This document shows positions 1-64,000 of a stretch of 64,000 nt of DNA, one piece after another. Location of the stretch: assembly GCA_023261545.1 (NCBI GenBank), contig JAHFOS010000002.1, positions 62,590 to 126,589 on the forward strand. The letters run 5' to 3'. Origin of the DNA: a bacterium. GTDB lineage: Bacteria > Planctomycetota > JADGBV01. Both the position numbers and the translations under genes were made by a program. The notes beneath the pieces are model-generated. The model made no database searches. It was not told where the DNA came from and saw only the letters and a program-made list of their open reading frames with translations. How positions within the stretch are numbered: the stretch's first letter is position 1; every line of letters begins with the position of its first letter.

Positions 1-3000
1 TAGGTAATCTTGATATTGCCAAGGGCACGGGTGTAACCGGCAACGCCGGGCCAGCTATAGGTCACAACGCCACCCTCCGGCTTGGGCGCCAGTTCCAGAG
101 GCAGCATCACGCCCGTGGGGGTATGGCTGAGGTAATACTGTTCCACCGCATCGGGATAGCCATTGCGGTTGCCATCCGTGGATACAGGCAGATCCGCCGG
201 AGGAACGGTTGAAGAAGAACTGGTGGTAGAGGAAGTGGTTGTTGTTGTCGTCGTGCTCCCCGTGCCACTGGAGGTGCCAGAAGTTCCCCCTGAGCTGGTG
301 CTCGACGAAGTGCTACCCGAAGTCGTGGTACCGCTGCCGGAGCTTGAAGTGCCTCCCGCCGTCGTGGTGCCGCTGGAAGTATTGCCGGAAGATGTTCCGC
401 TGCTGGAGCTTGAGGAACCTCCCGTACTGCTGTTCCCAGAGGACGTGCCCGTCCCGCTCGTCGAGTTCCCCGAGGACGACCCGCCCGTAGTCGTGGTCAC
501 GGGGGGATACTCATAGTAGATTTCATCCAGATAAAAGACCTGCCGGACCTGGTCGGCCGACCCAATGCCGAACCACGAGAAGGGGTTGACGATCCTGGAG
601 AGGTCCTGGCCGCTCATGTCCAACTCGTATTTCGTCCACGCCTTATTCAGCGTCAGGGTGCCCGACTTCGGCGGAGTTTTTGCAGAATCCCCGTACTTCT
701 GCCCGTTCAACGAACCCATGGTGAAGGAAACCTTTTCCCCGCCGTCCTGGCCGCGCGCCCAGAAGACCAGCTTCTTGGCACCCGTCAGATCATAGGCCGG
801 ATTTTCCTGAGCCGACGGGACATCGCCCCAGTAGTTGGGCTGCGCGACCACCGCCATCCCGCCCCACCAGGGATCCTTGTAAGTGATGTCGTACTTGATG
901 CAGTGGGAGCCGGACTGGGGAGTTTCGGCACAATTGTAGGTCGAAGCGTTGATGGTCGCGCCGTCCAACATCCAGTTGGTCCAGTAGCCGTGGTTGCTGG
1001 CATCGTCGGAGTCCTTATAGACGTAGAACTTACCGTCGCCGGCATTGCCCGATGACGATCCGCCGCTGGAAGCGCCCGAGGTGCTGCCACCCGTGCTGTT
1101 CCCAGAGGATGTGCCGGTGCCGCTGTTACCCGTCGTGCCCCCGGTGGTGTTCCCAGAGGAGGACCCCGACGTGGAACTGCTGGAATATTCGTAATACACG
1201 TCATCCAGATAGAAGACCTGCCGGACCTGGTCGGCCGACCCAATGCCGAACCACGAGAAGGGGTTGACGATCCTGGAGAGGTCCTGGCCGCTCACGTCCA
1301 GCTCGTATTTCGTCCACGCCTTATTCAGCGTGAGGTTGCCCGACTTCGGCGGGGTCTTCGCAGAATCCCCGTACTTCTGCCCATTCAGCGATGCCATGGT
1401 GAAGGAAACCTTCTCCCCGCCATCCTGGCCGCGCGCCCAGAAGACCAGCTTCTTGGCACCCGTCAGGTTGTAGGCCGGATTCTCCGGCGCTGACGGAACA
1501 TCGCCCCAGTAATTGGGCTGTGAGACGACCGCCATTCCGCCCCACCAGGGATCCTTGTAGGTGACGTCATACTTGATGCAGTGGGATCCGGAATGGGGCG
1601 TCTCGGCACAATTGTAGGTAGAGGCATTGATGGTCGCCCCGTCCAGCATCCAATTGGTCCAGAACCCATGGTTCAGCGGATCCTCCGCGTCCTTGTAGAT
1701 GTAGAAGTTCCCGTCACCGGCGTTGCCCGAAGAAGACCCGCCCACAGTCGTGGATCCGCCAGAGGAATTGCCCGAGGCGGTGCCTCCCGTGCTGTTTCCG
1801 GAAGATGTGCCGCCCGTGTTCGTGGATCCGCCGGAGGAGTTCCCCGAGGAAGTCCCTCCCGTGCTGTTCCCGGAAGACGTGCCGGTGCCGCTGTTGCCGG
1901 AACTCGTGCCGCCTCCGCTCGCGGAGTTGCCCGATGACGTTCCAGACCCGCCCGTCGTGGAGTTCCCGGAAACGGCAAACTCGTAGTAAATTTCATCTAG
2001 GAAGAAAACCTGCCGGACCTGGTTGCCCGATCCGTACCCGAACCAGGAGAAGGGGTTGACGATCCTAGAGAGATCCTGCCCGCTGACATCCAGCTCGTAT
2101 TTCGTCCACGCCTTATTCATGGTCAGGGTGCCCGACTTCGGCGGGGTCTTTGCAGAATCTCCGTACTTCTGCCCATTCAGCGATCCCATGGTGAAGGAAA
2201 CCTTTTCCCCGCCGTCCTGGCCGCGCGCCCAGAAGACCAGCTTCTTGGCTCCCGTGAGGTCGTAGGGCGCCGAGCCCTCCGGCAGCGGCACATCGCCCCA
2301 ATAGTTTGGCGCCGCGACCACCGCCATCCCGCCCCACCAGGGATCCTTGTAGCTGATGTCGTACTTGATGCAATGGGTGCCGGACTGGGGAGATTCTGTG
2401 CAATTGTAGGTTGATGCATTGATGGTCGCACCGTCCAGCATCCAGTTGGTCCAGTAGCCGTGGTTGCTGGCATCGTCGGAGTCCTTATAGACATAGAACT
2501 TGCCGTCGCTGGCGCCCGTGGTCGATCCCCCGGAGGAATTGCCCGAGGCGGTGCCCCCCGTGCTGTTCCCGGAGGATGTGCCGGTGCTGTTGCCCGAAGT
2601 AGTTCCCGTCGTGCCTCCGGTGGTGTTCCCAGAGGATGAGCCTGTCGTGGAACTGCTGGAAAATTCGTAGTACACGTCATCCAGGAAGAAGACCTGTCGG
2701 ACCTGACTGGCCGACCCAATGCCGAACCACGAGAAGGGGTTGACGATCCTGGAGAGGTCCTGGCCGCTCACGTCCAGCTCGTACTTCGTCCAATCTTTAT
2801 TCAGCGTCAGGGTGCCCGACTTCGGCGGGGACTTCGCCGAATCCCCGTACTTCTGTCCATTCAGCGATCCCATGGTGAACTGAACCTTCTCTCCGCCATC
2901 CTGGCCGCGCGCCCAGAAGATCAGCTTCTTGGCTCCCGTCAAATTGTAGGGCGGACTCTGCGGGGAGGCCTCGACGTCACCCCAGTAATTGGCTTGCGAC

Positions 3001-4664
3001 ACCACCGCCATCCCGCCCCACCAGGGATCCTTGTAGGTGATGTCGTACTTGATGCAGTGGCTCCCGGAATGCGGAGTTTCGGCGCAGTTGTAGGTGGAGG
3101 CGTTGATCGTCGCCCCGTCCAGCATCCAGTTGGTCCAATACCCGTGGTTCAGCGGGTCGTCCGCATCCTTGTAGATGTAGAAGTTTTCACTGCTGGTGTT
3201 GCCCGAGGATGATGCGCCGCCCGAGCTGGTGTTGCCAGAGGACGTGCCCGTATCCGTTGTGGACTCGGGGGGCAACGCGGCGGGCGCCGTCGGCACGGGC
3301 ACCGATGAGTCGCTGTAAAAAGGGAAATCCGCAACGGCCGACTTGTTAGCCCCATCGCGCGCGTAGGCGAAAAAGCGGTACGCGCCAGCGGTGGACGGAA
3401 CCTTGAAGATGGCTTTGCCGCCGGACTTCTGCACGATGGCGCCCTGCACCACGGCGGGCGCGGAATTCACGCCTCCGAACCAGTCGGTATAGTTGGGGAT
3501 TTCAGGGCGCACTTCGTAGGTATAGGTGAGCGCGGCGCCTTCAGGGTCCGTCACGTTAAAGGTGACAAGATACTGGCCGCTGGGAGCCACCTTGGCTTGG
3601 GCCGCCGTGCTGCTGATCGAGCTGATTTCCGGGGCGCGATTGGTCGGGTACGTCCCTTTCCATGCATATTGCAGGGTATCAATGGCGCCCAGGGGATAAC
3701 CCGCCCAGGTCTCGGTCAGGAACATGGAAAACCAAGCATGGGTGCAGACGTAGCGTTGATTCGGCTCGATGCCCCAGAAGTAGGCGTAACCCCCCAAGCT
3801 ATAAGTCTTCACGGCGGTATTGCTGGGCTTGACGATGCTGGAGTTCCACTGCGATAGGTAGGAGGTTGCCTTCTGTGTGCTCGTGAGATCGATCCGGGCA
3901 GACCAGGACGTGGTGGGAGCTTGTCCCCAGGGCGCCCTGGGCCCGAATTCCGTGACCATGTAGGGCCGATCCAGTCCGGCGCCAACAATCGTGCTCGCCA
4001 AGGCGTCCATGTCGCCCCCGTAAGCATTGATGCCGATGGTGTCAAGGCTAGGGCAATAGGTTTTGACCGCGTCCATCTTGGACTTGGTGATCATAGCCCA
4101 AACCGTGGACGTGGGGTGGTTCGGATCCGCCGCTTTGATGGAGGCCGCGAGCTGCTGCACCGCATTCCAGACGTTGGCATCGGCGCCGCCTTCGTATTCG
4201 TTGCCGATGCTCCAGATGGCGATGGCGGGGTGATTCTTGTAGGTGTTGACGTAAGCAAGCAGGCGGTCGTGCTGCTCCTTCACCTGCGCCGCGTTGGCAT
4301 AGCTGATTTCGCCCGGCTTTGAGATCCACAGGCCCGCGCACACCGTCAACCCCAGGGCCTGCGCGCGGTCGTAGGTCTGGGGATCTGAGGCGGCACCCCA
4401 GGTACGCACGGAGTTTCCGCCAGCATCCTTGATAGCCTGCAAGTAAGCGCTGGTGCTGAGGCTGCTGTCCACGCCGCCGCCCTTGAGGAAATAGGCGGCG
4501 CCATCGTGCGTGAGGCCGTAGCTGCCGTCTCCGTTCTTCACCACTTTCGTGACGCCGGCTTCAGCTCCTCCCAGCAGCGCGACGGCTATGCCGCAGAAAA
4601 TAAAAAACAGCGCCGGCACCCCGGCGAAGCCCCGCGTGCGGGACTGTAGCGTTGATTCTTTCAT
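1..4664 (-). CDS. Partial (3' end off-window) giant secreted modular glycoside hydrolase. Domain order: signal peptide, clan GH-A (GH5-like) TIM-barrel catalytic domain, Ig-like domain, four tandem ~230-aa CBM-like beta-sandwich modules joined by G/S/T/N-rich linkers, Thr/Ser-rich tail
   Basis: Manual reverse-complement translation from ATG at 4664-4662: MKESTLQSRTRGFAGVPALFFIFCGIAVALLGGAEAG (signal peptide). Catalytic motifs AIWSIGNEYEG (acid/base Glu) and YMVTEFG (nucleophile Glu) are typical of clan GH-A. Repeated module WTNWMLDGATINASTYNCAETPHSGSHCIKYDITYKDPWWGGMAVV...GQDGGEKVSFTMGSLNGQKYGDSAK...KAWTKYELD occurs four times. No stop codon before window position 1, which explains why the ORF track (complete ORFs only) lacks it. 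Confidence 0.75.
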   Translation of the reverse strand, partial: MKESTLQSRTRGFAGVPALFFIFCGIAVALLGGAEAGVTKVVKNGDGSYGLTHDGAAYFLKGGGVDSSLSTSAYLQAIKDAGGNSVRTWGAASDPQTYDRAQALGLTVCAGLWISKPGEISYANAAQVKEQHDRLLAYVNTYKNHPAIAIWSIGNEYEGGADANVWNAVQQLAASIKAADPNHPTSTVWAMITKSKMDAVKTYCPSLDTIGINAYGGDMDALASTIVGAGLDRPYMVTEFGPRAPWGQAPTTSWSARIDLTSTQKATSYLSQWNSSIVKPSNTAVKTYSLGGYAYFWGIEPNQRYVCTHAWFSMFLTETWAGYPLGAIDTLQYAWKGTYPTNRAPEISSISSTAAQAKVAPSGQYLVTFNVTDPEGAALTYTYEVRPEIPNYTDWFGGVNSAPAVVQGAIVQKSGGKAIFKVPSTAGAYRFFAYARDGANKSAVADFPFYSDSSVPVPTAPAALPPESTTDTGTSSGNTSSGGASSSGNTSSENFYIYKDADDPLNHGYWTNWMLDGATINASTYNCAETPHSGSHCIKYDITYKDPWWGGMAVVSQANYWGDVEASPQSPPYNLTGAKKLIFWARGQDGGEKVQFTMGSLNGQKYGDSAKSPPKSGTLTLNKDWTKYELDVSGQDLSRIVNPFSWFGIGSASQVRQVFFLDDVYYEFSSSSTTGSSSGNTTGGTTGTTSGNSTGTSSGNSTGGTASGNSSGGSTTGASDGKFYVYKDSDDASNHGYWTNWMLDGATINASTYNCTESPQSGTHCIKYDISYKDPWWGGMAVVAAPNYWGDVPLPEGSAPYDLTGAKKLVFWARGQDGGEKVSFTMGSLNGQKYGDSAKTPPKSGTLTMNKAWTKYELDVSGQDLSRIVNPFSWFGYGSGNQVRQVFFLDEIYYEFAVSGNSTTGGSGTSSGNSASGGGTSSGNSGTGTSSGNSTGGTSSGNSSGGSTNTGGTSSGNSTGGTASGNSSGGSTTVGGSSSGNAGDGNFYIYKDAEDPLNHGFWTNWMLDGATINASTYNCAETPHSGSHCIKYDVTYKDPWWGGMAVVSQPNYWGDVPSAPENPAYNLTGAKKLVFWARGQDGGEKVSFTMASLNGQKYGDSAKTPPKSGNLTLNKAWTKYELDVSGQDLSRIVNPFSWFGIGSADQVRQVFYLDDVYYEYSSSSTSGSSSGNTTGGTTGNSGTGTSSGNSTGGSTSGASSGGSSSGNAGDGKFYVYKDSDDASNHGYWTNWMLDGATINASTYNCAETPQSGSHCIKYDITYKDPWWGGMAVVAQPNYWGDVPSAQENPAYDLTGAKKLVFWARGQDGGEKVSFTMGSLNGQKYGDSAKTPPKSGTLTLNKAWTKYELDMSGQDLSRIVNPFSWFGIGSADQVRQVFYLDEIYYEYPPVTTTTGGSSSGNSTSGTGTSSGNSSTGGSSSSSSGTSSGNTSSGTTTAGGTSSSGSGTTTSGSTSSSTSSGGTSGTSSGTGSTTTTTTTSSTTSSSSTVPPADLPVSTDGNRNGYPDAVEQYYLSHTPTGVMLPLELAPKPEGGVVTYSWPGVAGYTRALGNIKIT
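560..3250. repeat. Four tandem near-identical ~690-780 bp direct repeats (coding repeats of the CBM-like module inside the giant hydrolase gene)
   Basis: The same antisense artefact ORF (MPNHEKGLTILERSWPL...FLAPVRS) recurs at 565, 1243 and 2023 on the + strand. The minus-strand translation gives four copies of the same module with only a few substitutions. Confidence 0.8.
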
Positions 4665-4881
4665 AAGCACCATTACGGCCGGCAAGCCTGTATATATGCA
4701 ATTTCTCTTCAGAAAAAACATGGAAAATTTTCAAAGGTATGAAAAAATCCACTCCGGTGGAGCTTTGTCGCGACAACCATCGTTGATTTTTACATATTTG
4801 GCGCCCGCGGGGCACAAAATGCACCTTTCCCGCGCTAGCCTTGCCGCTAGAATGTGAAGAGCTGGGAAAAGGGAAAAGTAA
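4665..4881. promoter_or_regulatory. AT-rich divergent intergenic region between the hydrolase gene (minus) and the SDR gene (plus); likely holds both promoters
   Basis: 217-bp non-coding, locally AT-rich stretch flanked by divergent start codons. GGGAAAAG Shine-Dalgarno 6 nt before the ATG at 4882. Confidence 0.3.
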
Positions 4882-5637
4882 ATGCCCATCACGTTGACGG
4901 ACAAGGTGGCATGGATCACCGGCACCAGCCGCGGCATCGGCGCGGTACTGGCGCGCCGCTTCGCCGAGCGTGGAGCCCGGGTCGTGGCCACATGTCTGGG
5001 GGGGGCCAAGGACTCCGGGGGTCTGGACGAATTTTTCAGGGAAAATAGCCCGCGTTCAACCGTGCTTCACCAGGACGTGCGCCGGCCCGAGGATGGCGAG
5101 GCGGTGGCCGCCTGGATTCGCGATCACGCGGATCGGCTCGACGTGCTGGTCAACAACGCCGGCATTGACCCGCGCAAACCAGCGGATGAGATGAGCGTGG
5201 AGCACTGGCGCGAAGTGTTGAGCGTCAACCTGGACGGCTCGTTCTATTCCTGCCGGGCGGCCCTGCCGCTCATGAAGGAGCGGGGTTACGGCAAAATCAT
5301 CCAGGTGGGCTCCATCATGGCCTTTTTCGGCGGGGCCAAGGTCGCCCACTATGTCTCAAGTAAGATGGGCCTCATCGGGCTCACGCGCGGGCTGGCGCGC
5401 GACCTTGGCCGCTTCGGCATTCGCGTGAACTGCGTGGCGCCGGGCGCCATCTTCATGCCGCTGCCGCCGGAGGAACGACGTGGGGAAATTGAAAAGACCA
5501 TGAACGAGCGGCAGTGCCTGCCGGGCCTCATGGTGGCGGAGGATATCGAGCCCACCTACGCCTTCCTCGCCTCGGAGGACAGCGACGCCATCACCGGCCA
5601 GTGCATCACCGTGGACCGCGGATGGACGCACTATTGA
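4882..5637 (+). CDS. Short-chain dehydrogenase/reductase (SDR) family oxidoreductase
   Basis: N-terminal TGTSRGIGAVLARRFAERGARVV Rossmann glycine motif, NNAGI, catalytic YVSSK (YxxxK), PGAI. Confidence 0.85.
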   Translation: MPITLTDKVAWITGTSRGIGAVLARRFAERGARVVATCLGGAKDSGGLDEFFRENSPRSTVLHQDVRRPEDGEAVAAWIRDHADRLDVLVNNAGIDPRKPADEMSVEHWREVLSVNLDGSFYSCRAALPLMKERGYGKIIQVGSIMAFFGGAKVAHYVSSKMGLIGLTRGLARDLGRFGIRVNCVAPGAIFMPLPPEERRGEIEKTMNERQCLPGLMVAEDIEPTYAFLASEDSDAITGQCITVDRGWTHY

Positions 5638-5679
5638 TGGCCCGCCGCGAACCGCCAACTCCTGCCTGAAGGAAAGCCC

Positions 5680-6891
5680 ATGAAGATCACGCACATCGAA
5701 ACCCTGCGCGTCATGAAGTGGCCCCAGAACATCTGGGTGCAGATCCACACCGACACCGGCCTCGTCGGGCTCGGCGAAACCTTCTACAATGCTCCCGGCG
5801 TGCAGGGGTCGGTGCTGGAACACTTCGGCCCCATGCTCATCGGGCGCAACCCCTGCGAGGTGGAGCGGCATTGGGAAGCGATGTTCCGCGTGAGCGAGCA
5901 CGCGGGTTACGGCGGGGCCGAACTCCGGGCCATCTCGGCCCTGGACATGGCGCTCTGGGACCTCAAGGGCCAGGCGGCGGGTCTGCCGGTTTACGAAATG
6001 CTGGGCGGCGCGACGCGACGCCGCGTGCGCTTGTATGCCACCAGCCTCAGCCACCAGCAGCCCGCGGAGATCGCCAAGGGTCTCATGGATCAGGGCATCT
6101 TCGCCATCAAGGGCGATCCCTTCATCTCCTTCTGTCTTGAGAGCGATGGGCAGTTCATTTCCGCGGCTGATATCGAGCGCGGCCTCAGGCCCGTGCGCGC
6201 CATCCGCGACGCCGTGGGCGATGCCATGGAAATCGCCATTGACACGCACGGCAAATGGAACCTGCCGGTGGCCATGAAGCTGGCGCAGGCCATGGAGCCC
6301 TACAACATCCTATGGTTCGAAGATCCCATGCGCATGGTCTGCCCCGAAACGCTGAAACGGCTGCAGGAGGGGACGCGCATCCCGCTGTGCATTTCCGAGC
6401 GGCTGATGACGCGCTGGCAGTTCCGCCAGTACATCGAGAGCGGCGCCGCGCGCATCGTCATGCCGGACCTGATATGGACGGGAGGCATCTCCGAGACCCA
6501 CAAGATTGCCATCCTGGCCTCGGCCCACGAGGTGCCGGTGGCGCCCCACGACTGCACCGGGCCGGTCAACATGTTCGCCTGCGCCCAGATCTGCATGAGC
6601 GCGGCCAACGTCATGATCCAGGAGTATCTCCCGGTTTACCACCAGGGCTGGTACGCGGAGGTGGTGGACCCCAACCTGGACGTGCGCGACGGCTGGCTCT
6701 ACGCGCCGGAAAGGCCGGGCATCGGCACGCGCCTCAAGCCCGAGGTGCGCGGCCGTTCCGATACGGTCATCGCCGTTTGCAAGGAGGCACGAGAGAGTTA
6801 CATTGACCACTGGGTCGCGCCACCCGGCCTGCGCTCGCCGCGCATGGAGGCGGAAACACAAAAAATGCGCGAGGAAAGAGGACCGCGATGA
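5680..6891 (+). CDS. Enolase-superfamily dehydratase (mandelate racemase/muconate lactonizing enzyme family; galactonate/sugar-acid dehydratase-like)
   Basis: MKITHIETLRV...WVQIHTDTGLVGLGET N-terminal capping domain. TIM-barrel metal ligands AIDTHG...WFEDP...E. Start overlaps next gene by 4 nt (operon). Confidence 0.85.
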   Translation: MKITHIETLRVMKWPQNIWVQIHTDTGLVGLGETFYNAPGVQGSVLEHFGPMLIGRNPCEVERHWEAMFRVSEHAGYGGAELRAISALDMALWDLKGQAAGLPVYEMLGGATRRRVRLYATSLSHQQPAEIAKGLMDQGIFAIKGDPFISFCLESDGQFISAADIERGLRPVRAIRDAVGDAMEIAIDTHGKWNLPVAMKLAQAMEPYNILWFEDPMRMVCPETLKRLQEGTRIPLCISERLMTRWQFRQYIESGAARIVMPDLIWTGGISETHKIAILASAHEVPVAPHDCTGPVNMFACAQICMSAANVMIQEYLPVYHQGWYAEVVDPNLDVRDGWLYAPERPGIGTRLKPEVRGRSDTVIAVCKEARESYIDHWVAPPGLRSPRMEAETQKMREERGPR

Positions 6892-8150
6892 ATCCCATGG
6901 ATCTGCATATCACCAGAATAGAAACCGTCATTCCCACCGCCATCATGCCGGGCCTGGTGCTGGTGCGCGTGCACACCGATGCCGGCATCGTCGGCTGCGG
7001 GGAGAGCTACTACACCCCGCACGCGGTGGCGGCCATGATCCACGACTGGATGGCGCGGCGCCTCTTCGACCGCGCGGTGCCGTTCTCGGTGGAGGGCACC
7101 TGGCGCTTCCTCTACGAGCGCGCGGCCAACTTCGGCACCCAGGGCTGCGAACTGCGGGCGCTGTCGGCCATTGACCTGGCGTTATGGGACATCATGGGCC
7201 AGCTCACCGGCCAACCGATATGGGCGCTGCTGGGCGGGCCGGTGCGCGACCGCGTCCCGGTGTACAACAGCAGCGGCGGCCCGAGCTATGGCGCGCGCCG
7301 CGACGGCCACACCGATCCCCAGGGCTGGCCCGGTTACGGCGACGTCGGGGAAAAAGGACCGCTCAATGATTACTGGTCCATCGTGAACCAGCCGGTGGAA
7401 TACGCCGGCGAGCTCATCGCCTCGGGCACCAAGGCCCTCAAGACCTGGATCTTCGACTTCGCCGCCCACAAGCCGAATGGTGGCCTGCATATCAGCCACG
7501 CGGATATCGAGACGGGCCTGAAGCCGCTGCGCGCCATCCGCGAACGCTGGGGAAAATCCATCGAAATCATCCTCGACGGCCACGGCTTCTTCCAGTTGCC
7601 CGCCGCCCTGCGCATCGCCCGCGCCCTGCGCGAAATAGATCCCCTGTGGCTCGAAGACGTCATACGCCCGGACTGCATTGACACTATCAGCGACTTCCGC
7701 AACAAGGCCGGGGTTCCGGTGGCTGTGAGCGAGATGATGGTCGGCCACGAGGACTACCGCCTGGTGCTGGAGAAGCGCGCCGCCGACTACATCATGATCG
7801 ACCCCACCTGGGTGGGCGGCATCTCCCAGACGCGGCGCGTCGCCCAGATGGCCCAGGCCTACAACCTCCCCGTCACCATGCACGATTGCACGGGGCCGCT
7901 CACGCTGCTGGCCGGGGTGCAAATCGCCGCCGCGACCCCCAACGTGGCCTGGCAGGAGACGGTGCGCGCCCACCTGCAGTTCGTCTATCCGCGGCTCATT
8001 GACGAACGCCTGGCCATCGTGGAGGGACACATCGCCCTCCCGCGCCGGCCCGGGCTCGGAGCCGGCCTGCTCCCGGAGCTGTTCAGTCCCAAGCAGCCGG
8101 ACTACCGCGAAAGCCGGGCGCCGGCTCCCGGAGCCGCAAAAGCCGGCTAA
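6888..8150 (+). CDS. Second enolase-superfamily (MR/MLE) dehydratase, tandem paralog
   Basis: ITRIETVIP...LVLVRVHTDAGIVGCGES...ILDGHG...LWLEDV; ATGA overlap with upstream gene. Confidence 0.85.
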   Translation: MNPMDLHITRIETVIPTAIMPGLVLVRVHTDAGIVGCGESYYTPHAVAAMIHDWMARRLFDRAVPFSVEGTWRFLYERAANFGTQGCELRALSAIDLALWDIMGQLTGQPIWALLGGPVRDRVPVYNSSGGPSYGARRDGHTDPQGWPGYGDVGEKGPLNDYWSIVNQPVEYAGELIASGTKALKTWIFDFAAHKPNGGLHISHADIETGLKPLRAIRERWGKSIEIILDGHGFFQLPAALRIARALREIDPLWLEDVIRPDCIDTISDFRNKAGVPVAVSEMMVGHEDYRLVLEKRAADYIMIDPTWVGGISQTRRVAQMAQAYNLPVTMHDCTGPLTLLAGVQIAAATPNVAWQETVRAHLQFVYPRLIDERLAIVEGHIALPRRPGLGAGLLPELFSPKQPDYRESRAPAPGAAKAG

Positions 8151-8157
8151 GACGGCC

Positions 8158-9408
8158 TCAGCCCAGGAACCAGGGAGCGGGCAGGGCCAGGATGCCCTCG
8201 CCTAGATCCCGCACCTCGGGATCATTGCTGAGAACGAAAGCTCCCAGCACCGGCTTGTCCAAGATTTCACGCAACCGAAAGAGGTGCTTGGCGTCACCAG
8301 GACTGACGCGGTTCGCTTTCTTGATCTCGATGGGGACGAAACCGTTTTCCAGCTCCAGCAGCAGGTCCACCTCCAAGCCATCTGAGGTTCGCAAATGGTG
8401 GAACTGGATACGCAGGTCGAGGGACCGCGCTTGCTTGTAGATTTCTGCCACCACGGCGCCCTCGTACTCAAATCCAGTGAGGTCCCCACTCCTGCCCGCC
8501 ACGGCTTGCTGGACGCCTGGATCCAGCCAGTGCAGCTTGGGCGTTTTCACCAGCCTTTTGAGCCGGTTCCTGAACCAAGGCCGCAGGACGATGACCTGGT
8601 AGCTGATTTCAAGGTAACTCAGGAAACGCTTGGCGGTCTGCGGCGCGATGCCGGCCTCCCTGGCCAGCGTGCTGTGGTGGACTTGCTGCCCCACGAGCTC
8701 GGCCAGGCACCGCTGGGCCAGCACGAAGGGCTCCAGATCCCTAATCGCGACCAGATCGCGCAGGTCGCGCTGGAGGTAAGTCTGAACATATTGGTGAAGC
8801 CAGTCCCGTTTCTCTTTTTCCCCCAGATCCTCCGCCAGCACCTCCGGCAACGCGCCGAAACTCAGATAGCGCTCAAACAACAGTTGGGCCTGGGCATAGC
8901 CCTTGTCCCCCGCGGGAATTCCCAGGAACAGGGCCGTATCCTTGGGGCCGCCGGCGATCCAGCGTTGGAAGCGGGAAACCGGAATATCCTCGGACCAGGA
9001 AGCCGTCCGCATCTCCGGAATCGTGAGGGGAAATAGCTCGAAAAGGGCCGCCCTTCCCGCCATGCTTTCCCGGACTTGGCGCAACATCAGGATTTGGCTC
9101 GAACCCGTGAGGATAAAGCGCATGTCGGCGTGGGCATCGAAGGCCGCCTTCACCGACTCGAAGAGGGCGGGCGCCTTCTGCACCTCGTCGAGAATCACGT
9201 TCTGGAAACGCTCGCGCCACTGGACCGCCGACAAGCGGGTGTACTGGGGCCGCAGTATGGGATCATCCAAGGATATATAATCGTAGCCCTCCAGTTGCCG
9301 GACCAGGGTCGTCTTGCCGGTCTGGCGCGCCCCAGAGAGAACCACCAGTCGCCCATGTCGAGAGGCGATTTTTTCCTTCAATCGCCGCAGCAGTATCCGG
9401 TTCTTCAT
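8158..9408 (-). CDS. AAA_14 / DUF4143-family ATPase (paralog 1 of 3)
   Basis: Walker A LVVLSGARQTGKTTL, Walker B-like FILTGSS, then the long C-terminal DUF4143-like region. Same architecture as 25203-26468 and 47539-48825. Confidence 0.8.
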   Translation of the reverse strand: MKNRILLRRLKEKIASRHGRLVVLSGARQTGKTTLVRQLEGYDYISLDDPILRPQYTRLSAVQWRERFQNVILDEVQKAPALFESVKAAFDAHADMRFILTGSSQILMLRQVRESMAGRAALFELFPLTIPEMRTASWSEDIPVSRFQRWIAGGPKDTALFLGIPAGDKGYAQAQLLFERYLSFGALPEVLAEDLGEKEKRDWLHQYVQTYLQRDLRDLVAIRDLEPFVLAQRCLAELVGQQVHHSTLAREAGIAPQTAKRFLSYLEISYQVIVLRPWFRNRLKRLVKTPKLHWLDPGVQQAVAGRSGDLTGFEYEGAVVAEIYKQARSLDLRIQFHHLRTSDGLEVDLLLELENGFVPIEIKKANRVSPGDAKHLFRLREILDKPVLGAFVLSNDPEVRDLGEGILALPAPWFLG

Positions 9409-9546
9409 GGCAATTTAATGGCGTAAAAATGATATGTTATAGTTGTTAATATACGCCAAAAATTTAATATTAAAGATATTAAATACGCTTTATCACCAGG
9501 CCATCGTCCCCTGGGAAGGGACTCGCGCGCCGGAGGATCTGGGCAC

Positions 9547-10011
9547 TCAGCCCGGATCGCAGGCGAAGAAGGCGAGCAGGCGCGAGGATTCGAGAGCCGC
9601 TGATTGCAGCGGTAACTGCTTCAGGGCGCTCGCCAGACATACCAGCAGCAGCACGCCGCGCAGCAGCGAGAAACTCCCGGCCAACAGGATTGGCAGCGGC
9701 AACGTAGGCCCCCGGCCCTTGGCGCGCCAAGGCACGATGAGCAACAGTCCCACCGTGGCCAGCACCCCCGCCGTGAGGGCAAAGGCGGTCGTGCGACCGA
9801 GTTGCGCCGGCAGCCCTGACAACCCTTCACGCACGGCCAGGGCCGGAGCGAGCAGCGCGGCCAACGGGAAAACGCCGAGCCAGAGCAGCCAAAGGGAGAA
9901 TTCCAGGCGATCCCCCGCCCAGCAGCCCTTGAGGAAGAATAAAATCAGAACAAGGATCAGCAGGGTGTCAGCCACCGCGGGCTCAGCTCGCGCGCTGCTT
10001 CTTCTCCACAT
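9547..10011 (-). CDS. Hypothetical integral membrane protein (about 4 TM helices)
   Basis: Hydrophobic segments LLILVLILFFL, LWLLWLGVFPLAALLAPALA, FALTAGVLATVGLLLIVPW, LLAGSFSLLRGVLLLVCLA. Overlaps the upstream small gene by 29 nt. Last gene of the minus-strand operon. Confidence 0.35.
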   Translation of the reverse strand: MWRRSSARAEPAVADTLLILVLILFFLKGCWAGDRLEFSLWLLWLGVFPLAALLAPALAVREGLSGLPAQLGRTTAFALTAGVLATVGLLLIVPWRAKGRGPTLPLPILLAGSFSLLRGVLLLVCLASALKQLPLQSAALESSRLLAFFACDPG

Positions 10012-10348
10012 AGCGCACGAGCCAGTCCTTAAACTGGGTATCGCTCACGTTCTCGTTCAGGCTCTGCTCCAGGGCTTCCTGGCGCTCCGCCGGAGTGAGG
10101 TTGTTGTCCACCAGCATGGCGGCGCGGTTCATGCCCACGACACCGCGTTCGAGGTAATCAAAGGTCGGCCACTCCACGCCCTGGATAACCCTCCAGCGTT
10201 TTTTGACGTTGGCCAGGGGCTGGCTCGTGGCCCTGGCGATGGTCTCAAGGACCAGCGTCTCACTTTGGTGCGGGTTCATGCCTTTGATGTTGTCGTAGTG
10301 ATCGGCGATCTCCTCAAGGGCTTCCAGGGGATTTTTCTTGCTGGCCAT
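9983..10348 (-). CDS. Hypothetical small protein (121 aa)
   Basis: Complete ORF with plausible composition, immediately downstream of the 668-aa gene on the same strand. No recognisable motif. Confidence 0.4.
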   Translation of the reverse strand: MASKKNPLEALEEIADHYDNIKGMNPHQSETLVLETIARATSQPLANVKKRWRVIQGVEWPTFDYLERGVVGMNRAAMLVDNNLTPAERQEALEQSLNENVSDTQFKDWLVRYVEKKQRAS

Positions 10349-10620
10349 GCGAGCAGTCTAAGGGACAGCCGCCCTGGGCAACCGCCAGGGGCGAGGGGGA
10401 CGGAGGGCTGCTATAGATTCAAGGTTGCGCTGCAAACTGCCGGCTGGCGATTCGGCTACGTTTCTGATGGCCGGCCGCTGGACAAGGTGGAGTACAGAGA
10501 GTTTCTGGACCACAGGATTCGCGATGTCCGACGCGCACTCGCTATCGAGCGCGATCTGATCCTGGCGTATGACCGCATAGAAAAGCGCCGTTATCCGGAT
10601 TCGCAGGCCAGCCGTTCATT

Positions 10621-12627
10621 TCACAACGAGTTGCAGATCTTGACGATGCGCAGGAAGTGCAGGCGGTTCCAGGACTGGTTTTTGATGCGCGGGCGGTTCA
10701 ACAGGTCCGTGATGAGAGCGCGATCCTGAAGGCCGTCCAGGATGGAGCAGTTCTTCCCCAGCGCCACCAGTTCCTCCTTGATCATCAGCTCGAACCTGGC
10801 CAGATCCGACTGCGCCTTGCGCACCTCGCGGTAGATTTGCGTGAAGTCATCCAGCAGCCTCTCCAGCTCGGCGCCGACGGAGGTGTTCAGGACGAGCGGC
10901 TGGTTCCTGAGCATCCCCGAGACGCGGTTCAGATCCCCGCCGATTTTTGATTTGTCGAGACGCAGGTACTCCTGGTACTCCGCGTCGCCCTGCCGCGAAA
11001 TTTCATTGTCCCTTTGCAGCAGTTTGCAGGAGACGAAACAGACGTAGCGGAGCAATTCCAACAGCTCCTGCGGCAGGAATTGCACGCCCGACTCTCCGGA
11101 CGGAAGCTGGTGGGACTCACGGATGGAAGATCGCAGCCTGTCCAACTTCAACAGGACGAGCTCGGCCACATGGCAGGACTTGATGTACACCAGCCATTTC
11201 TTCAGGGTCCCCAGAGGCGTGCCGGACGCGATGGCTCCGGGCTGGCTGATGAGGGATTGTTCGATGTTCGAAAGGGTCCTGTCGTAGAGAGTTTGCAGGG
11301 AAAAGGGGTTGATTTTCCGGTTCCTGCCAATCTGGGCCAGCAGCTCCACGAGTTCCCCGAGGCTCTTGCCCTTGATGCTGACGAGCCCTTCGATATTCAG
11401 GTCCGCGTCCATAGTCAGCGTTTTTTCCTGCCCCAGGTCGTAGCTCACGTTTTGCAGGAGGTTGGCGAAGACGGGAAAAATATCGAGCTGTTGGCGGGTG
11501 CGGCGCTCTTTGGAGCATTGCTCGAAGGATTGGGGAATGGTCCTGGCGAACAGGAGCGTGGTCAGAACCCCCGAGAAATCCTTTTTGATGTCGCCATCGC
11601 CCTTGAGGTAGGGCAGTTCCATCAATTGGTTCAACTGGCCGAGCTGCTCGTCCAGCGTGTCCTGGAGTTTTTGCAGGTTGTTGCGCAGGGCGGGCATGGA
11701 GTCCGCGGGAACGTTCTCCGCGTATTTGGCCCTGATCTTGCAGACCAGCAAACGACTCAGGGGAGGCTCAAGGTTCGTCAGCTCGCGGCGGATCAGCTCG
11801 CGCGAAGATCGGACATAGGCCCGCGCGTTCTCCTTCTGGTCGCGCATGTCGGATCGCGCGGAAACCATGGAGGAATCGTTCATGAGGTCCGCCAAGCGCT
11901 TTAAAATATCGTTCTGTCGCAGATCCCAGGTCTGGACCAGCTCGCTTTCCGCCGCTTTGTGGCTGCGGATGGCGCTGATCTCCGCATGCCGCTCCCCGAG
12001 CGCCGCATGGGTTTCATTGATGAGATAGATATCCTCCAGGCGGCGGTGGATCAGCAGGAAAATCTGGATGGCGAAGCGCGCCTCGCCCTTGCCGGCGAAG
12101 ATGTTCTGCAGGGCCTCCTGATCGGCCGCCGCGGTCAGCACCAGCCCCTTGTCGGAGAGCCGCAGACCGGAAATCCTGCCTTCGATGTCATTGGCGCAGG
12201 CGGCTTTCGCCGATTCCAGGTCCGCCATCCCCGAGGTGTCAATAAAGTGTTGCAGCGTCTTGAAGAACTCCTCCTGGTCGGGTTTCGAGAAGTTCTTGCG
12301 TTCCACGATCTGTTTGATGAGCCGCTCGGGGAAGGAATACCCGGCCATGTGCTCGAAATACGCGCGCAGCCGGCTCAGGTTGTAGAGCTTGGGGTTGCTG
12401 CTCTGAAAGGGCATCAGCCTGGAGAAGGGGAATATCTCCTCCAGCTCAACGCCCGTTGATTTCTCAATGCCGCCGCTCACCCTGCCTGTTTTAACCCGCC
12501 AGCTCGCCGCGCCAGCCAGATCGACCACGCCGAGCCACGCGCGGGGGCACTCTGGGAGCAGGAAACGCTGCCCGAGAGTGGCGCCTGTGCTACGGCTGGC
12601 TCTCTGGGAGGTGCGGGCCCAGCGCAA
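10621..12627 (-). CDS. Large hypothetical alpha-helical protein (up to 668 aa). The start is uncertain: the TTG at 12627 may be an over-extension, and ATG at 12414 is an alternative
   Basis: Long uninterrupted ORF with coding-like composition and no P-loop or other known motif. First gene of a three-gene minus-strand operon. Confidence 0.55.
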   Translation of the reverse strand: MRWARTSQRASRSTGATLGQRFLLPECPRAWLGVVDLAGAASWRVKTGRVSGGIEKSTGVELEEIFPFSRLMPFQSSNPKLYNLSRLRAYFEHMAGYSFPERLIKQIVERKNFSKPDQEEFFKTLQHFIDTSGMADLESAKAACANDIEGRISGLRLSDKGLVLTAAADQEALQNIFAGKGEARFAIQIFLLIHRRLEDIYLINETHAALGERHAEISAIRSHKAAESELVQTWDLRQNDILKRLADLMNDSSMVSARSDMRDQKENARAYVRSSRELIRRELTNLEPPLSRLLVCKIRAKYAENVPADSMPALRNNLQKLQDTLDEQLGQLNQLMELPYLKGDGDIKKDFSGVLTTLLFARTIPQSFEQCSKERRTRQQLDIFPVFANLLQNVSYDLGQEKTLTMDADLNIEGLVSIKGKSLGELVELLAQIGRNRKINPFSLQTLYDRTLSNIEQSLISQPGAIASGTPLGTLKKWLVYIKSCHVAELVLLKLDRLRSSIRESHQLPSGESGVQFLPQELLELLRYVCFVSCKLLQRDNEISRQGDAEYQEYLRLDKSKIGGDLNRVSGMLRNQPLVLNTSVGAELERLLDDFTQIYREVRKAQSDLARFELMIKEELVALGKNCSILDGLQDRALITDLLNRPRIKNQSWNRLHFLRIVKICNSL

Positions 12628-12635
12628 AAAAAACT

Positions 12636-12664
12636 TGACTCGGTGGCCCCCTTCGCATATAATG
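12636..12664 (+). promoter_or_regulatory. Near-perfect sigma70-type promoter: TTGACT, 17-bp spacer, TATAAT
   Basis: Sequence aaaaaaaacTTGACTcggtggcccccttcgcaTATAATgctaaatcgg. It is followed by an AAGGGA Shine-Dalgarno about 7 nt before the ATG at 12691. Confidence 0.45.
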
Positions 12665-12690
12665 CTAAATCGGTTTAATTAAGGGATATT

Positions 12691-12918
12691 ATGGAAAGCA
12701 AGCGAAACCCAGGCGCCGCCGCGGGAGATCGGCGCTTCGAGCCCCCCGGCCCCATCGCCGGCGCGGGTCGGGCCGGGGAAGCGGCCAAGAGTCCGGCCCT
12801 GGATCGCTGGCGCACGTCGCTGTTTCTAGGTGACGCGCGTCCCCCCTGGATCTCCGAGTCCCGCCGCGGCCCCCAGGCCCTGAAGCGCCTGCTCCAGCGG
12901 CGCGGGATGGTGGATTAG
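12691..12918 (+). CDS. Possible small leader ORF (75 aa, G/A/P/R-rich). Could instead be 5' UTR of the downstream gene
   Basis: Good SD and consensus promoter upstream, but the product is low-complexity. Confidence 0.25.
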   Translation: MESKRNPGAAAGDRRFEPPGPIAGAGRAGEAAKSPALDRWRTSLFLGDARPPWISESRRGPQALKRLLQRRGMVD

Positions 12919-15515
12919 TGAAACGCGCTGGCCTGCTGCTGGCGCTGCTGGTCCGGGGTGCCCTAGAGCTCAGCGCCGCCTCCACCCCTGTTCTGCCCCC
13001 CGAGGAGACGCCCGCCATCCCGCCTTCCGCGGGAGTGGCCCTTGCGGCGACCTCCTTGGTTGTGAGTTCTGGAAACCTCGAGCTGCATTTGGCCAGAAAC
13101 GCCGGAGGTGTTCAAGTGACGAGCCTCCGGGATACGGCCACGGGCACCGAGTTGCAGGCGGGTTCGCTGCGTCTTCCCCTTTTCACCCTGGTCTTGGGGA
13201 ACAACTCCCAGCTCAACGCCGATAGCGGCTGGGGCAAGGTGGAGCTGGCCGCCATTCCAGGCGGAACCTCCTTGCGCTGGAGCGGGGCGGGCGCGGTGCC
13301 GGGCTTGGCAGTGGTGGCCAATCTGCTGCCGGATTCCGGAAACAGCGCCTTGGAGTGGGCGCTGAGCGTGGAGAACACTTCCTTGCTGCCCGTGAGCCGC
13401 GCCATCTTTCCGCAGTTCGCCGTCGCCGATCTCGGAAGCAGTGGCCGCGTTTTCCTGCCGCGCGGGCCGGGGGAAGAGGTGCTTGGCGCCTGGAGCAGCG
13501 CCTTCACCTACAGCGAACTCTATCCCAATGGCTGGAGCGCCAGCCTGCAAGTCCTTGCCGCCTATAACGGCGCCACCGGCCTGTATTTCGCCATGCACGA
13601 TGCGAGTGGCGCAACCAAGCACATTGGCGCCTACGGCTTGCCCGCCTTCAAGGCCGTGAAGTTCGTCTTCGAGCATTTGCCTCCCGGCAGCGCCTCTTCC
13701 GGCAGCTCTTTCACCCTCCAGGGCCGCGGCGTGTGGCGCCTGCTGCGGGGCGATTGGTTCGATGCCGCCCTGGTCCACCGCGAGTGGGCGAGCTTGCAGC
13801 CCGCCATGCTGCCCCCCGATAGAGCGGCGGGAAGCAGCGCGACGCCGCTGTGGATGCGCGAGCTTGGCGTCTGGACCCAGGCCGCCGGCACCGACGCGGC
13901 CACCATCGCCTCCGTCCAGGCCTTTGCCAGATACATGGGCGTGCCCACGGGCTTCCACTGGTACACCTGGCACGCTATTCCTTTCGATAACGATTATCCC
14001 CACTATTTCCCGCCACGCGCCGGCTTCGCCGCGGGGGTGAAAGCCCTCCAGGCCACGGAGCCCAGGATCCGCGTCATGCCCTACATCAACGGCCGGCTGT
14101 GGGATACCCGGGACCAGGGCACTTCTGACTTCGAGTACACGGCGCTGGCGAAACCCGCGACCACCAAGGACGCCGCCCTCGCGCCCAACACCGAGAGCTA
14201 CGGCAGCCTGGAGGCGGATGGCTCTCCGGTGAAACTAGCCGTCATGTGTCCGGCCACCTCCCTGTGGCAAAGCCGGCTGCGCACCATCACCCTGGAGCTT
14301 TTCAAATCCTACGGGGTGGACGGCGTGTATCTGGACCAGATCGCCGCCGCCGCTCCTAAGCTCTGCTACGACGGCGGCCACCCGCACCCCCCGGGCGGAG
14401 GGCGCTGGTGGGTGGACGGTTATCGCAATTTGTTGGCCGGAATCCGCAATGAGATGCCGGCGGATCGCATGCTCACCAGCGAGTCGGCGGTGGATACCTT
14501 CAACGCGGGCTTCGATGGCTACCTGGTGTGGAACTGGCAGCGCAACAATATGGTGCCCGCCTTCAGGGCGATCTATGGCGGAGCCGTCCAGCTTTTCGGA
14601 CGAAACTATAGCGGTGGCCTGCCCCGCGACCTGTCGGTGTGCCAGCGCGCCGGGCAACAGCTCGTCTTCGGCGAGCAACTGGGATGGGCTTTTCCTGGGA
14701 TCATCTACGAAAATTCCGCTCCCTTCCTGCGCGACTGTGCCCGGCTCCGCAACCGCCTGGCGCCCTACTTTTACGCCGGGCGCATGGAACGCCCGCCGCG
14801 TTTCACCGGCGCCAATCCGCCGTGCACCTCCGACTGGCAATGGCAGGGCGCGGCGACGCCGGTGACCACGCCCTCGCTGCTCACGGGCGCTTTCACGCGG
14901 CCTGAAGTCCAAAGCACGATCCTCGTTTTCGCCAATATCTCCGAGACCACCCAGTCGGGCAGCGTGAGCTTTGACGGCGCAACTTATGACCTCAGCGGCA
15001 ACGCGGTTCACCTGCGGGTGGTGCGACCGCAGGCCACGGACACTGCCGTGGCGCAATCGCTCGCTTTCCAGAAAGCTCTGGTATTGCCAGCGCGTTCCGT
15101 CCAAGCCTGGGAAATCGTCGTGGCCCCGGTCGAAGCCGGCGCGGGTGGCGGAACTATTCCCGTTCCAGCCGATGCCGTGCCTTCGGGAAACACCTCCAAT
15201 GGCGCCGGGGTACCCGCGCCCACCCCGGATGTCGGCGCGGCGCCGGCCAACCAAGCGCCCGTGGTGAATGCTGGACTTGATCTGACGGTGACGTTGCCGA
15301 GTGGCGCAAGCCTGAACGGTTCCGCCACGAATGACGGCCTGCCCGCGGGAAACGCGCTGCTTTACAACTGGAACAAGGTTTCAGGCTCCGGGACCGTGAC
15401 CTTTGCCGCTGCGACGGCCTCAGCAACCACGGCGACTTTTCGACTTCAGGAACCTACGTTCTGCGCCTCACGGCCCACGACGGCCTGCTTTCCGGCAGCG
15501 ACGACACGCTGGTGA
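12918..15515 (+). CDS. Secreted glycoside-hydrolase-like protein (DUF6259-like TIM-barrel region) with a C-terminal PKD/K319L-like Ig domain. The reading frame is broken at a T-run at 15437-15440
   Basis: GTG start with signal peptide MKRAGLLLALLVRGALELSAAS. Region FHWYTWHAIPFDNDYPHYFP...VDGVYLDQIAAAAP. C-terminal VVNAGLDLTVTLPSGASLNGSATNDGLP...YNWNKVSGSGTVTFAAATASATTATF is a typical PKD-like repeat that stops abruptly. Confidence 0.65.
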   Translation: MKRAGLLLALLVRGALELSAASTPVLPPEETPAIPPSAGVALAATSLVVSSGNLELHLARNAGGVQVTSLRDTATGTELQAGSLRLPLFTLVLGNNSQLNADSGWGKVELAAIPGGTSLRWSGAGAVPGLAVVANLLPDSGNSALEWALSVENTSLLPVSRAIFPQFAVADLGSSGRVFLPRGPGEEVLGAWSSAFTYSELYPNGWSASLQVLAAYNGATGLYFAMHDASGATKHIGAYGLPAFKAVKFVFEHLPPGSASSGSSFTLQGRGVWRLLRGDWFDAALVHREWASLQPAMLPPDRAAGSSATPLWMRELGVWTQAAGTDAATIASVQAFARYMGVPTGFHWYTWHAIPFDNDYPHYFPPRAGFAAGVKALQATEPRIRVMPYINGRLWDTRDQGTSDFEYTALAKPATTKDAALAPNTESYGSLEADGSPVKLAVMCPATSLWQSRLRTITLELFKSYGVDGVYLDQIAAAAPKLCYDGGHPHPPGGGRWWVDGYRNLLAGIRNEMPADRMLTSESAVDTFNAGFDGYLVWNWQRNNMVPAFRAIYGGAVQLFGRNYSGGLPRDLSVCQRAGQQLVFGEQLGWAFPGIIYENSAPFLRDCARLRNRLAPYFYAGRMERPPRFTGANPPCTSDWQWQGAATPVTTPSLLTGAFTRPEVQSTILVFANISETTQSGSVSFDGATYDLSGNAVHLRVVRPQATDTAVAQSLAFQKALVLPARSVQAWEIVVAPVEAGAGGGTIPVPADAVPSGNTSNGAGVPAPTPDVGAAPANQAPVVNAGLDLTVTLPSGASLNGSATNDGLPAGNALLYNWNKVSGSGTVTFAAATASATTATFRLQEPTFCASRPTTACFPAATTRW

Positions 15516-16120
15516 CGGTGAACCCGGACCCCGACGGTGATCGCGACGGCCTGCCGGATATTTGGGAGCAGGCGCATGGCTTGAACCCCCTGACCGCGGA
15601 GGACGCGACCCAAGACGCTGACAACGACGGCCTGAGCAATCTGGCGGAATACCAGCGCGGGACGGCCATGGACAAGGCTGATACGGATGGCGACGGCCTG
15701 CCGGACGGTTGGGAAGTGGCCCGCGGTTTGAACCCCAGCGCGGCCAGCGATGCGGCCCAGGACGCGGACGCCGACGGCCTCACCAATCTCCAGGAGTACA
15801 CGCTGCACGCGGATCCCCACAACCGCGATTCGGACAGCGACGGTTTGCCGGATGGTTTCGAGGTGGCGCACGGGCTGAGTCCGACGCAGAGCAACGCCAG
15901 CGCGGACACGGACAACGACGGCGTGAGCGACGTGCAGGAGTACCTTCTGGGTCGCGACCCCGCCACCGCTGAGCCGCCGGAAAGCTCCGTGTCCAGTGGG
16001 CCCACCACAACCACCGGGACTTCACCCCTCGTAGCGAGCACGCCGGCGGAGGTCCTGGCAACGGCGGCGAAGATCCAAGCCCCCAGCAGCGCTGGCGGCG
16101 GATGTCTTTTCAGCTTTTAG
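15512..16120 (+). CDS. Frameshifted C-terminal continuation of the 12918 gene: end of the PKD-like domain followed by thrombospondin type-3-like calcium-binding repeats
   Basis: Frame +2 from 15441 reads STSGTYVLRLTAHDGLLSGSDDTLVTVNPDPDGDRDGLPD, the canonical end of a PKD-like domain. Repeated DxDxDGLxDxxE motifs follow (DADNDGLSNLAEY, DTDGDGLPDGWE, DADADGLTNLQEY, DSDSDGLPDGFE, DTDNDGVSDVQEY). Confidence 0.55.
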   Translation: MTVNPDPDGDRDGLPDIWEQAHGLNPLTAEDATQDADNDGLSNLAEYQRGTAMDKADTDGDGLPDGWEVARGLNPSAASDAAQDADADGLTNLQEYTLHADPHNRDSDSDGLPDGFEVAHGLSPTQSNASADTDNDGVSDVQEYLLGRDPATAEPPESSVSSGPTTTTGTSPLVASTPAEVLATAAKIQAPSSAGGGCLFSF

Positions 16121-16144
16121 CGGGAGGCCCGGCCAGCAACGGCG

Positions 16145-16723
16145 TCACCCCTCCTCCTGGGACTGCCCCTTGAACTGGCTCTCCTTGGAGGCGAAAAGCA
16201 GGTTGAAAGAAGTCAGGCTGCCGTAGCAGCGCGAGATGTAGCCGTCGAGTTCCAGCTTCTCCTCGGGGGAAAGGGAGGGGTGGTTGTTGATCTTCTGCTC
16301 CAGGACGCGCAACTTCTCGCGGACGGTGATGAGTTTTTTGAAGAAAACCTCAAGGGGCAGTTCGCGGGGTTGGGTCTCCTCGCGTCCGGGAACCAGCTTC
16401 AAGCTGCCGCCGACCCAGCGCTTGCCCATCTCCAATTCGCTTTCGATAAACCCCCAATCATCCATGGATTCACGCACCGCCTGGCGGATGCGGTCGAGCT
16501 CGGGATCTCCGGCAGCATGGAGCGGCTTCATGGCCTCGAAGCTGAAGGCCACCACCGTGGCCTCGCCGCCTTTGAAGAGCACGCGATAACCCTCGCTGGT
16601 GTAGCCCACGATACGCCCCGTGCCCTTGAAGGGATGCTGGACCAGGATGCCCAGTCCCAGCTTTGGCCGCTGCGGTGTTGCTTCGCTCATGAGGTCAGTC
16701 TGACTTGTGGAGAAAAGGATCAA
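16145..16723 (-). CDS. Hypothetical protein (192 aa) with a small N-terminal beta-barrel-like motif (DUF3553/CarD-like G..V.H..FG.G.V pattern)
   Basis: LGILVQHPFKGTGRIVGYTSEGYRVLFKGGEATVVAF; complete ORF with coding-like composition. Confidence 0.5.
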   Translation of the reverse strand: MILFSTSQTDLMSEATPQRPKLGLGILVQHPFKGTGRIVGYTSEGYRVLFKGGEATVVAFSFEAMKPLHAAGDPELDRIRQAVRESMDDWGFIESELEMGKRWVGGSLKLVPGREETQPRELPLEVFFKKLITVREKLRVLEQKINNHPSLSPEEKLELDGYISRCYGSLTSFNLLFASKESQFKGQSQEEG

Positions 16724-16781
16724 TGGAGACAGACTTGAAGGGGAGTTGCGTGGGGTTTACAGGCGCGGTCAGGTTATTTAA

Positions 16782-17036
16782 GGCTCATCCGACTAATGCG
16801 TACTTTTCTGGAGTTTTTAACACGGGTGCACGGTCGAGCAAGGCTAGAACCAAAGCGAGCTGCCGGGGGATTTTCCACAGATTGCACAGATTAACACTGA
16901 TAATAATCAATCCGGGCCATCCTTTCTAATCGGTGCAAATCTGTGTAATCTGTGGATGCTCCCGAGTTGAGAACGCAGAGAGCCGAGAACAAATGAGGGG
17001 GAACCCTGCCAGAGGTACGCATTAGTCGGAGGCGCC
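16782..17036. mobile_element. MITE-like non-autonomous element, copy 1 (~255 bp). It has ~22-bp terminal inverted repeats and an 8-bp target-site duplication TTATTTAA
   Basis: Left end GGCTCATCCGACTAATGCGTAC, right end GTACGCATTAGTCGGAGGCGCC. Flanking direct repeats TTATTTAA at 16774-16781 and 17037-17044. Internal inverted pair CCACAGATTGCACAGATTAACAC / GTGCAAATCTGTGTAATCTGTGG. A second copy lies at 62931-63181. Confidence 0.6.
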
Positions 17037-17087
17037 TTATTTAAAGCGCCAACTGTGCAGGCAAGGTAAGACATGGCATGCACATGG

Positions 17088-17501
17088 CTAAATTTTTCCA
17101 ACATTGGCTTTTCCCACAAAACTCTCCAGCGTCATAATCTCTACCTCCGGCGCGTATTCGATATGATTCCGGAGTCCTCCGCTCGTGTAGAATTCCCGAA
17201 GACGCCACCCCTCGCCGCCCAACACCAAATAGGCCTTCTCGAACTCGCCGCTTCGCACCGCCTCCAAAAGGCAGATGATTTCGAATGGCACCTTCTGTTC
17301 CGCTGTTCCCCCTACCTGCTGCCATTTGAGAGACAGCAGCATTTTTCGGCTGTTCTTTGCGATTACGGCGTCCACCTTATGCAGACCACCACCCGGCCTT
17401 CTGCCGATATTGACCTGCTTTTCCCACACATATCCGCCGTGATTCAGGGCGGGCAGCACCATCGCTTCGAGAATCCCTCCGGTGCTGGTGTTTCGCCCCA
17501 T
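17088..17501 (-). CDS. Putative small restriction-endonuclease-like protein (PD-(D/E)xK-like fold) coupled to the Dam-family methyltransferase
   Basis: Translationally coupled (1-nt overlap) directly downstream of the methyltransferase. Motif pattern: helix with Glu (GGILEAMV), then HKVDAVIAK, then LLSLKWQ (S-x-K in place of E-x-K). Locally lower GC. Confidence 0.45.
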   Translation of the reverse strand: MGRNTSTGGILEAMVLPALNHGGYVWEKQVNIGRRPGGGLHKVDAVIAKNSRKMLLSLKWQQVGGTAEQKVPFEIICLLEAVRSGEFEKAYLVLGGEGWRLREFYTSGGLRNHIEYAPEVEIMTLESFVGKANVGKI

Positions 17502-18382
17502 CAGAGATTACGCAGTGCTAGTATCTCGCGTACTGGTGTGCGATCCCCGGTGCAACTGATGCGCCGGGGAGCCTTGAGGAATGCCAGCTTGTAGCCGAGG
17601 TTCTCATAGAGGCTCACTATGCGATCCGTGGCCTGATTGGAGAGAACCACAGGGCCCGGATGACGACACAGCCAATTGGCTAGGCGTTCTTGGTCCGCCC
17701 ATGTGAAGTCCTCTTTGGCGTAACGTGTAAACTCAACATCGTAGGGCGGGTCAGCGTAAACAAAGTCATCAGGGAGAAGCGACACCTTCTCAAAATCTTC
17801 GCAGAGAAATGTCCATCGCCGTGTCACCGTGCGAAAGCTCGTGAAGTCCCGGGCGTAGTTGATGGTGGCATAGCGGCCGAAGGGGACGTTAAATTTTCCA
17901 CTGCTGTTGAAACGGCAGAGGCCGTTGAATCCCGTGCGGTTCAGGTAATAGAACAGGGCTGCCGCCTCGCCGCTCTTGCGGCCACCATTGGAAATCAAGG
18001 CATTGAAACTTCGGCGATTCTGTTCGTAGACGTCTCGGTCATTCATCATGCACACATCAGCAAGTGCGCCGCGCTTCAAAGCCCGATAGAAGTTAATGAG
18101 GTGGGGGTTAATGTCATTGAGAAGAGCTCGGGAAGGTCCAAATCCCAATGTGACCGCCAGCCCCCCGCAAAAAGGCTCCACGAGACGACGGCTGCGGTAC
18201 GGTACCCAGAGGGGTAGCAAGTGTGGCACCAACCATCGCTTACCCCCCGCCCATTTGAGAGGTGGTGTCGAGGCGCACTTCCGCGCGCTTTTCCCAAACA
18301 TTGTCGCCGGTGCCGCCATCTTATTCATCACCCGGTCCATCTTACCCCCTCCCCAAAGCCGCAAATGTCCGATTTCGTCCAC
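17501..18382 (-). CDS. Dam-family N6-adenine DNA methyltransferase
   Basis: PLKWAGGKRWL (motif I region of the Dam family) and catalytic DPPY (YADPPYD). The true start is probably an internal Met (MNKM or MFGK). Confidence 0.85.
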   Translation of the reverse strand: MDEIGHLRLWGGGKMDRVMNKMAAPATMFGKSARKCASTPPLKWAGGKRWLVPHLLPLWVPYRSRRLVEPFCGGLAVTLGFGPSRALLNDINPHLINFYRALKRGALADVCMMNDRDVYEQNRRSFNALISNGGRKSGEAAALFYYLNRTGFNGLCRFNSSGKFNVPFGRYATINYARDFTSFRTVTRRWTFLCEDFEKVSLLPDDFVYADPPYDVEFTRYAKEDFTWADQERLANWLCRHPGPVVLSNQATDRIVSLYENLGYKLAFLKAPRRISCTGDRTPVREILALRNL

Positions 18383-18719
18383 ATTCTATTCACTCCCCCT
18401 GGCGCGGCTTCCTGCTGGCCCACACCCTCTGTCTCGCCTACCTCGCCATCTTCCTGCGCTTGCGGCGCATCCCCCTGTCCCACGAGCGCGCGGCGCTGGC
18501 CTGCACGCTGATCTTCGGCCTGCCGGCGCTGCTTGTTTTCCTTTCCCCGCCGCTTTTCAAGAAGCGCGCCGCCTGCAGCGCCTGCCGCCAGCGTATTCCC
18601 GTCACCTTGCCCACCTGCCCCTGCTGCGGGGCGCCGACGTCGTGAGGCGATAGGTCTGCCGTGCGTCCCAGAGGGAGATGGCGGCGTATCCAGCTCGCTA
18701 TATCGGATAGCATGTTACA

Positions 18720-19010
18720 ATGATCAAGAGTATCGCGGGCCGGATCACACAGGATATCTACGATGGCACGGATAGCCGAAACGCGCGCAAGGTTCCCGTC
18801 GAGCTGCACGGCAAGAGCCGTCGGCTCCTGGATCAGATCAACGCGGCCGCGCGCATTGAAAATATGCGCGTTCCCCCCGGCAACAGGCTCCAGGCCCTTG
18901 CCGGCGATCGCAAGGGTTTTTGGAGCATTCGCGTCAATGATCAATGGAGGGTCGTGTTTCGCTGGATCGACAACGACGCTTATGATGTGGAAATCACGGA
19001 TTACCATTAA
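18720..19010 (+). CDS. higB: HigB-like toxin (RelE/ParE superfamily, plasmid maintenance system killer)
   Basis: MIKSIAGRITQDIYDG...PPGNRLQALAGDRKGFWSIRVNDQWRVVFRWIDNDAYDVEITDYH matches the HigB signature (GNRLE.L.GDR.G.WSIRIN.QWRI.F.W....A..V.I.DYH). Confidence 0.8.
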   Translation: MIKSIAGRITQDIYDGTDSRNARKVPVELHGKSRRLLDQINAAARIENMRVPPGNRLQALAGDRKGFWSIRVNDQWRVVFRWIDNDAYDVEITDYH

Positions 19011-19019
19011 GGAACGCTG

Positions 19020-19316
19020 ATGTTGCCAAGAAACCGACCGCCCACCCATCCCGGAGAGATGCTTTTCAAAGAGTTCATTGAACCGAGCGATATCACGCAG
19101 AGTGCTTTTGCCAGGCACCTGGGCTGGTCTTTCGCCAGACTCAATGAGATCGTGCGCGGCAAGCGCGGCGTCACCGCAGACTCGGCTCTATCTTTCGGTG
19201 AGGCGTTGGGCACGGGACCAGAATTCTGGCTCAATCTGCAAAGGAATTGGGATTTGTGGCATTCGCAGCGGAAACATAGGCCGGTCGGACCCCTTAAATC
19301 GTTGGTGAGGCGCTGA
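19020..19316 (+). CDS. higA: HigA antitoxin (XRE-family helix-turn-helix)
   Basis: HPGEMLFKEFIEPSDITQSAFARHLGWSFARLNEIVRGKRGVTADSALSFGEALGTGPEFWLNLQRNWDL is the canonical HigA HTH. Located 10 nt downstream of higB. Confidence 0.8.
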   Translation: MLPRNRPPTHPGEMLFKEFIEPSDITQSAFARHLGWSFARLNEIVRGKRGVTADSALSFGEALGTGPEFWLNLQRNWDLWHSQRKHRPVGPLKSLVRR

Positions 19317-19464
19317 AAGGTCAGGGCGATACCAGAGCGTAGGTGGCCGACATGAGGCACCTTGCGATTTTTTGTGCCGTTCGCAGATCGCGCCCCTGAG
19401 CATGCTGATTCCGTCAAGTCCGATGATAGTTGCCGCCCCGCTCCGCGCTGGATGATCGCCGCCC

Positions 19465-20487
19465 ATGTCCGCCGGCAGCTACGATGAAGGCGTGAGGGCG
19501 CTCCGCGAGGTGACGGGGGTGGTCGTCCCCACCTACTTGCCGGAGAACCCCGAGCGCGCCTTGCAGGTCCGGCTTCTGGAAGAGACGGTGCGCGCTTTCC
19601 TGCGCGAGCTGGGGGATCCCAGCCACCTGGTCTTGAGCGCCGACGGGGAAGACTGTGGCGCCGACGTGGTGCGCGAGCTGGCGCGCCACTGCGGCTGCAG
19701 CGCCGTCGTTCACGGCCGCAATCTCGGCAAGCTGCACGCCGTGCGTTTGGGCGCGCGGCTGTTGCTTGAAAGCAGCGCTGTTCAGTACGTCGCCGTTGCC
19801 GATAACGACGGCGATCACTTTGCCAACGAACTCCTGAACCTGGTGCGTTGCGCCCAGCACGCGAGCCGGGAAGGCGCGGAAGCGCTGGTCATCGGCGGTC
19901 GCTTGTCGCGCCACCGGCCCATGGGCTTTTTGCGCGGGGAGCAGGAGGAACTAGCCTGCCGCGTGCTGCTCGACGCGCTGCGCTACGACGCGGCCCTCAC
20001 GGGCCGGCCGCTGCGGCTTGATCATGTTCTGGCCGTGGAGGATTTCCCCGACTTCCACTCCGGCTATAAGCTTTTTACGCGCGCCGCGGCCACGGCCGCT
20101 TTCCTGCGCGAGCCGGTGCTGGCCGGGACCAGCGAGACCTGCTACTACCGCCACGCCTGCGAAGCGGCCATGGTGGTCGAGGCGCTGCAGGGCGGGGCCG
20201 TACTGGCCTCGGTCCTGCGCTCCACCTTCAACGAGCAGCCAGTCTCCACTTTCGGACGGCTGGACCGCAGCGCGCTCGCCGCCGACATGATTTCTTGGCC
20301 GCTGCTGCGACTCAAGGTTCCCGCGTCTTTCGCGCGCGTGTGGCTCGACAATCACATCAGCCGCCTGCAGCTCGGGACGCTGGCGCCGCTAGGGCGCGGG
20401 GAGCTTTTCGCCATCCGCCGTCAGGTGCTGGCCGCTTATGGCGAGGACACCAAAGAAGGCCCGCTTCCTGGGCCGCTGTTCGTCTAG
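19465..20487 (+). CDS. Hypothetical protein, possibly a GT-A fold (family-2-like) glycosyltransferase
   Basis: N-terminus VVVPTYLPENPE resembles the GT2 IVIPAYNEE motif. ADNDGDHFANELLNLV resembles the GT2 DxD region. Weak evidence. Confidence 0.4.
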   Translation: MSAGSYDEGVRALREVTGVVVPTYLPENPERALQVRLLEETVRAFLRELGDPSHLVLSADGEDCGADVVRELARHCGCSAVVHGRNLGKLHAVRLGARLLLESSAVQYVAVADNDGDHFANELLNLVRCAQHASREGAEALVIGGRLSRHRPMGFLRGEQEELACRVLLDALRYDAALTGRPLRLDHVLAVEDFPDFHSGYKLFTRAAATAAFLREPVLAGTSETCYYRHACEAAMVVEALQGGAVLASVLRSTFNEQPVSTFGRLDRSALAADMISWPLLRLKVPASFARVWLDNHISRLQLGTLAPLGRGELFAIRRQVLAAYGEDTKEGPLPGPLFV

Positions 20488-20488
20488 C

Positions 20489-21700
20489 ATGGCCGGCGAT
20501 CTCATCCCACCCCTGCGGGCCGAGGCCCTCATCCGGGAGCATTTCCCGGCATTTTCCTCAGAGAACGTTGATCTGGAGGAAGCCCAAGGCCGAATCCTGC
20601 GCGAGGACCTCCACGCCGACCGCGAGCTGCCCCCTTACGACCGCGCGGCCATGGACGGCATCGCTTTCAGCTCAGCGGAGGTTGCGGCGGGCCGGCGCGA
20701 GTTCGCCGTCGTCGGCTTCCAGCCCGCGGGCCGGCCGGCGTCGCGTCTGCCAGCGGGGGAAGGAAGCTGCCACGAAATCGCCACCGGCGCCGTGCTGCCC
20801 ATCGGGGCTGACAGTGTTGCGCCTTACGAGCGCATCGCGCTGCGCGACGGTCGGGCCGCTTTCGAGGAAGGCTTCACTCCCGGTCCCTGGGCCAACGTCC
20901 ACCGGCGCGGCTCGGACGCCGCGCGCGGAGCGCGGCTGGTCTCATCCGGCATGCTTCTCACGTCACCGGAGATCGCCGTGGCGGCCTCCATCGGCAAGGC
21001 ACGACTGCGCGTGGCGCGGAAACCCGTCATCGGCTTCGTCTCCACCGGCGACGAGATCGTCGCTGTGGAGCAGGCGCCGCTGGCGCACCAGATCCGCGGC
21101 AGCAACGGACCGGCCCTTGCCGCCGCGCTGAGGCGCTTCGGATATTCCTTATCCAAAAAAATGCACCTGCCCGACGAGCCAGAAGCGCTGCGCCGCGGCA
21201 TCGGCGCGCTGCTGCAAAGCTGCGAGGTGCTGATCTTGAGCGGCGCCGTCTCCGCCGGACGCACGGATCTCGTCCCCGCCGCTTTGGAGGCCTGCGGGGC
21301 GCGCCGTGTCTTCCACGGCGTGGCGCAGCGGCCGGGCAAGCCCTTCTGGTTCGGGACGGGACCGGCGGGCCGGCCCATCTTCTCGCTGCCCGGGAATCCC
21401 GTCTCGGTGCTGGTTTGCCTCTACCGCTACGTGCTTCCGGCCTTGGAGAACGCCTCGGGGCTGTCAGACCTGGCGAACGAGACGGCGGAGCTGGCCAGCG
21501 ACTACGAGGTCAAGGCGAAGCTGGCTTTTTTTCTGCCCGTGCGCATCGAGTCACGCGCTGGTCGGCTGTTAGCGCACCCGCAACCCCCCAATGGCTCGGG
21601 CGATTTCGCGGGCCTGGCCGGTACCAGCGGTTTCGTCGAGCTTCAGCCCGGCCCCAATCGCGTGGCGGCTGGCACCGCAGTCCCCCTCTACCGCTGGTAA
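20489..21700 (+). CDS. moeA: Molybdopterin molybdenumtransferase MoeA
   Basis: LPPYDRAAMDGIAF (MoeA PPFDxSAMDGYA motif), GADSVAPYE, the MPT-binding domain LILSGAVSAGRTDLV and the C-terminal barrel. Confidence 0.85.
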   Translation: MAGDLIPPLRAEALIREHFPAFSSENVDLEEAQGRILREDLHADRELPPYDRAAMDGIAFSSAEVAAGRREFAVVGFQPAGRPASRLPAGEGSCHEIATGAVLPIGADSVAPYERIALRDGRAAFEEGFTPGPWANVHRRGSDAARGARLVSSGMLLTSPEIAVAASIGKARLRVARKPVIGFVSTGDEIVAVEQAPLAHQIRGSNGPALAAALRRFGYSLSKKMHLPDEPEALRRGIGALLQSCEVLILSGAVSAGRTDLVPAALEACGARRVFHGVAQRPGKPFWFGTGPAGRPIFSLPGNPVSVLVCLYRYVLPALENASGLSDLANETAELASDYEVKAKLAFFLPVRIESRAGRLLAHPQPPNGSGDFAGLAGTSGFVELQPGPNRVAAGTAVPLYRW

Positions 21701-21825
21701 TTTCATAATAGTTCCGCTCTGTCGAAGATTTTCCAGCCGTTCGCCCTTCATCCCCAGCTTTGGGGGATGAGTTTTTCGAATGGCCACGAAGCGGGCCACT
21801 AGGGGTGGATAGCGGTGGTGCCGAG

Positions 21826-21866
21826 ATCCGTTCATGCTTCGACAAGCTCAGCACGAACGGATCTGA
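21826..21866. terminator. Perfect hairpin (9-bp stem, 21-nt loop) between convergent moeA and moaD. The sequence is related to the REP-like repeat family
   Basis: GATCCGTTCATGCTTCGACAAGCTCAGCACGAACGGATC; the loop sequence CTTCGACAAGCTCAG is shared with the elements at 33826, 34892 and 47215. Confidence 0.4.
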
Positions 21867-21917
21867 TTGCCATTCACTTCAAACGAAAACCCATTCCTCG
21901 GGCTGAATTGTGTAGGC

Positions 21918-22157
21918 CTATCCCCCCGCCACAGGCGGGATGAAAACCAGGCGGTCGCCATCCAGCAGTTTGCGATCCCAGGGAGCGAATTCGTCGTTGA
22001 TGGCGAGTTTCAAGTTTTCGCGGCTCAGCTTGAGATGATGCCGCGTGCGTAGCATGTCATAGAGCGCCACGGCGTCGCCGTCCGCGAGTTCGATCTCTTC
22101 CTCACCGAGCCCGCGCTGCTCGCGCAGCGCGGCGTAGTACTCAATACGCACGCGCAT
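21918..22157 (-). CDS. moaD: Molybdopterin synthase sulfur-carrier subunit MoaD (ThiS/MoaD fold, C-terminal GG)
   Basis: 79-aa product MRVRIEYYAALREQRG...DGDRLVFIPPVAGG ending in Gly-Gly. The start overlaps the nnr stop (TGATG). Confidence 0.7.
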   Translation of the reverse strand: MRVRIEYYAALREQRGLGEEEIELADGDAVALYDMLRTRHHLKLSRENLKLAINDEFAPWDRKLLDGDRLVFIPPVAGG

Positions 22158-23719
22158 CAGGGCATCCGAAGATTGATGAACGCCTTGTGCAGGCATTCGA
22201 GCAGACGCCCGGCGGTCACGCCGGGGATGCCGTAAAGTTTGGCGGCCTCGTCGCCCGCGGCACCGTGGAGGTAGGCGCCCAGGACCGCCGCCTCTCCGGG
22301 TGGCAAACCCTGTCCCAGGAGCGCCGCCACGAGCCCCGTCAGCACGTCGCCGCAGCCGCCGCTGGCCATGCCCGGATTGCCGCTGGAGTTCACGAAAACC
22401 TCGCCTTCCGGCGTGGCGGTCATGGAGGGCGCACCCTTGAGGTGCAGGACGAACCCCCATTTGCGGGCGTGCGCGCGGATTTCTTCGGCCAAGGCGAAGC
22501 CGTGGGCTAAGGCGAAACCGCGGGCCTGGCTCTGGATCTTGAAAAAAGCCTGGTATTCGCCCGGATGGGGCGTGAGGATCACGGGAGCCTTGCGATGGAA
22601 CAGCCAGCGCGGCGGGCCGGCGAGCAACTGCAGCGCGTCGGCATCGAGCACCAGGGGCTTGTCACAGTGTTTCAGCAATAATTCGAGGAAGCGCCCGGTG
22701 CCGGCCGCACGGCCAAGACCGGGTCCGGCGGCGATAACGTCCGCCCATTCCAATTTTTCCTCGATAGCCTTAAAGGCTTTCTTTCCGGCAAGTCCCCCCT
22801 CGGTTTCCGGCAGCCCCAGGGTCATGGCCTCGGTGAGTTTGGCGGCCAGCACGGGCTGGATCGAGACCGGGCAGGCCGCCACCACGAGACCCGCGCCTGC
22901 GAGCAGCGCCGCCTGGGCCGAGAGCGCCGCCGCCCCGGCGAGTCCCCGGGAACCGGCGATGACGAGCACGCGGCCATAGTTTCCTTTGTGAGAGTCCGGG
23001 GCGCGGGCGGGCAGCAAGGAAGCCGCGGCGTGGCCATCGAAGCGGCGCAGGAACAGCTCCGGGCTTTCGATAAGGCTCGGAGGAAAACCGATGGGATCCA
23101 CCTCGACCCGGCCAGCGCACTCGCGCAGCGGCGAGAAAAAAAGGCCGGCTTTAGAAAGCCCTAGGCTCAGGGTGCGATCGGCGCGAACCGTGAGGCCGGG
23201 AAGCGCGCCGCTGTCGGCGTCGCCTCCCGAAGGGATATCCACGGCCAGGACGCACTGGCCGGATGTGTTCAGAGCCTCGATAGCGGAAGCGATGAGCCCC
23301 TTGGCCGGCCCGCGGCTGCCGGTGCCGAGCAGGGCGTCCAGCACCAGGTCGGCGCCCACCAGCAACGCGGGCAGCACTTCTTTATTGCGGACGAATCGCA
23401 GTTTCATGCCGCTTTTTTCGGCGATCGCGAACTGCTGCTGCGCCGCACTGCTCAGTTCCGCGCGGGCGCAACAGAGCAGGGCCAGCACCTTGGCGCCGCG
23501 GCCGGCAAGCTGGCGCGCAGCCACCAAGCCGTCGCCGCCGTTGTTGCCTTTGCCGCAGAGCGCGATGATGTTCCGGCCACAAGCGCCCCCCAGCATTTTC
23601 TCGGCCTCTCGCGCCACCGCCGCCCCCGCGGCCTCCATCAGCGAGGCGGCGGGAATTGCGATCTCCTCGATGGCTTTGCGGTCTATTTCCCGCATCTGGG
23701 CGGCGGAGGCGAGTCTCAT
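22157..23719 (-). CDS. nnr: Bifunctional NAD(P)H-hydrate repair enzyme Nnr (epimerase plus ADP-dependent dehydratase, YjeF N- and C-terminal domains)
   Basis: N-terminal domain IIALCGKGNNGGDGLVAARQL. C-terminal domain VLVIAGSRGLAGAAALSAQAALLAGAGLV and GNPGMASGGCGDVLTG. Confidence 0.85.
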   Translation of the reverse strand: MRLASAAQMREIDRKAIEEIAIPAASLMEAAGAAVAREAEKMLGGACGRNIIALCGKGNNGGDGLVAARQLAGRGAKVLALLCCARAELSSAAQQQFAIAEKSGMKLRFVRNKEVLPALLVGADLVLDALLGTGSRGPAKGLIASAIEALNTSGQCVLAVDIPSGGDADSGALPGLTVRADRTLSLGLSKAGLFFSPLRECAGRVEVDPIGFPPSLIESPELFLRRFDGHAAASLLPARAPDSHKGNYGRVLVIAGSRGLAGAAALSAQAALLAGAGLVVAACPVSIQPVLAAKLTEAMTLGLPETEGGLAGKKAFKAIEEKLEWADVIAAGPGLGRAAGTGRFLELLLKHCDKPLVLDADALQLLAGPPRWLFHRKAPVILTPHPGEYQAFFKIQSQARGFALAHGFALAEEIRAHARKWGFVLHLKGAPSMTATPEGEVFVNSSGNPGMASGGCGDVLTGLVAALLGQGLPPGEAAVLGAYLHGAAGDEAAKLYGIPGVTAGRLLECLHKAFINLRMP

Positions 23720-23828
23720 GGGCAGGAGCGCCTGAAAATAGTGGGGTGCATACCGATGATTTTAGCACGGAAACTGGGACGGCACGGCCCTTGCAAGCCG
23801 GCGGGCCGGGTCAGGATGAAAACACCTG

Positions 23829-24866
23829 ATGAAAGCCGCCCTGCTCACCGCCTTGCGCCACTTTGAAATCGCGGAGCTTCCCGAGCCCGCTCTTGAACCC
23901 GACGAAGTGCTGGTCGAGATGCGCGCGGTGGGCATCTGCGGATCGGATGTCCACTATTGGAACGAGGGCGGCATCGGGCCCGCGCGCGCGCGCTACCCCC
24001 AAGTGCTCGGCCACGAGCCGGCGGGAGTGGTAGTAGCGTGCGGAAAGCAAGTGAAGGATCTGCGGCCCGGCGACCGGGTCGCCGTGGAGCCGGGGCTTTC
24101 TTGCGGCCACTGCCGCCTGTGCCTCATGGGCCGGCAGAACTGCTGCCCCAACGTGGTCTTTTTGGGCTCGCCAGGAGGCACCGGGGCCTTTCAGGAATAT
24201 CTGCCCCGCAAAGCCCACCAATGCCACCTTCTGCCGGAGAGCCTGAGCCTGGAAGAAGGGGCGCTCTTAGAGCCTTTCTCCGTGGCCGTGCACGCCCTAC
24301 GCATTTCAGGCTTTACCATCGGCCAATCGGCCGCAGTCATCGGCGGCGGTTCCATCGGCTTGGCCATCGCCATCGCCTTGCGCGCGGCAGGGGCGGGAAG
24401 AATCGTGATCGGCGAGAGCCTGTCCTGGCGCCGCGAAAAGGCGCGCGCGCTGGGCTTTGCGGAGGTGGGCGACACCACCAGCGGCGAATTCGAGGAGCTG
24501 GTGCGCCGGCATACTCAGGGAGAAGGCGCGGAGGTGGTCTTCGAGGCCGCTGGCGAACCCGAGACTTTCCACCTGTCGGTGCGCTGCGCCGCCATCGGCG
24601 GCACGGCGGTGCTCGTGGGCATCTGCGGGCCGGAAGACATCGCGCTGCCCATGCACACGGCGCGCCGGCGCGAGCTCAAAATCCTGCTCTCAAGGCGTGA
24701 TAATCGCGAATACGCGCCCACCTTGACCCTGGCGGCCCAAGGACGCCTGGACATGAAAAGCCTGATCACGAACCACTACGCCCTGGGCGACGTGCAAAAG
24801 GCCTTCGAGGAAACCCACGCCCGCAAGCCGGGCGTGTTGAAGTCCATCATCAGGGTCAAGGGGTGA
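23829..24866 (+). CDS. Zinc-dependent medium-chain alcohol/polyol dehydrogenase (sorbitol/threonine dehydrogenase-like)
   Basis: GICGSDVHYW, GHEPAG, structural-zinc cysteines CGHCRLCLMGRQNCC, Rossmann AAVIGGGSIG. Confidence 0.85.
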   Translation: MKAALLTALRHFEIAELPEPALEPDEVLVEMRAVGICGSDVHYWNEGGIGPARARYPQVLGHEPAGVVVACGKQVKDLRPGDRVAVEPGLSCGHCRLCLMGRQNCCPNVVFLGSPGGTGAFQEYLPRKAHQCHLLPESLSLEEGALLEPFSVAVHALRISGFTIGQSAAVIGGGSIGLAIAIALRAAGAGRIVIGESLSWRREKARALGFAEVGDTTSGEFEELVRRHTQGEGAEVVFEAAGEPETFHLSVRCAAIGGTAVLVGICGPEDIALPMHTARRRELKILLSRRDNREYAPTLTLAAQGRLDMKSLITNHYALGDVQKAFEETHARKPGVLKSIIRVKG

Positions 24867-24924
24867 GCCGTCTGCGGGCCGCGCTCACGGGGTTGGGCGT
24901 TTCAGCTTTAAGAGCTTGTTTAAA

Positions 24925-25110
24925 AAATACGAATTCTTTCACCACAGAGAACACCGAGGGCACAGAGCGTTCACCTAGCCATGCTAAGCCTGAGCGTAGG
25001 CCTCCGACATAATTTTGAATTTTCAATGGATTTTTCCTCTTATTCTTGTCCGTTCTCTGTGTTCTCTGTGCCCTCTGTGGTAAAATATTCTTTTAAAAAA
25101 CCAAAAGGGT
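24925..25110. repeat. Palindromic intergenic element (~185 bp) with imperfect inverted repeats of about 30 bp, sitting between two convergent genes
   Basis: Left arm TTTAAAAAATACGAATTCTTTCACCACAGAGAACACCGAGGGCACAGAG. Right arm CTCTGTGTTCTCTGTGCCCTCTGTGGTAAAATATTCTTTTAAAAAACC. Confidence 0.4.
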
Positions 25111-25202
25111 GACACTAAATATACATTTTAAACAGGCTCTAAGAATTGCCATCTAGGCTGCGGTCGAAGGGGTCGGGTCGGCATAGGCGCGCAGGACAAG
25201 GA

Positions 25203-26468
25203 TCAAGCGTTCTCCGCCAGCAAGAACTCCATGAGGTCTAAACGGCGAATGCCATCTAGATCGCTGCCCCAGGCGGGATCCAGGCTCAGCACCAGTTTGG
25301 GGTAATGGTCCTTGATGGCTTTGAGCGGTCCGAACTCGCGGGCCACCGTAGCGGGGCTGGCCAGGAGATAGGCGACCTGGATGTAGAGCTTGTCGCCAAC
25401 GCGGGTGGCGACAAAGTCCACCTCCGCGTTTTGGAGCTTGCCGATACAGACCTCATAGCCGCGGCGCTTAAGCTCCAGGAAGACGACGTTTTCCAGGATG
25501 CCGGAGATATCCGCCTCGCGATAGCCGAGCACGGCGTGCCGCAGGCCGAGGTCTCCGAGGTAGTATTTCTCGTGGATCTCGAGCAGACGCCGACCCTTCA
25601 GATCGTAGCGCGGCACTCGGTACGCGAGCAGGGCCTCGCAGAAATGGCCGAGGTAATGCTGCACGGTCTCGACGCTAACGGTCAGGCGTTGCGCTTTCAA
25701 GTGATCCGCGATGCGCTTGGCGGAAATCACACTTCCGATATTGTCCATGATAAATCGGCCCAGGCTTTCCAGCAAAGGCACGTTGCGGACGGCGTGCCGC
25801 CGCACGACATCCTTGAGCAGGATGGAGTCGAAAACCGAGCGGCTGTAGGGAAGAGCCGTTTCATCCCGCAAGGGAAAATGGTGCAGACCGGGCAGACCGC
25901 CGTAGCGCAAGTAGAGACGGAAAGCTTCGCGGCGGTCGGCCACGGCGGCGGAATGAAAGGCCAAAAACTCGGTAAAGCCCAGGGTGTAGACGGGGAACTC
26001 GAGATAACGCCCGGTCAGCAGCGTGGCCAGCTCGGAAGAGAACAGATGGGCGTTGGAGCCCGTGAGGATAATATCCAGATCGGCACGGGCGGAAAGAGGA
26101 GCCACCGCCCTTTCCCACTGCCCGATCTCCTGGACCTCGTCAATAAGAAGATACTTCCGACCACCCTTTTTCCCGAGCAGCGGCCTCGCGATTCGGTCCA
26201 GATCACGGTAGGTGACGATGTCCTCGAATTCCAGCGATTCCTTGTCAATGTACAGGATGTTGGTGGCCGGAACCTTTTCCCGCTCCAGGAGATCCACCAT
26301 CAGCAGTTTCAACAGACAACTTTTGCCAGCGCGACGCATGCCAGTCAGTATCTTGACGACTGGCTTGCCGATGAACGGCCGGATGCGCTCGGCGTAGATA
26401 TTTCGGCTGTGGATAAAACTTGCTTCTGAATTCATGAAAGTTTTCGATTTGGACGAAATTATCCACAT
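25203..26468 (-). CDS. AAA_14 / DUF4143-family ATPase (paralog 2)
   Basis: Walker A ILTGMRRAGKSCLL, Walker B YLLIDEVQE, and the C-terminal DUF4143-like region. Confidence 0.8.
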   Translation of the reverse strand: MWIISSKSKTFMNSEASFIHSRNIYAERIRPFIGKPVVKILTGMRRAGKSCLLKLLMVDLLEREKVPATNILYIDKESLEFEDIVTYRDLDRIARPLLGKKGGRKYLLIDEVQEIGQWERAVAPLSARADLDIILTGSNAHLFSSELATLLTGRYLEFPVYTLGFTEFLAFHSAAVADRREAFRLYLRYGGLPGLHHFPLRDETALPYSRSVFDSILLKDVVRRHAVRNVPLLESLGRFIMDNIGSVISAKRIADHLKAQRLTVSVETVQHYLGHFCEALLAYRVPRYDLKGRRLLEIHEKYYLGDLGLRHAVLGYREADISGILENVVFLELKRRGYEVCIGKLQNAEVDFVATRVGDKLYIQVAYLLASPATVAREFGPLKAIKDHYPKLVLSLDPAWGSDLDGIRRLDLMEFLLAENA

Positions 26469-26597
26469 TTCCCGCCGACGTCAATCTGAAGCAACGCCAC
26501 ACCCCTCCCTCAGACCCAGGCTCCGATACGCTTGTGCCGGAGAGTTCGGTGCGCGTCGGGAAACGGCAGGGCCGCGCAAGGCGGCATCTGCCGTGGA

Positions 26598-27992
26598 TCA
26601 GCCTGCGGCGTTTTCGAGCAACACCGCCCGCACCGCTGCGGCGTCAGCCGGCAACACCTGCTTGCGGCGCGGCAACTTCTCCAGCGCCTTGAACTCGGCG
26701 GGCAGCTCGATTTTGCGGCCCAGCGCGCGCTCTACCGCCGCCGGAAATTTCCCGGGGTGCGCGGTGGCGAGCACCATGACATCATCCCCGCCGGCTTCGG
26801 CCAGGCCAGCGTGGAGTCCCACGGCGCCGTGGGGGTCGAGGACGCAGCCGTGGTCGCGGTCGAAGTGGCGGATAGCCTCATGGCACTCTTCCTCGCTCAC
26901 GCGGCGGGCGGCGAAATCCCTGCGGAATTCCGCGAGCGTGGCGGGGTCCACGGTGAAACGGCCTTGGGCTTTGAGGTCGTCCATGTACTGGCGCACGGGC
27001 GTGGCATTGCGGCCGTGGAGCAGGAATAGCAGGCGCTCGAAGTTGCTACTCACCTGGATGTCCATGGAGGGGCTGGAGGTCGGCACCACCGCGCGCGGGG
27101 TGTAGGCACCGCTCTGGGCGAAGCGCGCCAGGATGTCGTTCTCGTTGGTGGCGACGATGAGTTTCTCCAGCGGGAGGCCCATCTTTTTCGCGACATAGCC
27201 GGCGAAGATATCGCCGAAGTTGCCGGTGGGCACGCTGCACAGCAGCGGCGCTCCGATCTTCTTGCCGGACGCCTCCAAAAAGCGGAAGTAGCCATGGAAA
27301 TAGTACACGATCTGCGAGAGAATGCGCGACCAGTTGATGGAGTTCACCGCCGCCAGTGACAGCCGGTCGCGGAGCGCAACGTCCGCGAAAAGTTCCTTCA
27401 CCACGGCCTGGCAGTCGTCGAAAGTCCCGCGCAACGCCAGGCAGTGGACGTTGGCCTCCGGCACCGTGGTCATCTGCAACTCCTGGACGGGGCTCACGCG
27501 GCCTTCGGGGAAGAGGATGAAGACGCGGTTGCCTTTGCGCCCTTTTAGGCCGTGGATGGCGGCACTGCCGGTGTCGCCGCTGGTGGCGCCGAGCACGGTG
27601 CGCTCGCCGTGCGAAGCGGGCCAGAGTTCGAAAAGCAGGCCCAAGGTTTGCAGCGCCACGTCTTTGAAGGACCAGGTGGGGCCGTGGAAGAGTTCGAGCA
27701 GATGCGTGCGCCCGAAGCTCCTGAGTGGCGCGACGCGCGGGTCGCGGAAGGCTTTGAAGCCGCGGTGCAATAGGGATTCGAGGGCCTCGCCTTGGAGATC
27801 GCCGCCAGTGTAGATCGCGAAGATTTCCCGGGCGAGATCGGGATAATCGAGCCGGCGCCAGGATGCAAGCCGGCTGGAAACGTCGGGAAACTCAAGGGGC
27901 AGGAGCAACCCGCCGTCACGGGCGAGCCCTTCGAGCACCGCCTCCTTGAAACCGAGGCGCTGCGCCCCGCCGCGGGTGCTCTCGTAGAGCAA
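26598..27992 (-). CDS. thrC: Threonine synthase
   Basis: MLYESTRGG N-terminus typical of long-form ThrC; PLP-fold regions FHGPTWSFKDVALQ and GATSGDTGSAA. Confidence 0.85.
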   Translation of the reverse strand: MLYESTRGGAQRLGFKEAVLEGLARDGGLLLPLEFPDVSSRLASWRRLDYPDLAREIFAIYTGGDLQGEALESLLHRGFKAFRDPRVAPLRSFGRTHLLELFHGPTWSFKDVALQTLGLLFELWPASHGERTVLGATSGDTGSAAIHGLKGRKGNRVFILFPEGRVSPVQELQMTTVPEANVHCLALRGTFDDCQAVVKELFADVALRDRLSLAAVNSINWSRILSQIVYYFHGYFRFLEASGKKIGAPLLCSVPTGNFGDIFAGYVAKKMGLPLEKLIVATNENDILARFAQSGAYTPRAVVPTSSPSMDIQVSSNFERLLFLLHGRNATPVRQYMDDLKAQGRFTVDPATLAEFRRDFAARRVSEEECHEAIRHFDRDHGCVLDPHGAVGLHAGLAEAGGDDVMVLATAHPGKFPAAVERALGRKIELPAEFKALEKLPRRKQVLPADAAAVRAVLLENAAG

Positions 27993-28006
27993 GGGTTGCT
28001 AGGCTC

Positions 28007-29059
28007 TCAGCCGTGCACCGCCGCCGGTTCCGTGTCGGCGGCGATGGGGGGCGCGATGCGCAATTCCTTGACGCGGCGGTAGATTTCCCCGGCCTGGTCG
28101 CGGTGTTCTTTCAGATAAGCAATAGCTTGGTCGCGGCCCTGGCCGATGTTGGCGTCCTTGTAGCTGAACCAGGCGCCGGTGCGCGTGAGGACCTTGGCCT
28201 CGATGCCGAGGTCGAGGAGCTCCCCCATCTGCGAAATGCCCTCGTTGAAGATGACGTCGAACTCGGCCTGGCGGAAAGGCGGGGCCACCTTGTTCTTCAC
28301 GACCTTCACGATCACGCGGTTGCCGTAAACCTCGTCGCCGTGTTTCAGGGCCTCGCGGCGGCGGATGTCGAGGCGCACCGAGGCGTAGAACTTGAGGGCG
28401 TTGCCGCCGGTGGTGACCTCGGGGCTGCCGTAAACCACGCCGATTTTCGAGCGTATTTGATTGATGAACACCACCGCCGTCTTGGACTTGCCGACAACGG
28501 AGGTGAGCTTGCGCATGGCCTGGGACATCATGCGCGCCTGGGAGCCCATCTGAAATTCGCCCATCTCGCCTTCGAGCTCGCTTTTGGGAACGAGGGCCGC
28601 CACCGAGTCCACGATCACCACGTCCACGGCGGAGCTGCGCACCAGCATGTCGCAGACCTCGAGCGCCTGCTCGCCGTGATCGGGCTGGGAGATGAGCAGG
28701 TCGTCCAGGTTCACGCCGAGCTTGCTCGCGTAAGTCGGGTCGAGGGCGTGCTCGGCGTCAATGAAGGCCGCCGCGCCGCCGGCCTTCTGGGCGTTGGCGA
28801 CGATGTGCAGCGCCAGCGTGGTCTTGCCCGAGGATTCGGGGCCGTAGATCTCGATGATGCGCCCGCGCGGGATGCCGCCCACGCCGATGGCGAGGTCCAA
28901 GGTCAGGCTGCCCGTGGGGATGGCGTCAACGTCCACTTTGTAGTTCTGGCCCAGGCGCATGATGGTGCCCTTGCCGAACTGCTTCTCGATGGCCTCCAGC
29001 GTGACTTTCAAGGCGGCGGTCCTGACGCTGTCAACGGAGTTCTCGGTTTTCTTGGCCAT
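28007..29059 (-). CDS. recA: Recombinase RecA
   Basis: [22 protein letters not shown], Walker [14 protein letters not shown], and [37 protein letters not shown]. Confidence 0.95.
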
Positions 29060-29212
29060 GGCCGATCCTGGAAAGTAAAGGGGTACGGCTTCTTAGCCGG
29101 CCTCTCCAAAGCTCAAGCGCAAGAGCGCAATCCGGTCTGCGTAGGGGCAACCGGTGGTTGCCCCCTTGTGGTTGCCCCATGTGTTGTTGTCCCCGCCGTG
29201 GATTTCCCGGAT

Positions 29213-29283
29213 GTAGGGCACCCGGTGGGTGCCCCCCCGGTGGGTGCCCCCCCGGTGGGTGCCCCCCCGGTGGGTGCCCCCCC
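29213..29283. repeat. Tandem 15-bp direct repeat (GGTGGGTGCCCCCCC, about 4.5 copies) in the recA upstream region; G7 tracts on the minus strand
   Basis: cacccggtgggtgcccccccggtgggtgcccccccggtgggtgcccccccggtgggtgccccccc. It is translated as GGHPP repeats in a spurious ORF. Confidence 0.7.
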
Positions 29284-29296
29284 ACAAGGAGCGCCC

Positions 29297-30420
29297 CTAC
29301 CTCAAGAAGAGCCGGCGCCATAGCCCGCGCCAGGCTCCGGTGCCGGCCTGCTGCAGCCGCGCGCGCGCGCGTCGGCGCCTTTCCAGGGCTTCCTCGGCGA
29401 GGATGATGAGCGGGCTGAAGGCGCAGCCCGGGCCTTCCCCCGCCTTTTCGCCAGGGGCGGTGAGGACCTCGGGTTCGAGCGGGAGGACATCCCGCAGGAA
29501 GGCGAAAGAGGCGTAGAGGCGCGCGCCCTCCCCGGTGAGCAGCAGCGGGTGGCGGATGGCCTTGAGCTGTCCCGCCGTTTCAAGCTCGGCGCGCAACAGG
29601 TGCGCCAGGCGCTCGAATTCGTCCGCGAGGAAGTCTTTGATCTCCCCGAGATGGGCATCCAAAACGGGCAGCAATTCGAGGCGCTCCTTCCAGCGCCCGG
29701 TGTTCAAAAAGGCCGTGGGCACGGCGAGGTCCAGGACGGCGCGTCCCTGCTCGGGTTTGAGTTGCCAGCGCTCGGCCAGAGTTTTTGCCAGCGCGGCTAA
29801 GGAGAAATCCAGTTGGCACAGATGGAGCACCGCCGAGCCCGAGAAAACCAGCAGCACGGAGTTTTCCTCGTACAACCCCAGCAGGGCCTGCGGACCTGTC
29901 CTGGCGCGGCCGAGAGGATGGACGAGCGTGGCGAAGGTCAGGAAATCCTCTGGAAAAAGGCCCTGGTTGAGCAAACTTTTCTCCAAGATCTGGTGGTCCT
30001 GCAGCGGCAGGGAAAAAACGCAGCCAGCGCCGCCTTCGGCATCTTCGAAAACCTCCACGGGTTCGTGATGCGCAGGCAGCTCCCCGATGGGGAAATTCAA
30101 GCGCGGGACGTCGAGCAGCGGATGGTGGCTCTCCTGAGCGCGGCGGTAAGCCGCCGCGGCGCGCGTGCGCTGGAAATGCACCTGCGAACCGCGGAGCCAG
30201 CAGAACACGGTCTGGGGCTTGATCTGATGCCGCTCCTCGATGGGGGCCAACAGTTGGCGCAAGACCGCGCCGGATTCCTGCTCGCCGCAAGGCAGGCCGG
30301 CGCGGACGCCGCGCGAGGGGACTTGCAGCGTCTCCAGGGCCACGCGTTGGCCCTGTTCATAGCAGGCGTAGAGCAGGCGGCTTTGGACATCCCCCCATTC
30401 GAGGATGAGGATGTGCTCCT
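29297..30420 (-). CDS. Hypothetical protein. The start is uncertain: the track ORF extends to 30640 and overlaps accA by about 190 nt, so the true start is probably downstream
   Basis: Long ORF with coding-like composition (HILILEWGDVQSRLLYACYEQGQRVALETL...). No in-frame ATG; likely GTG or CTG start. No confident family assignment. Confidence 0.4.
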
Positions 30421-30447
30421 CCCGATCCAGGCCGGTCCCCGGCGCGC

Positions 30448-31446
30448 TCAGCCTTTTTTCACCGCCTTCTTCTGGGCGGCCTCCAGGCGGCTTTCGAGGT
30501 AGCAGCCCACGCCCCGGTAGCGCGCCTGGCGGCGCTGGAGCAGATCGTCCACTTCGACGGCGCAGAGTTCCTGGAGACGGCGCAGGATGGCGCCGCGCAG
30601 GGTGGCGGCGGCCTCCTTGGGGTTTTTGTGCGAACCGCAAAAAGGTTCAGGCAGCACGTCGTCAATAATGCCGAATTTCTTGAGGTGCGGCGTGGTGCAT
30701 TTGAGGGCCGAGGCCGCCAGCTCGGCCTTGGAAACGTCCTTCCAGAGGATGGACGCGCAGCCTTCGGGAGAAATCACCGAGAGGTAGGCGTAATCGAACA
30801 TATCCAAAACGTCGCCCACGCCGATGCCCAGGGCTCCGCCGCTGCCGCCCTCGGACATGATCACGCAATAGATGGGAACCCTGAGCTGCGTCAGTTCCAT
30901 GATGTTGCGCGCCAAGGCCTCGGACTGGTTGTGCTCCTCGGCTTCCCGGCCCGGAAAGGCCCCCGGCGTGTTGACCATGCAAACCAGGGGCAGGCCGAAT
31001 TTTTCGGCGAGCCTCATCTTCTGGAGCGCCTTACGATAACCTTCGGGGTGGGGGTAGCCGAAGTGGCAGGCGATTTTTTCCTCGGTGCTCTCGCCGCGAA
31101 AATGGCCGATGACGAAGAAACGGCGATCCTCGATGCGCGCGAAACCGCAGCGCACCGCGGGGTCGTCCTTCAAGTGGCGGTCGCCGAAGAGTTCGATGAA
31201 CTCGTCAAAAGCATTGTCCCGGAAGAACTTGAAGGTGGGGCGCAGGGGATGGCGCGCCAACTGGACGCGATTCCAGTCGGTGAGCGAGCTAAAAATCTTG
31301 GTGCCGACCTTGCGGTACTCCTGGCGCAGTTCTTCCAGCTCCTTGGAGAGGTCAATGGTCTGGGCCTTGGAGAAAGTCTCCAGCTCGTCTATTTTGCGCT
31401 GGATTTCCACCAGGGGCGCCTCGAAGGGCAGTGTGAAACTCTCCAT
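30448..31446 (-). CDS. accA: Acetyl-CoA carboxylase carboxyltransferase alpha subunit
   Basis: MESFTLPFEAPLVEIQRKIDEL...ARHPLRPTF...FVIGHFRG...GGSGGALGIGVGD is the canonical AccA sequence. Confidence 0.9.
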   Translation of the reverse strand: MESFTLPFEAPLVEIQRKIDELETFSKAQTIDLSKELEELRQEYRKVGTKIFSSLTDWNRVQLARHPLRPTFKFFRDNAFDEFIELFGDRHLKDDPAVRCGFARIEDRRFFVIGHFRGESTEEKIACHFGYPHPEGYRKALQKMRLAEKFGLPLVCMVNTPGAFPGREAEEHNQSEALARNIMELTQLRVPIYCVIMSEGGSGGALGIGVGDVLDMFDYAYLSVISPEGCASILWKDVSKAELAASALKCTTPHLKKFGIIDDVLPEPFCGSHKNPKEAAATLRGAILRRLQELCAVEVDDLLQRRQARYRGVGCYLESRLEAAQKKAVKKG

Positions 31447-31530
31447 GGCCCGCTAATTTACCCCCCCCGGGCGGCCAGCAAGCCGCTGGGAACGCCTGGG
31501 AGGTCGGCCAGAGAAATAGAAAGGACGCGC

Positions 31531-31992
31531 GTGTCCAAGGTTCTTGTGCTCGTGGGAGAGACCTGCAAGGATCGCCCCTGCGAAGAACTCAGCCTTTACT
31601 ACCTGAAATTGTGCTCGCGCTTCCTCCCCGTGGCGCGCGTCTGCTACGGCGCGGGCAGCGGCGCCCGCGAGCCCTGGATGGCGCGCGAGCGTACCGGCAT
31701 CGAAAAGCGGCTGCAAACCTGCGGACGGGCGGTGCTGCTCGACGAATCCGGCGCCACCTATTCGACCCTGGAACTCCTGAAGAAATTCGAGGGCTGGATC
31801 GCCGCGGGCCGCGGGCCGCTGGCTTTCGTGCTGGGCGGGCCCTACGGACTGCACCGCGATCTTTTCGTCCCTGGGCGCGAACGGCTCAGTCTGTCAAAGC
31901 TCACGCTGCCGCACGAGCTTGCCCTTGTAGTCCTACTCGAACAGCTATACCGCGTGCTCGCCATCCGTAGCGGCAAGCGGTACCATTATTGA
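31531..31992 (+). CDS. rlmH: 23S rRNA (pseudouridine1915-N3)-methyltransferase RlmH (SPOUT family)
   Basis: GTG start with AAGGA Shine-Dalgarno. C-terminus GGPYGLHRDLFVPGRERLSLSKLTLPHELALVVLLEQLYRVLAI matches the RlmH GGPxGL...LSLSxLTLPHxL signature. Confidence 0.75.
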   Translation: MSKVLVLVGETCKDRPCEELSLYYLKLCSRFLPVARVCYGAGSGAREPWMARERTGIEKRLQTCGRAVLLDESGATYSTLELLKKFEGWIAAGRGPLAFVLGGPYGLHRDLFVPGRERLSLSKLTLPHELALVVLLEQLYRVLAIRSGKRYHY

Positions 31993-32002
31993 GCGCGGCA
32001 GC

Positions 32003-32638
32003 ATGAAGGTCCTGGTTGACGGTGAAGAAGGTCTCATCGCGGTGCGCGCGGGCGTGAAGCTCGAAAACGTGCTGCCGCAAATCGAGTCCGTGCTGGCGGC
32101 CTCGCGGCGCGCGGTCGAGGTACTCCGCTGGAACGGCGCGGAAATCGAGGCCGACCAGTTGCAGGCCCTGCTGGAGAAGGAAAAACCCGATTCCGAGGGC
32201 GTGCTGGAGGTGTGCACCGTGGACCTCGCGGATCACCTCATCGGGCTGCTGGACGCCTTGGTTGCCAACCTGGACGGCATGGAGGAGCGCGCCGTCGAAA
32301 TAGCCGACCAGTACCTCAAGTTCGACAACCGCGCTTCCCTGAACCTGCTCTCCGAGTGGTGCGGGGATCTGGACGCCATGCTCGCCAACATCCAGGAGGT
32401 GCGCCGCAACTTCGGCGCCACCGGCTCCGCTGGCGAGGGTTTCGAGGCGACGCTGGAGCAGATCCGGAGTCTGGCGGCGCAGATGCTGGAGGCGATGGAA
32501 AAGGGGCGCAAGACGGTCCTGGCGGACCTCATGGAATTCGAGATGCCCAACTGTCTGGGCAAGCTGCGGGATATCTTTCCGGTTCTCAAAACAAACGTGA
32601 CAAAAATGCTGCGCCCGGTTCCTGGGGAAAAGGCGTGA
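32003..32638 (+). CDS. Hypothetical protein (211 aa)
   Basis: Complete ORF, translationally coupled (GTGA overlap) to sucC; no recognised motif. Confidence 0.5.
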   Translation: MKVLVDGEEGLIAVRAGVKLENVLPQIESVLAASRRAVEVLRWNGAEIEADQLQALLEKEKPDSEGVLEVCTVDLADHLIGLLDALVANLDGMEERAVEIADQYLKFDNRASLNLLSEWCGDLDAMLANIQEVRRNFGATGSAGEGFEATLEQIRSLAAQMLEAMEKGRKTVLADLMEFEMPNCLGKLRDIFPVLKTNVTKMLRPVPGEKA

Positions 32639-33798
32639 ACGTCCACGAATACCAGGCCAAGGAACTGCTGCGGCACTACGGGGTTCCCGTGCCCGCCGGC
32701 GCGGTGGCCGGCAAGCCCGAGCAGGTGCCGGTATTGGCTGAAAAACTCGGCGGGCGCGTCGTCATCAAGGCGCAAGTGCATGCGGGCGGCCGCGGCAAGG
32801 CCGGCGGCGTGAAGCTCGCCTCCAACCCCGAGGAGGCGCTGGCGCACGCGCGCGGCATCCTGGGCATGCGGCTGGTGACGCCCCAGACCGGAGCCGAGGG
32901 CCGGCTGGTGCGCAAGGTGCTGGTGGAGGCCGCCGTTTCCATCCAGAAGGAGTTCTATCTCGCGGCCCTGGTGGACCGCGAGAGCGCGCGCCCCGTCATC
33001 ATCGCCTGCCGCGAGGGTGGCATGGAGATCGAAGCGGTGGCCCACAGCGCGCCGGAGAAGATCGCGCGCGAAGTCGTGGACCCCCTGGCCGGGCTTCAGC
33101 CCTTCCAGGCGCGCCACGTCGCCGCAGCCCTGGGTCTGGAGGGCGAGGCCGCCAAGGCGGTTTTTCCCCTGCTCACGGGCCTTTACCGCCTGCTCATCGA
33201 GAAAGACGCCAGCCAAGTCGAGATCAACCCCCTGGTCATCACCGCCGCAGGCCAGTTGCTCGCCGCCGACGCCAAAATCAACTTCGACGACAATGCTCTG
33301 TTCCGCCATCCCGATATCGCCAGGCTCCGGGATCTGCACGAGGAGCAGCCGCTGGAAGTGGAGGCCTCGAAGTATCACTTGAATTACATCCGGCTTCACG
33401 GCGAAATCGGCTGTATGGTGAACGGCGCGGGGCTCGCCATGGCCACCATGGATGTCATCCAGCATTGTGGTGGCTCGCCCGCCAACTTCCTGGACGTGGG
33501 CGGCGGCGCCAATGCCGAGACCGTGGAGCAGGCTTTCCGCATCATCCTCAAGGACAAGAACGTGAGGGCCATCCTCATCAACATCTTCGGCGGCATCGTG
33601 CGCTGCGACCGGGTGGCCAGCGGCGTGGCCGAGGCCGCGCGCAAGGTGCGCGTAAAGCTGCCGGTGGTGGTGCGCCTGGCGGGTACCAACGCCGAGGAGG
33701 GCCGCAAGATCCTCGACGAGTCGGGCCTGAGTTTCCTCACCGCCGCGAGCCTGGCCGAGGCCGCCCACAAGGCGGTGGAGGCCGTGAAGAGTTTATGA
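32635..33798 (+). CDS. sucC: Succinyl-CoA synthetase beta subunit
   Basis: VNVHEYQAKELLRHYGVPVP N-terminus from GTG at 32635, ATP-grasp domain, C-terminal IFGGIVRCD. Confidence 0.9.
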   Translation: MNVHEYQAKELLRHYGVPVPAGAVAGKPEQVPVLAEKLGGRVVIKAQVHAGGRGKAGGVKLASNPEEALAHARGILGMRLVTPQTGAEGRLVRKVLVEAAVSIQKEFYLAALVDRESARPVIIACREGGMEIEAVAHSAPEKIAREVVDPLAGLQPFQARHVAAALGLEGEAAKAVFPLLTGLYRLLIEKDASQVEINPLVITAAGQLLAADAKINFDDNALFRHPDIARLRDLHEEQPLEVEASKYHLNYIRLHGEIGCMVNGAGLAMATMDVIQHCGGSPANFLDVGGGANAETVEQAFRIILKDKNVRAILINIFGGIVRCDRVASGVAEAARKVRVKLPVVVRLAGTNAEEGRKILDESGLSFLTAASLAEAAHKAVEAVKSL

Positions 33799-33825
33799 AC
33801 CTGAAAATGGCAGTTGAAAGATATC

Positions 33826-33960
33826 CTGTAAGCGTTCAGCCCGTAATTGCCTTCGCATCGCGGCATCAACAACCAGGCCCGTTCGTGCTGAGCCTGTCGA
33901 AGCATGAATGGGCCGAAACCTCCCGCCGTTCACCCTTCGACAAGCTCAGGGCGAACGGCG
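33826..33960. repeat. REP-like double-hairpin repeat element, copy A (~135 bp), immediately after the sucC stop
   Basis: GTAAGCGTTCAGCCC...AGGCCCGTTCGTGCTGAGCCTGTCGAAGCATGAATGGGCC...CCGCCGTTCACCCTTCGACAAGCTCAGGGCGAACGGCG. Each half is a stem-loop, and the two loops are complementary to each other. Confidence 0.55.
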
Positions 33961-34003
33961 AGCGACTTTTCGATAGGGCGGACTACTTGCTGTCGCATTT
34001 TGG

Positions 34004-34885
34004 ATGAGCGTCCTCGTCGGCAAGCAGACGCGCGTGCTGGTGCAGGGTATCACCGGCAAGGAGGGGTCCTTCCACGCCGAGCAGATGATCGCCTACGGCA
34101 CCAAGGTGGTGGCCGGCGTGACGCCGGGCAAGGGCGGCTCTGAGCACCTCGGCGTGCCCATCTTCAATTCCGTTCGTGATGCCGTGGCCAAGACGCGCGC
34201 CAACGCCTCGGTCATCTTCGTGCCGCCGGCTTTTGCCGCCGACGCCATCCTGGAGTCCATCGCCGCGGGCGTCCCGCTGGTGGTGTGCATCACCGAAGGC
34301 GTGCCGGTCCTGGACATGATGCGCGTCAAACACGCGCTCAAGAATTCCGCCAGCGTGCTTATCGGCCCCAACTGCCCGGGCATCATCACCCCCGGCGAAT
34401 GCAAGATCGGCATCATGCCGGGTTTTATCCACAAAAAGGGCAAGGCCGGCGTCGTCAGCCGCTCGGGCACGCTCACCTACGAAACCGTGGATCAGCTCAC
34501 CCGCGCCGGCATCGGCGAAACCTCCTGCATCGGCATCGGTGGCGACCCCATCGGCGGGCTCTCCTTCCTGGACGCCGTGAAGCTCTTCGAGAAGGACAAG
34601 GAAACCAAGCTCCTGGTCCTCATCGGCGAAATCGGCGGCAGCAAGGAGGAGGAAGCCGCCTCCTATATCAAGCAACACCTCAAAATCCCCGTCATCGCCT
34701 TCATCGCCGGCCGCACCGCGCCACCCGGCCGGCGCATGGGCCACGCCGGCGCCATCGTCTCCGGCGGCAAAGGCGACGCCGCCTCGAAAATCGCGTTTCT
34801 CAAACGCTGCGGCCTCAAGGTCGTGGACACCCCCTCGGAAATCGGGGAGGCGGCGCTGAAGCTGCTGAAAAAGAAGGGGCATTGA
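34004..34885 (+). CDS. sucD: Succinyl-CoA synthetase alpha subunit
   Basis: [24 protein letters not shown], CoA-binding domain, phosphohistidine loop GHAGAIV. Confidence 0.9.
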
Positions 34886-34891
34886 TTCGGC

Positions 34892-35018
34892 GTAAGCGTT
34901 CAACCCACGGAACGTGTCTTCGTCTTACCACCGGCATTCAGGTCCGTTCTTGCTGGGCTTGTCGAAGCATGAACGGGCCGTGACCGCCCTTGCCGTCCAC
35001 CCTTCGACAAGCTCAGGG
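34892..35018. repeat. REP-like double-hairpin repeat element, copy B, immediately after the sucD stop
   Basis: GTAAGCGTTCAACCCACGG...GGTCCGTTCTTGCTGGGCTTGTCGAAGCATGAACGGGCC...CCGTCCACCCTTCGACAAGCTCAGGGCGAACGGCGG. Confidence 0.55.
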
Positions 35019-35055
35019 CGAACGGCGGGGTACACGCGATGCTTGGGTAAAAAGA

Positions 35056-35714
35056 TGAGAGGGTTGGCCTGCGGCATAGCTATCACCGTGATGGTTTTCT
35101 TACTGTCAGGGTGTAATATTCCCCTCTCCCTGCAGCCTTTTCACACAGAAAAAGACCGCGTGGCTATGCAGGAAAAGGTCGCCGGTCCTTGGCAATTGAC
35201 CGTCTATGTAGGAAAAGAGTGGGAGGGGGAGGATACCCGGCCATGGGTGTTCAGTGGGAATCAGAGCGCGGTGAAGCTCGAAACCTATGACGCAAAAAAC
35301 AGGCGCGCTTTGCTCGATATCGCGTTCTTCAATTCCGGCAAGGCGCTTTTTTGTGACATTTTTCCCGGAGATTCCGACCGCCAAGATCAAGACAGTGAAA
35401 TTTTGGAGCTACACATGATTCCGTGTCACTCGGTAGCTAAGGTGTTCGTGACACCAGAGCGACTCAAATTCTTTTTTCTGAATTTTGAATGGTTGGAATC
35501 AGAGTTAGAGAAAGGCAACGTCAAGCTCCGGCGCATTGAGACCGAGACGCATCGTCTGTTGCTCTTCGACGAACCACCGGAAACATGGAAATCCTTTCTG
35601 CTCGAACACGGCGACAACCCCGAAGCCTTTCCCGAAAAGACCCGCATCGAACTCATCCGGCCCAACCCGGCGGAGCCGGAACCCAAAGACAAGGCACTAA
35701 AAAGTCCCCCATAG
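35056..35714 (+). CDS. Hypothetical lipoprotein
   Basis: MRGLACGIAITVMVFLLSGC is a signal peptide with a lipobox Cys. The longer track ORF (34914) reads through the REP element and is rejected as the start. Confidence 0.5.
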
Positions 35715-35773
35715 CCTTTCCCCCTCCGCATTCTCCGCGCCTAAAACCTTGAAAATAGACGGTTTTTACTAAA

Positions 35774-36031
35774 ATGCTGCGCATGAAAAATAAATCAGGC
35801 AACCTGCTGGAGAAGGCCCTGAACCTGAGTCCCAATGCAAGAGCCGCCATCGCTCATTGCCTGATTCAGAGCCTGGAAGAGCCGTCAGACCTGAACCACG
35901 AGAAAGCATGGTTGAAAATCGCCAAGAAGAGATGGGAGGAAATCGAGCGAGGTGAAGCGCAAACGGTGAAATGGGGTGCGATTAAAAATAGTATCGTGAA
36001 AAAATATGCTAAGCCTCGAGTTTCACGCTGA
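35774..36031 (+). CDS. Putative addiction-module antitoxin (Unstab_antitox-like)
   Basis: LSPNARAAIAHCLIQSLEEP...EKAWLKIAKKRWEEIERGEAQTVKW matches the family pattern. Its stop overlaps the start of the downstream ParE-like ORF. Confidence 0.55.
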   Translation: MLRMKNKSGNLLEKALNLSPNARAAIAHCLIQSLEEPSDLNHEKAWLKIAKKRWEEIERGEAQTVKWGAIKNSIVKKYAKPRVSR

Positions 36032-36308
36032 TGTTCGTCATGAAATTGAAAGCGCCGTTGATTAGTACGAAAATCAATCTCCGGGATTGGGTTTTGACTA
36101 CCTGAGCGAACTGGAGGAAAGTTTCGCCATCCTGTTGTCAAATCCAAACGCCTGGATTAATTTGGAGTTTGGTTTTAAGAAGTTCATCTTGCATAGGTTT
36201 CCATTTTCGATAATTTATAGAATTCAAAATAATATTGTGTTTGTTCTTGCTGTAGCGCACGCCGGTCGAAAACCAGGCTATTGGCAATCGAGACTAGGGG
36301 CGGGTTGA
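36003..36308 (+). pseudogene. ParE/RelE-family toxin gene inactivated by an in-frame amber codon (TGG to TAG at 36060-36062)
   Basis: ATG 36003 gives MLSLEFHADVRHEIESAVD, then TAG, then the same frame continues YENQSPGLGFDYLSELEESFAILLSNPNAWINLEFGFKKFILHRFPFSIIYRIQNNIVFVLAVAHAGRKPGYW. The conserved Trp of the ParE A..DW.Y motif sits at the stop position. Confidence 0.5.
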
Positions 36309-36696
36309 CGGGCCATTGTTATGGCGGCCATGGCCGTGGTGGTTGTGTGATCGTGGGTTTTGGGTGACCCCAGTCGATCGCAGGAAGGGTTGGCCGTAGA
36401 TTGACGACAAAACCGATCGGGAGAGTGGGGTTGGGCATTACATTCGGGGTGTTCACCGCCCAGAGCTTCACACGCAAGTGCGCCATGAAAGCCGGTGTTT
36501 TGGAACACCGGGGATGAAAGACCAATCTGTAATCCGAGGAGTCCGGGAATCTCGAACTTCCCGAATCGAAGCAACGGGAGAAACCCACAAATAACTACGG
36601 CGCATTTTACACTTTAAATTAATATGGACTTCAAGTCCATGAACCTAGGATGCGCCGCGCAATTTTTACGATTCCTGGCTCGCTCCTGCATTAGAA

Positions 36697-38109
36697 ATGG
36701 CAACAAAAATGAGAAACGTATGGGTGAGACCCCTCATGGCTGCTCTGCTGTTTTCCTGCGCGCTGGTGGAAGGCGCGCAGGAGGAGCGCGCCATCGAGGT
36801 TGATTTCGCCAAACCTGCCGGGGTGATCCGGCCCTTGAACGGCGTGAATGGCGGGCCTATCGTGACGCGGGGAGCCTTCGACCTGTCTCCGCAGTTCGCG
36901 GAACTCGGCATCCAGCACATCCGCCTGCACGACATTCCCTGGACCTACGAGGACGCGGTGGACATCGACTGCGTCTTCCCGCGTTTCGACGCCGATCCCG
37001 ACGATCCGAAGAGCTACAATTTCGCGACGACGGATTACTATGTCAAAACTATTCTGCCCCTCGGCGCGGAGATGACCTTCCGCCTCGGCTACAGCGCCGA
37101 ATGGCCGTTCCATCCTCCGATTCACAAGGCACCGCCGAAGGATTTCAAGAAGTGGGCCGCCGTGTGCACGCGCATCGTGCGCCACTACACCCAGGGCTGG
37201 GCCGACGGCTACAAATACAAAATCCGCGAATGGGAGATCTGGAACGAGCCGGACATCCCCTCTTTCTGGTCGGGAACCCCGGAGGAGTTCTACCAACTCT
37301 ATGAAATGACCGCCAAGGCGGTGAAGGCGCTGGACCCGGCCACTCTCAAAGTGGGCGGTCCCGCTCTGGCGGGAACCCACAAGTTTCTAGAGGGGCTGCT
37401 CAAGCACTGCCAGGAGACAAAGACCCCCGTGGATTTCGTGTCCTGGCACCGCTACGCCCGCAATCCCTTCGACCTCGCTACGGAAGCGGCCACCGTCCAG
37501 GCGCTCATGGACAAATATGGTTTTTCCAAGGCCGACAACATCCTGAACGAATGGAACTATTTCCCGGGCGATTGGGACCGCCAGCTCAAGGAGCCGGAAT
37601 ACCGGCGCGATCTCTTCGCTAACCAGATGGGCGGCGCGCCCGGGGCGGCGTACGACGCCGCGGCTCTAGTTTACCTCCAGGACTCTTCCGTGGACATCGC
37701 CGACTTCTACCAGGGCACCACCATGTTCTGGGGCGGCCTGTTCGACGAGTTCGGCGTTCCCCGAAAGCCCTATTACACGTTCAAGGCCTTCAAGATTCTG
37801 CTGGAGACGCCCGAGCGCGCGGCGACCTCGGGATCCGATCAATCGGGTTTCGCCGTGCTCGCGGGGATGTCGAAGGACCAGGCGACAGCTAATATCCTGA
37901 TCAGCAACTTCGGAGCAACTTCCAATCATTACAAGATCGCTCTGCGGGGACTTCCTGAAGGCAAAACCTACGACTGCGAATGGTATGCCGTTGACGGCAG
38001 CCGTGATCTGGGCCTCGTCAAATCAGAGAAACTAAAGCCAGGGCCGGTCACGATTTCCGGCGACGTAGAGACGCCCTCGGTGTGTTTGATCCGTCTGCGG
38101 GCGCGCTAA
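36697..38109 (+). CDS. Secreted clan GH-A glycoside hydrolase (GH39/GH5-like)
   Basis: Signal peptide MATKMRNVWVRPLMAALLFSCALVEGAQ. REWEIWNEPD is the clan GH-A acid/base motif NEP. TIM-barrel length protein followed by a C-terminal beta-sandwich. Confidence 0.7.
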   Translation: MATKMRNVWVRPLMAALLFSCALVEGAQEERAIEVDFAKPAGVIRPLNGVNGGPIVTRGAFDLSPQFAELGIQHIRLHDIPWTYEDAVDIDCVFPRFDADPDDPKSYNFATTDYYVKTILPLGAEMTFRLGYSAEWPFHPPIHKAPPKDFKKWAAVCTRIVRHYTQGWADGYKYKIREWEIWNEPDIPSFWSGTPEEFYQLYEMTAKAVKALDPATLKVGGPALAGTHKFLEGLLKHCQETKTPVDFVSWHRYARNPFDLATEAATVQALMDKYGFSKADNILNEWNYFPGDWDRQLKEPEYRRDLFANQMGGAPGAAYDAAALVYLQDSSVDIADFYQGTTMFWGGLFDEFGVPRKPYYTFKAFKILLETPERAATSGSDQSGFAVLAGMSKDQATANILISNFGATSNHYKIALRGLPEGKTYDCEWYAVDGSRDLGLVKSEKLKPGPVTISGDVETPSVCLIRLRAR

Positions 38110-38325
38110 AGGTGGCGCGCAAGGCCGGCTGCAGCTCATGAAACAGCGCCGGATACTCAGGATGCTGGGAGAGCCCGCGTCCTCAGGCCACTCCAGCTCA
38201 ACGTCCCGCCCTCCTGTTATCGGCGGTTATCAACCATTTAACTATTGTATTATGTATTGAAAAAATTTATTTTAAAATAGTATAAAGTCATGAAAACGTC
38301 TCGCTGAGTCACTCATGGCAGACTG

Positions 38326-38469
38326 GGCTTCCAAGCCAGGACGAATGCCTCTCGTTCTGCGTGGAGCGCGACAGACGGGAAAAACCTGGCTGATCAGGCA
38401 TGTCGGCGAGCAGTTCCATGGCGATTTGGCCTATGTAAAAAACCGCGTGGCCAAGTTACACGAATGCTG
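38326..38469 (+). pseudogene. Remnant N-terminal fragment of an AAA_14/DUF4143 ATPase gene (a fourth copy, truncated)
   Basis: MADWASKPGRMPLVLRGARQTGKTWLIRHVGEQFHGDLAYVKNRVAKLHEC followed by a stop. The Walker A block matches the three full-length paralogs. Embedded in an AT-rich non-coding stretch. Confidence 0.4.
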
Positions 38470-38600
38470 ATATAGAACAAACCATGCCTATCCGGTTGAC
38501 GCATCTACTCTCACAGGTAGTAGCGACCCTACCTGAAACTAAGGCAAGCAGACGCCTTGCGTTGTTAAGGGATAACTTTCAACTGCCGTTTTCAGGATGA

Positions 38601-40673
38601 TCACTTTTTGCCGCGATCCCTGACGGGGTTACTGCTGGCAACGGGCCGGACGAACTGAAGAAATGAGGCTTGGGGCCGGCCGTCGGCGTCCCAGAAACCG
38701 GCGCAAACGGCCTTGTTGAACCCCTCTCCTTCGGTCTCGGGCGCGTAAACCATGAAGTCGGGAATGAAATCGTATTTGTGGTTCTCCGCAAGGCGCGTCC
38801 CCCAAGGCAGGCCGCTGTTGACCGCTGCCACGCGCGCGCTTTGCCAGGGATTGCGCGTCACCACCCATAAGCCCGTGCCGGCGCGCGGCAGCTTTTCCCC
38901 GGCCAGTTCGATGGCTTCCCCGCCCACCTTGATGGCCAACGCCGACAATACCTTGCGCACCAAGGGACTCGTTTCGGGTTCGCCGAAGAGCACGAGGTTG
39001 AAGGCGTCCAGCACTGCTACGCTGGCCTGCCGTTCCAGCACGGCCCGGGGCCAGCCCCTGGCGTAGCGGTACCACTCGTAACGGCGCTCGTTGAAAGCGG
39101 CGCTGAATTCGCTTCCCGATCCGCCGTCGGCCTGCACAAAGAGAAAAGGATCCAGGAAGACCTCGCGCAGCGGGCCCGGAGCCGGGAGCGGCAAGGGTGG
39201 CGATTCCCGCGAATTGTTTTCACTCAACTGGAGGTTGCCCGCCACCGTGCAGGGCCAGCTCTTGCACTCCGCGGGCAGGAATTCGCGGTTCAAAACGAGC
39301 GAGCGCAGGCCCGTGGCGGAGATCAGGATCTTTCCATCCTTGGCTTCACCGGTAATTTTCTTGCGTTCCCCCAGCGGGCCGAAATCTTTTACGCTGACCC
39401 AATGCGCGCGGCTGTAACGCGGGTGATAGGTCGCGTAGTTGAAGGCGGCGGGAATAGCGCGCCGCAGGCCGGAAAGCCAGCGCCGCACATCCTCCAGCTC
39501 CAGCACCGCGGAGTGGATCCAGTGGCTTCCGTTTTCGATGCTGACGAAGCGCGCGCCCGGATGCGCGGGGGCGATGCGGCGGCGCGCGGCCTCGAACTCG
39601 CCGTAGGGAATCATGGTGTCCCTACTCCCATGAACGGCATAGACGGGAACCGCGGCAAGGTTCTCACCCAATTCGGCGGCGAAGTCGCCTTCGATGAGGT
39701 TGCGCTTCCAGGGCGGCAGCGCGTCGGGGTCCACGCCCTTCCAGGCATACCAGTCGGCGCGTCCCGAAATGACCAGGAGCCCCGCGAACAAATGGGGATA
39801 ATGCGCGGCGATATTCCAGGCGCCCATGGCCCCCATGGAGAGCCCGGAGATCACCACGCGATCCGCGTCAACGCCGTAGCGCCGTTTCATTTCCTCGATG
39901 ACGTTCAGGACGTCTTGCTCGCCGATGCCCTGGTAGTCGGTGTTGCCGCGCCCGAAAGGCGCGGCAAAGACGAAACCCAGATCGTCAGCCAGCTTGTAGC
40001 AGCCCTGGGGAATCATCTCCGTCCAGTTGTCCACTTCGAGGTAGGGCGAATAACCATGCAGGAAGACCAGCAGCGGACGGCCCTTCGTTTCTTCGTCGCC
40101 CGCGGGCAGGTGGACGAGAAAGGGCTGGAAGGAACCGTCGTTCTCGGAGCAATAACCCTCCTCATGAGCCCCCGGCTCCCGCTTTGGCGCCTGCTCCGCG
40201 TGGCTGATGCGCGCCAGTTCCGCGCGCGCCAGGGCGATCTCGTCCGCGACTCCCGCGGTTTCGCTTTCATCCCGGGAGCCGCGCTGCAACAGCACGCGCG
40301 CCCGACGCAGGTGCCAGCCCAAGTTCTGCCACGCCACGTCGGCGCTAGAATTCCGGGCTGGTCGCTCCGGAAACAGCTTGCTGAGCTCGTCAATCTCCCC
40401 GGAAAGCCGGTGGATGAGCGGCGCCGTCTCATCCGCCGCCGCCGGCGCCGCAACGGCGAGGGCGAACAGCAGTGCGGCGACGACCGCGGGTTTTAAATTG
40501 GGCCGACTCTGCGGCCGCCTGCTGGGTCCCCAGCGGCGGCCACTCCCGTTTCCCCTTTCCCAGGTTGGTGAGCGTCGCCAGACATCTCTGCTCTCCCTCT
40601 CCCGTCGGGAGAGGGTTGGAGTGAGGGTCTTGGAGATGATGAAGTTAGGAGAATCCTGAAATTTCGTCAACAA
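38601..40673 (-). CDS. Secreted alpha/beta-hydrolase (esterase/peptidase S9-like). The start is uncertain; the N-terminal approximately 60 codons translate a palindromic repeat element
   Basis: Nucleophile elbow GLSMGAMGA (GxSxG), and HGxxD-like VYAVHGSRD. Hydrophobic signal-like KPAVVAALLFALAVAAPAAA begins after the repeat-derived segment. Confidence 0.7.
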   Translation of the reverse strand: MLTKFQDSPNFIISKTLTPTLSRRERESRDVWRRSPTWERGNGSGRRWGPSRRPQSRPNLKPAVVAALLFALAVAAPAAADETAPLIHRLSGEIDELSKLFPERPARNSSADVAWQNLGWHLRRARVLLQRGSRDESETAGVADEIALARAELARISHAEQAPKREPGAHEEGYCSENDGSFQPFLVHLPAGDEETKGRPLLVFLHGYSPYLEVDNWTEMIPQGCYKLADDLGFVFAAPFGRGNTDYQGIGEQDVLNVIEEMKRRYGVDADRVVISGLSMGAMGAWNIAAHYPHLFAGLLVISGRADWYAWKGVDPDALPPWKRNLIEGDFAAELGENLAAVPVYAVHGSRDTMIPYGEFEAARRRIAPAHPGARFVSIENGSHWIHSAVLELEDVRRWLSGLRRAIPAAFNYATYHPRYSRAHWVSVKDFGPLGERKKITGEAKDGKILISATGLRSLVLNREFLPAECKSWPCTVAGNLQLSENNSRESPPLPLPAPGPLREVFLDPFLFVQADGGSGSEFSAAFNERRYEWYRYARGWPRAVLERQASVAVLDAFNLVLFGEPETSPLVRKVLSALAIKVGGEAIELAGEKLPRAGTGLWVVTRNPWQSARVAAVNSGLPWGTRLAENHKYDFIPDFMVYAPETEGEGFNKAVCAGFWDADGRPQASFLQFVRPVASSNPVRDRGKK
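40545..40625. repeat. Palindromic repeat element (~80 bp, core CTCTCCCGTCGGGAGAGGG). Related copies occur at 60835-60905 and 61310-61440
   Basis: CCAGGTTGGTGAGCGTCGCCAGACATCTCTGCTCTCCCTCTCCCGTCGGGAGAGGGTTGGAGTGAGGGTCTTGGAGATG is near-identical to CCAGGTTGGAGAGCGTCGCTAGACACCTCTGTTCCCCCTCTGCCTTCGGGAGCGGGACGGGGTGAGGGTCTTGGAGAG at 61350. Confidence 0.5.
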
Positions 40674-40688
40674 TGAAATTCCGAAGCT

Positions 40689-41242
40689 TCAAGGCGCCGC
40701 CGCGCGCCGCTGGCGGACGGCCTCGTAGAGGCACACCCCCGCCGAGACCGAGACGTTGAGGCATTCCACGGCTCCCGCCATGGGGATGCGCAGCAGCTCG
40801 TCGCATTTGTCGCGCGTGCCGCGCCGCAGCCCCACCCCTTCGGCGCCGAGCACCAGCACCAGGGGCGCGCGCAGGTCGGCCTCGTAGAGCGTCGCGCGCG
40901 CATCATCAGCCGTGCCCACCACCTTGAGCCCCGCCGCGCGCATGTCCTCCAGGGCCCGTCCCATGTTCACCACCTGGATGAGCGGCACGCGCTCAGCGCC
41001 CCCGCAGGCCACGCGCCGCACCGTGTCGCTGAGGCCCGCCGCGCGGTGGCGCGGCACCACCACCGCCTGCACCCCGGCCCCATCCGCGCTGCGCAGGCAC
41101 GCGCCCAGGTTGTGGGGGTCCTGAACGCCGTCCAATGCCAGGATGAGGTTGGCGCCGCCGCGCAACAACTCATCCAGATCGCGCTCGGCCAGGAAGGGGA
41201 TATCCCCGCCGCTGGAGGTGGAGTCCGCTCTATGGCCGCGGG
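40689..41242 (-). CDS. TrmH/SpoU-family RNA 2'-O-methyltransferase (short form). Start uncertain, likely GTG near 41240
   Basis: LILALDGVQDPHNLGACLRSADGAGVQAVVV (SpoU motif 1), LVLVLGAEGVGL (motif 2), IPMAGAVECLNVSVSAGVCLYE (motif 3). The track ORF N-terminal extension overlaps kdsA and is rejected. Confidence 0.6.
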
Positions 41243-42088
41243 TCACTTGGGTTTGGGTTGCGAAGGCCGCGCGTCGCTCACCACGCGATGAATCTCCTGG
41301 CAGAGGCGGAAGAGCGGTTCCACCTCGCCCAGTGGCAGCATGTTGGGACCATCGCTCGGCGCGTTGTCGGGATCGGGATGCGTCTCCCAAAAGAGCCCGT
41401 GCGCCCCCGCGGCCACCGCGGCCTTGGAGAGCGGCGCCACGTAACGCCGGTCGCCACCCGAGCTGTCTCCGCGCCCGCCCGGCTGCTGCACGCTGTGGGT
41501 GCCATCGAAAACCACCGGGCAGCCGTTCTCCTTGAGGATGGGAATGGCGCGCATGTCGTTCACCAAAGTATTGTAGCCGAAGGAAACCCCGCGCTCGGTG
41601 AGCATCACCCCCTCGGGCTTCACGGCCCGCGCCTTCTCGGCTACCCGGGCCATGTCCCAGGGCGCCAGGAACTGGCCCTTCTTGATATTGACCCAAGCGG
41701 GCGTCCCGCAGGCGGCGAGCACCAGATCGGTCTGGCGGCACAGGAAGGCTGGGATCTGAATGACGTCCAGGCGCTTCCCGGCGTACTCCGCCTCCTCCAC
41801 CGTGTGCACGTCGCTCAACACCGGCAGGTCGAACCGCGCGCGCACCTCCAACAACAGGCCCACGCCTTCCTCCAGCCCCGGCCCGCGAAAGCCCTTCAAA
41901 CTGGTGCGGTTGGCCTTGTCATAACTCGACTTGAAGATCACCACCGCTCCCGTGCGCTCGCGCACCCCCACCAAGTGCTCCGCGACGCGAAACAGCAGTT
42001 CGCGGTCCTCGATGACGCAAGGCCCGGCAATGAGGAAAAGCCGCCGCCGCAGGTCGGCGGGGTCCAAGGGAAGGGTGAGGTCAGGCAT
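41243..42088 (-). CDS. kdsA: 3-deoxy-8-phosphooctulonate synthase (KDO-8-P synthase)
   Basis: LFLIAGPCVIE, VIFKSSYDKANRTS, LDVIQIPAFLCRQTDLV and FDGTHSVQ are canonical KdsA blocks. Confidence 0.9.
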   Translation of the reverse strand: MPDLTLPLDPADLRRRLFLIAGPCVIEDRELLFRVAEHLVGVRERTGAVVIFKSSYDKANRTSLKGFRGPGLEEGVGLLLEVRARFDLPVLSDVHTVEEAEYAGKRLDVIQIPAFLCRQTDLVLAACGTPAWVNIKKGQFLAPWDMARVAEKARAVKPEGVMLTERGVSFGYNTLVNDMRAIPILKENGCPVVFDGTHSVQQPGGRGDSSGGDRRYVAPLSKAAVAAGAHGLFWETHPDPDNAPSDGPNMLPLGEVEPLFRLCQEIHRVVSDARPSQPKPK

Positions 42089-42460
42089 GAAAATTACTCC
42101 TGATCACAGATCATTTGAAGGCGTTCCGTAGTCGTCATCGTGGATATTCGACCCCATCCGACGAAATAGCTTCCGCGCTGAGACACCGAAAATCCCCGTG
42201 AAATCATTTTCGGTATTCTACGAAACGGCGGTCGAAATCTATCCGGCTAAAAACGTGGCCCGCGATGTCGCTGCCCTGGGCGGAACATTGGAGGTGCGTG
42301 CCGTCTTTGTCCGCAACCGCGGCAAGAAAAAGGCGTGTGTTGGAACTTTGCTGAGCCGCCGGGGCGATGCCACGAGAGAATGGGACTTTTACGAGGATGA
42401 AGTGGGGAATATCGGCGGAAAACCCAAACATTACGATGCCGACGAGCCTGCCCCGCCCCC

Positions 42461-43444
42461 TCATTTCATCCACCCCAGCACCTTCTCCACCCGCTCGCGA
42501 TACAATTCCTTCAGTTCCTCCGGCTCCAGGATCTCCACCACCGTGTCCCAGGTGAAGAGCCAGTTCATCAGCAATTGCGGGTTGCTGGTGTTGAAGCACA
42601 GCAGGACGCTTCCATCCTCTTCCACCTGCATTTTCTGGCCGGGGAACCATTCCCGTTCTTGGAGCACCGCGGCGTGTCGAGCCGCGAAACGCAGGCGCAC
42701 GTCCAGCAGCGCGCTTCCCGGCAGGGTTCCTATGGGCTGCTCCAGCAAAAAACAGGGGTCGAAATGAGTGGGAGGCGTGAAGTGCTTTTGGCCCTCCTTG
42801 AAGTCATGAATGCGCCACAGGGCGAAACAGCGCGGTTCGCTTTTGGCGATGTCGTTGCCATAGAGATACCAGCGTCCGCCATCGCAGACCAGAGCCAGGG
42901 GTTGCACTTGGCGCGGGCCGGTCCTTGGGCTCGCCGGCTTGCTGTAGGTGAAGCTGACCTCCCGCTCGTCCACCACGCACTCGGCCAGGCTCCTCCAGAG
43001 CGTGACGTCGAATTCGGCGAGGGCCGGGGGCCGCACCAGGATGCGCTCACCATAGAGCTTGAGCAGCCTTTGGAGATCGACGGAAAGCTTGGCGATGATG
43101 TCCTTCATGACGCGCTGGAAGACTTCGTGGATCGGGGTTCCCTGGTATTGTGCGAGAATCACTCCGGCGACATGGAGCGGCAGGACGTCCCGATCCGAGA
43201 CCACGACCAGATTCAGGGGCTGCGGCGGACTGGCATAGTCGTACCCTTTGCGGCGCTGGTTGTAGCGGATAGAGTGGCCGAGGGCCTTCATGTGCTTGAT
43301 GTCGCGGAGGATGGTCTTGTGAGAAACCCCGTAGAGTTTCCCGAGCGCGCGCGAAGATGGGAAGCGCCTCGTCTGGATCTCATTCTGGATGAAGTTCGCC
43401 CTCTTCTGCCAACGCGTCAAGTGAGCGGGCATCGCCGTCCTCAT
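42461..43444 (-). CDS. WYL-domain transcriptional regulator (winged-HTH, WYL, C-terminal extension; YafY/BrxR/CapW-like)
   Basis: N-terminal HTH LGKLYGVSHKTILRDIKHMKALGHSI. WYL motif LVCDGGRWYLYGND. ATG chosen at 43444 (MRTAMPAHL). Confidence 0.75.
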   Translation of the reverse strand: MRTAMPAHLTRWQKRANFIQNEIQTRRFPSSRALGKLYGVSHKTILRDIKHMKALGHSIRYNQRRKGYDYASPPQPLNLVVVSDRDVLPLHVAGVILAQYQGTPIHEVFQRVMKDIIAKLSVDLQRLLKLYGERILVRPPALAEFDVTLWRSLAECVVDEREVSFTYSKPASPRTGPRQVQPLALVCDGGRWYLYGNDIAKSEPRCFALWRIHDFKEGQKHFTPPTHFDPCFLLEQPIGTLPGSALLDVRLRFAARHAAVLQEREWFPGQKMQVEEDGSVLLCFNTSNPQLLMNWLFTWDTVVEILEPEELKELYRERVEKVLGWMK

Positions 43445-43642
43445 GGGAGTGTCATCTTTATTGTATTTGGATGCACTCACTGCAATCACGGCGCGTCGCC
43501 ACGGCGGGAAAAATCCGTCGCCGACCGCCAATCTCTTTATGAAAAAATACTAAAAATTCTCTCATTAAAAGAATTTCGCTCGCATGTCTCAGCCGCTGGG
43601 ACAGCGCGCGGCGCTGGGCGCGGATCCTCTTAGAAGGGCGTG

Positions 43643-45268
43643 CTAGAACTGCTGCTGCGGATAGGCGCGGACCGGGCTGAAGCGCTCCCAGTGCGTCAGC
43701 ATGTAATCCGTCAGGCAATTGCCGGTCGGCTGGGGGTTCACGCGCGGGTCGGGAAGGCGGATGACCAAACCGGCCTGGGAGTGCAGGATGACGCGATGCA
43801 GGCAGGATGAAGACGTGGTCAAGAGCTGTTTGAAACCGCTGCGACTCGCGCAGGCGCAGTGCAGGTGCTGATCCTCCGCGTCAAACCGGGAAAGATCGCG
43901 GCGGCGCCCGGCGCCATACCAGGTGGTGGGCCCATCGTGAAGCTTCAGGTGATAGGGCGAAGGGTAGAGCAGTTTCCCGCTGCCGGGACGCAGCCGCGGG
44001 CTCAACATCCCCGCGTCCTGGCAGGCCATGTCCAGCAGCGACTCCCAGGAGTCGCGCGCGATGCCGTCCAGCCGCCACAGCTTGAGCGCCCCGCGCAAAT
44101 TCGAAATGGCATTCAGCAAGAACAGGCTCTGCGGGTCTTCCCGCGATCCCGACCCATCCATGCGCGCCCGCAATGCCGCGGATGCTTTTTCCAATCGCGA
44201 CAGCATCCAGGGAACCTCCAGCCCTTGCTGCGGGTCGAAACCCGGGGTGTTCGACCAGTATTCCAAGGCATCGTCATCGCCGGTGTAGCGATATCCCCAT
44301 TTCCCGGGCGCGACCTCGACCAGCTCCCCGCCACCACCCTTTTCCGGGCTTCCGCCGCCTTTCTCAGCGGTCGTCCTGCGATGACGCGCTTTCGCCCCGG
44401 AGCCGCACTGGAAAAGCATCCGCTCTCCGGCCAGCCAACGACTCCTAGCCTGGGCTCCGAAGGTGCTCCAGGGCATCTCCCGGAAATACCACAGCGTCAC
44501 CAGCGCCGGGAGCCCGAAGGCGGTGGCCAGTTCCGGGGATATGTCCGACGCAGACTGGCAGACGACCGCCCCCGGAGCCGCCGCTCTCGTCAGCCAGGCT
44601 GGCAGCGGCACGCTCGTTTCCCGCTCCAAGTCGGCTTCGATGCGAAAACTGCCGTCGCAAGCCAGGTCGGGAAACTCGTGGCTGTTTCCGCTCGCGTGCC
44701 CCAGGACTTTCCCCAGATCGACGTCGCTCCGCCATGGAAGGGTCTGCGACGAGACGATGGCGCAGCCGCCGCGCAACATGGCGTCGAAAAAATCCCGCCA
44801 CCACGGGGGCATCGGGCTATCGGAAACCAGCTCAACGGTCGAGATCTTCTTCGCCAGATCCTCGATGCGCCCGACGGTGCGTTGCATCCTTGCCGCCATT
44901 CCCGGCGGCAGGGCCGCGCCCAGCTTTTCCATCGCATCATCCGGCAGCGTCCCCTCGCGCGCCGCGTAGGCGTGCGCGGAGCCGGGAGCGAAGACGCCCT
45001 GCAACTCCCGGGCGTCGGATGCGCCGACCGCTTCGGCGGCCACCCGAAACGGGTCGCGCGTGCCTGGGAAAGCATCGCGGATCCAGTTCATGGCCATCAC
45101 CACCCGAGCGGCCTGCGGCACCCATACACTTTGCAGGCCCAGGAGCTTGACGACCAGGTTCATGAAGCTCATGGGGGTATAAACCGGCTTAGGCTGAATC
45201 GAGGGTTTGGCGAATTTGACGATGTGCGAGGTGACATAGTCCTGGGTGTGAGAAAAATATACTTTCAT
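43643..45268 (-). CDS. Hypothetical protein (541 aa) of unknown family. Its C-terminal ~45 aa are paralogous to the fragment at 50188-50427
   Basis: Complete ORF, translationally coupled (ATGA overlap) to the upstream 45265 gene. C-terminus SSCLHRVILHSQAGLVIRLPDPRVNPQPTGNCLTDYMLTHWERFSPV matches SSCLRHVILHSMSRLALRLPDPARNAPRPWNCMEGYLRRHWDRVHPV at 50188-50427. Confidence 0.55.
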   Translation of the reverse strand: MKVYFSHTQDYVTSHIVKFAKPSIQPKPVYTPMSFMNLVVKLLGLQSVWVPQAARVVMAMNWIRDAFPGTRDPFRVAAEAVGASDARELQGVFAPGSAHAYAAREGTLPDDAMEKLGAALPPGMAARMQRTVGRIEDLAKKISTVELVSDSPMPPWWRDFFDAMLRGGCAIVSSQTLPWRSDVDLGKVLGHASGNSHEFPDLACDGSFRIEADLERETSVPLPAWLTRAAAPGAVVCQSASDISPELATAFGLPALVTLWYFREMPWSTFGAQARSRWLAGERMLFQCGSGAKARHRRTTAEKGGGSPEKGGGGELVEVAPGKWGYRYTGDDDALEYWSNTPGFDPQQGLEVPWMLSRLEKASAALRARMDGSGSREDPQSLFLLNAISNLRGALKLWRLDGIARDSWESLLDMACQDAGMLSPRLRPGSGKLLYPSPYHLKLHDGPTTWYGAGRRRDLSRFDAEDQHLHCACASRSGFKQLLTTSSSCLHRVILHSQAGLVIRLPDPRVNPQPTGNCLTDYMLTHWERFSPVRAYPQQQF

Positions 45269-45732
45269 GTCGAAGCCTTTTTAGATGAAGTTCGGGGAGG
45301 CGCCTGGAGGATGCCCGCCTTCTGGGCGGCCGCTATGACAAGCTCGCGCGGTAGTGGCGCCGTCAGCCGGAAGGAGTAGTCCGAGTTGAACGGCTCCGGG
45401 TTGCGCCAAGCACGGAAGTACATGGCGGGCACGTGTTTAAGGAGCTGCTCCATGACGATAAGCGAGAAAATTTCCGGCTTCCGGGCCAGCATAGGCGGGC
45501 CGTTCCTGGCCAATTCGTGGTTGTAGCAATGCACGGCTATTCTGAGCGTGAAACGCTCGAGGTCGAATAGCTCGACCTCGTCGGGAAGGTCGGTCAGGCC
45601 TTCCGACAGGAGTTTGTCGTAGAAGCGGTTTAGATGATGGGCATGGGTGTCGGCGCAGGCTGTGGAGCAATAGAAGCCAGCGGGGTCTATGTAGCCGGAG
45701 GAAAACTTCTGGTGGCAGTTATGGCAGTTCAT
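45265..45732 (-). CDS. Hypothetical zinc-ribbon protein (about 155 aa from MNCHNCH; the track ORF extends to 45819)
   Basis: MNCHNCHQKF...YCSTACADTHAHH has a CxxC...CxxxC arrangement. The start at 45732 is preferred because the longer form would begin inside the upstream palindrome. Confidence 0.5.
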   Translation of the reverse strand: MNCHNCHQKFSSGYIDPAGFYCSTACADTHAHHLNRFYDKLLSEGLTDLPDEVELFDLERFTLRIAVHCYNHELARNGPPMLARKPEIFSLIVMEQLLKHVPAMYFRAWRNPEPFNSDYSFRLTAPLPRELVIAAAQKAGILQAPPRTSSKKAST

Positions 45733-45748
45733 GGGTGGGGGGGTGGCA

Positions 45749-45866
45749 GGGCTTACGCATCTAATTTTTTCATCAATAAAATCAATGGGTTGAAAAGTGG
45801 TCGTGGCAGAAAATCGCATAAAAATATGTCAAAACAAAGGCGAATTCAATTTAGATGCGTAAGCCC
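45749..45866. promoter_or_regulatory. Palindromic candidate operator (16-bp inverted arms, ~86-bp AT-rich spacer) immediately upstream of the 45732 operon
   Basis: GGGCTTACGCATCTAA ... TTAGATGCGTAAGCCC is a perfect inverted repeat. The spacer (ttcatcaataaaatcaatgggttgaaaagtggtcgtggcagaaaatcgcataaaaatatg) contains -10-like motifs. Confidence 0.4.
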
Positions 45867-45955
45867 TGGGGGGGTGGGATGTGGGGAGGCGGGGGCGCGT
45901 TGACGAGGTGAGGGCGGGGGGTATGGTGGGGATTTAAGTTGATGAGGGGGCAGGC

Positions 45956-46777
45956 GTGTCTAGGAAGTCAAAGGTCAACACCAAAGAATTTAATTTTTTT
46001 TCGGCCAAAGGACTTTTTGTTAAAGAACACGGAGAAATATTGAGGCCGTATGCTAAAATAGTAATTGGTAATTGTAGCAACGAGGCTTCCACCGAGGGTC
46101 TTGTAATTATGAGCGATCCTGGGGGTGCATCAGAAAAGGAGGATGAAAAAGATGATGAGGGTCTAATTAAGGTCGAACCGGACCCGACCATGAAAAGTAT
46201 TTTTGGGCACATTCGTCTGATAAAAATGGAGTGGGACGATGCCACATGGGAAAAAGATTTTAACTTGACCCTTCATATTCTTAATTTGATACCCATTGAT
46301 ACTAAAAATAAATCTGCGTGCAAAACGCTTGCCGATATCGAACAAATGAGGAAAATATTTAAAAAAATACGATTAAATTATGCGAATTATAAATTTTTCT
46401 GGCTTGCATGGGGCTCGAATAAGAAAATAAAAATTAATGATAATTGTGACATAAAGTCTATTGCAGTTACAAAGCCCCCTCGAGATAAAAAAAATTCTAG
46501 TTGCTGTTGTGATGGCGAGGGGAATTTTAATAGTAATCTTTTAGTAATTCATAAAAAATTTGATATTATAAAAGAAAACATTGGGCTTCTAAATTGCTTA
46601 TTGAAGGCTAAAATATATGAAAAAATAGTGGGAGATCCTGGGGAAGATGAATGGGAATCCAGTTGCGCGGATATTGTTAAGAAAACTTGGAGGCACCCAC
46701 TTTCGCGCATGGAGCACACAAATTGGCGTCGAATATTGCACGGCATTTCTCAGGCGTGCTGTCCCCCCGCAAATTAA
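45956..46777 (+). CDS. Hypothetical ORFan protein in a strongly AT-rich (~35% GC) island
   Basis: 273-aa ORF, Lys/Asn/Ile-rich, with no motif recognised. The composition contrasts sharply with neighbours, which suggests horizontal acquisition. Confidence 0.45.
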   Translation: MSRKSKVNTKEFNFFSAKGLFVKEHGEILRPYAKIVIGNCSNEASTEGLVIMSDPGGASEKEDEKDDEGLIKVEPDPTMKSIFGHIRLIKMEWDDATWEKDFNLTLHILNLIPIDTKNKSACKTLADIEQMRKIFKKIRLNYANYKFFWLAWGSNKKIKINDNCDIKSIAVTKPPRDKKNSSCCCDGEGNFNSNLLVIHKKFDIIKENIGLLNCLLKAKIYEKIVGDPGEDEWESSCADIVKKTWRHPLSRMEHTNWRRILHGISQACCPPAN

Positions 46778-46783
46778 TTCTCC

Positions 46784-47113
46784 TCACCTCCCATCCCCAC
46801 TCCCCCCCAAGACCCCGCGGCTCTTCCTTGACCCCAGTTTCGCGAGGTTCCCCGCGGCGACATCCTCCAGGCTGACGCCCAGTTCGCTGGCCATGTTGGA
46901 AAGGTACCAGAGCACGTCGCCCATTTCCTTCATCAGTTCCGGCTTGGCTTCCGCCGTGACCTCCCCTTTGTCGTCGCGCAGGACTTTCTTGATCTTGTCG
47001 GCGACTTCGCCGGTTTCTCCGCACAGCCCTAGGCCGGTGTAGGGGAGGTTCTTGCCCACATCCGGGTAAAACGCGAACTCTCGGGCCTTGTTCTGGTATT
47101 CGGAAAATGTCAT
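46784..47113 (-). CDS. MazG-like nucleoside-triphosphate pyrophosphohydrolase (small all-alpha NTP-PPase)
   Basis: EYQNKAREFAFYP...YTGLGLCGETGEVADKIKK...EMGDVLWYLSNMASELGVSLEDV matches the MazG family EExxE and metal-binding helix pattern. Confidence 0.7.
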   Translation of the reverse strand: MTFSEYQNKAREFAFYPDVGKNLPYTGLGLCGETGEVADKIKKVLRDDKGEVTAEAKPELMKEMGDVLWYLSNMASELGVSLEDVAAGNLAKLGSRKSRGVLGGSGDGR

Positions 47114-47214
47114 GGCGACTCCTTTTTGAATTAGAATGGACAGCGGACAAAACTATTAACGCGGAGACCCAGGACAAAACACGTCCTCGGTCCCATTTTT
47201 TGCAAAATATTTTT

Positions 47215-47350
47215 GTAAGCGTTCAACCCATGAATCGCATCCGCGCATTGTGGCGCCAACCCAGGCCCGTTCGTGCTGAGCCTGTCGAAGCATGAACGGG
47301 CCGCGACCCCACCGCCGTCCACCCTTCGACAGGCTCAGGGCGAACGGCGG
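47215..47350. repeat. REP-like double-hairpin repeat element, copy C
   Basis: GTAAGCGTTCAACCCATGAATCGC...AGGCCCGTTCGTGCTGAGCCTGTCGAAGCATGAACGGGCCGCG...CCGCCGTCCACCCTTCGACAGGCTCAGGGCGAACGGCGG. Confidence 0.55.
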
Positions 47351-47538
47351 GTAGTTCTTTATCATGGCTGAACGCTTACATATTTTTCAAGCGACTATGA
47401 TTCAACTGGTTACGGCGAAAAATAATTCGCTTCAAAACACAACTCTTTTGCCACCCAACCGAGGCTTTCTTGAGCAGCAGGCGCCGGTCCAGGGATGTGG
47501 CGGAACAAAAAGCTGTCCCGCTTATGCTTTTTACACTT

Positions 47539-48825
47539 TCAGAGGCTCCACAGCAGTTTGAGCGGCGCGGCCAGGAGTTGCGGATGCGCCAGGGGCAATG
47601 TGCTGGATCCGGTGTGCAGCACAAGGCCGCCTTGGAAGTCGCGCCCTGCCCGTTCGGCCAAGCGCCGCAAGCCCTGCCCATCGCCGGGACTCACGGTGGC
47701 GGAGGCCTTGACCTCCACGCCCCACACCCTGGCGCCTTGAGTCATCACCACGTCCACTTCGACCTGATCCTTGTCGCGGTAATGCCAGAATCGTAGGTCG
47801 GGATCCGTCCATCCCGCCTGAGCGATCAATTGCTGCACGACGAAAGATTCCAGCAGGTGTCCGAAGCGCGGCCGCTGGGTGAGCCAATCTGCGACCTTGA
47901 GCCCCGCCAGCGTGGCGGAAAGGCCGCTGTCCACCAGATGGACCTTCGGTGTTTTGATGAGGCGCCTGGAAGGATTGCGATGCCATGCGGGCAGGCGACG
48001 GATCAAGAACAGGCGCTCCAGCACCGCCAGATAGTGATCCACGGTGTCGCGATAGAGCTGCAGGTCACCGCCTAGACCGCTGGTGTTGAGCAATTCTCCG
48101 GTGCGCAGGGCCAGCAATTCCAGCAAGCGGTTCAGGTCGTCTTCATGGCGGATCCTGGCGATGTCCCGTACATCCCTTTGCAGCAGTGCGCGCAGGTACT
48201 GCCGGTGCCATTGCCGGGCACGGACCGGATCGCGCGCCACGGGTTCTGGGTAGCCACCCGCTGCGATGCGCGCGGGCAGATCTTCCGTGGGCTCCAAATC
48301 TGGAACTATGTTGGGTTTGAGTCGGCCCGCCAGGAAATCGGCCAGGAAGGCGCCGGGACGGCGCTGCTTCTCGGCTTCGGTCAAAGGGTACAGGGTCACC
48401 ACCTCCATGCGCCCGACCAGGGGCTCATGAACTTGCGGGAGCAACAGCAGGTTCGCCGAACCGGTCAGCAGGAAACGTCCGGGGCGGCGATCCCGATCCA
48501 CGGCCATCTTGATGGCCGGCAGCACATCCGGCGCGCGCTGCACTTCATCCAGCGTCACGAAATCCGGCAGACCGGCGACGAAGCCCGCTGGATCGCCACG
48601 GGCTGTCTGGCAGAGGCTGGCGTCGTCAAAGCTCACATACGCCCGTCCGGGCGCTAAAGACTTGGCCAGAGTTGTTTTACCCGCCTGCCGGGGACCGATC
48701 AAACAGACCGCGGGCGTGTCCGCCAGCGCCGCGCGCAAGGTCGGCTCGATGTGCCGGGGATAGGTGCCAACGTCGGCGTCCATTTGCTGTATATAATAGC
48801 GTCCACTTGTTGGTTTCAAGGCCAT
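47539..48825 (-). CDS. AAA_14 / DUF4143-family ATPase (paralog 3)
   Basis: Walker A CLIGPRQAGKTTLAKSL, Walker B FVTLDEVQR, and the C-terminal DUF4143-like region. Confidence 0.8.
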   Translation of the reverse strand: MALKPTSGRYYIQQMDADVGTYPRHIEPTLRAALADTPAVCLIGPRQAGKTTLAKSLAPGRAYVSFDDASLCQTARGDPAGFVAGLPDFVTLDEVQRAPDVLPAIKMAVDRDRRPGRFLLTGSANLLLLPQVHEPLVGRMEVVTLYPLTEAEKQRRPGAFLADFLAGRLKPNIVPDLEPTEDLPARIAAGGYPEPVARDPVRARQWHRQYLRALLQRDVRDIARIRHEDDLNRLLELLALRTGELLNTSGLGGDLQLYRDTVDHYLAVLERLFLIRRLPAWHRNPSRRLIKTPKVHLVDSGLSATLAGLKVADWLTQRPRFGHLLESFVVQQLIAQAGWTDPDLRFWHYRDKDQVEVDVVMTQGARVWGVEVKASATVSPGDGQGLRRLAERAGRDFQGGLVLHTGSSTLPLAHPQLLAAPLKLLWSL

Positions 48826-49124
48826 CCATTTGCTGGATTTGTGTCCGATCAGCCACCTGCTGTCAAGTAGCGCGCGCCTTGATTTTCAGTTCACGCTGGG
48901 TGAGGACGGAAGCACGGAGTACCCCATGAAAACCTTGAATTTCCTGCTCGCCTCCCTGGGGCGAAACTTCAGAGTTGTTGGTGGCCCTGCAGTTCTTCTT
49001 GAAGGTATTCATCAGCAACACGGAGAAGCCGATGATAGCGCCTTTCGATCCAAGGTCGGCCAGTATGCTCCAAGACATGGAAGCGCCAACGGACAACCCC
49101 TCCGCCGGCTTCGAGACGATCAGC

Positions 49125-49424
49125 ATGCGCGCCGCCGTGGTGGCCGGCAGGATCGCATGGCAACGTCATGCGTTGCAACGCATGGTCGAGCGGGAAATCC
49201 AAAGAAGCTCCGTGAAGTCGGTCCTGCTCTCGGGAGATCTCATCGAGGATTATCCCGGTGCTCGCCCGTTCTCCTCGGCCTTGTTCCTTGGATGGGAAGG
49301 CCATCGGCCACTGCATGTGGTCGTCGCCTTCGATGGTATTTCACGCCAGACCTTTATCATTACGGTTTACGAGCCGACGCTGGCTCGCTTTGAACCTGGT
49401 TTTCGCAAAAGGAGAAGAACGTGA
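49125..49424 (+). CDS. DUF4258-family protein (toxin-like partner of the YgiT-type zinc-finger protein)
   Basis: IAWQRHALQRMVEREI...VLLSGDLIEDYP...LHVVVAFDGISRQTFIITVYEP matches the DUF4258 pattern. ATG at 49125 chosen; the track ORF starts at 48975. Confidence 0.55.
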   Translation: MRAAVVAGRIAWQRHALQRMVEREIQRSSVKSVLLSGDLIEDYPGARPFSSALFLGWEGHRPLHVVVAFDGISRQTFIITVYEPTLARFEPGFRKRRRT

Positions 49425-49657
49425 ATCGGCTCCCCAAAAAAGGCTGTCCCCTGTGCGGTGGGCCGCGACGGAGGGGCACCACCACCTTCACCTGCGATCT
49501 CGGATTTGGTGTTGTGGTCGTCCGCAAGGTTCCCGCCTCCGTTTGCGTCCAGTGCGGAGCGGATTGGATCCCCGACAAAATGGCCGAGCGGATCGAAGTG
49601 CTGGTCGGTGAAGCTCGGAACAAGCGCAGCCAAGTGGAGGTGATGGCGCTTTCTTGA
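49421..49657 (+). CDS. YgiT-type zinc-finger protein (MqsA N-terminal-like), putative antitoxin
   Basis: CPLCGG...TTFTCDLGFGVVVVRKVPASVCVQCGADW has a CxxC...CxxC ribbon with the VxxVPAxVCxxCGE pattern. 4-nt overlap with the upstream gene. Confidence 0.6.
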   Translation: MNRLPKKGCPLCGGPRRRGTTTFTCDLGFGVVVVRKVPASVCVQCGADWIPDKMAERIEVLVGEARNKRSQVEVMALS

Positions 49658-49724
49658 TAACTTGAGACGCGGAGACTGCGAGCCACCACCTTAGCCGCGA
49701 TCCCACTCCGGCGCATTCCTCTTC

Positions 49725-50066
49725 TCAAGGTCGTCTTTTCACCGCTCCGTGCAGATAGTGATCGTGATTGCGCGCGAGGTCCCGAGGCAAGCCTTCAACC
49801 GTACCCGCCAACTCCAGGAGAGCCTCCCATAGCTGGTCGGCCGCCCGACCCGACCCCTTCGGAAGTGAGGAAGCGCGGCCTTTGTCCAAGGGCGATACAT
49901 CCACAGCCAGCCCTTCGGGGAAAAAGGACTTGTTCCTGAGCACAATAACGCCGCTTTTTACTACCCTGCGCGCCGCCGGTTGGCGGGGCCCGGCCCGTCT
50001 CGGTTTCGATGACGCGGAGCGCTTGGAGGTTTTTGGGGTCGCCATGCCCCCATGATAACCCATCAA
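49725..50066 (-). CDS. Hypothetical small protein (113 aa)
   Basis: ORF only. Basic N-terminus; the C-terminus LPRDLARNHDHYLHG is reminiscent of antitoxin tails. Weak evidence. Confidence 0.3.
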   Translation of the reverse strand: MMGYHGGMATPKTSKRSASSKPRRAGPRQPAARRVVKSGVIVLRNKSFFPEGLAVDVSPLDKGRASSLPKGSGRAADQLWEALLELAGTVEGLPRDLARNHDHYLHGAVKRRP

Positions 50067-50187
50067 TAGCGATTTGAAGGGCAGGCGGACATTCCGGCAG
50101 GTGAGGCAAAAGCACTGTCCCTCTTACGCTGGCAGCCCCAGGACCGGGTGACGAGGAAGCAGAAACCTCCGGGAAGGCGGGGCATCC

Positions 50188-50427
50188 TCATATTACATTG
50201 AGCACGGGATGGACCCTATCCCAGTGCCTGCGCAGATAGCCTTCCATGCAGTTCCAGGGCCTCGGTGCATTTCGGGCGGGATCGGGCAACCGGAGCGCCA
50301 GTCTCGACATGGAGTGCAGGATCACATGGCGCAGGCAGGAGGAACGCTCTTGGAAAATCCGGTCCATTTCCATCGGGAAAGCGCAGAGGCAGTCGGGGAA
50401 GACGGCCTCCGTCCCGGGGAGCGGCAT
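50188..50427 (-). pseudogene. Orphan C-terminal fragment paralogous to the C-terminus of the 43643-45268 protein
   Basis: ...SSCLRHVILHSMSRLALRLPDPARNAPRPWNCMEGYLRRHWDRVHPV aligns with the last ~45 aa of the 541-aa protein. No upstream coding continuation. Confidence 0.4.
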
Positions 50428-50472
50428 CCCGCTTTCCCGGACCCCACCGTACCAGAGGGTGTCTTTTTACGC

Positions 50473-51096
50473 TCAAAGAGCACACCATGCGGCTGATTCT
50501 TGGCGGCTATCCAAAACCATGAGCTGACGGCCTTCCTGGTCCGCAAGAACCCATCGCCGCAGATCGATAGTCAACCCCTCGAAATGGATTTCGAAATTAA
50601 CGCTTTGGATCCCAGTGGCAATGACGATATGCGGCTCCCAATCCTCGTCCAGTTCGAAATTGAAACCGGCCTTCTCGTAAAAGTCCCCTTGCAAATCCTG
50701 GTAAAGTGCGCAGAACTCCTGAGATTCGAGATGCCACATCAGCCGGTCGCCCTCGTGGGATAATTTGTCCACGGAGCAACGCAAAAGGAATCTGGTAGGC
50801 TTGTAGCCTCGCAGGACTTCGCCGGCCCTCGCCGGATCGCCCTGGCCAACGAACCAGCGCTTCACCGGCACATGCCAGTGCTCTGGCCTCACCAAGCGGG
50901 CTTTGGGGTTTTCCTTGAGGATCTCGCCGATGGAGTCCACGACCGCTTGGAGTTCCAGGGAGTGGTTACGTTTCTCGAAGACCGGCGTGGCGGCCAAAAG
51001 CCAGCCTTCGTCGGTGCAGCTTGGGTTGCCGCCAGCAACGCGGATGGAGACGTCGAAGGGGAAAGAGCCGGAACGCCACCTCTCTGAAATCGTCAT
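50473..51096 (-). CDS. Hypothetical protein (207 aa), possibly a degenerate 2H-phosphoesterase (LigT-like) fold
   Basis: Two H-x-[TSPV]-x-like sites: RPEHWHVPV and EPHIVIATG, spaced as in 2H enzymes. Speculative. Last full gene of the ATPase operon. Confidence 0.5.
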   Translation of the reverse strand: MTISERWRSGSFPFDVSIRVAGGNPSCTDEGWLLAATPVFEKRNHSLELQAVVDSIGEILKENPKARLVRPEHWHVPVKRWFVGQGDPARAGEVLRGYKPTRFLLRCSVDKLSHEGDRLMWHLESQEFCALYQDLQGDFYEKAGFNFELDEDWEPHIVIATGIQSVNFEIHFEGLTIDLRRWVLADQEGRQLMVLDSRQESAAWCAL

Positions 51097-51100
51097 CTGA

Positions 51101-52216
51101 TTAAACAGTAAACAAGGGCTTTAAAATTTCATGTACTTTGTTGTAACCATTTGCAATTCGCTCGCTCCAACTTTTACCTTCTATGGGTATCGCGATGCCC
51201 CAATGGCGGTCTCTGGTTACTAGCGGCTTATTTATTTTTAGAGAGAGCGCATAGTTCTCAAGAAATTTTCCACTCTCCTTTTTCTTATCAGCAGTTAACC
51301 ACAATAACTCTGGAGTGGAGTTGGTCTCATCACCAGGAAAAATCCAACAGCCAAACCAAAAATCGCTTCCCTTGTCACGGCTCCCCTTGTCACGCAGCGT
51401 ATAACCGCAAGCTATACTGGAACTATATTTTCCACCCATTCCCTTGGTTGCATTAAACCGTTGTATGAAGCCGGGACCGCATTTCAGTCGCTCAATAATT
51501 TCAAAGACAACCCGATCAATCTCAAACAAGCACATGATAAACTTGCCCCTGTTGTCATCAAATTGTGACGTTGATTGCAAAAAATGCGGATCAATATTTT
51601 TCATGACTTCTAGAACCTCCTTTGAGTAAAATGTGCAATTAGTGCGATCTGGCTCGATCCTCGCATTGTTATTTATCGCATTACTAATTAGCTTCTGGAT
51701 ACGCTGCCAGCTAATTCCGACGAAATTAATGGATGGGTGCGCTTCTCCATTGAGGGGGTACTCATCGTTGTTTTCTTCAGCAAGGTGTATGCGCCATTTT
51801 GGTTTGGGGATGGTTGAAAACTGCGCGATATCGATCTTTGGCTTGAGACTTAATTCGGGAGCAATTACGACAAGAGCATTCTTGTCCCTTTTCGGGACAT
51901 CGAGCTCTCCTAAATATTTCCCCGGCTGATCGTCCGTCCATTTTGCGTCAATCTTAGACTCGATGACGACCACAAAATTCTTGTCAACCCATTTAAGATC
52001 ATATCGCCCATCTCCTTTGTCGGTTCCCTGCTGAGTATCGCAAGAGATGGGAGATTCGTTGCCGATTTCTCCCTTTCCTTCATCTTTCCAGATTAATTGG
52101 GCAAACCCTCTTCGGAATTCAGGACAGTACTCGATGAGAAAGGCGAGCGACTCTGTGACCTGATCTTCCGGTTTTGGTCGGCCCAACAGTCGCAGCAAAA
52201 GATGTCGCCGGCTCAT
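51101..52216 (-). CDS. Hypothetical protein with an N-terminal PD-(D/E)xK nuclease-like motif, encoded by a low-GC gene
   Basis: GDGRYDLKWVDKNFVVVIESKIDAKW follows the D...(E/D)xK pattern. The gene is about 40% GC while the flanking genes are above 60%. 52-bp gap to the upstream ATPase gene. Confidence 0.55.
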   Translation of the reverse strand: MSRRHLLLRLLGRPKPEDQVTESLAFLIEYCPEFRRGFAQLIWKDEGKGEIGNESPISCDTQQGTDKGDGRYDLKWVDKNFVVVIESKIDAKWTDDQPGKYLGELDVPKRDKNALVVIAPELSLKPKIDIAQFSTIPKPKWRIHLAEENNDEYPLNGEAHPSINFVGISWQRIQKLISNAINNNARIEPDRTNCTFYSKEVLEVMKNIDPHFLQSTSQFDDNRGKFIMCLFEIDRVVFEIIERLKCGPGFIQRFNATKGMGGKYSSSIACGYTLRDKGSRDKGSDFWFGCWIFPGDETNSTPELLWLTADKKKESGKFLENYALSLKINKPLVTRDRHWGIAIPIEGKSWSERIANGYNKVHEILKPLFTV

Positions 52217-52268
52217 GTTTGGGCACCTCGATACAGCCCTGAATGAGTGTAGAGATCGTGCGTGGTTG

Positions 52269-54473
52269 TCAAAACCCCACCCTCCTTCCCTCGCCCCGAT
52301 CCGCCGCCTCGCGGCGCAGTTCTTCCAGCAGCGCCGGCGTGGTGTGCTCGACTTGACTCAGGCATAGTTTTTGCTGCACGACCTTGAAATCTCCGAAGGT
52401 GAGACTAGCGGGAAAGGCCTGCCTCAAAGGTAGGCTGTCGGCCAGACCAGCTCCGAAGCACCTAGCAAAAAGCGCCTGCGCCTGATCGGGCCGCAGAGGG
52501 CGAAAATTCAGCTTGAAGGCGAAGCGGCGCAGGCTGGCTTTGTCCAGGTGGCCCGGAAAGTTGGTGGCGAAGAGTGAGATGCCGCTGTGCCGTTCCATCT
52601 GCACCAGCAGCTCGTTCACCTGGGTCACCTCCCAGGAGTGCTGGGCGTGCTCGCGCGCGGCGAGGAAGCTGTCGGCCTCGTCAATCAGCAGCAGGGCGCC
52701 GTCTTCCCGGGCTTCCTCGAAGGCATCCCGGATAAGGCTCTCGGTTTGCCCCACCCACTTGCTGAGGAGGTCCGAGGCTTTCTTGAGCAGCAGGCGCCGG
52801 TCCAGGGATGTGGCGAGATACTTGGCGTATTCGGTCTTGCCCGTTCCCGGCGGCCCCTGGAGCAGGATAGCGATGCCGTGCAACTGGCTGCCGGAACGCC
52901 GCGGTGTGTCGAGGAAGCGGCGCGCGGCGGCGAGCACTCCCGCCGGATCGGGATCGGCGTTCACGAACTCCAGGCCGTAAACTCCCGTGGGTTGCAGCAC
53001 GTTTTCGCCCTGGCTGCCCTCCAGCAGGCGCGCCTGGCGCTGCATCACCTCCTCGGCGATGTGCAGGCTTTCCTGGGGATTGGCGGGATCCGCGCAGGCG
53101 CCTAGGACTCTGAGGACCGAGCGGATGTTCGCCGGGCTCAGGGGAAAGCGGGCGCTGTATTCGCGGATGCGTTCGGGGACGATGACCTCGGAGTAGGGCG
53201 AGTCCGCGAGGGCCTGGCGCCACATTTCCTCCTTGGCCTTGGCGCTGAAGCCACGGAATTCGTGGCTGAAGTCGAAACGCCGCAGGGTGCTCTCCTCGAT
53301 GCCTTGGTGGTGGTTGGTGATCCACACGATGCGCTTGCCGTGGGACTCCAGAAACTGGTTGATCCAGCCCTTCTCCAGGGTCGCGCGGGCGGCGAAGGGG
53401 AAGCTCTCCGTGTTCAAGATGCTGTCGGCCTCATCCACCACCAGCAGGTCGTGGCTCGGGTCCATGAAGGCCGCGGCCATGCGCAGCCGGCCCGCCGTCT
53501 CCTGCGGCTTGGCGTGCTCGCATTTGAGGAGCTGGGCGCGCAGCCCGGCCCGCCGCGCCAGGGAGCGCGTGAAGGTGGTCTTGCCCAGCCCCGTGCCGCC
53601 GTAGAAGATCAGGTTTACGCTCTCGCCGGCCCGCCGCAGCAGGTTCAGACAGATATCCTTCATGCGCGCGGGGAGTTGAAAATGATCCCAATCCAAGGTC
53701 TCTCCCTCCAGCGGCTCGCAGGCTATTTCCTGGGGCGTGCGTTTTACGATACCGTTCAGATAGTTCAAAATGTCAGCGGAAAGACTGAAATTTCCCAGGG
53801 GGTCGCTGCTCGCGAAGAAATTCTCGTCCAGCAGGGCGTAACGGCTGAGGTTCCCCCTGATGGAGAAGGCCTCCTCCACCTCCGCCTTCCGGAGCCCATG
53901 GCCGGCGGCGATGAAGGCAGCCAGAAGCCGCTGGCTATGGCTGTTCATGGATTCCGACAGGAAGGTGCTCAACTTCCGGCTGGACGACGTGAGGTAGGCC
54001 GTGTGCAGCACGGCGGACTCGCTTTGCGACAGCCCGAGGCTGGCCGCCAGGGCCTGCATGCGCTTCTTCCATTCCCGCGCGAAGCCGCGGGAACGGCTGG
54101 GCCGCACCACGTTTCGCAGGAAGGACCCCACGCCCTCCGTGAGCCATTCGCCGTCCTCGCCGCGCCCATACTCCAGGATCAGCGTCGCCGGTTCCTTGAT
54201 TTCATGCAAAATCTCGCTGTGCCATTCCTCCGCCACGTCCGTGGTGGCGTGGCCGGCGTCGCTCATCTCCTGGATGAAGCGTTTGCCGAAGTTCTTGTTG
54301 TCGGCCCTGCCCAGGATCAGGGAGAGGCTCAAGAATGCGCCTTCGAGCCCCGCCCTGCCGGCCAGACGCCGCAGCAGGGGACGGGCGATGTCGAGCAGCT
54401 CCTCCCCGCCCTCGTGCAGGCTTTCCCAGATCCCGGAATCCCCGGCTTTCCAGTATTTTCTCCGGATTGTCAT
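52269..54473 (-). CDS. Double-AAA+ ATPase (734 aa): a degenerate first AAA module and a classical second AAA module
   Basis: D1 has LIFYGGTGLGKTTF and LLVVDEADS. D2 has LLQGPPGTGKTEYAKYLA (Walker A), LLLIDEADSF (Walker B), and ASLRRFAF (sensor 2 / arginine finger region). Confidence 0.8.
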   Translation of the reverse strand: MTIRRKYWKAGDSGIWESLHEGGEELLDIARPLLRRLAGRAGLEGAFLSLSLILGRADNKNFGKRFIQEMSDAGHATTDVAEEWHSEILHEIKEPATLILEYGRGEDGEWLTEGVGSFLRNVVRPSRSRGFAREWKKRMQALAASLGLSQSESAVLHTAYLTSSSRKLSTFLSESMNSHSQRLLAAFIAAGHGLRKAEVEEAFSIRGNLSRYALLDENFFASSDPLGNFSLSADILNYLNGIVKRTPQEIACEPLEGETLDWDHFQLPARMKDICLNLLRRAGESVNLIFYGGTGLGKTTFTRSLARRAGLRAQLLKCEHAKPQETAGRLRMAAAFMDPSHDLLVVDEADSILNTESFPFAARATLEKGWINQFLESHGKRIVWITNHHQGIEESTLRRFDFSHEFRGFSAKAKEEMWRQALADSPYSEVIVPERIREYSARFPLSPANIRSVLRVLGACADPANPQESLHIAEEVMQRQARLLEGSQGENVLQPTGVYGLEFVNADPDPAGVLAAARRFLDTPRRSGSQLHGIAILLQGPPGTGKTEYAKYLATSLDRRLLLKKASDLLSKWVGQTESLIRDAFEEAREDGALLLIDEADSFLAAREHAQHSWEVTQVNELLVQMERHSGISLFATNFPGHLDKASLRRFAFKLNFRPLRPDQAQALFARCFGAGLADSLPLRQAFPASLTFGDFKVVQQKLCLSQVEHTTPALLEELRREAADRGEGRRVGF

Positions 54474-54864
54474 CGCGCGCTCCTATTTCCTGTTTTGAAT
54501 CTGGAGCAATTCTAATCCGGACCGTGGACAAATCGTGTCCTCGATAATCCGGCGGGGCCAGAATCCTGGCGGGCGCGGCGGGAAAATCGAAACCGGGGAA
54601 AACTCGAGGCTCGCGGCCTCGGTTCAACAACAGCGCGCTGGATCTCCGCGATCTTGCGATTCGTCCTGGTCAGCGCCCAGCATTTCTCCCAGGATGTCGT
54701 CATGCGGGCCCAGAGGCCGCAGGATGCGTCCTGCGCTGATCGGCTGGAAGAACTCGGCACGCTCACGGCCCACATGCGCCGGCCTACGATAGATTTTGCC
54801 CTGGGAATCGGCTGGGGGTTTCTGGCTCATGGATCTGGCATTTTCGGGATTGTGCTATTGTCCC

Positions 54865-55947
54865 TTAACCCGCGAAGGCCTCGAACAGGGCGGCGCCGGC
54901 TTCGCCGTTTTCCGCTTCTAAAATTGCGAGGCCCCAGCGTTTGCGCTGGCGGCGCAGGGCGAAAAGCAATTCTGCCGCGAGTACCGCGCCCGCCGCGCCT
55001 GGGCAGAAACCCCAGGCCAGGCAGCCGCCGCCGGGGTTGACCCGGTCTTCTTCCAGGCCGAGGGCACGGATGATTCCTAGGGCTGAGGCGGCGGTGAGCT
55101 CGCCCACTTGGAAAAGCGCCACCTCCGCAAGTTCCAGGTTGGCCTGCTTCAGGACCTCGCGGGCGGCGCTCGCCGCGGCGCCCGGGCCCGCGCGCCTGTG
55201 ACTGCCGCACAGGCGGCCCAGGGGTTTGAGGCCGGCTGCCGCCGCTTTTTCGCCCTCCATGAGCAGCAGCCAGGCCGCTCCATCGGCTCCTGGCGCGACC
55301 CGGCGCGCGCCGCCCTCCAGGTTCTCGTCGGCGGCGCAGCGCCAGGGCTTTTCTTCGAAACCGCCGGGGCGGGCGACGCGTTCCGCAGCCTCCAGGGGCA
55401 GGACACAACTGGGCGCCACGCCCGCTTGCGCGCGCGCGCGGCTCAGGCTCGTTTCGCCGTAACGGGTCAACGCCTCCTCGGAGGGATTTTCGCCACCCGG
55501 GGCAGCGCGCAGGAAGGGCGGGAGATAGATGTCCGGCTCCACCGCGGTGATGCGGGGGTGCGGCCCGGCCGGGCGCGCGCGGCTCAGGGACTCGGCCCCG
55601 CCGGCGAGCACGCAAGCCGACTCGCCGAGAGCAATGCGACCGTGCGCCCATACCAGGGCCTCGAAGCTCGACAGTCCCATGCGATTTATTCCCAGGACGG
55701 GAAGTCCGCCCGGCAGGCCGGCGATGCGCGCGGCGGCGCCGGCGGCGGAAAGCACCGGCGCGCTCTCATGGAAAACCCCGCCACAGACGACCTCGTCAAC
55801 CGCCATCCCAACTGGCAAACCGTGTTCGAGAAGCTGGCGCGCGAGCCGACCCGCGATTTCTTCAGGGCGCATCCAGCGCAAGGCCCCGCCCACCCTTGCC
55901 AGGGGACTGCGCGCGGCGGCGGCGATGACGGGAATAAGGAGGCTCAT
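54865..55947 (-). CDS. Thiolase-family (acetyl-CoA acyltransferase-like) protein, highly divergent and very GC-rich
   Basis: MSLLIPVIAAAARSPLARVGG (thiolase N-terminal). C-terminal VNPGGGCLAWGFCPGAAG matches thiolase NxxGGxxAxGHPxGAxG. ATGA overlap with the upstream FadB-like gene. Confidence 0.65.
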   Translation of the reverse strand: MSLLIPVIAAAARSPLARVGGALRWMRPEEIAGRLARQLLEHGLPVGMAVDEVVCGGVFHESAPVLSAAGAAARIAGLPGGLPVLGINRMGLSSFEALVWAHGRIALGESACVLAGGAESLSRARPAGPHPRITAVEPDIYLPPFLRAAPGGENPSEEALTRYGETSLSRARAQAGVAPSCVLPLEAAERVARPGGFEEKPWRCAADENLEGGARRVAPGADGAAWLLLMEGEKAAAAGLKPLGRLCGSHRRAGPGAAASAAREVLKQANLELAEVALFQVGELTAASALGIIRALGLEEDRVNPGGGCLAWGFCPGAAGAVLAAELLFALRRQRKRWGLAILEAENGEAGAALFEAFAG

Positions 55948-58133
55948 GAATGAAAAAGCTCCGGGGCGCGCAACACTTGCTCTAGCCGCGCCTGAATCTC
56001 CGGCATGCCCAGCAGCGCCAGGAACGCTTCCTGTTCGAGTTCCAGCATGTGTTCCGGTCGTACCCTGCCGGGTCGGGTCAGTTGCCCGCCGCAAAGCACG
56101 CCGGCCAGGGCCCGGGCCACGGCTTGCTGGACGTGATCCCAGCCCTTCTCCTTGGCGCGGCGGTGGAAGTGCTGGGCGAGCAAGGCCCCACCTTCCTCCC
56201 CCGGCACTTCCAGGGAAAGGATTTCCAAGGGCGGACGCCAGCCCCGCTCCGCCAGACGCAGGGCGTCCTGCTTGGCCTCCAAAATGCGCCGCGTGGCCAC
56301 GCGGTTCAGGGTGTCCGTGGGATTGAGCCAACCGCGGCGGCAGGCGAGCGTCATCCCTGTCTGCAAGCGGCTGTGCAGCACATCCTCCGCGTAGGGGATC
56401 ATGCGCTCCGCGGCACCGGCAAGCCCCACGCCGTAAACGCGCCGGGCCAGTTCCTTGAGCCCACCTCCCGCCGGGATGAGGCCATAAGCCGCCTCGTCGA
56501 AACCCAGGGCCAAGGTTTCGCCGGCCTGCACCAGGGAACAATGCCAGGCCAACTCCAGACCCGCCCCCACCACGCGGCCGCGCGCCGCGCACACCACCGG
56601 CAGGGGAAACGATTGGATCATGGTATGGAGCTGAACGCGCGAGCGCAGATAAGAGCGGACCTCCTCGAAGCGGCGCGCGCGCGCCAGGGCCAGGAAGGGC
56701 CGCCAATCCTGCCCGGCCAGGAAATGCTGGCCCTGGGTGCCGAGGACCAGCCCCGCGCCCTCCTCCTGGACGCGCCTCAAGGTCTGGTGCAGCGCCTCCA
56801 GCAAGGGCGGCGTGACCATGGGCTCCATGATCTCAAAAAGAAAGATGCCAGCGCCGAGGTCCCAGAGGCGCGCGCCGCGCCCGGACTCCAGGGGCGGCCC
56901 GTGGCGCTCGAGTTCGCGCGGCTCCAGTCCTCCCGAGCGCGGCTCGGGCGGCGTGCCTGGGCTGACATCCCCGCGCCGGGACGGCCCTTCGCCGTCCGGC
57001 ATCCGCAGCCGGTCGCGCACCTGATCCGCGCCGATGCGTTCGAAAAGCTCGCGGGGGCCGAGGCTGAAGCCGGCGCCCACCCGCGCCACGGTGTCGAGAT
57101 CCTCGTCATGGAAAAAGTGCGCGTCGCGATGGCGCGCGGCGCAGGCGAGGTACGCGGCGAGCAGCCGCCGGGCGACGGCCCCGGCCCGCCCCTCATCGCC
57201 GAGCGCGCGCCGCCAGCGATCCTCCCCCGGTCCTACCGCGAGCCAGGCGCCCACTTCCTGGACCATGCGGCCGCGCGCCGCCGGGGCATACGCTCCCGTG
57301 GCGGGCCGGAAGACCTGAAGGCCCGCCAGTGTGCGGCGATACACCCCGGTCCCGCGCCCCTCCGCGCCCTCGCGGTCCGCGATGCGGCGCAACAGGGGGG
57401 GGGCTTCCCGACCCGCCAGCGCAAAAAACTCCCGCGCGCCGGCGAGCCCCAAAAGGTCCGCGCGGCCAAGGATTCCCCCCTCGCGTCCGAAAAGTCCGAA
57501 GCACAGGAAGTCTATGTCCTCGGCCTGCAGACCTTCCTCCATCATCCCCAGCCCGATTTCCAGCATTTCCGCTTCCAGGAGATCGGTAAAACCGCAAGCC
57601 GCGTCGCGGGTGGGGATCAGCGTGAGGCCGAGGACGGGCTCCAGGAGTTCTTCCAGGCGCCGGGGCAACGGGCTGGACTCCGTCACGAATTCCGCGCAAG
57701 GACGCAGGGCCAAACGCCGGGGAAGATGGATGCGCTGGAAGTTGGCGCGCCGCGCCTCCGGCAGCAGCTCAGCCAGCGACTGTCCAGACACCCCGAGCCG
57801 CACGCCCACCAGGTAGGTGGTCTCGGAAGCTTGCTGACCCAGCAGCGCGTAGAGTTCCTGGACCGGAGGCAGATCGGAGGAACCCGTGTCGAAAATAACG
57901 TCAGCGTAACCGAGGAGTTCGCCACTCAGCGGGCCGGCTTGGATGAGGCCCAGCGCTTCCGGAGCGCCCAGCGCCCCCGCGGTGGCGAGCCGGACTCTGG
58001 CCGCGGCGGCCTCCTTGGCGCCACGGCCATCTAGGAGCACGCAGGGAACGCCCGCGGCGGCCAGCAGGCCGGTGAGTTCCAGCGCGCGCTCCCCGGTGCC
58101 GAGCACGGCCGCCCTGCTGCGCGGGGGAGGCAT
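55944..58133 (-). CDS. Fused 3-hydroxyacyl-CoA dehydrogenase-like and enoyl-CoA hydratase (crotonase)-like protein, FadB/FadJ-like with reversed domain order
   Basis: N-terminal Rossmann-like AAVLGTGERALELTGLLAAAGVPCVLLD. C-terminal crotonase-like VVCAARGRVVGAGLELAWHCSLV...AAYGLIPAGGG. Extreme Ala/Arg/Gly content. Confidence 0.6.
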   Translation of the reverse strand: MPPPRSRAAVLGTGERALELTGLLAAAGVPCVLLDGRGAKEAAAARVRLATAGALGAPEALGLIQAGPLSGELLGYADVIFDTGSSDLPPVQELYALLGQQASETTYLVGVRLGVSGQSLAELLPEARRANFQRIHLPRRLALRPCAEFVTESSPLPRRLEELLEPVLGLTLIPTRDAACGFTDLLEAEMLEIGLGMMEEGLQAEDIDFLCFGLFGREGGILGRADLLGLAGAREFFALAGREAPPLLRRIADREGAEGRGTGVYRRTLAGLQVFRPATGAYAPAARGRMVQEVGAWLAVGPGEDRWRRALGDEGRAGAVARRLLAAYLACAARHRDAHFFHDEDLDTVARVGAGFSLGPRELFERIGADQVRDRLRMPDGEGPSRRGDVSPGTPPEPRSGGLEPRELERHGPPLESGRGARLWDLGAGIFLFEIMEPMVTPPLLEALHQTLRRVQEEGAGLVLGTQGQHFLAGQDWRPFLALARARRFEEVRSYLRSRVQLHTMIQSFPLPVVCAARGRVVGAGLELAWHCSLVQAGETLALGFDEAAYGLIPAGGGLKELARRVYGVGLAGAAERMIPYAEDVLHSRLQTGMTLACRRGWLNPTDTLNRVATRRILEAKQDALRLAERGWRPPLEILSLEVPGEEGGALLAQHFHRRAKEKGWDHVQQAVARALAGVLCGGQLTRPGRVRPEHMLELEQEAFLALLGMPEIQARLEQVLRAPELFHS

Positions 58134-58137
58134 GGCC

Positions 58138-58551
58138 TCAGCGCTCGGCGTGGCGCCGGCCCTGGGTAGATTCGGACGGCATGGGGGACTCCATCAAAAA
58201 AGGATAGATGGAACGCGCGGGACCCGTCACTCCTTTGGGCAGCCAGGGAAGGTGCTCAAAGTGTTCTGAACTCCACCCGTTCCAGATTTCGGGGCTGTGG
58301 TCCGCCAAGCGCACGGCCGACTTGTAGTGATGAGGCCCAGGCAGGTGCAGCCAGCCGATCCAGGCCGGTTTATAGGGCTCGTCCACCTTGGGGGGGACGG
58401 GAATAGCCGCCACCGGTTTGTCCGCCCCCGTTGGCAAGCCCTGCTCAGCGGCGGGTTGGGCACCAACGGGCGCGGGCGCTTTCTCCTCGGCGTGGCTGCT
58501 GGCGAGCAACAGGGAGATACAGGAGAGGATCGTCAGGGATGATTTCATCAT
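58138..58551 (-). CDS. Hypothetical small secreted protein
   Basis: Signal peptide MMKSSLTILSCISLLLASSHA; co-directional and tightly spaced within the beta-oxidation-like operon. Confidence 0.45.
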   Translation of the reverse strand: MMKSSLTILSCISLLLASSHAEEKAPAPVGAQPAAEQGLPTGADKPVAAIPVPPKVDEPYKPAWIGWLHLPGPHHYKSAVRLADHSPEIWNGWSSEHFEHLPWLPKGVTGPARSIYPFLMESPMPSESTQGRRHAER

Positions 58552-59915
58552 GGGGATAACGAGTTGATGAAGCGCGTGAAGCCCGCCGCATTGTCGCTGC
58601 CGCGGATGAAGGCGCTGTAGTTGGCGTCAGGGAGAATAATGGCCGTGCCACTGGGATAAAAATACTCGGCGCTGCCGTTCTTGAGCAGCAGGTTGCGGCC
58701 CTTCGACAAAAAGAAATAATTGATGCCCAGATAGGACTTCTGATCGAGCGTGTCGATCACCCGCGTCCTGATCTTGCTCGTGCTGTAGAGGATGCCGAGC
58801 GGGTCACCGGTGCGCGCGAAGGAGGCGAACTGGAAGTAAACCGAGAGACCCACCGTTTCCTCGGGACCCACGGTGATGGCGTTCCCGCCCGCCGCCAGGG
58901 GTTCGGCGATTTTTTTCTCGCAAAATTCCAGAAGTTTTTGGGCGCGGGCAGAGTTGACTTTGTAAAGGGCTGGACCTAAGCCGGGAATTTCAGTTTCGCT
59001 CAGATATTGGGCGACGGCCGTAACGAAGGTGGTCTCCCAGTCAATGAGCACGGGCTTTCCCGAAAACATCTCCGCGGGCGTGACATAGCAACTGAGCACG
59101 TAGTTGAAAGGCAGGCCCGACTGGACCACCACCACCAGGGCGGGCGCGGAGGTCGTGACCTCGGAAGCCTCGAAGAACTGGCTCAACGGCTGATCCTCCG
59201 ACGCCAGGGTGGTGCTGATGATCTGGTAGGCCTCTTTGCCGGGGCCGGCGGCGTAAACCGCCGCAGAAGGAAGGTTGGGAGGATCCTGCAGCGGCAAGCC
59301 CTTGGGCACGTTGGGGATGCCCCGGTAATCTATGTAGCCTTGCACGGGAATGGTTTCCGAGCTCGTGTCCACGTTGAGCCCGATGGGCACTTTGAGCGAG
59401 GTGATGGGCGTGCCATCGAGCAGCACCTTTTGACCGCGCAGCGCGAGCTTGCTCCTGACGCCACTGTAATAGACGACCTCGCGCCGGCTCTGGCGCGCCG
59501 CCTTGGATCCAAAATTCCTGCCGAGCTGCACGATGAGGGAGAGGTTCTCGCCGGCTTCAGTGGAGATCAGCGTGAAGCGCCGCGAGGACGTTTCCAAGGG
59601 ATACGGCGGCGTGGCGGAGCGTTTGAGCGGATGGAGGATCTCGGCCACCACCCGTCCGCCCAGGACATCGAGCAGGCGCGCGCGCGCATGGGTGCACTCC
59701 CGGGGATCTTCGCGGTCGAACTGGTCGGAAAAAATGACGAGCGGCTGATCCTCGGGAATAGTAGCGAGCTTGGCCCGCCCCGTGTCCTGAACCAGGGTGA
59801 TCCCAATCTCATAGCTCAGGGGGTCGGCGGGGGGACTGCCACTCGAACCCGAACACTGGATGGCCAGCGCGGGCAGCAGCAGCAGGGCAACGACGATGAC
59901 GAGGCGCCGGAGCAT
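58548..59915 (-). CDS. Hypothetical secreted protein or lipoprotein (455 aa)
   Basis: MLRRLVIVVALLLLPALAIQCSGSS is a signal peptide with a lipobox-like AIQC. Confidence 0.5.
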   Translation of the reverse strand: MLRRLVIVVALLLLPALAIQCSGSSGSPPADPLSYEIGITLVQDTGRAKLATIPEDQPLVIFSDQFDREDPRECTHARARLLDVLGGRVVAEILHPLKRSATPPYPLETSSRRFTLISTEAGENLSLIVQLGRNFGSKAARQSRREVVYYSGVRSKLALRGQKVLLDGTPITSLKVPIGLNVDTSSETIPVQGYIDYRGIPNVPKGLPLQDPPNLPSAAVYAAGPGKEAYQIISTTLASEDQPLSQFFEASEVTTSAPALVVVVQSGLPFNYVLSCYVTPAEMFSGKPVLIDWETTFVTAVAQYLSETEIPGLGPALYKVNSARAQKLLEFCEKKIAEPLAAGGNAITVGPEETVGLSVYFQFASFARTGDPLGILYSTSKIRTRVIDTLDQKSYLGINYFFLSKGRNLLLKNGSAEYFYPSGTAIILPDANYSAFIRGSDNAAGFTRFINSLSP

Positions 59916-59918
59916 GAC

Positions 59919-60443
59919 TCAGAACTCTATGGTCAGGGGCGTTTCTGGCGGCGGCTGCGCCGCTGCCGCCGCGGGAGGCGCGGGCTTTTTCTGCAATTGT
60001 CTGTAGTAGAGCATTCCGGAGACACCGACCACGATCAGGGTGCCGAAAAGCCAGGCCTTCTTGTTGATGTGCGTGGTCGGGAACTCCTGCGGCAACGGCA
60101 GCGGACGCTCGGGAGGAACCGCGTCCCCAGGCGGAGAAAGCCGGAAGGAGGAAAAACCCTCCAGCGGCTCCAAACCCTTTTTGGGCGGGCGCTTCTCCAG
60201 CGCCTTGTCGAGTGCCGCGAGCCGATTTTCCACTTCGCTGAGGAACTCCCCCTGGACTTTGGGGTCGCGGAACAGCCTCTCATAGTAGGACCTGGCGGAG
60301 TCCATGTACCCCAGATCCTCAAGCTGCCGGGCCAGATCGAAGAGCTGTTTTGCATCCATCTCCGCCGCTGACAGCGGCGCGCGGGACATCAGCAACGGTC
60401 CCGCCACGACCAGCAGAAGAAAGAGCCTCCAGGCACCTACCAT
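59919..60443 (-). CDS. Hypothetical protein with a signal peptide, a helical (TPR-like) segment and a C-terminal transmembrane anchor
   Basis: Signal MVGAWRLFLLLVVAGPLLMS; helical segment YYERLFRDPKVQGEF; transmembrane LFGTLIVVGVSGMLYY. Confidence 0.45.
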   Translation of the reverse strand: MVGAWRLFLLLVVAGPLLMSRAPLSAAEMDAKQLFDLARQLEDLGYMDSARSYYERLFRDPKVQGEFLSEVENRLAALDKALEKRPPKKGLEPLEGFSSFRLSPPGDAVPPERPLPLPQEFPTTHINKKAWLFGTLIVVGVSGMLYYRQLQKKPAPPAAAAAQPPPETPLTIEF

Positions 60444-60452
60444 TCTTCGATT

Positions 60453-62843
60453 TTATCCCAGCCGGGAAAGCTGCGAGAGAACCAGGATCGTCAACAGCGT
60501 GAAAAGGGCCAGCGCCCCCCAGGCGAGGATGCGTCCGGCGCGGCGCAGCCGTGATGATTGACGCACGAGGTACAGGATTTCGCTTTCGGTGGTCTCACGT
60601 GCGGTGGCGGCGACGCTGGGGATGTGCCCCTCAGCTTCCGCAGGCTTGGCCTTTCTCCCTTCACTTGTCCCATCACCCATCTTCCCCTCAAAAGAAAACG
60701 GACGGGGTGAAAAGACCGGCGCCGCGGCCATGGGCAATTCACGCGCGGCGACCGTTGCCTGGGTCGCCATCTCAGGGCCGACGGCAGCGCCGGACATCTC
60801 GGGTTCCCCCCTCCCGGGTAAGCGTTCGGCGCTAGAAATCGCTGTTCCCCCGCTCCCTTCGGGAGAGGGATGGGGTGAGGATCTTGGCGCAGGTTGGGGC
60901 AAAGTGGAAGCGCTGCTCTCCCGATCTTTCTCCTCGTCAGCCCCTCGCCTAGAGCCTGACTCAAAATTTTTCCCACCAGCGGCGCCCTCCGCAAAAAGGT
61001 GGTCGGGAAAAAGGCTCCCCGTATCGCTAGCGCGAAATCCACGGAAGGGATCTCCGGCACGTGGAAAGAGGTCGTCTGGCGTGGCCGCGAAGTCTGTATC
61101 CACCTCAGCGCCGAGCTCCGCGGCCTTTTCTGTCTCACCCGCTTCCGAGGCGAAGGCGCGCTGAGAACCTTCGTCCTCCTCCCGCGGAGCCTCTTCGGCA
61201 AACTCAGCTTCCTCGCCCGCCGGGGCCGCCGCGGGCGGCTCTTCGCCAGGAAAGAAAATATCGGAGGTGGAATAGGGGAGGCTCGTGGCCTGCGATGCCT
61301 CTGCTCCCCCTCTCCCAGGTTCCACAGCTTCGTCCGACGCCGCTGTTCTCCCTTTGCCAGGTTGGAGAGCGTCGCTAGACACCTCTGTTCCCCCTCTGCC
61401 TTCGGGAGCGGGACGGGGTGAGGGTCTTGGAGAGGGCTGGAGCGAGGATTCTGGAGAAGGCAGGGCCGAGGTCTCATGGAAACTCTCTGAGGTCTCGTGG
61501 TTCCCCTCGTTGTGCGGGACGACCTCCCCTGCCTCATGGCCCTCCCGCGAAGCCGGCGGCAGCTCCTCACCCAATGGCACCGCAGCGATCTCGACCCTCG
61601 GCGGAACAGGCAGCTCCGCTCCCGCCTCCGGCAACGCCGGCGCTTCGATGGCTGGCGGCAGCAGGCGCCGCGCGGCCTCTTCGTCAAGGAAGGCCGCGGT
61701 CTTCTTCGCCGCCTCCGCTTTTTCCAGGTCGTTCAGGCGCTTCAAAAGCAGCGTGGAATCCCAATAGATGCGCTCCGGCTCGGGCTCCGCCGTTGCCGCA
61801 GCTTCGCTCTCGACGGCGGGGCGTGCCTCGGCCAGGCGGCGCTCGCGCTCCGCTTTCCAGGCCTCGTCCTCGCAAATGAACGGGATGTCAGTTCCCGTGC
61901 AGGCCGGCCTCGGCCAAGGCAGCAAACGCGGTTCCCCTGCTTGCGGCTCGCCGATCTTCTTGAGTACTTGCTCCAGTTGATCGAGTTGCATGGAGCCGTC
62001 GCTCAACGCCGCGAGCCCCGAACGGCAGACTTGGCGCAGGCGATGTTCAGCTCCGGGGTCGGAGGCCGCGGCGCAGATGAAACCTTCCCGCGGACGCGCC
62101 TCGATGATGAGCAAGAGGTTCGGATGGCCACACCCCGTATAGAGATCGAGGAACCCGAGCCGCAAGGCCGCAATCTCCCGTTCGTTGAGCCCCGACCACC
62201 GCCACACCAGCCAATCGCCGTGCTGCTCCGCGGTTTTCTGGCCGCCCGTTGGCGCCGCGGGCGGTCGAAAGTCCCCGAGGATGATATGCAGTAGCCTCAA
62301 CAACGGAGCATCCCGGAGCGCAAAGGGGTAAAGGTTCAGGAAGGCCGTGAGCGCGCCCGCCAGACTTGGCGCCGGCTTGCCGCTGTGGGAGGGGAGCTCG
62401 CGGCCCAGGTTCCAGGCGAGTTCCCCGAGTCCCCCAAGCAAGGGCGTCTTGTGGAACCATTCGGCGAAGCGCTTGGTGCCTTCGGAACTGGTCCAGTCCA
62501 GGATCTGGATGACGTCGCAGCCGAGCATGAAATCCTCCAGTCCGGGGTAGTGTTCCTTCGCCCGGCCCACGCCCCATAGCCACACCCAGTCCGGCCGCGC
62601 GACGATATCGAAAGTCCCCTGCGTGGGCGTCAGCCAGCAGCCCCGTCCCCATTCCTCGGGCCAGGACTCGTTGCCCTGGGTCGGCGCCAGCACCTGCGCC
62701 TGCTGGCCGCTGCGAGCCAGGGTCTCGGCGAGGTAACAAGCGCTGCCCGCGGCCACGGCATCGAAGCGCGCGGGCGGAACGATGAGGTGGCGCGGCGCCT
62801 TCAGCCTTTCGACGAGATCGATGAAATGCAGCCGCCCCGCCAT
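60453..62843 (-). CDS. Hypothetical membrane-anchored protein (796 aa): N-terminal globular domain, long acidic/Pro-rich disordered linker with internal repeats derived from palindromic DNA repeat elements, and a C-terminal TM helix
   Basis: Long ORF. Linker repeats LQPSPRPSPRPAPEGRGGTEVSS and LPQPAPRSSPHPSPEGSGGTAISS are encoded by copies of the CTCCC(T/G)TCGGGAG repeat. C-terminal ILAWGALALFTLLTILVLSQL. Confidence 0.55.
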   Translation of the reverse strand: MAGRLHFIDLVERLKAPRHLIVPPARFDAVAAGSACYLAETLARSGQQAQVLAPTQGNESWPEEWGRGCWLTPTQGTFDIVARPDWVWLWGVGRAKEHYPGLEDFMLGCDVIQILDWTSSEGTKRFAEWFHKTPLLGGLGELAWNLGRELPSHSGKPAPSLAGALTAFLNLYPFALRDAPLLRLLHIILGDFRPPAAPTGGQKTAEQHGDWLVWRWSGLNEREIAALRLGFLDLYTGCGHPNLLLIIEARPREGFICAAASDPGAEHRLRQVCRSGLAALSDGSMQLDQLEQVLKKIGEPQAGEPRLLPWPRPACTGTDIPFICEDEAWKAERERRLAEARPAVESEAAATAEPEPERIYWDSTLLLKRLNDLEKAEAAKKTAAFLDEEAARRLLPPAIEAPALPEAGAELPVPPRVEIAAVPLGEELPPASREGHEAGEVVPHNEGNHETSESFHETSALPSPESSLQPSPRPSPRPAPEGRGGTEVSSDALQPGKGRTAASDEAVEPGRGGAEASQATSLPYSTSDIFFPGEEPPAAAPAGEEAEFAEEAPREEDEGSQRAFASEAGETEKAAELGAEVDTDFAATPDDLFPRAGDPFRGFRASDTGSLFPDHLFAEGAAGGKNFESGSRRGADEEKDRESSASTLPQPAPRSSPHPSPEGSGGTAISSAERLPGRGEPEMSGAAVGPEMATQATVAARELPMAAAPVFSPRPFSFEGKMGDGTSEGRKAKPAEAEGHIPSVAATARETTESEILYLVRQSSRLRRAGRILAWGALALFTLLTILVLSQLSRLG

Positions 62844-62930
62844 GGATCTAAAAGCCGGCCATTGTGGGACATGCCGGGCCGGTGCAAACCCGGCTCGTCA
62901 GCGTTTATTTGACGACTTCCGCCAAAAAAG

Positions 62931-63181
62931 GCTCACCCGAATAATGCGTACCTTTCTAGAATTTTCACGCCGGTGCCTGGTCGAGCAAGACCGGAACCAA
63001 ATTTAGCTGCCAGGGGGATTTTCCACAGATTGCACAGATTAACACAGATAATAATCACGCAGGACCGTCTTTTTTAATCAGTGCAAATCCGTGTAATCTG
63101 TGGATGCTCCCGAGTTTGGAGCACTGAGGAGCAAGAAAAATAGGGAAGACACTGCCGAAGTACGCATTATTCGGATGAGCC
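62931..63181. mobile_element. MITE-like element, copy 2 (~250 bp), with an 8-bp target-site duplication CAAAAAAG, inserted upstream of / overlapping the 5' end of the ECF sigma factor ORF
   Basis: Left end GCTCACCCGAATAATGCGTAC, right end GTACGCATTATTCGGATGAGCC. Flanking direct repeats CAAAAAAG at 62923-62930 and 63183-63190. The internal sequence is near-identical to copy 1. Confidence 0.6.
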
Positions 63182-63382
63182 TCAAAAAAGCCTCGCGCGC
63201 TCGGAACGCCATGGCCTGGACGGAGACTCCTGGTAAAATGCCTGAAGATGAAGGCGCCATGACCCCGGTCGTAGAAGAAGAAATCGCGGCTCCCTCTTTA
63301 CCCCCCATTTTGGAGGGGTTATCCCCTGTTTTAGGGGAGGTGGGGGACGAACTCCTAGCCGGGGCCGAACTCTGCGCCGCCA

Positions 63383-63933
63383 TGGATCTGGAGTCGGCCT
63401 GGTTGTCCGGCCTCAAGTCCAAGAGCCTGGGGGCCTTGGACGCCGTGGCGTCCCACTACGAGGAGCACCTGCGCCGCGCCGCCTACCTCTACATGGGCGA
63501 CCGGCACGCCGCCGAAGACGCGGTCCAGGAGACCTTGATCGCCGCTTTCGAAGGGGCGCACCGCACGCGCCCGGGAGCGCGCCTACGCCCCTGGCTTTTC
63601 GCCATCCTCTTCAACCAGTGCCGCAAATACTGGCAGAAAGAGACGCGGCGGCGCAAGCGCGAGACCCGGGCGGTGGCCGAGCGCGGCGAGGCGGTGGATC
63701 CGGGAATCTCAGACACGGGCCGGGAACGCCTGGATCGTCTGCAACGCGCGCTGCTCAAACTCGAAGGCGAACACCGCGAGGTGGTGATCCTCAAATACGA
63801 GCGCGGGCTGCAGCAGCATGAAATCGCCGCAATCCTCGGCGTGGCCGAGGGCACGGTGAAAAGCCGCATCTCGCGGGCCTTGGCGAAACTCAGGGAGTGG
63901 ATGAAGGCGGAGGAGAACGATGGAAGAGAATAG
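63383..63933 (+). CDS. ECF (sigma-70 family group 4) RNA polymerase sigma factor. Possible longer N-terminal extension starting at ATG 63175 inside the MITE terminal repeat
   Basis: Region 2: EEHLRRAAYLYMGDRHAAEDAVQETLIAAF...WLFAILFNQCR. Region 4: HREVVILKYERGLQQHEIAAILGVAEGTVKSRISRALAKLRE. Confidence 0.8.
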
Positions 63934-64000
63934 CGATTTCGAGCGCCAGCTCGCGGCGGGCCTCTCCGGCCTCGCGGACCGTGCCGGCGGGGGAAGCGCG
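63920..64000 (+). CDS. Partial ORF (5' end only); probable anti-sigma factor, overlapping the sigma factor stop
   Basis: ATG 63920 gives MEENSDFERQLAAGLSGLADRAGGGSA... and continues off-window. Assignment is by position downstream of the ECF sigma only. Confidence 0.35.
   Translation, partial: MEENSDFERQLAAGLSGLADRAGGGSA

Follow-up and report, generated by a model that had tools for sequence, protein, structure and literature searches.

CvpA is a conserved inner-membrane protein that has been linked to the secretion of colicin V, to resistance against deoxycholate and to the sigma-E response of the envelope (bioRxiv 10.1101/2020.09.25.314492; PMC6705877); its own function is largely unknown (bioRxiv 10.1101/2020.09.25.314492). 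The PADLOC candidate PDC-S01 is a single-gene candidate, an AAA_14+DUF4143 ATPase, and it includes no counterpart of any of the three proteins considered here. For the largest of these, which we call X, the nearest sequences form an unnamed family of hypothetical proteins of ~600 aa (MBF0197691.1 and MBF0196739.1): X aligns with them over its full length, falls in the same length class and carries the same C-terminal motif, but shares only 18–28% identity with them. The sole kind of structural match to X consists of spectrin-like three-helix bundles, BAG, GAT, MIT/Vta1 and CATCHR-type rods (Sec10, Exo70). In the window (the whole 64-kb stretch of DNA that was analyzed), a membrane protein with the size and the four transmembrane segments of CvpA (PF02674) is encoded, but its gene is coupled to an orphan gene for a 121-aa protein, and the window holds no context of the purF type, the housekeeping setting of cvpA in Escherichia coli. 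X adjoins this pair and is divergent from a DUF6259 gene, whereas the loci of its relatives hold ilvC/PTH2, ADK/LeuRS/RecD2 or GidB.

The genes for X, the 121-aa protein and the membrane protein had been described in a sequence-only reading as one operon. All three do lie on the minus strand, within 9547–12627, but X is followed by a gap of 272 nt, which supports a separation and makes a single operon uncertain. We lean modestly toward the explanation that the "operon" is in fact two unrelated units, adjacent by chance: the gene for X, a lineage-restricted and monocistronic scaffold or adaptor, and the pair formed by the small protein and the CvpA-like protein (table 1).

Table 1. Features of the locus and its immediate flanks, in window coordinates.
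Feature	Position	Strand	Description
AAA_14+DUF4143 ATPase	8158–9408	minus	Neighbor outside the unit; Pfam 1.5e-25 and 8.5e-31
AT-rich intergenic stretch	9409–9546		Between the CvpA-like and AAA_14/DUF4143 genes
Membrane-protein ORF, CvpA-like (Colicin_V family) inner-membrane protein	9547–10011	minus	Four transmembrane segments; 154 aa (ATG 10011) or 142 aa (GTG 9975)
Small ORF	9983–10348	minus	121 aa; acidic (pI 5.7), soluble, helical
Gap between X and the 121-aa gene	10349–10620		272 nt
Large ORF (X) as annotated	10621–12627	minus	668 aa, TTG start
Gene X	10621–12480	minus	Soluble all-alpha protein, likely 619 aa from GTG 12480
Family motif PRIKNQSWNR (P-x-[IV]-K-N-Q-S-x-N)	10663–10692	minus	Junction before the last helix (AF2)
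Probable 5' leader	12481–12627	minus	Codons 1–49, wrongly part of the 668-aa ORF
Near-consensus sigma-70-like promoter	12635–12663	plus	TTGACT-17-TATAAT, 11/12 positions

All three genes are real, because their coding statistics fit the genome (GC3 of 0.78–0.82 and GC2 of 0.36–0.52, the coding signature of the genome) and identical contigs are present in two ENA samples. It is extremely improbable that one or more of the ORFs are spurious, either as chance long ORFs in a high-GC genome or, in the case of the 121-aa orphan, as a noncoding or de novo sequence. Such a view could point to a genome of ~62% GC with many long antisense ORFs (for instance, a 428-aa ORF on the plus strand at 9443–10729), to the lack of a homologue of the 121-aa protein anywhere, and to an AF2 model of that protein with moderate confidence only. 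It is countered by the GC3 of 0.82 and GC2 of 0.36 found in both X and the 121-aa ORF, by the synonymous codon usage of the 121-aa ORF, which is the most genome-typical among all genes tested, by the full-length homologues and confident structure model of X, and by the match of the membrane ORF to the whole CvpA profile.

The ORF behind the 668-aa protein of the sequence-only reading exists, but the length given for the protein needs revision. The ORF is likely over-extended, with X starting at GTG 12480, because GC2 is noncoding-like in codons 1–49 (0.69, compared with 0.41 in codons 50–71 and 0.33 in codons 72–140) and because homologue alignments begin only at residues 66–74, leaving codons 1–49 unaligned in every homologue. 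Residues 60–71 of the long ORF (ELEEIFPFSRLM) match the N-termini of the homologues. X might also start at ATG 12414, which would give 597 aa, or at TTG 12627 as in the annotation.

The AF2 model of X is confident (pLDDT 84.4, pTM 0.75) and almost entirely helical, made up of long antiparallel helices as in protein–protein interaction scaffolds; the protein is basic (pI 8.5–8.9) and has no hydrophobic segments by hydropathy. The earlier description of the large protein as all-helical, devoid of Walker motifs and without a recognizable domain is thus borne out: The Walker A signature GxxxxGK[ST] is absent from X, there is no AAA or P-loop match in Pfam, the only glycine-rich conserved stretch in the family (G-x-G-x-x-S-F) lacks the Walker lysine, and searches of Pfam, NCBIfam, PADLOC and PHROG gave no match to X. 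Neither a sequence nor a fold relative was found in the PDB, where matches to the model were confined to generic helical bundles and interaction modules, none extending over more than 167 of 597 residues. Kinship with DOCK DHR-2 was considered on the basis of a DHR-2_Lobe_C match (E = 0.0028) in one family member and dropped, as the other 11 members gave no match and there was no fold support.

The family of X came to light only when 1.84 billion representatives of 50%-identity clusters, of which it accounts for about a dozen, were searched exhaustively with HMMER. This search returned 11 relatives of ~600 aa with 18–28% identity to X (28% for the closest) and E-values from 2.6e-54 to 1e-4, the lowest for the representative P0003, which aligns with query residues 69–668. 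All 12 representatives are full-length, with lengths of 580–623 aa. Word-indexed homology searches with X, with the 121-aa protein and with a profile of the 12-sequence alignment (A1) recovered nothing besides the query itself, and two scans of the GTDB species-representative genomes, one using X and the other alignment A2, yielded no relatives. The only source-named relatives, MBF0197691.1 and MBF0196739.1, anchor the family taxonomically, both coming from one Planctomycetota MAG (GCA_015231345.1); a literature search on the relatives' assembly accessions found nothing. X is placed in the family by its full-length alignment together with the C-terminal P-x-[IV]-K-N-Q-S-x-N, whose P, K, N, Q and S alone do not vary across A1. 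The family is under purifying selection, with a pN/pS of ~0.21 for members sharing 73% identity, and, judged from its sequences, it is very rare, undescribed and fast-evolving. Being well folded, without a Pfam model or a relative of solved structure, and marked by one sharply invariant motif, it makes X a clean target for catalogues of "dark" proteins that are restricted to lineages in genomes of the Planctomycetota type, a modest gain. It should be noted that uncultured bacteria harbor many undescribed families like it, that a specialist would not be surprised, and that no long-standing question is made testable by this one.

In the relatives' loci (n = 10), X is found among housekeeping genes (ilvC, PTH2, LeuRS, ADK, GidB), in neighborhoods that are syntenic within lineages. 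Five loci share the order ilvC–PTH2–X–(receiver/HATPase_c_2)–radical SAM in synteny, and in the ilvC–PTH2–X synteny X shows 40% identity versus 56–78% for its neighbors, indicating faster divergence. Further contexts are ADK–X–RecD2 or ADK–X–LeuRS, and X–LeuRS; in the cluster of the closest relative, X is followed by a convergent GidB. No one neighbor is shared by both X subgroups. Neither a gene resembling that of the 121-aa protein nor a CvpA-like gene was found in the ten loci, the closest relative's cluster included, using gene tables and tblastn. Checked for co-occurrence, the trio is therefore absent from 10/10 loci and is not a conserved unit, the outcome that the sequence-only reading had set down as speaking against its proposal.

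For the first of the two units that we favor, the relatives' loci suggest that X is elsewhere a vertically inherited, stand-alone gene among housekeeping genes. Its product may be a nonenzymatic cytoplasmic scaffold or adaptor in which the fold is the main constraint, and P-x-[IV]-K-N-Q-S-x-N before the last helix may act as a docking site for a conserved partner. We infer the scaffold role mainly from absences, namely those of a catalytic motif and of a fold match, and KNQS, invariant as it is, might just as well serve catalysis or the binding of nucleic acids. Either would suit a different role for X, as an enzyme with a housekeeping function or as a factor that associates with nucleic acids or ribosomes, tied to translation or nucleotide metabolism, with K-N-Q-S as its active or binding site. 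The recurrent neighbors LeuRS, PTH2, MiaB/RimO-like radical SAM, EpmA-like tRNA-synt_2, GidB and an ADK-domain protein fit such a factor, as do the basic pI, the purifying selection on the family, and the presence of an invariant polar motif within an otherwise weakly conserved protein. We nevertheless regard it as unlikely: Such housekeeping genes are common everywhere and none is conserved as a neighbor across both subgroups, X shows no fold likeness to any enzyme or RNA-binding domain, a lone short C-terminal motif offers little ground for proposing a catalytic site, and the 12-sequence alignment contains neither a P-loop nor the distributed invariant residues expected of an enzyme.

The second unit in our preferred explanation would be a tightly coupled pair. 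Sequence searches mark the 121-aa protein as an orphan at the level of the species, and close relatives were found elsewhere neither for it nor for the 154-aa membrane protein; for the latter, the search covered JGI metagenomes and plasmids. Two possible origins of the orphan were examined and rejected. As a fragment of AAA_14/DUF4143, it gave a BLASTP match of 24.3 bits to the linker, a score reached by 1/200 shuffles, and an hhalign probability of 0.9% against the three AAA_14/DUF4143 paralogues, on a different region, and the likeness was put down to chance; as kin of X, it gave an hhalign probability of 0.1%.

The membrane protein has a recognizable family and looks like a Colicin_V/CvpA-like protein. 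Its match to PF02674 (E = 3.4e-6) spans positions 2–140 of the 144 in the profile and scores 27.5 bits, 1.8 bits short of the gathering cut-off of 29.3, and the precomputed label on the ENA contigs reads "Colicin_V (weak)." The four transmembrane segments proposed earlier were recovered by hydropathy (residues 7–36, 36–61, 74–97 and 104–133), so that with 142–154 aa, this topology and a near-whole-profile match the protein agrees with the CvpA family in size (about 140–165 aa) and in its about four transmembrane segments. The 29-nt overlap with the 121-aa gene, also proposed earlier, holds for a start at ATG 10011; with the NCBI call of a 142-aa protein (GTG 9975) it gives way to a 7-nt spacer, and the two genes are tightly coupled in either case. 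The alignment to the CvpA profile starts by pairing residue 15 with position 2 of the profile, in keeping with the shorter form. By analogy with what is reported for CvpA, the divergent CvpA-family protein and its species-specific acidic helical companion may have a role in envelope or membrane homeostasis, in which the 121-aa protein would be the cytoplasmic partner.

Under this explanation X and the pair would be transcribed separately. Co-transcription of all three genes is possible, given that neither a terminator nor a promoter was predicted on the minus strand of 10349–10620 in a promoter/terminator scan. No structured RNA or riboswitch was detected in the gap or the leader (fold z = 0.37, no Rfam match). 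A gene relic in the gap, suggested by a plus-strand match to the C-terminal part of DUF4276 (E = 0.012, falling to 0.11 in a longer ORF), showed no extension and was not confirmed. The context of X is drawn from 10 loci of a small family whose closest member shares 28% identity, and the copy in the window may be a diverged paralogue with a new locus-specific role. Taken furthest, X would be the most divergent member of a family, hitherto undescribed, of rod-like helical scaffolds that carry a KNQS docking motif, recruited beside the orphan and the CvpA-like protein into a new membrane-associated module, serving envelope maintenance or a new form of defense, in which it relays a signal from the cytoplasm to the membrane protein; this we hold to be very unlikely.

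Downstream of the block, Pfam confirms the AAA_14/DUF4143 gene that had been named as a flank. It matches the PADLOC candidate PDC-S01 at 1.2e-82, and two more AAA_14/DUF4143 copies are present in the window (25203–26468 and 47539–48825). Its adjacency carries little weight, because it has an AT-rich upstream region of its own, which to judge by composition is probably its promoter region, and because there are three copies in the window. A literature search on DUF4143/AAA_14 returned unrelated papers only. An R-M-like cluster lies 4 kb from the block, with codon usage that is not native.

The sequence-only reading had likened the three genes to a layout recurring in phage-defense and toxin-immunity islands, and such a role for the trio is unsupported. 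In specific terms, it would make them a lineage-specific module: X would be a helical sensor or scaffold in the cytoplasm that, with a small adaptor and an effector in the membrane, forms a new anti-phage or toxin-immunity system, perhaps together with the PDC-S01-like ATPase. The genes are co-directional across a gap without a detected terminator, the orphan status of the 121-aa protein and the extreme rarity of X are as usually seen in rapidly evolving conflict genes, the divergence of X outpaces that of its neighbors, the block is flanked by AT-rich stretches, and both the match of the adjacent gene to PDC-S01 (1e-82) and the R-M-like cluster would fit. We consider it quite unlikely nonetheless. 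The trio is missing from all ten loci of the relatives, where the setting is of the housekeeping type and syntenic; synonymous codon usage is native in X and the 121-aa gene, unlike in the nearby R-M genes; the membrane protein resembles a housekeeping family; the threefold occurrence of AAA_14/DUF4143 makes its adjacency uninformative; and the searches turned up no domain of a toxin, nuclease, protease or NTPase. Database searches of the trio agree with this: PADLOC-DB 2.0 holds no families for X or the 154-aa protein and gave only a chance-level PtuA match for the 121-aa protein (E = 0.014, 12.5 bits), PHROGs matched none of the three, and there was no match among INPHARED phages and PLSDB plasmids for X or the 121-aa protein, among PLSDB plasmids for the 154-aa protein, or in IMG/VR for X. 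Among the tested genes of the interval 4882–23719, Pfam and NCBIfam showed no toxin, Rhs, PAAR, VgrG, CdiA or LXG domain, the sole toxin-type trace being a match to a T6SS-immunity lipoprotein model at 12.8 bits against a cut-off of 43. There are no tRNA genes in the window, and repeats or inverted repeats bounding the block were found at chance level only. The practical value of these results is negative: The layout is like that of a defense or toxin-immunity cassette, yet it is not a conserved unit and should not be pursued as a candidate system.

On the other side of the block, the strong promoter region noted in the sequence-only reading corresponds to a real AT-rich stretch, but it does not appear to serve the trio: The sigma-70-like match lies on the plus strand and faces the divergent DUF6259 gene (12918–15515), away from X.

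The three minus-strand genes that the sequence-only reading had joined in one operon would fall into two units, a large gene (X hereafter) and a pair encoding a small acidic protein and a CvpA-like membrane protein. All three open reading frames lie exactly where that reading had placed them, and their codon-position composition is like that of genuine genes (GC3 0.78-0.82, GC2 0.36-0.52; genome GC ~62%); few genes in the window match the genome's synonymous codon usage as closely as X and the 121-aa gene do. The same genes occur on two ENA metagenome contigs, the retrievable DNA (one contig) being 100% identical to the window, and spurious reading frames are highly improbable.

The 668-aa length proposed for X did not hold, the frame being over-extended at its 5' end. 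GC2 falls from 0.69 in codons 1-49 to 0.41 in codons 50-71 and 0.33 in codons 72-140; in all homologues the alignment begins at residue 66-74; and window residues 60-71 (ELEEIFPFSRLM) correspond to the N-termini of the homologues, such as MLELPFSRFKAF in the relative P0007. Given the drop in GC2, the alignment range, and the N-terminal match, the best start is GTG at 12480, which yields 619 aa (family range 580-623 aa). The proposed 29-nt overlap of the two small genes exists if the CvpA-like gene starts at ATG 10011, but not with the NCBI start, whose 142-aa product corresponds to initiation at GTG 9975 and leaves a 7-nt spacer; the 142-aa form suits the Pfam alignment better, because profile position 2 falls at residue 15. 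The pair is tightly coupled under either start.

Features of the window discussed in the text
Feature	Position	Strand	Detail
X ORF	10621-12627	-	668 aa, TTG start
X-family motif PRIKNQSWNR	10663-10692	-	window copy of P-x-[IV]-K-N-Q-S-x-N
Small acidic protein ORF	9983-10348	-	121 aa
CvpA-like ORF	9547-10011	-	154 aa
Near-consensus sigma-70-like promoter	12635-12663	+	TTGACT-17-TATAAT
DUF6259 gene	12918-15515	+	865 aa; DUF6259 and K319L-like PKD domain
AAA_14+DUF4143 paralogues	8158-9408, 25203-26468, 47539-48825	-	25-34% mutual identity
R-M-like cluster	16145-19118	-	codon usage atypical, unlike X and 121-aa gene
Unknown 192-aa gene, unknown 226-aa gene	within 16145-19118	-	R-M-like cluster members
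PDDEXK_11 nuclease	17088-17501	-	3' end abuts methyltransferase start
D12/Dam-type N6-adenine methyltransferase	17501-18382	-	PADLOC oMTase/MTase_II
WYL+WCX domain regulator	42461-43531	-	within 42461-45819
541-aa gene	43643-45268	-	no Pfam match
184-aa gene	45265-45819	-	no Pfam match
273-aa ORF	45956-46777	+	GC 0.37
Nuclease gene	51101-52216	-	GC 0.45; weak PDDEXK_4 domain
734-aa gene	52269-54473	-	two AAA-type P-loop regions

No match for X was found in Pfam, NCBIfam, PADLOC (a set of defence-system models), or PHROGs, in agreement with the earlier view that it has no recognisable domain, and it contains no hydrophobic segment. Word-indexed searches covering 5.8 billion clusters found the query and nothing else; when 1.84 billion representatives were scanned exhaustively with HMMER, 11 relatives emerged (E = 2.6e-54 to 1e-4), all full-length at 580-623 aa and with 18-28% identity. 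In the 12-sequence alignment the columns P, K, N, Q, and S alone are invariant, and these belong to a C-terminal motif, P-x-[IV]-K-N-Q-S-x-N. Neither a pattern-based scan of 185,579 GTDB species representatives nor searches of IMG/VR, PLSDB plasmids, and INPHARED phages recovered any member of the family; its database entries read only "hypothetical protein" (e.g., MBF0197691.1 and MBF0196739.1), with neither a Pfam model nor a relative of solved structure, and X is a new and the most divergent member. Because pN is ~0.18 against a pS of ~0.84 between members 73% identical, the family is under purifying selection. An AlphaFold2 model built with the 12-sequence alignment is confident (pLDDT 84.4, pTM 0.75) and shows nearly all long helices with one small hairpin, as expected of the all-helical protein described before.

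The trio is not a conserved unit, an outcome that the sequence-only reading had itself named as refuting its proposal. It is absent from all ten loci of X relatives compared through gene tables or DNA, none of which has a Colicin_V gene or anything like the 121-aa or 154-aa proteins. Five loci (those of the relatives P0010, P0013, and P0009, and two 73%-identical metagenome loci) are syntenic, with ilvC(-), PTH2(-), X(+), a receiver/HATPase_c_2 gene(+) in four of the five, radical SAM(-), PTPS, and tRNA-synt_2; X diverges faster than its neighbours in this arrangement (40% identity vs. 56-78% at one locus, L005). The gene after X on the same strand (L003, L005, L010, and L011) encodes a ~300-aa protein with a receiver domain and an RsbW-like HATPase_c_2 kinase domain, and the upstream part of those loci contains a histidine kinase. 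This context may connect X with signalling in that lineage. In P0004 and P0006 the gene directly before X encodes an ADK domain, and RecD2 or LeuRS lies downstream; P0008 has LeuRS downstream and, upstream, the same 297/302-aa divergent gene. P0012 comes after a peptidase M3 gene, P0011 after a PQQ beta-propeller gene, and in the cluster closest to the window's X (P0003/P0014, 28% identity) the downstream gene is a convergent GidB.

The translation-related neighbours of the relatives would suit a housekeeping enzyme or RNA-associated factor, which we regard as unlikely. A scaffold or adaptor would fit better than an enzyme, because length and fold are preserved while sequence is weakly conserved, because the single invariant polar motif lies at a C-terminal helix junction, and because the structural likeness of X is only to helical interaction modules. 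We favor, partly from absences, the view that X is a cytoplasmic protein restricted to its lineage, encoded by a gene that stands alone and is inherited vertically, with the KNQS motif as its probable docking site. The X family counts as a clean "dark" family, its invariant motif being striking. Families of this sort are common among uncultured bacteria, and this one makes no open question testable.

P0008 and P0011 share one Planctomycetota MAG (GCA_015231345.1), so one genome can contain two X paralogues. P0014 and one of the contigs of the window's own strain come from a single ENA sample, ERZ27296333 (3650- and 6426-bp contigs); P0014 may be a second X paralogue of the window's genome or come from a co-occurring genome.

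Between the X gene and the pair lies a 272-nt gap in which a scan detected neither terminator nor promoter, and whose RNA is not unusually structured and matches no Rfam family; co-transcription of X with the pair is possible. The plus strand of the gap (10421-10620) matches the last 40 residues of DUF4276 very weakly (E = 0.012; 0.11 with the longer ORF), and this may reflect either chance or the remains of a decayed gene. The "strong promoter" reported beside the trio stands as an AT-rich stretch, but its sigma-70 match is on the plus strand and faces the DUF6259 gene, which lies downstream of it and divergent from X. At its 3' end that gene overlaps by 4 nt the start of one for a 202-aa protein with bacterial TSP3 repeats, the two together spanning 12918-16120.

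The 154-aa protein has the four hydrophobic segments predicted for it and aligns to positions 2-140 of 144 of the Colicin_V/CvpA profile (E = 3.4e-6; 27.5 bits, gathering cut-off 29.3), so that it probably belongs to the CvpA family as a new and divergent member. CvpA has been described as an inner-membrane protein that is conserved but whose function is largely unknown; it has been linked to the sigma-E response, resistance to deoxycholate, and secretion of colicin V (bioRxiv 10.1101/2020.09.25.314492; PMC6705877). The 121-aa protein is acidic, soluble, and helical, with no relative in any database searched and no informative fold match; this orphan would be a lineage-specific cytoplasmic partner of the CvpA-like protein, and by analogy with the reports on CvpA, envelope homeostasis at the inner membrane is the probable role of the two.

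The AAA_14/DUF4143 ATPase adjoining the trio is confirmed and matches the PADLOC candidate system PDC-S01 (1.2e-82), itself a single-gene candidate; the gene here has its own AT-rich upstream region. As three such genes lie in the 64-kb window, the adjacency is unremarkable, and the genome evidently carries an expanded set of them. We consider a three-gene module specific to this lineage and serving defence or toxin immunity decidedly improbable; the window's X is very divergent and could be a neofunctionalised paralogue. The suggested island-like layout is not upheld: the trio is unconserved, and neither a secretion marker nor a domain of the toxin, nuclease, or NTPase kind is associated with it. 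The analysis does not establish a new kind of system.

Elsewhere in the window, the 541-aa and 184-aa genes adjoin the WYL+WCX regulator. Low GC relative to the 62% of the genome, no Pfam match, and codon usage more atypical than anywhere else in the window mark the 273-aa ORF as probable recently acquired DNA. The low-GC nuclease gene lies directly downstream of the 734-aa gene; this stretch (51101-54473) has atypical codon usage and could be an acquired nuclease-ATPase pair.

Follow-up and report, generated by a model that had tools for sequence, protein, structure and literature searches.

Sequence comparison establishes that one T missing from the homopolymer run at 15437–15440 splits a single 1067-aa gene in the window (the whole 64,000-nucleotide stretch that was analysed), and the frameshift is private to the window's assembly among the conspecific sequences compared. 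The best explanation, to which we give about an even chance, is that the T4 allele is due to a genuine and very recent deletion confined to one strain or population, and we lean towards a real deletion over an error in the consensus. The event is an ordinary recent mutation or a consensus error, and not a regulatory device.

The ORF at 12918–15515 (865 aa, frame mod 0) departs from the true frame at TTTT 15437–15440; its translation reads ...ATTATF and then enters an out-of-frame tail, RLQEPTFCASRPTTACFPAATTRW*, of 24 nonsense codons and a TGA stop (15441..15515, + strand). Frame mod 2 is without a stop from 15335 until the stop at 16118–16120, and when read from 15437 it gives FSTSGTYVLRLTAHDGLLSGSDDTLVTVNPDPDGD.... 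When one T is added at the run, a single ORF of 1067 aa without internal stops results. The 5' gene segment in the true frame (12918..15440, + strand; GTG start, codons 1–841) extends from the signal peptide through the DUF6259 module and a linker into a PKD domain, of which it encodes the first two thirds; the 3' segment in frame mod 2 (15441..16120, + strand) supplies codons 842–1067 and the stop. The repaired protein thus reads, from N to C terminus, as a signal peptide, DUF6259 module, linker, one PKD-like domain, six TSP3 motifs and a short tail. A preliminary description of this DNA had proposed that one T missing at 15437–15440 splits a secreted protein of ~1066 aa, and that the other frame completes a PKD-like domain and stays open through a TSP3 ORF at 15512–16120; all of this held, except that the nonsense tail had been given as 20 codons. 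The ORF at 15512–16120 (+ strand, GTG start, 202 aa) forms the tail end of the 3' segment and is probably a by-product, not a gene in its own right. A putative promoter-like site, TTGACT-17 nt-TATAAT, recognised by its consensus match, lies upstream of the gene (12635..12663, + strand); it matches the consensus at 11 of 12 positions (0.4 such sites expected by chance in the region) and was the sole site of this kind in a consensus scan of 12400–16800, which found none ahead of the ORF at 15512. Rfam returned no match anywhere in the window.

The frameshift falls within a PKD-like (K319L-like) Ig domain (residues 785–868; 15270..15520, + strand), breaking it after residue 841. The Pfam K319L-like PKD model (PF22352) was matched across positions 1–84 of 84 (44.1 bits, gathering threshold 27), with the junction at F841/S842, and this solely in the repaired frame; PDB entry 2yrl aligned to the domain over residues 783–863. 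The PKD repeat of an unrelated Planctomycetota protein (P0267) showed 66% identity and aligned without a gap across the junction (TTATFSTSGTYVLRLTAHDG vs TTASFSTAGTYVLRLTASDG). Because PF22352 is matched end to end, the alignment with P0267 is gapless and two conspecific contigs carry one extra T, the two frames are, as judged from sequence, one gene and not a chance alignment of frames.

Upstream of the PKD domain, a predicted N-terminal signal peptide (MKRAGLLLALLVRGALELSAA; 12918..12980, + strand), read from the sequence, has a basic N-terminus, a hydrophobic core and an A-x-A-like site; the AF2 model places a lone helix at residues 2–19, followed by a disordered stretch. It precedes a glycoside-hydrolase-like catalytic module (residues 45–735; 13050..15122, + strand) delimited from Pfam, AF2 and Foldseek. 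Pfam DUF6259 (PF19773) matched residues 266–564 (13713–14609, + strand) with E 4e-83 and 279.4 bits (cut-off 28.7) over model positions 2–300 of 300. The predicted architecture is an N-terminal beta-sandwich, a (beta/alpha)8 barrel and a C-terminal beta-sandwich, with pLDDT mostly >90 across residues 45–740. The best PDB matches by Foldseek were GH129 (8rzk, 5opq, 5wzn), FpGalNase (8x1b, 9ayu), GH36 and GH31 structures, with E down to 3e-22, probability 1.00, ~12% identity and target-normalised TM-scores of 0.6–0.7. The fold of the module is thus predicted to resemble that of GH129/GH36 glycosidases, and the earlier label of “GH-like” agrees with both the DUF6259 match and these structural matches. 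The same three-domain architecture is predicted as in, for example, the ZgGH129 3,6-anhydro-D-galactosidase (5opq/8rzk), NagBb (5wzn) and FpGalNase (8x1b/9ayu); however, identity is ~12% and sequence searches give no link to those families. Acidic residues that are invariant in the module include D473, E522 and D533. With >1,200 homologs (E <= 1e-10), the DUF6259 family is large, with lineage labels that include Planctomycetota, Verrucomicrobiota, Chloroflexota and Armatimonadota, and homologs at 43–49% identity cover the catalytic module only, many being ~700 aa and consisting of the module alone. No member was found by sequence among solved structures, the PDB sequence search matching the PKD domain only, and in the literature searched for DUF6259 no paper mentions the family. 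Because its predicted fold resembles that of GH129/GH36, DUF6259 is a candidate new glycoside hydrolase family.

Beyond the junction lie six bacterial thrombospondin type-3 calcium-binding motifs (DxDxDGxx[DN]xxE; 15533..15940, + strand), all of them 3' of the frameshift. Pfam TSP3_bac (PF18884) matched with E 5.5e-12 and 45.7 bits (gathering threshold 25), in keeping with the TSP3 repeats named in the preliminary description. In NCBIfam, MtsD, CglD and Amuc_1099 were matched in part, with scores far short of the family cut-offs (MtsD, 58.6 bits vs 800; Amuc_1099, 38.7 vs 50). Myxococcus MtsD and CglD and the Akkermansia Amuc_1099 family likewise carry TSP3_bac-type DxDxDG repeats in a secreted protein, but the likeness is at the level of the repeats only, and here the repeats are a tail on an enzyme. 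The Amuc_1099-like repeats and a Sigma70_ECF match hint weakly at the Planctomycetota-Verrucomicrobiota-Chlamydiota (PVC) group; in a RecA search, the best match other than the sequence itself had 78% identity.

From other assemblies of this organism, the near-identical short-read metagenome contigs L081 (ERZ27280176) and L082 (ERZ27280021) were compared with the window at the DNA level; for ERZ27296333, with an ENA contig of 18.5 kb, the T5 state was read from its 1067-aa protein, P0121, and not from DNA. Both contigs read CTTTTTCG where the window reads CTTTTCG, and global alignment set window CGAC-TTTTCG against CGACTTTTTCG, so that the run in the window (15437..15440, + strand) has one base fewer than the T5 of the conspecific assemblies. 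The missing T is the sole difference from the two contigs within 14663–16120, the DNA of the 3' segment being 100% identical to theirs with no secondary decay, and in the contigs the site lies inside unbroken partial ORFs, 459 and 485 aa long. The translation of the 5' segment is identical to residues 1–841 of P0121, from an independent assembly, and the whole of P0121 equals the repaired translation except for A984E (15866–15868), where A984 is common to the window and both contigs. The comparison with orthologs that had been proposed thus gave T5 or an intact frame in 3/3 other conspecific sequences covering the site; all read through, none terminates there, and T4 is seen in one assembly only. 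The T4 product (P0001) is on record on a single NCBI contig only and has no entry in the contig index searched. An exact look-up for T4-specific products of other assemblies found none on record; it covered the 202-aa ORF and five alternative starts, as well as guessed sequences for three Logan partials and for a 782-aa product cut at its N-terminus. Neither the T4 nor the T5 form of the site was found in JGI metagenome contigs (0 matches). When the C-terminal 373 aa were used to search for homologs, multi-repeat PKD and TSP3 proteins dominated the results and no conspecific fragments were returned. Scanning GTDB species genomes with P0121 did not retrieve the window's own genome and found only relatives at 43–49% identity, all of them without the PKD/TSP3 tail, and therefore these provide no cross-species test of the junction.

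The alternative that competes most closely with a real deletion, and which we consider possible though somewhat less probable, is that the real sequence is T5, the gene is intact, and one T was dropped from the consensus during assembly or polishing. Consensus errors are most commonly one-base changes of homopolymer length, every other assembly covering the site is T5, the T4 product is confined to its one contig, and the gene is otherwise identical to L081 and L082, A984 included, without downstream decay. Against this, the run is just 4–5 nt, and the gene has longer runs (C6, G5, C5) that are concordant with the short-read contigs. Over 5.8 kb, 86/87 other homopolymer runs (>=4 nt) agree with independent contigs; twelve downstream genes keep a constant offset and the same lengths, indicating no other net indel in ~14 kb; and among ~30 other ORFs in the 64 kb there was no other split gene, that is, no domain divided between adjacent ORFs. 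The assembly of the window therefore looks accurate and not prone to indels, which counts against a technology-typical homopolymer error. Moreover, a T4 path in a de Bruijn assembly built from accurate short reads normally requires real T4 reads, and this would apply to the window if it was assembled in this way. Neighbouring proteins are mostly identical in NCBI, Logan and ENA sources. The Logan proteins of SRR14366772 share NCBI-specific variants, and this run is therefore probably the source of the NCBI assembly (with its contig of 128,028 bp) or the same or a sister dataset; a literature search for the run gave no papers.

A private indel is also plausible because real strain differences exist: SNPs distinguish the window from the contigs at 16959, 16996, 17020, 17041 and 18276 (those inside the repeat at 16780–17037 were not copied from its paralogous copy), P0121 shows the A984E change, and a neighbouring 520-aa protein varies between assemblies (P0133 vs P0134). 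There are also points against a real deletion. T4 occurs in one assembly only, and it may exist in no real molecule; the clean 3' segment would also be expected of an artefact, and a very recent mutation would look alike; and the site was picked for its frameshift, so that a clean remainder is compatible with one residual error. The closest known cases are frameshifted coding sequences and young pseudogenes made by single-base indels in short homopolymers, which NCBI PGAP flags as ‘frameshifted’: there too a mononucleotide run has changed its length by one base, close relatives keep intact alleles, and a domain is spread across two frames with no further decay. Nothing substantive separates the present case from young pseudogenes, save that only an accessory C-terminal tail is lost and the product is not necessarily dead.

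We consider it unlikely that the T tract is a contingency locus at which slipped-strand mispairing toggles, at high frequency, between T5 (full-length, tethered) and T4 (truncated, released) states. One assembly of the species has T4 and three have T5, and the gene, encoding a secreted/surface protein, is of the usual contingency-locus class; contingency loci of Neisseria, Haemophilus and Campylobacter likewise show tract-length polymorphism that shifts the frame of such genes. However, homopolymers in known contingency loci are hypermutable from roughly 7–8 nt or more, and tracts in these genera are typically >=7 nt, whereas this one, at 4–5 nt, is far below hypermutable length and is unexceptional in a window with many longer homopolymers (up to 9 nt). 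Only 1/4 assemblies differs, no T6, T3 or other length variant appears among the four, and this one variant in one assembly gives no sign of reversible high-frequency switching. Less probable still would be that T4/T5 is a polymorphism maintained in natural populations, which would switch between a TSP3-tailed enzyme, perhaps held at the cell or substrate, and a tail-less released form; if true, it would constitute a low-frequency ‘public good versus private good’ switch for which no long contingency tract is needed.

It is most improbable of all that the T4 allele yields full-length protein through a programmed -1 ribosomal frameshift or transcriptional slippage on U_UUU: a -1 slip of tRNA-Phe from UUU (15438–15440) to UUU (15437–15439) would re-pair perfectly and restore the P0121 junction TFSTSG, and the next zero-frame codon, CGA, is rare here (5/193 Arg codons), but the perfect junction follows trivially when a homopolymer loses one base. 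An X_XXY_YYZ heptamer is absent: the zero frame reads ACU UUU CGA, in which only U_UUU is slippery, ACU is unable to re-pair on GAC, and CGA, not UUN, follows. By minimum free energy the 130 nt downstream (15430–15560) fold no better than their shuffles (z = +0.62; 143/200 shuffles fold as well). Transcriptional slippage needs about 9 or more A or T, far more than T4 offers. Programmed frameshifts are conserved; this one is not, conspecifics having a single frame and more distant homologs being without the C-terminal region. As at the sites of dnaX (A_AAA_AAG) and the IS3-family transposases, a -1 shift along identical bases would restore a full-length product, but the present site differs from them in having no tandem slippery heptamer, no stimulatory structure and no conservation. 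The earlier suggestion of a phase-variable or programmed site is accordingly unsupported, given the short tract, the absence of a heptamer and of RNA structure, and the intact conspecifics.

In this species the gene encodes one 1067-aa secreted protein. With a real deletion, the allele in the window would have arisen by T5 -> T4 at 15437–15440; we infer that real molecules stand behind the T4 call. Expressed from the one upstream promoter-like site, this allele would yield an 865-aa product with the signal peptide and the whole catalytic module, stopping inside the PKD domain with 24 nonsense residues and losing all six TSP3 repeats. Because many ~700-aa homologs are the catalytic module alone, the truncated enzyme could still be active. 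What would be removed is the contribution of the calcium-binding tail, presumably retention on the cell surface or substrate.

For annotation, the 865-aa and 202-aa ORFs should be merged into one gene of 1067 aa, with no separate entry for a 202-aa ‘TSP3 protein’. A real deletion would provide a small natural experiment on the contribution of a PKD/TSP3 tail to a secreted enzyme. The protein itself is more interesting than the frameshift.

The upstream open reading frame (12918-15515; GTG start, frame mod 0, 865 aa, ending in TGA) reads ...VTFAAATASATTATF up to a TTTT run at 15437-15440, and after the run it passes through 24 unconvincing codons (RLQEPTFCASRPTTACFPAATTRW) to the TGA; the preliminary description, which placed the run and the frame change where the sequence has them, had counted 20 codons in this nonsense tail. 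Frame mod 2 is without a stop from 15335 until the stop at 16118-16120, and from the T run on reads FSTSGTYVLRLTAHDGLLSGSDDTLVTVNPDPDGD... The mechanical ORF at 15512-16120 (202 aa) starts at the first possible start codon of this open frame, and is just its later portion. Addition of one T to the run yielded a 1067-aa ORF with zero internal stops. The Pfam K319L-like PKD model was matched in full (1-84 of 84) by residues 785-868 of this repaired protein, with the junction (F841/S842) squarely inside the match; the sole match in a PDB sequence search was the PKD domain 2yrl (residues 783-863), and a PKD repeat of P0267, an unrelated Planctomycetota MAG protein, aligned without gaps over the junction at 66% identity (TTATFSTSGTYVLRLTAHDG vs TTASFSTAGTYVLRLTASDG). 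The PKD-like domain proposed across the break was thus borne out, and the two frames read as parts of one protein, as had been suggested.

We compared the site with assemblies of the same organism. The 865-aa NCBI product, P0001, lies on a single contig of 128,028 bp, and its 90% cluster held one other member, P0121 (1067 aa; ENA assembly ERZ27296333), which equals the repaired translation save A984E. The P0121 contig (18.5 kb) is colinear with the window from 10645 to about 29150; because the offset changes from 10644 before the gene to 10643 after it, and 12 downstream genes have equal lengths in both, one base within the gene is the sole net indel over ~14 kb. The majority of neighbouring proteins are identical among the NCBI, Logan (SRR14366772) and ENA assemblies. 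Two MEGAHIT-style (k141) contigs found via the gene just downstream, L081 (ERZ27280176, 3542 bp) and L082 (ERZ27280021, 2423 bp), each carry an uninterrupted ORF through the site; in global alignment both have CGACTTTTTCG where the window has CGACTTTTCG, with no second difference within 14663-16120, which confirmed the proposal of a single missing T. Three haplotypes can be distinguished at the gene: T4 with A at residue 984 (window), T5 with A (L081, L082) and T5 with E (ERZ27296333).

SNPs between the window and L081/L082 occur at 16959, 16996, 17020, 17041 and 18276, the majority in or adjoining one copy (16780-17037) of a ~260-bp intergenic repeat; those inside it were not borrowed from the paralogous copy (62928-63182, 82% identity), located immediately upstream of the ECF sigma factor gene at 63097-63933. 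The first copy lies between a 181-aa gene and a PDDEXK_11 nuclease with a D12-class adenine methyltransferase (17088-18049, minus strand), likely a restriction-modification pair, followed by a HigB-like toxin with an HTH_3 antitoxin (18720-19316); together these form a small, mobile-looking cluster (17088-19316) adjoining the gene. On the upstream side adjoins a 75-aa ORF (12691-12918), whose stop shares one base with the GTG start (taGTG); all three sources (NCBI, Logan, ENA) call it with identical sequence. It has an odd, Gly/Ala/Arg/Pro-rich composition and no Pfam match, and might represent either a leader ORF or a false ORF call. Elsewhere in the window, 1-3300 is a tandem array of about four units (680-790 bp, 80-89% identity), three with a conserved 76-80-aa ORF (565-795, 1243-1473, 2023-2265; MPNHEKGLTILERSWPL...FVHALFSVR.PDFGGVFAESPYFCPF...), with P/E/V-rich stretches (PEEVPPVLFPEDVP), a 72-bp sub-repeat at 1738-1884, and no matches in Pfam or Rfam. 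A dispersed repeat of about 90-140 bp (85-91% identity; 33827-33960, 34939-35029, 47214-47351 and, inverted, 21803-21871) flanks sucD (33977-34885) on both sides and resembles an element of the REP or MITE type. Three AAA_14 + DUF4143 ATPase paralogs are scattered on the minus strand (8161-9414, 25206-26480, 47542-48885). At 5638-8150, two paralogous mandelate racemase/muconate lactonizing enzymes (enolase superfamily) are encoded in tandem by open frames that overlap by 85 nt; a second frameshift there was rejected, since the N- and C-terminal domains are complete in each, which makes them separate genes.

A real, recent T5 to T4 deletion in the window's strain is given about an even chance. 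Loss of one T from the assembled sequence, a consensus error, is a substantial possibility somewhat short of even: T4 occurs in one assembly only (no T4-specific products were found in the other assemblies where they were looked up), and the 3' segment is free of decay. Against such an error, of the 87 other homopolymer runs at least 4 nt long, 86 agree with independent contigs (5.8 kb), including longer runs within the same gene; another five short contigs match the window at 100% identity, and no domain is split between adjacent ORFs among some 30 additional ORFs throughout the 64 kb. These observations suggest that the window assembly is accurate, although the window was singled out for its frameshift, so that one residual error may still be present. 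Real substitutions also separate the strains (the SNPs, A984E, and the P0133/P0134 versions of a 520-aa neighbour); with about one SNP per kilobase across the compared region, a private one-base indel would not be surprising.

The preliminary description had also allowed for a phase-variable or programmed site, and this was not upheld. Phase variation is improbable, as classical phase variation requires a hypermutable tract; the tract here is 4-5 nt, and many runs of 6-9 nt occur elsewhere in the window. Recoding during expression of the T4 allele is most improbable: a -1 slip at U_UUU would restore the P0121 junction, but as a mere consequence of any one-base homopolymer deletion, the zero-frame codons ACU UUU CGA give no X_XXY_YYZ heptamer, the downstream 130 nt fold no better than shuffles (z = +0.62), transcriptional slippage would need a longer run than T4 and, most strongly, the shift is not conserved, each conspecific sequence encoding the protein in one frame. 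Over 12400-16800 no promoter-like site was found ahead of the 202-aa ORF; the only one, TTGACT-17-TATAAT at 12635-12663, is upstream of the entire gene. The evidence does not support a programmed or regulated frameshift. What the window shows is an ordinary one-base frameshift allele, or an error, confined to a single assembly; the original observation and its main interpretation were correct, and 12918-16120 calls for annotation as a single gene that carries a frameshift in the window's assembly.

The repaired protein opens with a segment resembling a signal peptide, followed by a DUF6259 domain (E 4e-83), a linker of low complexity, the PKD-like domain and, as had been described, TSP3 repeats (six DxDxDG motifs of bacterial TSP3 type at 15533-15940, by motif and profile matches). 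An AlphaFold2 model built with 43 homologs was confident for residues 45-740 (pLDDT mostly >90) and places a (beta/alpha)8 barrel between N- and C-terminal beta-sandwiches. Foldseek against the PDB ranked GH129 enzymes at the top (8rzk, 5opq, 5wzn), followed by the A-antigen galactosaminidase of Flavonifractor and by families GH36 and GH31, which makes the earlier "GH-like" label reasonable; the predicted fold resembles theirs, with all of these matches at only ~12% identity. The DUF6259 family is uncharacterised by sequence, since a literature search found no paper mentioning it and a PDB sequence search found no solved member. More than 1,200 homologs were found at E <= 1e-10, labelled Planctomycetota, Verrucomicrobiota, Chloroflexota and Armatimonadota and including Candidatus Fervidibacter sacchari; ~120 columns are invariant among 44 sequences (e.g., HWYxWHxIPFDNDYPHY, MPYINGRLWD). 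On the modelled fold, DUF6259 (window 13050-15122, loci L001-L080) is a candidate for a new family of glycoside hydrolases. All examined homologs (43-49% identity) span only residues ~45-735, many of them (~700 aa) being the catalytic module by itself, and the PKD/TSP3 tail is therefore a lineage-specific accessory. If the deletion is real, the 865-aa product would retain the signal peptide and the whole catalytic module, with a broken PKD end and without all six TSP3 motifs; the truncated enzyme may still work, as catalytic-module-only homologs are common, and any calcium-dependent attachment given by the tail would be lost.

Follow-up and report, generated by a model that had tools for sequence, protein, structure and literature searches.

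Two copies of a probable ISL3-dependent miniature element with a conserved palindromic module of short repeated units

The 64,000-nucleotide stretch of DNA analyzed here (the window) carries two related elements of 252-255 bp. Both sites were read and aligned, placing copy 1 at positions 16782-17036 and copy 2, in the same orientation, at 62930-63181. A previous reading made from the sequence alone (the sequence-only reading) had reported both repeats at these places; its coordinates were exact for copy 1, while its start for copy 2 (62931) was one base off. Copy 1 lies within a mildly low-GC island of a genome whose GC content is 62-65%, between genes for a PD-(D/E)XK nuclease and a D12 adenine methylase on one side and a 181-aa ORF on the other; rather than bounding this island, as had been proposed, it sits inside it and not at its edge. 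Copy 2 ends 57 nt short of the start codon of an ECF sigma factor gene (63238, 231 aa, according to a public-data gene call) and sits 87 nt upstream of a divergent 796-aa gene. Outside the lineage, no homologue of this sigma factor comes closer than 50% identity. In each of the three known copies of the element, the left end faces a gene start at a distance of 25-92 nt. The only two ORFs that cross the element (70-74 aa) run into it from the flanks. No ISL3-like coding sequence was detected in the window by tblastn (E > 0.7), upholding the claim that the element is non-autonomous, with no transposase encoded inside it or anywhere else in the window. A plasmid search with the element returned no match.

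Over the element, copies 1 and 2 are identical at 206 of 256 positions, or 80.5%, which is lower than the >85% claimed for them. Identity amounts to 86-91% in the terminal repeats, 75% in the left arm, 63.5% (about 64%) in the right arm, 97% and 94% in the two unit arrays of the core, and 76% in the spacer. Each copy ends in inverted repeats of 22 bp and is bordered by 8-bp duplications that are AT-rich. The sequence of these ends, GGCTCAYCCGAMTAATGCGTAC, has four matches in the window with at most 3 mismatches, located exactly at the four ends, and none in 100 shuffles, confirming that inverted repeats terminate both elements. In copy 1, the left repeat GGCTCATCCGACTAATGCGTAC (16782-16803, plus strand) matches both ends of two full-length ISL3 elements discussed below, L139 and L149, at 22 of 22 positions; the right repeat (17015-17036, minus strand) reads GGCGCCTCCGACTAATGCGTAC on the minus strand, with 2 mismatches. 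Its left arm (16804-16866, plus strand) and right arm (16963-17014, plus strand) are unique sequence, the left arm bearing no similarity to the ISL3 elements found. The 8-mer TTATTTAA abuts the terminal repeats of copy 1 on both sides (16774-16781 and 17037-17044). In copy 2, the end-sequence scan placed the left repeat GGCTCACCCGAATAATGCGTAC at 62930-62951 (plus strand) and the right repeat GGCTCATCCGAATAATGCGTAC at 63160-63181 (minus strand), the latter being a variant also present in metagenome loci L132, L133 and L145. The octamers flanking copy 2, CCAAAAAA (62922-62929) on the left and TCAAAAAA (63182-63189) abutting the right repeat, agree at 7 of 8 positions in register with the 22-bp repeats. 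Thus, of the perfect 8-bp flanks attributed to both copies, those of copy 1 stood and those of copy 2 did not: the repeat given for copy 2, CAAAAAAG, does occur on both sides, but one base out of register. Taken together, the terminal inverted repeats and the 8-bp target-site duplications support the proposal that these are copies of a non-autonomous transposon. The whole element is predicted to fold as one long hairpin in both copies (z = -8.9 and -9.3).

Ends of the form GGCTC... together with 8-bp duplications, which we took to be traits of the ISL3 family, served as the lead for a scan of metagenomes, using as query the terminal repeat with degenerate letters wherever its window copies differ. 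An 8-bp target-site duplication is the norm for the ISL3 family in ISfinder. The scan returned 31 loci. In 25 of them an ISL3-family transposase gene runs into the terminal repeat, which holds its stop codon. In L139 (236-1548) and L149 (450-1757), perfect inverted 22-bp repeats 1313 and 1308 bp apart (~1.31 kb) enclose one ORF each, of 410 or 413 aa. These ORFs match the Pfam families DDE_Tnp_ISL3 (E = 7e-76 and 4e-70), HTH_Tnp_ISL3 and Zn_ribbon_ISL3, score 326 and 318 bits against NCBIfam transpos_ISL3 (cut-off 180), and belong to elements flanked by the 8-bp duplications ATATTTCT (L139) and TCAAAGAA (L149). Autonomous elements with matching ends, for which the sequence-only reading had proposed to look, therefore do exist in metagenomes, as ISL3-family elements with the identical 22-bp repeat and 8-bp duplications; none with these ends was seen in the 64-kb window plus a few short contigs of the genome. 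Among annotated relatives of the transposase, the best (54% identity) comes from a Pseudodesulfovibrio profundus plasmid, where it is labelled 'ISL3 family transposase'. L149 is flanked by a DUF1501 gene and a PQQ/BamB-like gene, a pair that presumably points to Planctomycetota and Verrucomicrobiota. The right repeat of the full-length elements encodes the end of the transposase, ...KYALVG, followed by a TGA stop, which is probably why the terminal repeat is so conserved among transposases that end in it and are only 50-80% identical to the L149 or L139 reference. By blastn, the match between the window element and the full elements is confined to the 22-26 terminal bases, and the interior of the former has no detectable relation to any ISL3 element found. 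Four further loci (L130, L137, L143 and L146) carry a different, unrelated 317-bp non-coding MITE with the same ends. The window element is thus non-autonomous with ISL3 ends and a MITE in the ordinary sense, but none of the elements found would yield it by simple deletion.

The center of each copy is occupied by a palindromic module (16867-16962 in copy 1 and 63015-63110 in copy 2), which in copy 1 makes up the central hairpin of the predicted fold. The 8-mer CACAGATT occurs 7 times exactly in the window, against 1.06 expected, and all 7 occurrences fall within the two elements; every arm of the two cores also matches the extended pattern CACAGATTNCACAGATTNNCAC. The left arm of copy 1 consists of CACAGATT at 16876-83, CACAGATT at 16885-92 and CACTGATA at 16895-902, followed by a spacer and a right arm with AATCGGTG at 16928-35, AATCTGTG at 16938-45 and AATCTGTG at 16947-54. 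In copy 2, the left-arm units are CACAGATT (63024-31), CACAGATT (63033-40) and CACAGATA (63043-50), and those of the right arm are AATCAGTG (63076-83), AATCCGTG (63086-93) and AATCTGTG (63095-102). The core had been described as a tetrad of motifs. A palindrome of repeated units is indeed present, but it is a 3+3 array, with a degenerate third unit in each arm (CACTGATA/CACCGATT in copy 1, CACAGATA/CACTGATT in copy 2). Between the copies, the arrays are identical at 64 of 67 positions, compared with 103 of 145 for the remaining interior (Fisher p = 2e-5), making them the most conserved segment of the element, above even the terminal repeats. Units of this kind were absent from all ISL3 loci recovered by the terminal-repeat scan, indicating that they are not needed for ISL3 transposition. 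The much higher conservation of the arrays argues that the core is under constraint, and its independence from ISL3 elements argues that this constraint is not transposition. The window also contains a relative of the core outside any MITE, at 24940-25082, between convergent ORFs and with AT-rich flanks. Its units recur with a period of 9 nt, as CACAGAG (24943-49), CACCGAG (24952-58) and CACAGAG (24961-67) in the left arm and CTCTGTG (25055-61, 25064-70 and 25073-79) in the right arm, and it shows that palindromes of this triple-repeat class exist in the host genome apart from the MITE. An Rfam 15 search of the whole window gave no hit at the gathering score; we judged the best sub-threshold match (mir-254, 24.6 bits against a cut-off of 70) to be chance. 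A DnaA-box identity for the units was rejected: GATTNCACA fits TTWTNCACA only partly, a full box is formed only in arms that follow TTATC, and the units occur in archaea too.

Exact-protein look-ups led to L120, which is the same strain again (99.9%) and has the element. A member of the 90%-identity cluster of the sigma factor led to a related strain, L176. From the element rightwards its sequence agrees with the window at 97.5%; its left flank holds a different gene, for a SAM-dependent methyltransferase. In a three-way alignment, the right 100 columns of the L176 element, as well as its right flank, are 100% identical to copy 2, while the left 152 columns form a distinct variant that shares 88-91% identity with copy 1 and 82-83% with copy 2. 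The L176 element is thus a chimera, most simply read as the product of a homologous exchange in which copy 2 and a third member of the family crossed over near the right unit array. The family accordingly has at least three members, and these recombine. The octamers flanking the L176 element do not match (ATTAAAAA versus TCAAAAAA), so that the duplication is broken; that the recombinant lost matching flanks while the window copy keeps them supports the view that the latter are true target-site duplications. Judging from gene coordinates, two contigs of a public short-read assembly break off ~57 and 77 nt into the element at its two loci, the effect expected of a dispersed repeat on assembly. 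The expectation of further copies is thus supported by a third variant, in chimeric form in the 97.5%-identical strain, and by contigs that break inside the element. Empty insertion sites were not found; the related contigs recovered all carry the element, as read in L120 and L176 and from gene spacing elsewhere, and past the strain level the lineage has no close relatives.

The position of the copies raises the question of whether the element is a mobile regulatory cassette, in which an outward promoter or RNA hairpin in the core alters expression of the neighboring gene. That gene would be the 181-aa ORF in the case of copy 1, and either the ECF sigma factor gene or the 796-aa gene in that of copy 2. 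Consistent with a cassette, the left ends of the three known copies all face a nearby gene start (25-92 nt), copy 2 stops 57 nt short of the sigma factor start codon, and the cores of copies 1 and 2 share a weak sigma-70-like site at the equivalent position of the minus strand. However, promoter-like sites matched at only 9 of 12 positions, with 0.3-0.5 expected by chance, and the L176 variant has lost the -10 hexamer (TGATAATAATCA to TGACAACCATCA). An orientation shared by 3 of 3 copies has a p of ~0.125, and a preference for AT-rich targets would by itself account for promoter-proximal insertion. We therefore regard a regulatory cassette as rather unlikely. A role for the core as an intrinsic terminator was rejected as well, given that the element contains no terminator-like sites and that the free-standing copies described next show no preference for the 3' ends of genes.

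A scan of a genome collection with CACAGATTNCACAGATTNNCAC (19 fixed bases, 2 x 596 Gb) identified at least 119 loci, while by our own calculation ~4 would be expected by chance. Record titles assign the matches listed to Bacteroidota (62), Planctomycetota (11), Verrucomicrobiota (9), Chloroflexota (8), ANME-1 archaea (4), Firmicutes (3), Acidobacteriota (3) and others; cultured carriers include Bacteroides cellulosilyticus, B. rodentium and several Flavobacterium and Chryseobacterium species. Neither the arms nor the terminal repeats of the window element were found in any of the 119 loci listed. The arm consensus is TTnnC-CACAGATT-W-CACAGATT-NN-CACAGATT, and among the matches listed the third unit is conserved although it lies outside the search pattern (A75 G90 A97 T86 T71%). 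Three direct units followed by three inverted ones is the commonest layout in these matches, in which single arms are frequent too. In 49 palindromes, the two arms share the variable base at -3 in 63% and that at -2 in 96% of cases (both lying outside the first unit; ~27% by chance), while the bases of the inter-unit spacers match at about chance (55, 51 and 22%), indicating that the stem closes beyond the units and that the spacers form regular internal mismatches. No target-site duplication was evident in 40 palindromes examined for 3-8 bp direct repeats at offsets of 0-7 in comparison with permuted flanks. Among the matches listed, 76 of 86 free-standing sites are intergenic, lying between codirectional (43), divergent (18) or convergent (15) genes with no 3'-end preference, and the hairpin often occupies most of a short intergenic gap. 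These matches share no common neighboring gene and display no clear bias in orientation relative to genes; GxxExxY nuclease-like genes adjoin the arrays in 4 of the 119 loci listed and a four-helix-bundle gene in 1. Distant arms were considered as the borders of an autonomous transposon, a reading that was dropped because they flank leuS in L093 and sit amid flagellar genes in L047. An apparent enrichment of the motif at contig ends was partly withdrawn: the loci are 8-kb tiles of contigs, and ~11 true contig-end cases remain. Rfam searches of 18 hairpin loci gave no match to the hairpin, returning only unrelated tRNAs, riboswitches and Flavo-1 elsewhere in the loci. Literature searches for the 8-mers and 17-mers yielded only primers or nothing, and no direct precedent was located regarding GxxExxY, STRR or ISL3-MITE.

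A rival reading takes the CACAGATT units to be subterminal sites at which the element's own transposase binds, as at the subterminal repeats of Tn7, Mu, IS21 or the plant Ac/En elements, so that they would take part in transposition. Three direct units per arm, inverted and spaced by 9-10 bp, do resemble multi-site transposon ends, and the units are the best-conserved part of the element. Nevertheless, 0 of the 25 ISL3 transposase loci with the same terminal repeats have such units, which in the window element lie ~95 nt from the ends, at its center, and identical arrays stand free at no fewer than 119 loci lacking the terminal repeats and a target duplication. We consider it very improbable that the units serve transposition.

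We likewise asked whether the widespread arrays might be an artefact of a short tandem pattern sought in a huge database, the core then being a private and meaningless palindrome. The search pattern did itself impose two units and their spacing, and the DNA beside the listed loci is rich in other short tandem repeats. Chance, however, would yield ~4 hits and not the at least 119 loci found; the third unit, which the pattern left unconstrained, is conserved; an inverted partner arm with matched closing bases is present in 49 palindromes; and no part of the MITE is better conserved than the arrays. In viral contigs, triples of CACAGATT, CACGGATT and CACAGAG were found at 24, 43 and at least 120 loci, respectively, mostly as single arms, while each of two composition-matched scrambled patterns gave 0. 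Perfect triple arrays of other, related units numbered 166 in 805 kb of the listed loci versus 0 in 93 kb of ISL3 control loci. A search of a phage collection with one hairpin returned unannotated records only. An artefact is thus a highly unlikely explanation for the arrays.

Finally, that the element is no transposon, but either a REP/REPIN repeat that owes its spread to a RAYT (Y1/HUH) transposase or the gene for a structured ncRNA with coincidental flanking repeats, scarcely merits belief, for although it is intergenic, has a long and stable predicted hairpin and contains a core palindrome that elsewhere is REP-doublet-like (singlets, inverted doublets and no target duplication), its ends are identical to ISL3 terminal repeats, full elements and window copies alike have 8-bp duplications, there is no GTAG or CGTC tag (PMC3733652), the arms are not themselves palindromic, and Rfam gave no gathering-score match, the mir-254 score of 24.6 against 70 bits being chance.

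As a whole, the findings are best explained, and with high probability, by both elements being copies of one MITE that depends on an ISL3 transposase and carries a separate central module. Under this ISL3-dependent explanation, a DDE transposase from a full-length element, either elsewhere in the genome or formerly in the lineage, would bind both ends and insert the element at AT-rich sites with cuts staggered by 8 bp. Since no full ISL3 element was seen in the window or the short contigs, we infer that the host supplies, or once supplied, this cognate transposase. In a genome of 62-65% GC, an AT-rich target choice would cause copies to land in promoter-proximal intergenic DNA. That copies also undergo homologous recombination is seen in the L176 chimera. 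The central 3+3 CACAGATT palindrome is a separate module that the MITE carries and that ISL3 elements do not require, one of a large class of triple 9-mer arrays that stand free in many phyla and in phage contigs. With the copies diverged by 20%, the family may no longer be active.

With regard to the module itself, we suggest, with low confidence, that it works as a nucleic-acid hairpin (RNA or single-stranded DNA), as an array bound in a sequence-specific manner, or as both; selection would then retain it for its own sake and not for transposition. The sequence-only reading had likewise taken the units to look like a protein-binding array, a role they may have. Co-variation of the closing pairs favors a hairpin in RNA or single-stranded DNA, while the many single arms in phage contigs favor a linear, sequence-specific site; both may hold. 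It is conceivable, though we hold it doubtful, that the 3+3 CACAGATT palindrome belongs to a large and apparently undescribed class of repeat module in bacteria and archaea. The class so proposed comprises three direct 7-8-nt units of the form CAC-R-G-A.. (CACAGATT, CACGGATT, CACAGAG and others) spaced by 9-10 nt, often accompanied by an inverted array, in intergenic DNA of Bacteroidota, Planctomycetota, Verrucomicrobiota, Chloroflexota, other phyla and ANME-1 archaea, and in many phage contigs.

The MITE is in itself ordinary and well explained, accounting for a repeat that breaks the assembly and, through the chimeric copy, marking sites of strain-level rearrangement. Copy 2 is directly upstream of the ECF sigma factor gene, and may affect its regulation. 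The surprise is the core module, an unexplained pattern that spans many phyla and matches nothing described that could be found. Being conserved more tightly than the transposon ends and recurring in distant phyla and phages, it points to an unrecognized binding site, processing signal or tiny mobile unit. If the proposed class is real, the module would have a sequence-specific function (as the site of a conserved nucleic-acid-binding protein or as a processing hairpin) or a spreading route of its own, and the ISL3 MITE would be one vehicle among its carriers. The module is worth a dedicated census, and the culturable carriers in the scan make the question directly testable.

Several known systems invite comparison. 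Correia, ERIC and RUP elements are bacterial MITEs that form long RNA hairpins and can affect the expression of neighboring genes and recombination. Like the window element, they are ~100-250 bp in length, end in terminal inverted repeats and are inserted beside genes; they differ in their terminal repeats and in the lengths of their duplications (TA for Correia), and we know of none reported to contain a module shared across phyla. REPIN doublets are mobilized by RAYT transposases. The core module is likewise short, intergenic and multi-copy, occurs as single arms and hairpin-forming inverted doublets, and lacks a target-site duplication. No association of the core module with RAYT was seen. 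A REP unit is a 20-40-bp palindrome, one end of which bears an unpaired GTAG or CGTC tag (PMC3733652). In contrast, the core module has no such tag, and its arm is not a palindrome but three direct 8-mers spaced by 9-10 nt; we therefore do not class it as REP. Moreover, REP sequences are lineage-specific, while the 8-mer of the module recurs in many phyla and in phage contigs.

The STRR heptamer tandem repeats and small dispersed repeats of cyanobacteria, reportedly described by Mazel (1990) and Elhai (2008), resemble the core module in that 7-9 nt units occur in tandem in intergenic DNA, often as inverted arrays, nested inside larger hairpin-forming or MITE-like elements. Their unit sequences are different, however, and the core module has exactly three units per arm at a fixed 9/10 spacing; STRR are cyanobacterial, whereas the module occurs in Bacteroidota, Planctomycetota, Verrucomicrobiota, Chloroflexota and phages. 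The closest parallel to the element as a whole is with the ISL3 family, examples of which include IS31831, IS1411 and ISPpu12. Full-length relatives found here are ~1.3 kb in length, with one ORF bearing zinc ribbon, HTH and DDE_Tnp_ISL3 domains. The window element shares only 22-26 terminal bases with them, and its conserved internal palindromic module is absent from ISL3; in common with the family, its ends begin with GGCTC and it has 8-bp duplications at AT-rich targets. Like MITEs derived from insertion sequences, it is non-autonomous, shorter than 300 bp and predicted to fold as a hairpin.

A rearranged copy of the MITE was found in a metagenome contig (ENA ERZ27280021, k141_3912786; MITE at 1078-1331) from a strain 97.5% identical to the window. 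When aligned, the right half and right flank of this copy corresponded to those of copy 2 in the window, while its left half represented a third variant and adjoined a methyltransferase gene. The copy is a chimera joining the right half of copy 2 to the left half of a third variant, and provides evidence for a MITE-mediated rearrangement.

Genes for a PDDEXK_11 nuclease and a D12 adenine methylase lie in the low-GC island adjoining copy 1 (17088-19316), along with a 180-aa ORF and a gene pair for a HigB-like toxin and an HTH antitoxin. Two further kilobases of the window were sharply AT-rich, with a GC content of 0.43 (46001-47000) and 0.45 (51001-52000) compared to ~0.63 for the window. The window also contains a second repeat family unrelated to the MITE, consisting of imperfect palindromes of ~35-45 nt (CCGTTCGTGCTGAGCCTGTCGAAGCATGAACGG / CCGTCCACCCTTCGACAAGCTCAGGGCGAACGG) that repeat comparison placed at 4 loci (21803-21871, 33870-33962, 34933-35029 and 47261-47351), in both direct and inverted orientation. 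Tandem repeats were represented by four copies of a 680-790-bp unit (451-3250; 77-92% identical), which contain shorter internal repeats and presumably form a repetitive coding region, and by ~5 copies of the 15-bp repeat CCCGGTGGGTGCCCC (29191-29295).

The same ISL3-type terminal repeats that bound the MITE were likewise found around a different, 317-bp non-coding element in four metagenome contigs (L130, 831-1147; L137, 1250-1566; L143, 485-801; L146, 503-819). In these four copies, CACAGATT units were absent and a clear 8-bp duplication was not found.

Arrays and hairpins of the CACAGATT class also occurred near the ends of viral contigs. One hairpin, present in Bacteroides rodentium JCM 16496 (L108, 6748-6831) and extended by an outer palindrome of 16 nt, lay 30-120 nt from the end in five human-gut viral contigs (L153, L159, L161, L164 and L175), and was a 98.6% match to an unannotated faecal phage record. 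Other viral contigs (L154, L166, L167, L168 and L172; IMG/VR sample 3300045988 and others) carried alternating arrays near their ends, in which a constant segment of ~25 nt (TTTTTCTCATTGATTATTTWAGTCC) was interleaved with triple-unit blocks, and the unit varied between blocks (CGCAGAT, CACAGATT or CATGGATT).

Among the 119 matching loci listed, four carried a small GxxExxY-type (PD-(D/E)XK-like) gene that directly adjoined CACAGATT arrays (L015, 259-1213; L076, 97-1084; L083, 908-1313; L052, 6287-7350), and in L076 and L015 the neighboring array was a long run of 10-20 units. Frigoriflavimonas asaccharolytica carried a tandem array of at least 9 units with a period of ~180 bp (L042, 6065-7977), every unit of which contained one CACAGATT/CACGGATT hairpin. 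In the window itself, CACAGAG units with a period of 9 form a free-standing 3+3 palindrome (24940-25082), which is situated outside any MITE between convergent ORFs and is flanked by very AT-rich sequence. Its architecture is the same as that of the MITE core, albeit without a surrounding MITE.

Follow-up and report, generated by a model that had tools for sequence, protein, structure and literature searches.

A Dam-family methyltransferase gene overlapping a gene for a 137-residue PD-(D/E)XK protein: a candidate compact type II restriction–modification module

We analysed a window of 64,000 nucleotides of planctomycete DNA that carries a methyltransferase gene followed by a gene for a small PD-(D/E)XK-like protein (Table 1). 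A preliminary description had placed this pair at 17088–18382 and proposed it as a compact type II restriction–modification system. Both open reading frames were recovered there on the minus strand, but the start of the methylase had to be revised. The mechanical open reading frame covers 17501–18382 (293 aa from a GTG, minus strand); the GTG at 18382 appears to lie too far upstream, and the gene most likely begins at the ATG at 18340. This shorter start is favoured because a GGAGG motif at 18352–18348 precedes the ATG. The same gene is called at 279 aa in one public contig. A 182-aa ‘truncated’ form of the methylase in one public contig was rejected as a gene-calling artefact caused by an antisense open reading frame at 18096–18653. 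The two genes overlap by a single nucleotide, as described earlier: the junction reads ...CTC TGA TGG GGC..., in which the stop codon TGA and the start codon ATG have their A in common, and this shared base suggests translational coupling in the order methylase then nuclease.

Table 1. Positions of the gene pair, its signals and the flanking elements within the window
Feature	Position	Strand	Remarks
Dam-family (D12 class, alpha-group) N6-adenine DNA methyltransferase	17501..18340	-	279 aa from ATG
GGAGG Shine–Dalgarno-like motif	18348..18352	-	7 nt 5' of the ATG at 18340; read from sequence
Stand-alone PD-(D/E)XK nuclease, candidate restriction endonuclease	17088..17501	-	137 aa, ATG; Pfam PDDEXK_11
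TGATG junction, methylase stop and nuclease start sharing 1 base	17499..17503	-	1-nt overlap
MITE-like element (context, outside the system)	16774..17044		30-nt terminal inverted repeats
higB–higA toxin–antitoxin pair (context, outside the system)	18720..19316	+	PF05015, TIGR02607

The G+C content of the pair lies below the window average, and the difference is real but modest (55.8% versus 62.3%; 8.9% of equal-sized windows are equally low). Third-position G+C (GC3) is 0.63–0.65 in the pair versus about 0.8 in neighbouring genes. We also confirmed both of the flanking elements that had been described as bounding this island. The MITE-like element is downstream of the nuclease gene, at a distance of 43 nt from its stop codon; the inverted repeats of the element (16774–16803 and 17015–17044) are 87% complementary, and a second copy at 62928–63182 shares 81% identity with the first over 259 nt (blastn). 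On the other side, higB (18720–19010) and higA (19020–19316) lie upstream of the methylase and diverge from it; they matched PF05015 (E = 1.1e-19) and TIGR02607 (92.4 bits, cutoff 47.7), and their GC3 is also lowered (0.70 and 0.65, respectively). Neither higBA nor a downstream 192-aa open reading frame had a homologue in 80 related loci, and we therefore place them outside the module. A promoter and terminator scan for the operon gave nothing usable, and the window contains no second, DpnA-type methylase. The lower G+C and GC3, together with the position between the MITE and higBA, indicate that the module was horizontally acquired.

The assignment of the upstream gene to the Dam family held. 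The KWAGGK and DPPY motifs on which it had been based are both present in the translation (LKWAGGKRW and YADPPYD), with KWAGGK and EPFCGG forming the motif I region, an N-terminal AdoMet region of FxGxG type, and DPPY forming motif IV. The protein exceeded the thresholds of both Pfam MethyltransfD12 (PF02086; 142.1 bits, E = 3.3e-41, gathering score 22) and TIGR00571 dam (192.8 bits, cutoff 114.85). Its score against NF008152 was only 123 bits (cutoff 441), so it is no equivalog of the E. coli enzyme itself. Among proteins of known structure, E. coli Dam (2G1P) matched at 9e-29 and DpnM (2DPM) at 2e-28. In a HMMER alignment to 2G1P, the EcoDam contact residues K9, N120, L122, R124, P134, R137 and Y138, whose roles in GATC recognition have been described (PMC4417163), are kept, and Y119 is replaced by phenylalanine, which retains its aromatic character. 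Judged from its sequence, the methylase most probably targets the adenine of GATC. In PADLOC, its top model was ‘orphan methyltransferase’ (PDLC03729, E = 2.8e-75).

The small downstream protein matched Pfam PDDEXK_11 (PF20472) at 43.7 bits (gathering score 23.7), its sole Pfam match at E ≤ 1. The preliminary description had called it PD-(D/E)XK-like and had named homology to a non-nuclease family as one result that would count against its proposal; the family matched is instead a nuclease family. An AlphaFold (AF2) model (pLDDT 89) consists of a bare PD-(D/E)XK core with the alpha–beta–beta–beta–alpha–beta arrangement and no extra domain. A separate DNA-recognition element is not obvious in the protein, which counts against a restriction–modification reading. 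The conserved positions lie in the motifs LEAMV (E12), HKVDAVI (D44) and LLSLKWQQ (S57 and K59), and E12, D44, S57, K59, E68, K70 and E74 show no variation across 48 relatives and persist in phage homologues of 32–35% identity. Besides the catalytic residues, 45 positions are invariant. We propose a catalytic set of E12 in helix 1, D44 in strand 2, S57-x-K59 in strand 3 and E68 and K70 at the start of helix 2. In this set the (D/E) position of the (D/E)xK motif is occupied by serine (S57), whereas E12, D44 and K59 are invariant. Catalysis would therefore need an acid from helix 2, as in Cfr10I and NgoMIV, and the invariant E68 on that helix could stand in for the missing one. We infer from these features that the protein is a nuclease, and it may act as a dimer.

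In Pfam and NCBIfam, the protein matched neither the MutH/Sau3AI family nor the Vsr family; MutH/Sau3AI proteins were absent from the top 60 structural matches, and the DpnII family was not matched in Pfam at E ≤ 1. A sequence search of the PDB, with the protein alone and with a 48-sequence profile, returned nothing meaningful; a plasmid collection gave no match, fold comparison against BFVD gave nothing decisive and PADLOC had no match at E ≤ 1. The protein is named hypothetical or ‘PD-(D/E)XK nuclease superfamily protein’ in every source, and a literature search on PF20472/PDDEXK_11 and on small nucleases linked to GATC or to orphan methylases found no study of the family.

We found that the nuclease gene is closely tied to a methylase gene in other genomes. 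Among 80 genome loci with a nuclease 57–69% identical to that of the window, an orthologous D12 methylase (53–69% identity) directly adjoins the nuclease in 76, lying upstream in 74 and downstream in 2. The methylase–nuclease junction is a 4-nt overlap in 49 of the 74, and nearly all of the rest fall within −11 to +8 nt. The two proteins have also diverged together: their pairwise distances are correlated (Mantel r = 0.88, a value reached in 0 of 2000 permutations), and their mean divergence is equal (0.35 versus 0.36). Single linkage sorted the 80 loci into 29 flank-sharing groups, which indicates that the module occupies many different genomic contexts. The hosts belong to Acidobacteriota, Cyanobacteria, Binatia, Proteobacteria, Verrucomicrobiota and Zixibacteria, and about 25 Pseudanabaena genomes carry the pair in one stable syntenic housekeeping context. 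Pseudanabaena biceps PCC 7429 and P. minima Chao 2107 are among the carriers, as are Microflora Danica bins that supplied loci within the series L004–L077. The family comprises at least 648 clusters at 50% identity, with relatives in 329 of about 185,000 species genomes. No genuine fusion of methylase and nuclease was found among the 648 clusters; long members that might have been taken for fusions carry N- or C-terminal extensions, and one of them (P0183) is a probable read-through artefact.

The linkage is asymmetric. When loci were instead collected by their methylase (80 metagenome loci at 59–69% methylase identity, about 65 of them informative), 29 had an intact nuclease and 29 had none, though there was room for one. 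In at least four loci the nuclease gene is deleted, frameshifted or truncated beside an intact methylase. By contrast, a nuclease without a Dam neighbour occurs in only 3–4 of the 80 nuclease-anchored loci. Three loci (L002, L006 and L021) have an intact nuclease and no Dam methylase within 4 kb, a point against restriction–modification; L006 belongs to OY761475.2 and L021 to a Verrucomicrobiales MAG. We considered whether the N6_N4 methylases next to the nucleases of L015 and L002 are replacements of the same specificity and rejected this: they are CcrM-like (6PBD, E = 4e-59) and so belong to a GANTC family, which makes them no obvious cognates, and in L015 the C terminus of the nuclease is disrupted. 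GATC is not avoided in a 4-bp palindrome test (observed/expected 0.97 for the window, 1.00 for the 80 loci taken together). In the case of a recently acquired cassette, this lack of depletion is little evidence against restriction–modification, and it gives no support either.

The family match and predicted fold of the nuclease, its linkage to the methylase, the co-divergence of the two proteins and the pattern of decay all fit the compact type II restriction–modification system proposed earlier. We consider it probable that the pair is a mobile two-gene module of this type, likely GATC-specific and horizontally acquired. The upstream gene would encode a Dam-family methyltransferase that modifies the adenine of GATC, and the coupled downstream gene a 137-aa, near-bare PD-(D/E)XK core acting as a homodimer, which would cut the site targeted by the methylase when that site is unmethylated. 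GATC would thus be the cleavage site, and methylation would block cleavage. Given the order of the genes and their overlapping stop and start codons, production of the nuclease would require that of the methylase.

Asymmetry and decay would also fit a nuclease for which the methylase determines usefulness rather than toxicity, as Dcm does for Vsr, and the asymmetry would suit a methylase-dependent repair nuclease. The preliminary description had offered a MutH- or Vsr-like nicking enzyme as its alternative, and we judge it unlikely that the protein nicks or repairs DNA under the direction of methylation, as a functional analogue of Vsr or of MutH, a nickase that acts on the unmethylated strand of hemimethylated GATC, and is coupled to the methylase as vsr is to dcm. 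Such an enzyme would account for the layout, in which a small overlapping nuclease gene follows the methylase gene as in dcm–vsr, and a helper useless on its own would likewise be expected to occur rarely without the methylase, which itself often stands alone. The absence of GATC avoidance, the stable housekeeping context in Pseudanabaena and the tolerance of a few intact solitary nuclease copies are in its favour too. However, the protein has no Pfam or NCBIfam relationship to either enzyme, and N6-methyladenine is not known to give rise to a mutagenic lesion that a specialized repair nuclease would have to correct. A MutH-like role would also need a matched MutL and MutS, which is hard to square with mobility between phyla and with presence in lytic T4-like cyanophages, and occurrence in so few species genomes likewise speaks against it.

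Viral homologues bear on both the restriction–modification reading and a second alternative. In T4-like cyanophages, a D12 methylase is followed by a 144-aa homologue of the nuclease. Other viral loci, whose methylase neighbours we identified with Pfam and tblastn, carry different enzymes: in the largest viral cluster, a phage ‘Dam’ of PF05869/TIGR01712, the family to which T1 Dam presumably belongs, overlaps the nuclease stop, and in further clusters N6_N4 methylases adjoin the nuclease. T1 Dam modifies GATC, and the related M.Btr190III (35% identical) is also GATC-methylating (PMC4996451). The pairing of nuclease and methylase therefore survives replacement of the methylase in remote homologues. 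Against the restriction–modification reading, roughly 30 of 80 viral loci have no methylase nearby, and several of these lie in T4-like replication or nucleotide-metabolism modules.

Many viral homologues without an adjacent methylase lie beside PolB, clamp loader, UvsX/RecA, dUTPase, ThyX or UvdE genes, which would be expected if the protein were a phage-derived nuclease of general DNA metabolism that was merely co-transferred with Dam methylases and whose activity was not gated by methylation. Possible forms are a structure-specific resolvase, a flap nuclease or a nuclease that degrades host DNA, and the annotation of phrog_6124 as of unknown function is compatible with this explanation. It is nevertheless improbable: in cellular genomes the coupling to the methylase is near-obligate and translational, the two proteins co-diverge, decay strikes the nuclease gene and spares the methylase, and methylases of three unrelated families take part in the pairing, a recurrence that hitch-hiking does not explain. 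Still more improbable is a core without specificity of its own that docks as a nuclease subunit on the methyltransferase and takes GATC recognition from it, the two forming one enzyme in the manner of type I, III or IIB systems; the protein is indeed a catalytic core only, tightly co-translated and co-evolving with the methylase at an equal rate, but its homologues accompany methylases of three families that are structurally unrelated and also exist as intact solitary copies, both of which argue against a specific protein–protein interface, its 45 invariant non-catalytic positions leave room for direct readout of 4 bp and no genuine fusion with the methylase was seen.

We retain a self-sufficient restriction enzyme as the preferred reading of the nuclease, and regard it as rather unlikely that the PDDEXK_11 mini-nuclease is instead part of a new methylation-gated nuclease module. 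One version of such a module could be a portable Dam-plus-nickase cassette for strand or self/non-self discrimination outside Gammaproteobacteria; another could be a core nuclease that owes its sequence recognition to the adenine methylase with which it happens to be paired. T4-like cyanophages could use the nuclease to dismantle unmethylated host DNA. The underlying biology of the restriction–modification reading, a type II cassette, is ordinary. If the nuclease is active as predicted, however, its relatives would constitute a widespread, previously uncharacterized family of restriction enzymes that extends to T4-like cyanophages, and its length of 137 aa, below even that of PacI, would make it the smallest restriction enzyme of the PD-(D/E)XK type and a useful minimal model of a bare catalytic core reading a 4-bp site. 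The orphan call by PADLOC, together with the ‘hypothetical’ label of the nuclease, suggests that counts of ‘orphan Dam’ methylases may include unrecognized complete restriction–modification systems; the counts affected would be those for soil Acidobacteriota, Pseudanabaena and cyanophages.

Among known systems, DpnII/MboI shares with the window a D12 (Dam-class) methyltransferase, DpnM being the match noted above, as well as a predicted GATC target, type II logic and a mobile cassette. R.DpnII is about 288 aa, however, and the window nuclease is unrelated to it in sequence and about half its size; the window also lacks the DpnA-type methylase and has the order methylase then nuclease with overlapping codons. 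The active site of Cfr10I and NgoMIV (D ... S-x-K ... E, the glutamate coming from the following helix) offers a parallel to the serine-containing motif, and E68 may be the equivalent of their relocated glutamate, although these enzymes are about 285 aa, form tetramers, cut CCGG-containing sites and have no detectable homology to the window nuclease. MutH and Sau3AI belong to the same PD-(D/E)XK superfamily and have a functional tie to Dam methylation of GATC, but MutH, a protein of 229 aa, depends on MutL, and its gene does not lie beside dam. The dcm–vsr pair resembles the module in its layout, a methylase gene with a small nuclease gene overlapping its end, and in that the nuclease gene rarely occurs without a methylase. 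It differs in that the partner of Vsr, a very-short-patch repair endonuclease, is a C5 methylase, whereas that of the window nuclease is an N6-adenine methylase, and in that Vsr repairs T:G mismatches arising from deamination of 5-methylcytosine, whereas homologues of the window protein occur in lytic phages. In size, the closest comparisons are PvuII and PacI, which are single-domain enzymes of the same size class and, like the window nuclease, presumed homodimers. PvuII is a PD-(D/E)XK enzyme of 157 aa with the canonical D...ExK, in contrast to S-x-K in the shorter window nuclease. PacI (142 aa), which has been listed among the smallest known restriction enzymes (PMC11529989), is an HNH enzyme with a beta–beta–alpha-metal fold, and the window nuclease is shorter again, which agrees with the earlier suggestion that, by size, it would rank among the smallest type II nucleases.

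The methylase gene and the ORF for the 137-aa protein behind it share one base between stop and start codons (junction CTC-TGA-TGG), in agreement with the 1-nt overlap of the preliminary description. The methylase most likely starts at an ATG at 18340 and has 279 aa, because GGAGG (18352-18348) precedes this codon and because a public contig with an identical nuclease carries a 279-aa call. We rejected a 182-aa call, from another public contig with this sequence, as a gene-calling artefact: the antisense ORF had been called as a gene there, which truncated the methylase call. Through such an error the methylase could seem defective in database records. The methylase matched Pfam MethyltransfD12 (E = 3.3e-41) and TIGR00571 "dam" (192.8 bits; cutoff 114.85), confirming its proposed Dam-family assignment. 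Its score of 123 bits versus 441 led us to reject it as an equivalog of E. coli Dam (EcoDam). The nearest solved structures were EcoDam (9e-29) and DpnM of the DpnII system (2e-28). In an alignment to EcoDam (2G1P), K9, N120, L122, R124, P134, R137 and Y138 were kept and Y119 was replaced by F. In EcoDam, the first base pair of GATC is read by K9 and Y138 and the fourth by R124, Y119 intercalates, N120 hydrogen-bonds a base, and L122 and P134 touch GATC bases, their contacts to the second-position adenine being described as identical to those of the cognate complex (PMC4417163). Because these contact residues are conserved, the methylase would most likely target GATC.

The small protein matched Pfam PDDEXK_11 (43.7 bits; gathering score 23.7) and phrog_6124, which is annotated without known function, and had no match in NCBIfam, PADLOC or, by sequence, the PDB. 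AlphaFold2, given 48 relatives, produced a confident model (pLDDT 89.2, pTM 0.86) with a helix (10-21), three strands (25-34, 40-49, 52-61), a second helix (68-83), a fourth strand (89-96) and a short C-terminal strand-helix. The predicted structure is a bare PD-(D/E)XK core, which, with the Pfam match, bears out the early PD-(D/E)xK-like assignment. Structural matches of the model included the restriction endonucleases Upx (10.1), BstEII (9.3), EcoT38I (7.9), NgoMIV (7.5), BglII (7.4), PspGI, BsoBI, BsaWI and OkrAI as well as the PD-(D/E)XK nucleases AF1548, XisH, Bax1, Can2, NucS and Hjc, with no one family prominent. Residues E12, D44, S57, K59, Q61, E68, K70 and E74 were invariant among close relatives and retained in cyanophage homologues at 32-35% identity. 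The (D/E) position of the motif is a serine (S57), and the D...S-x-K...E(helix) layout appears to resemble the Cfr10I/NgoMIV active-site variant.

A word-indexed search returned about 2000 relatives of the nuclease, nearly all of 137-139 aa and 64-70% identical, and an exhaustive profile search (E <= 1e-3) returned 648 clusters, in almost all of which the protein stands alone and has 135-150 aa; genuine domain fusions were absent. Every source annotated the relatives as hypothetical or "PD-(D/E)XK nuclease superfamily protein". Searching one genome per species gave 329 loci, in Acidobacteriota (many Vicinamibacterales), Pseudanabaena and other cyanobacteria, Binatia, Proteobacteria, Verrucomicrobiota and Zixibacteria. 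The plasmid collection held no homologue, and the 39 phage records with one were all T4-like cyanomyoviruses.

A directly adjoining D12 methylase, orthologous and 53-69% identical, was present in 76 of 80 genome loci with a close nuclease homologue; it lay upstream in the same orientation in 74 and downstream in the other 2; in one long-read MAG (L016) the adjacent methylase was broken by frameshifts. Stop and start overlapped by 4 nt in 49 of the 74, most others lying within a few bases. Pairwise distances of the two proteins were correlated (Mantel r = 0.88, equalled in 0 of 2000 permutations), and mean divergence was alike (0.35 and 0.36). Single linkage by a common flanking ORF split the 80 loci into 29 groups, so the module sits in many differing contexts. 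About 25 Pseudanabaena loci shared synteny, the pair lying between housekeeping genes and accompanied by no third conserved gene.

We also examined the linkage in reverse, from 80 metagenome loci with a 59-69% identical methylase. An intact nuclease adjoined it in 29 and one clipped by the contig end in 2; another 29 lacked the nuclease although 450 bp or more was available downstream, the flanks being unrelated housekeeping genes, and 15 had too little flanking sequence for a call. At least 4 of the 80 retained an intact methylase beside a decayed nuclease, through an internal deletion of D44-K59 (L243), deletion of the WQQ...E68 segment (L172), a frameshift (L196) or reduction to a 30-residue remnant (L182). 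The reverse, an intact nuclease without a Dam methylase, was rare: two genome loci (L006 and L021) had no methylase within 4 kb, and in an acidobacterial locus (L002) the sole methylase nearby was CcrM-like (GANTC-family, beta-class), two genes off. An unannotated 177-aa ORF lies between the two in L002, possibly a second restriction-modification (R-M) pair. Another acidobacterial locus (L015) has a CcrM-like methylase of the same class in the upstream slot and a disrupted nuclease C terminus. The same asymmetry would also be expected of a helper nuclease that simply has no use in the absence of its methylase, as is the case for Vsr and Dcm. A MutH/Vsr-like nuclease is improbable: the protein has no similarity to those families, no m6A-derived lesion is known, and the cassette is found in lytic phages and moves between phyla.

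Among remote viral relatives, cyanomyoviruses S-RIM50, ACG-2014b and S-RIM12 encode a D12 methylase immediately before a 144-aa nuclease homologue. A methylase lay within 3 kb in 50 of 80 viral-contig loci (27 clusters), of the D12, N6_N4 or unrelated phage "Dam" (PF05869 / TIGR01712) type. In the largest viral group, a 169-aa phage "Dam" replaces D12 and overlaps the nuclease stop in reversed order, R then M; a second methylase family, unrelated to the first, here fills the partner slot. We take T1 Dam to be a PF05869 member. T1 Dam modifies GATC, as does its relative M.Btr190III, 35% identical (PMC4996451). One viral homologue (L139) lies between two N6_N4 methylases. The remaining viral homologues had no nearby methylase and lay in replication or nucleotide-metabolism modules. 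Examples are L108, L117, L124, L134 and L143, where the T4-like genes alongside include clamp loader gp44, ThyX, dUTPase, UvdE with a PDDEXK_1 protein, and PolB with UvsX/RecA. The link to restriction may therefore not hold across the whole of the wider family; alternatively, large phage genomes may encode the partner at another position. A methylation-independent nuclease of phage DNA metabolism would leave the coupling in cellular genomes unexplained, and we give it a low probability. That the nuclease is a subunit taking its specificity from the methylase is very unlikely, being hard to square with three different partner families and solitary copies.

The pair is moderately AT-shifted (G+C 55.8% versus 62.3% for the window, a value as low in 8.9% of equal-sized windows; GC3 0.63-0.65 versus about 0.8 for adjoining genes). 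The lowered local GC in the preliminary description thus held, as did its boundaries, a MITE-like element downstream and a divergent higB/higA pair upstream. The element (about 260-270 bp) has terminal inverted repeats that are 87% complementary and begin TTATTTAAGG, and an internal 40-nt inverted repeat. GC3 is also lowered in higB/higA (0.65-0.70), which therefore forms a small accessory island with the R-M pair; none of 80 related loci carried a higB/higA homologue. For the ORF just past the MITE, neither Pfam, NCBIfam nor PADLOC gave a match, and the related loci lack a homologue. Beyond it, the large secreted-looking protein contains DUF6259, PKD-like and bacterial thrombospondin type-3 repeats (D-rich DxDxDGxxD motifs). 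Three further stretches of low G+C (window mean 0.62) point to additional islands, either non-coding or acquired horizontally.

Positions of features in the window and in related loci
Feature	Sequence	Position	Strand	Description
Methylase, longest ORF	Window	17501..18382	-	293 aa, GTG start
Nuclease ORF	Window	17088..17501	-	137 aa, ATG start, directly after methylase
Antisense ORF	Window	18096-18653	+	185 aa, opposite 5' part of methylase gene
MITE-like element, copy 1	Window	16774-17044		271 bp, 30-nt terminal inverted repeats; 43 nt past nuclease stop
MITE-like element, copy 2	Window	62928-63182		81% identical to copy 1
higB/higA toxin-antitoxin pair	Window	18720-19316	+	PF05015; TIGR02607, 92 bits
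ORF past MITE	Window	16145-16723	-	192 aa (181 aa in public gene calls); GC3 host-like, 0.80
Large secreted-looking protein	Window	12918-16120	+	1067 aa in public contig; two mechanical ORFs in window
Low-G+C stretch	Window	~35000-37000		0.52
Low-G+C stretch	Window	46000-47000		0.43
Low-G+C stretch	Window	51000-52000		0.45
CcrM-like methylase, span	L002	4415-5805
CcrM-like methylase	L015	3042-3992
PF05869 / TIGR01712 "Dam" after nuclease	L123	3399-3908		also L095-L110, L137, L145, L150, L152, L155, L156
Nuclease homologue between two methylases	L139	1424-4504		165 aa; N6_N4 (PF01555), 437 and 256 aa

We consider it probable that the pair constitutes a mobile type II R-M cassette, in which the methylase would probably modify GATC and the nuclease would cut unmethylated sites, probably as a homodimer. 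This is the simplest account because a conserved catalytic core is combined with an obligate, translationally coupled and co-diverging adenine-methylase partnership, because that partnership recurs with non-homologous methylases, because the distribution is patchy across phyla and the composition atypical, and because the nuclease is lost while the methylase is retained. Linkage, co-divergence and nuclease decay thus support the compact type II R-M system first suggested here, as a candidate. Caveats are the motif serine, a few solitary nuclease copies and the lack of GATC avoidance in the window (O/E 0.97) or pooled over the hosts' loci (1.00).

The pair would be an uncharacterised example of a well-known type of system, unsurprising in mechanism. 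What is noteworthy is its minimal size, its wide environmental spread and the mis-scoring of the methylase as an orphan by current tools. PADLOC has no match for the nuclease, and the model that scores best on the methylase there is "orphan methyltransferase". The DpnII/MboI GATC systems are functionally alike and have a methylase of the same class, but their nuclease is unrelated and twice the size. PvuII, at 157 aa, is longer than the candidate nuclease. So is PacI (142 aa), cited among the smallest restriction enzymes (PMC11529989), and at 137 aa the predicted enzyme would indeed, as expected at the outset, rank among the smallest type II nucleases.
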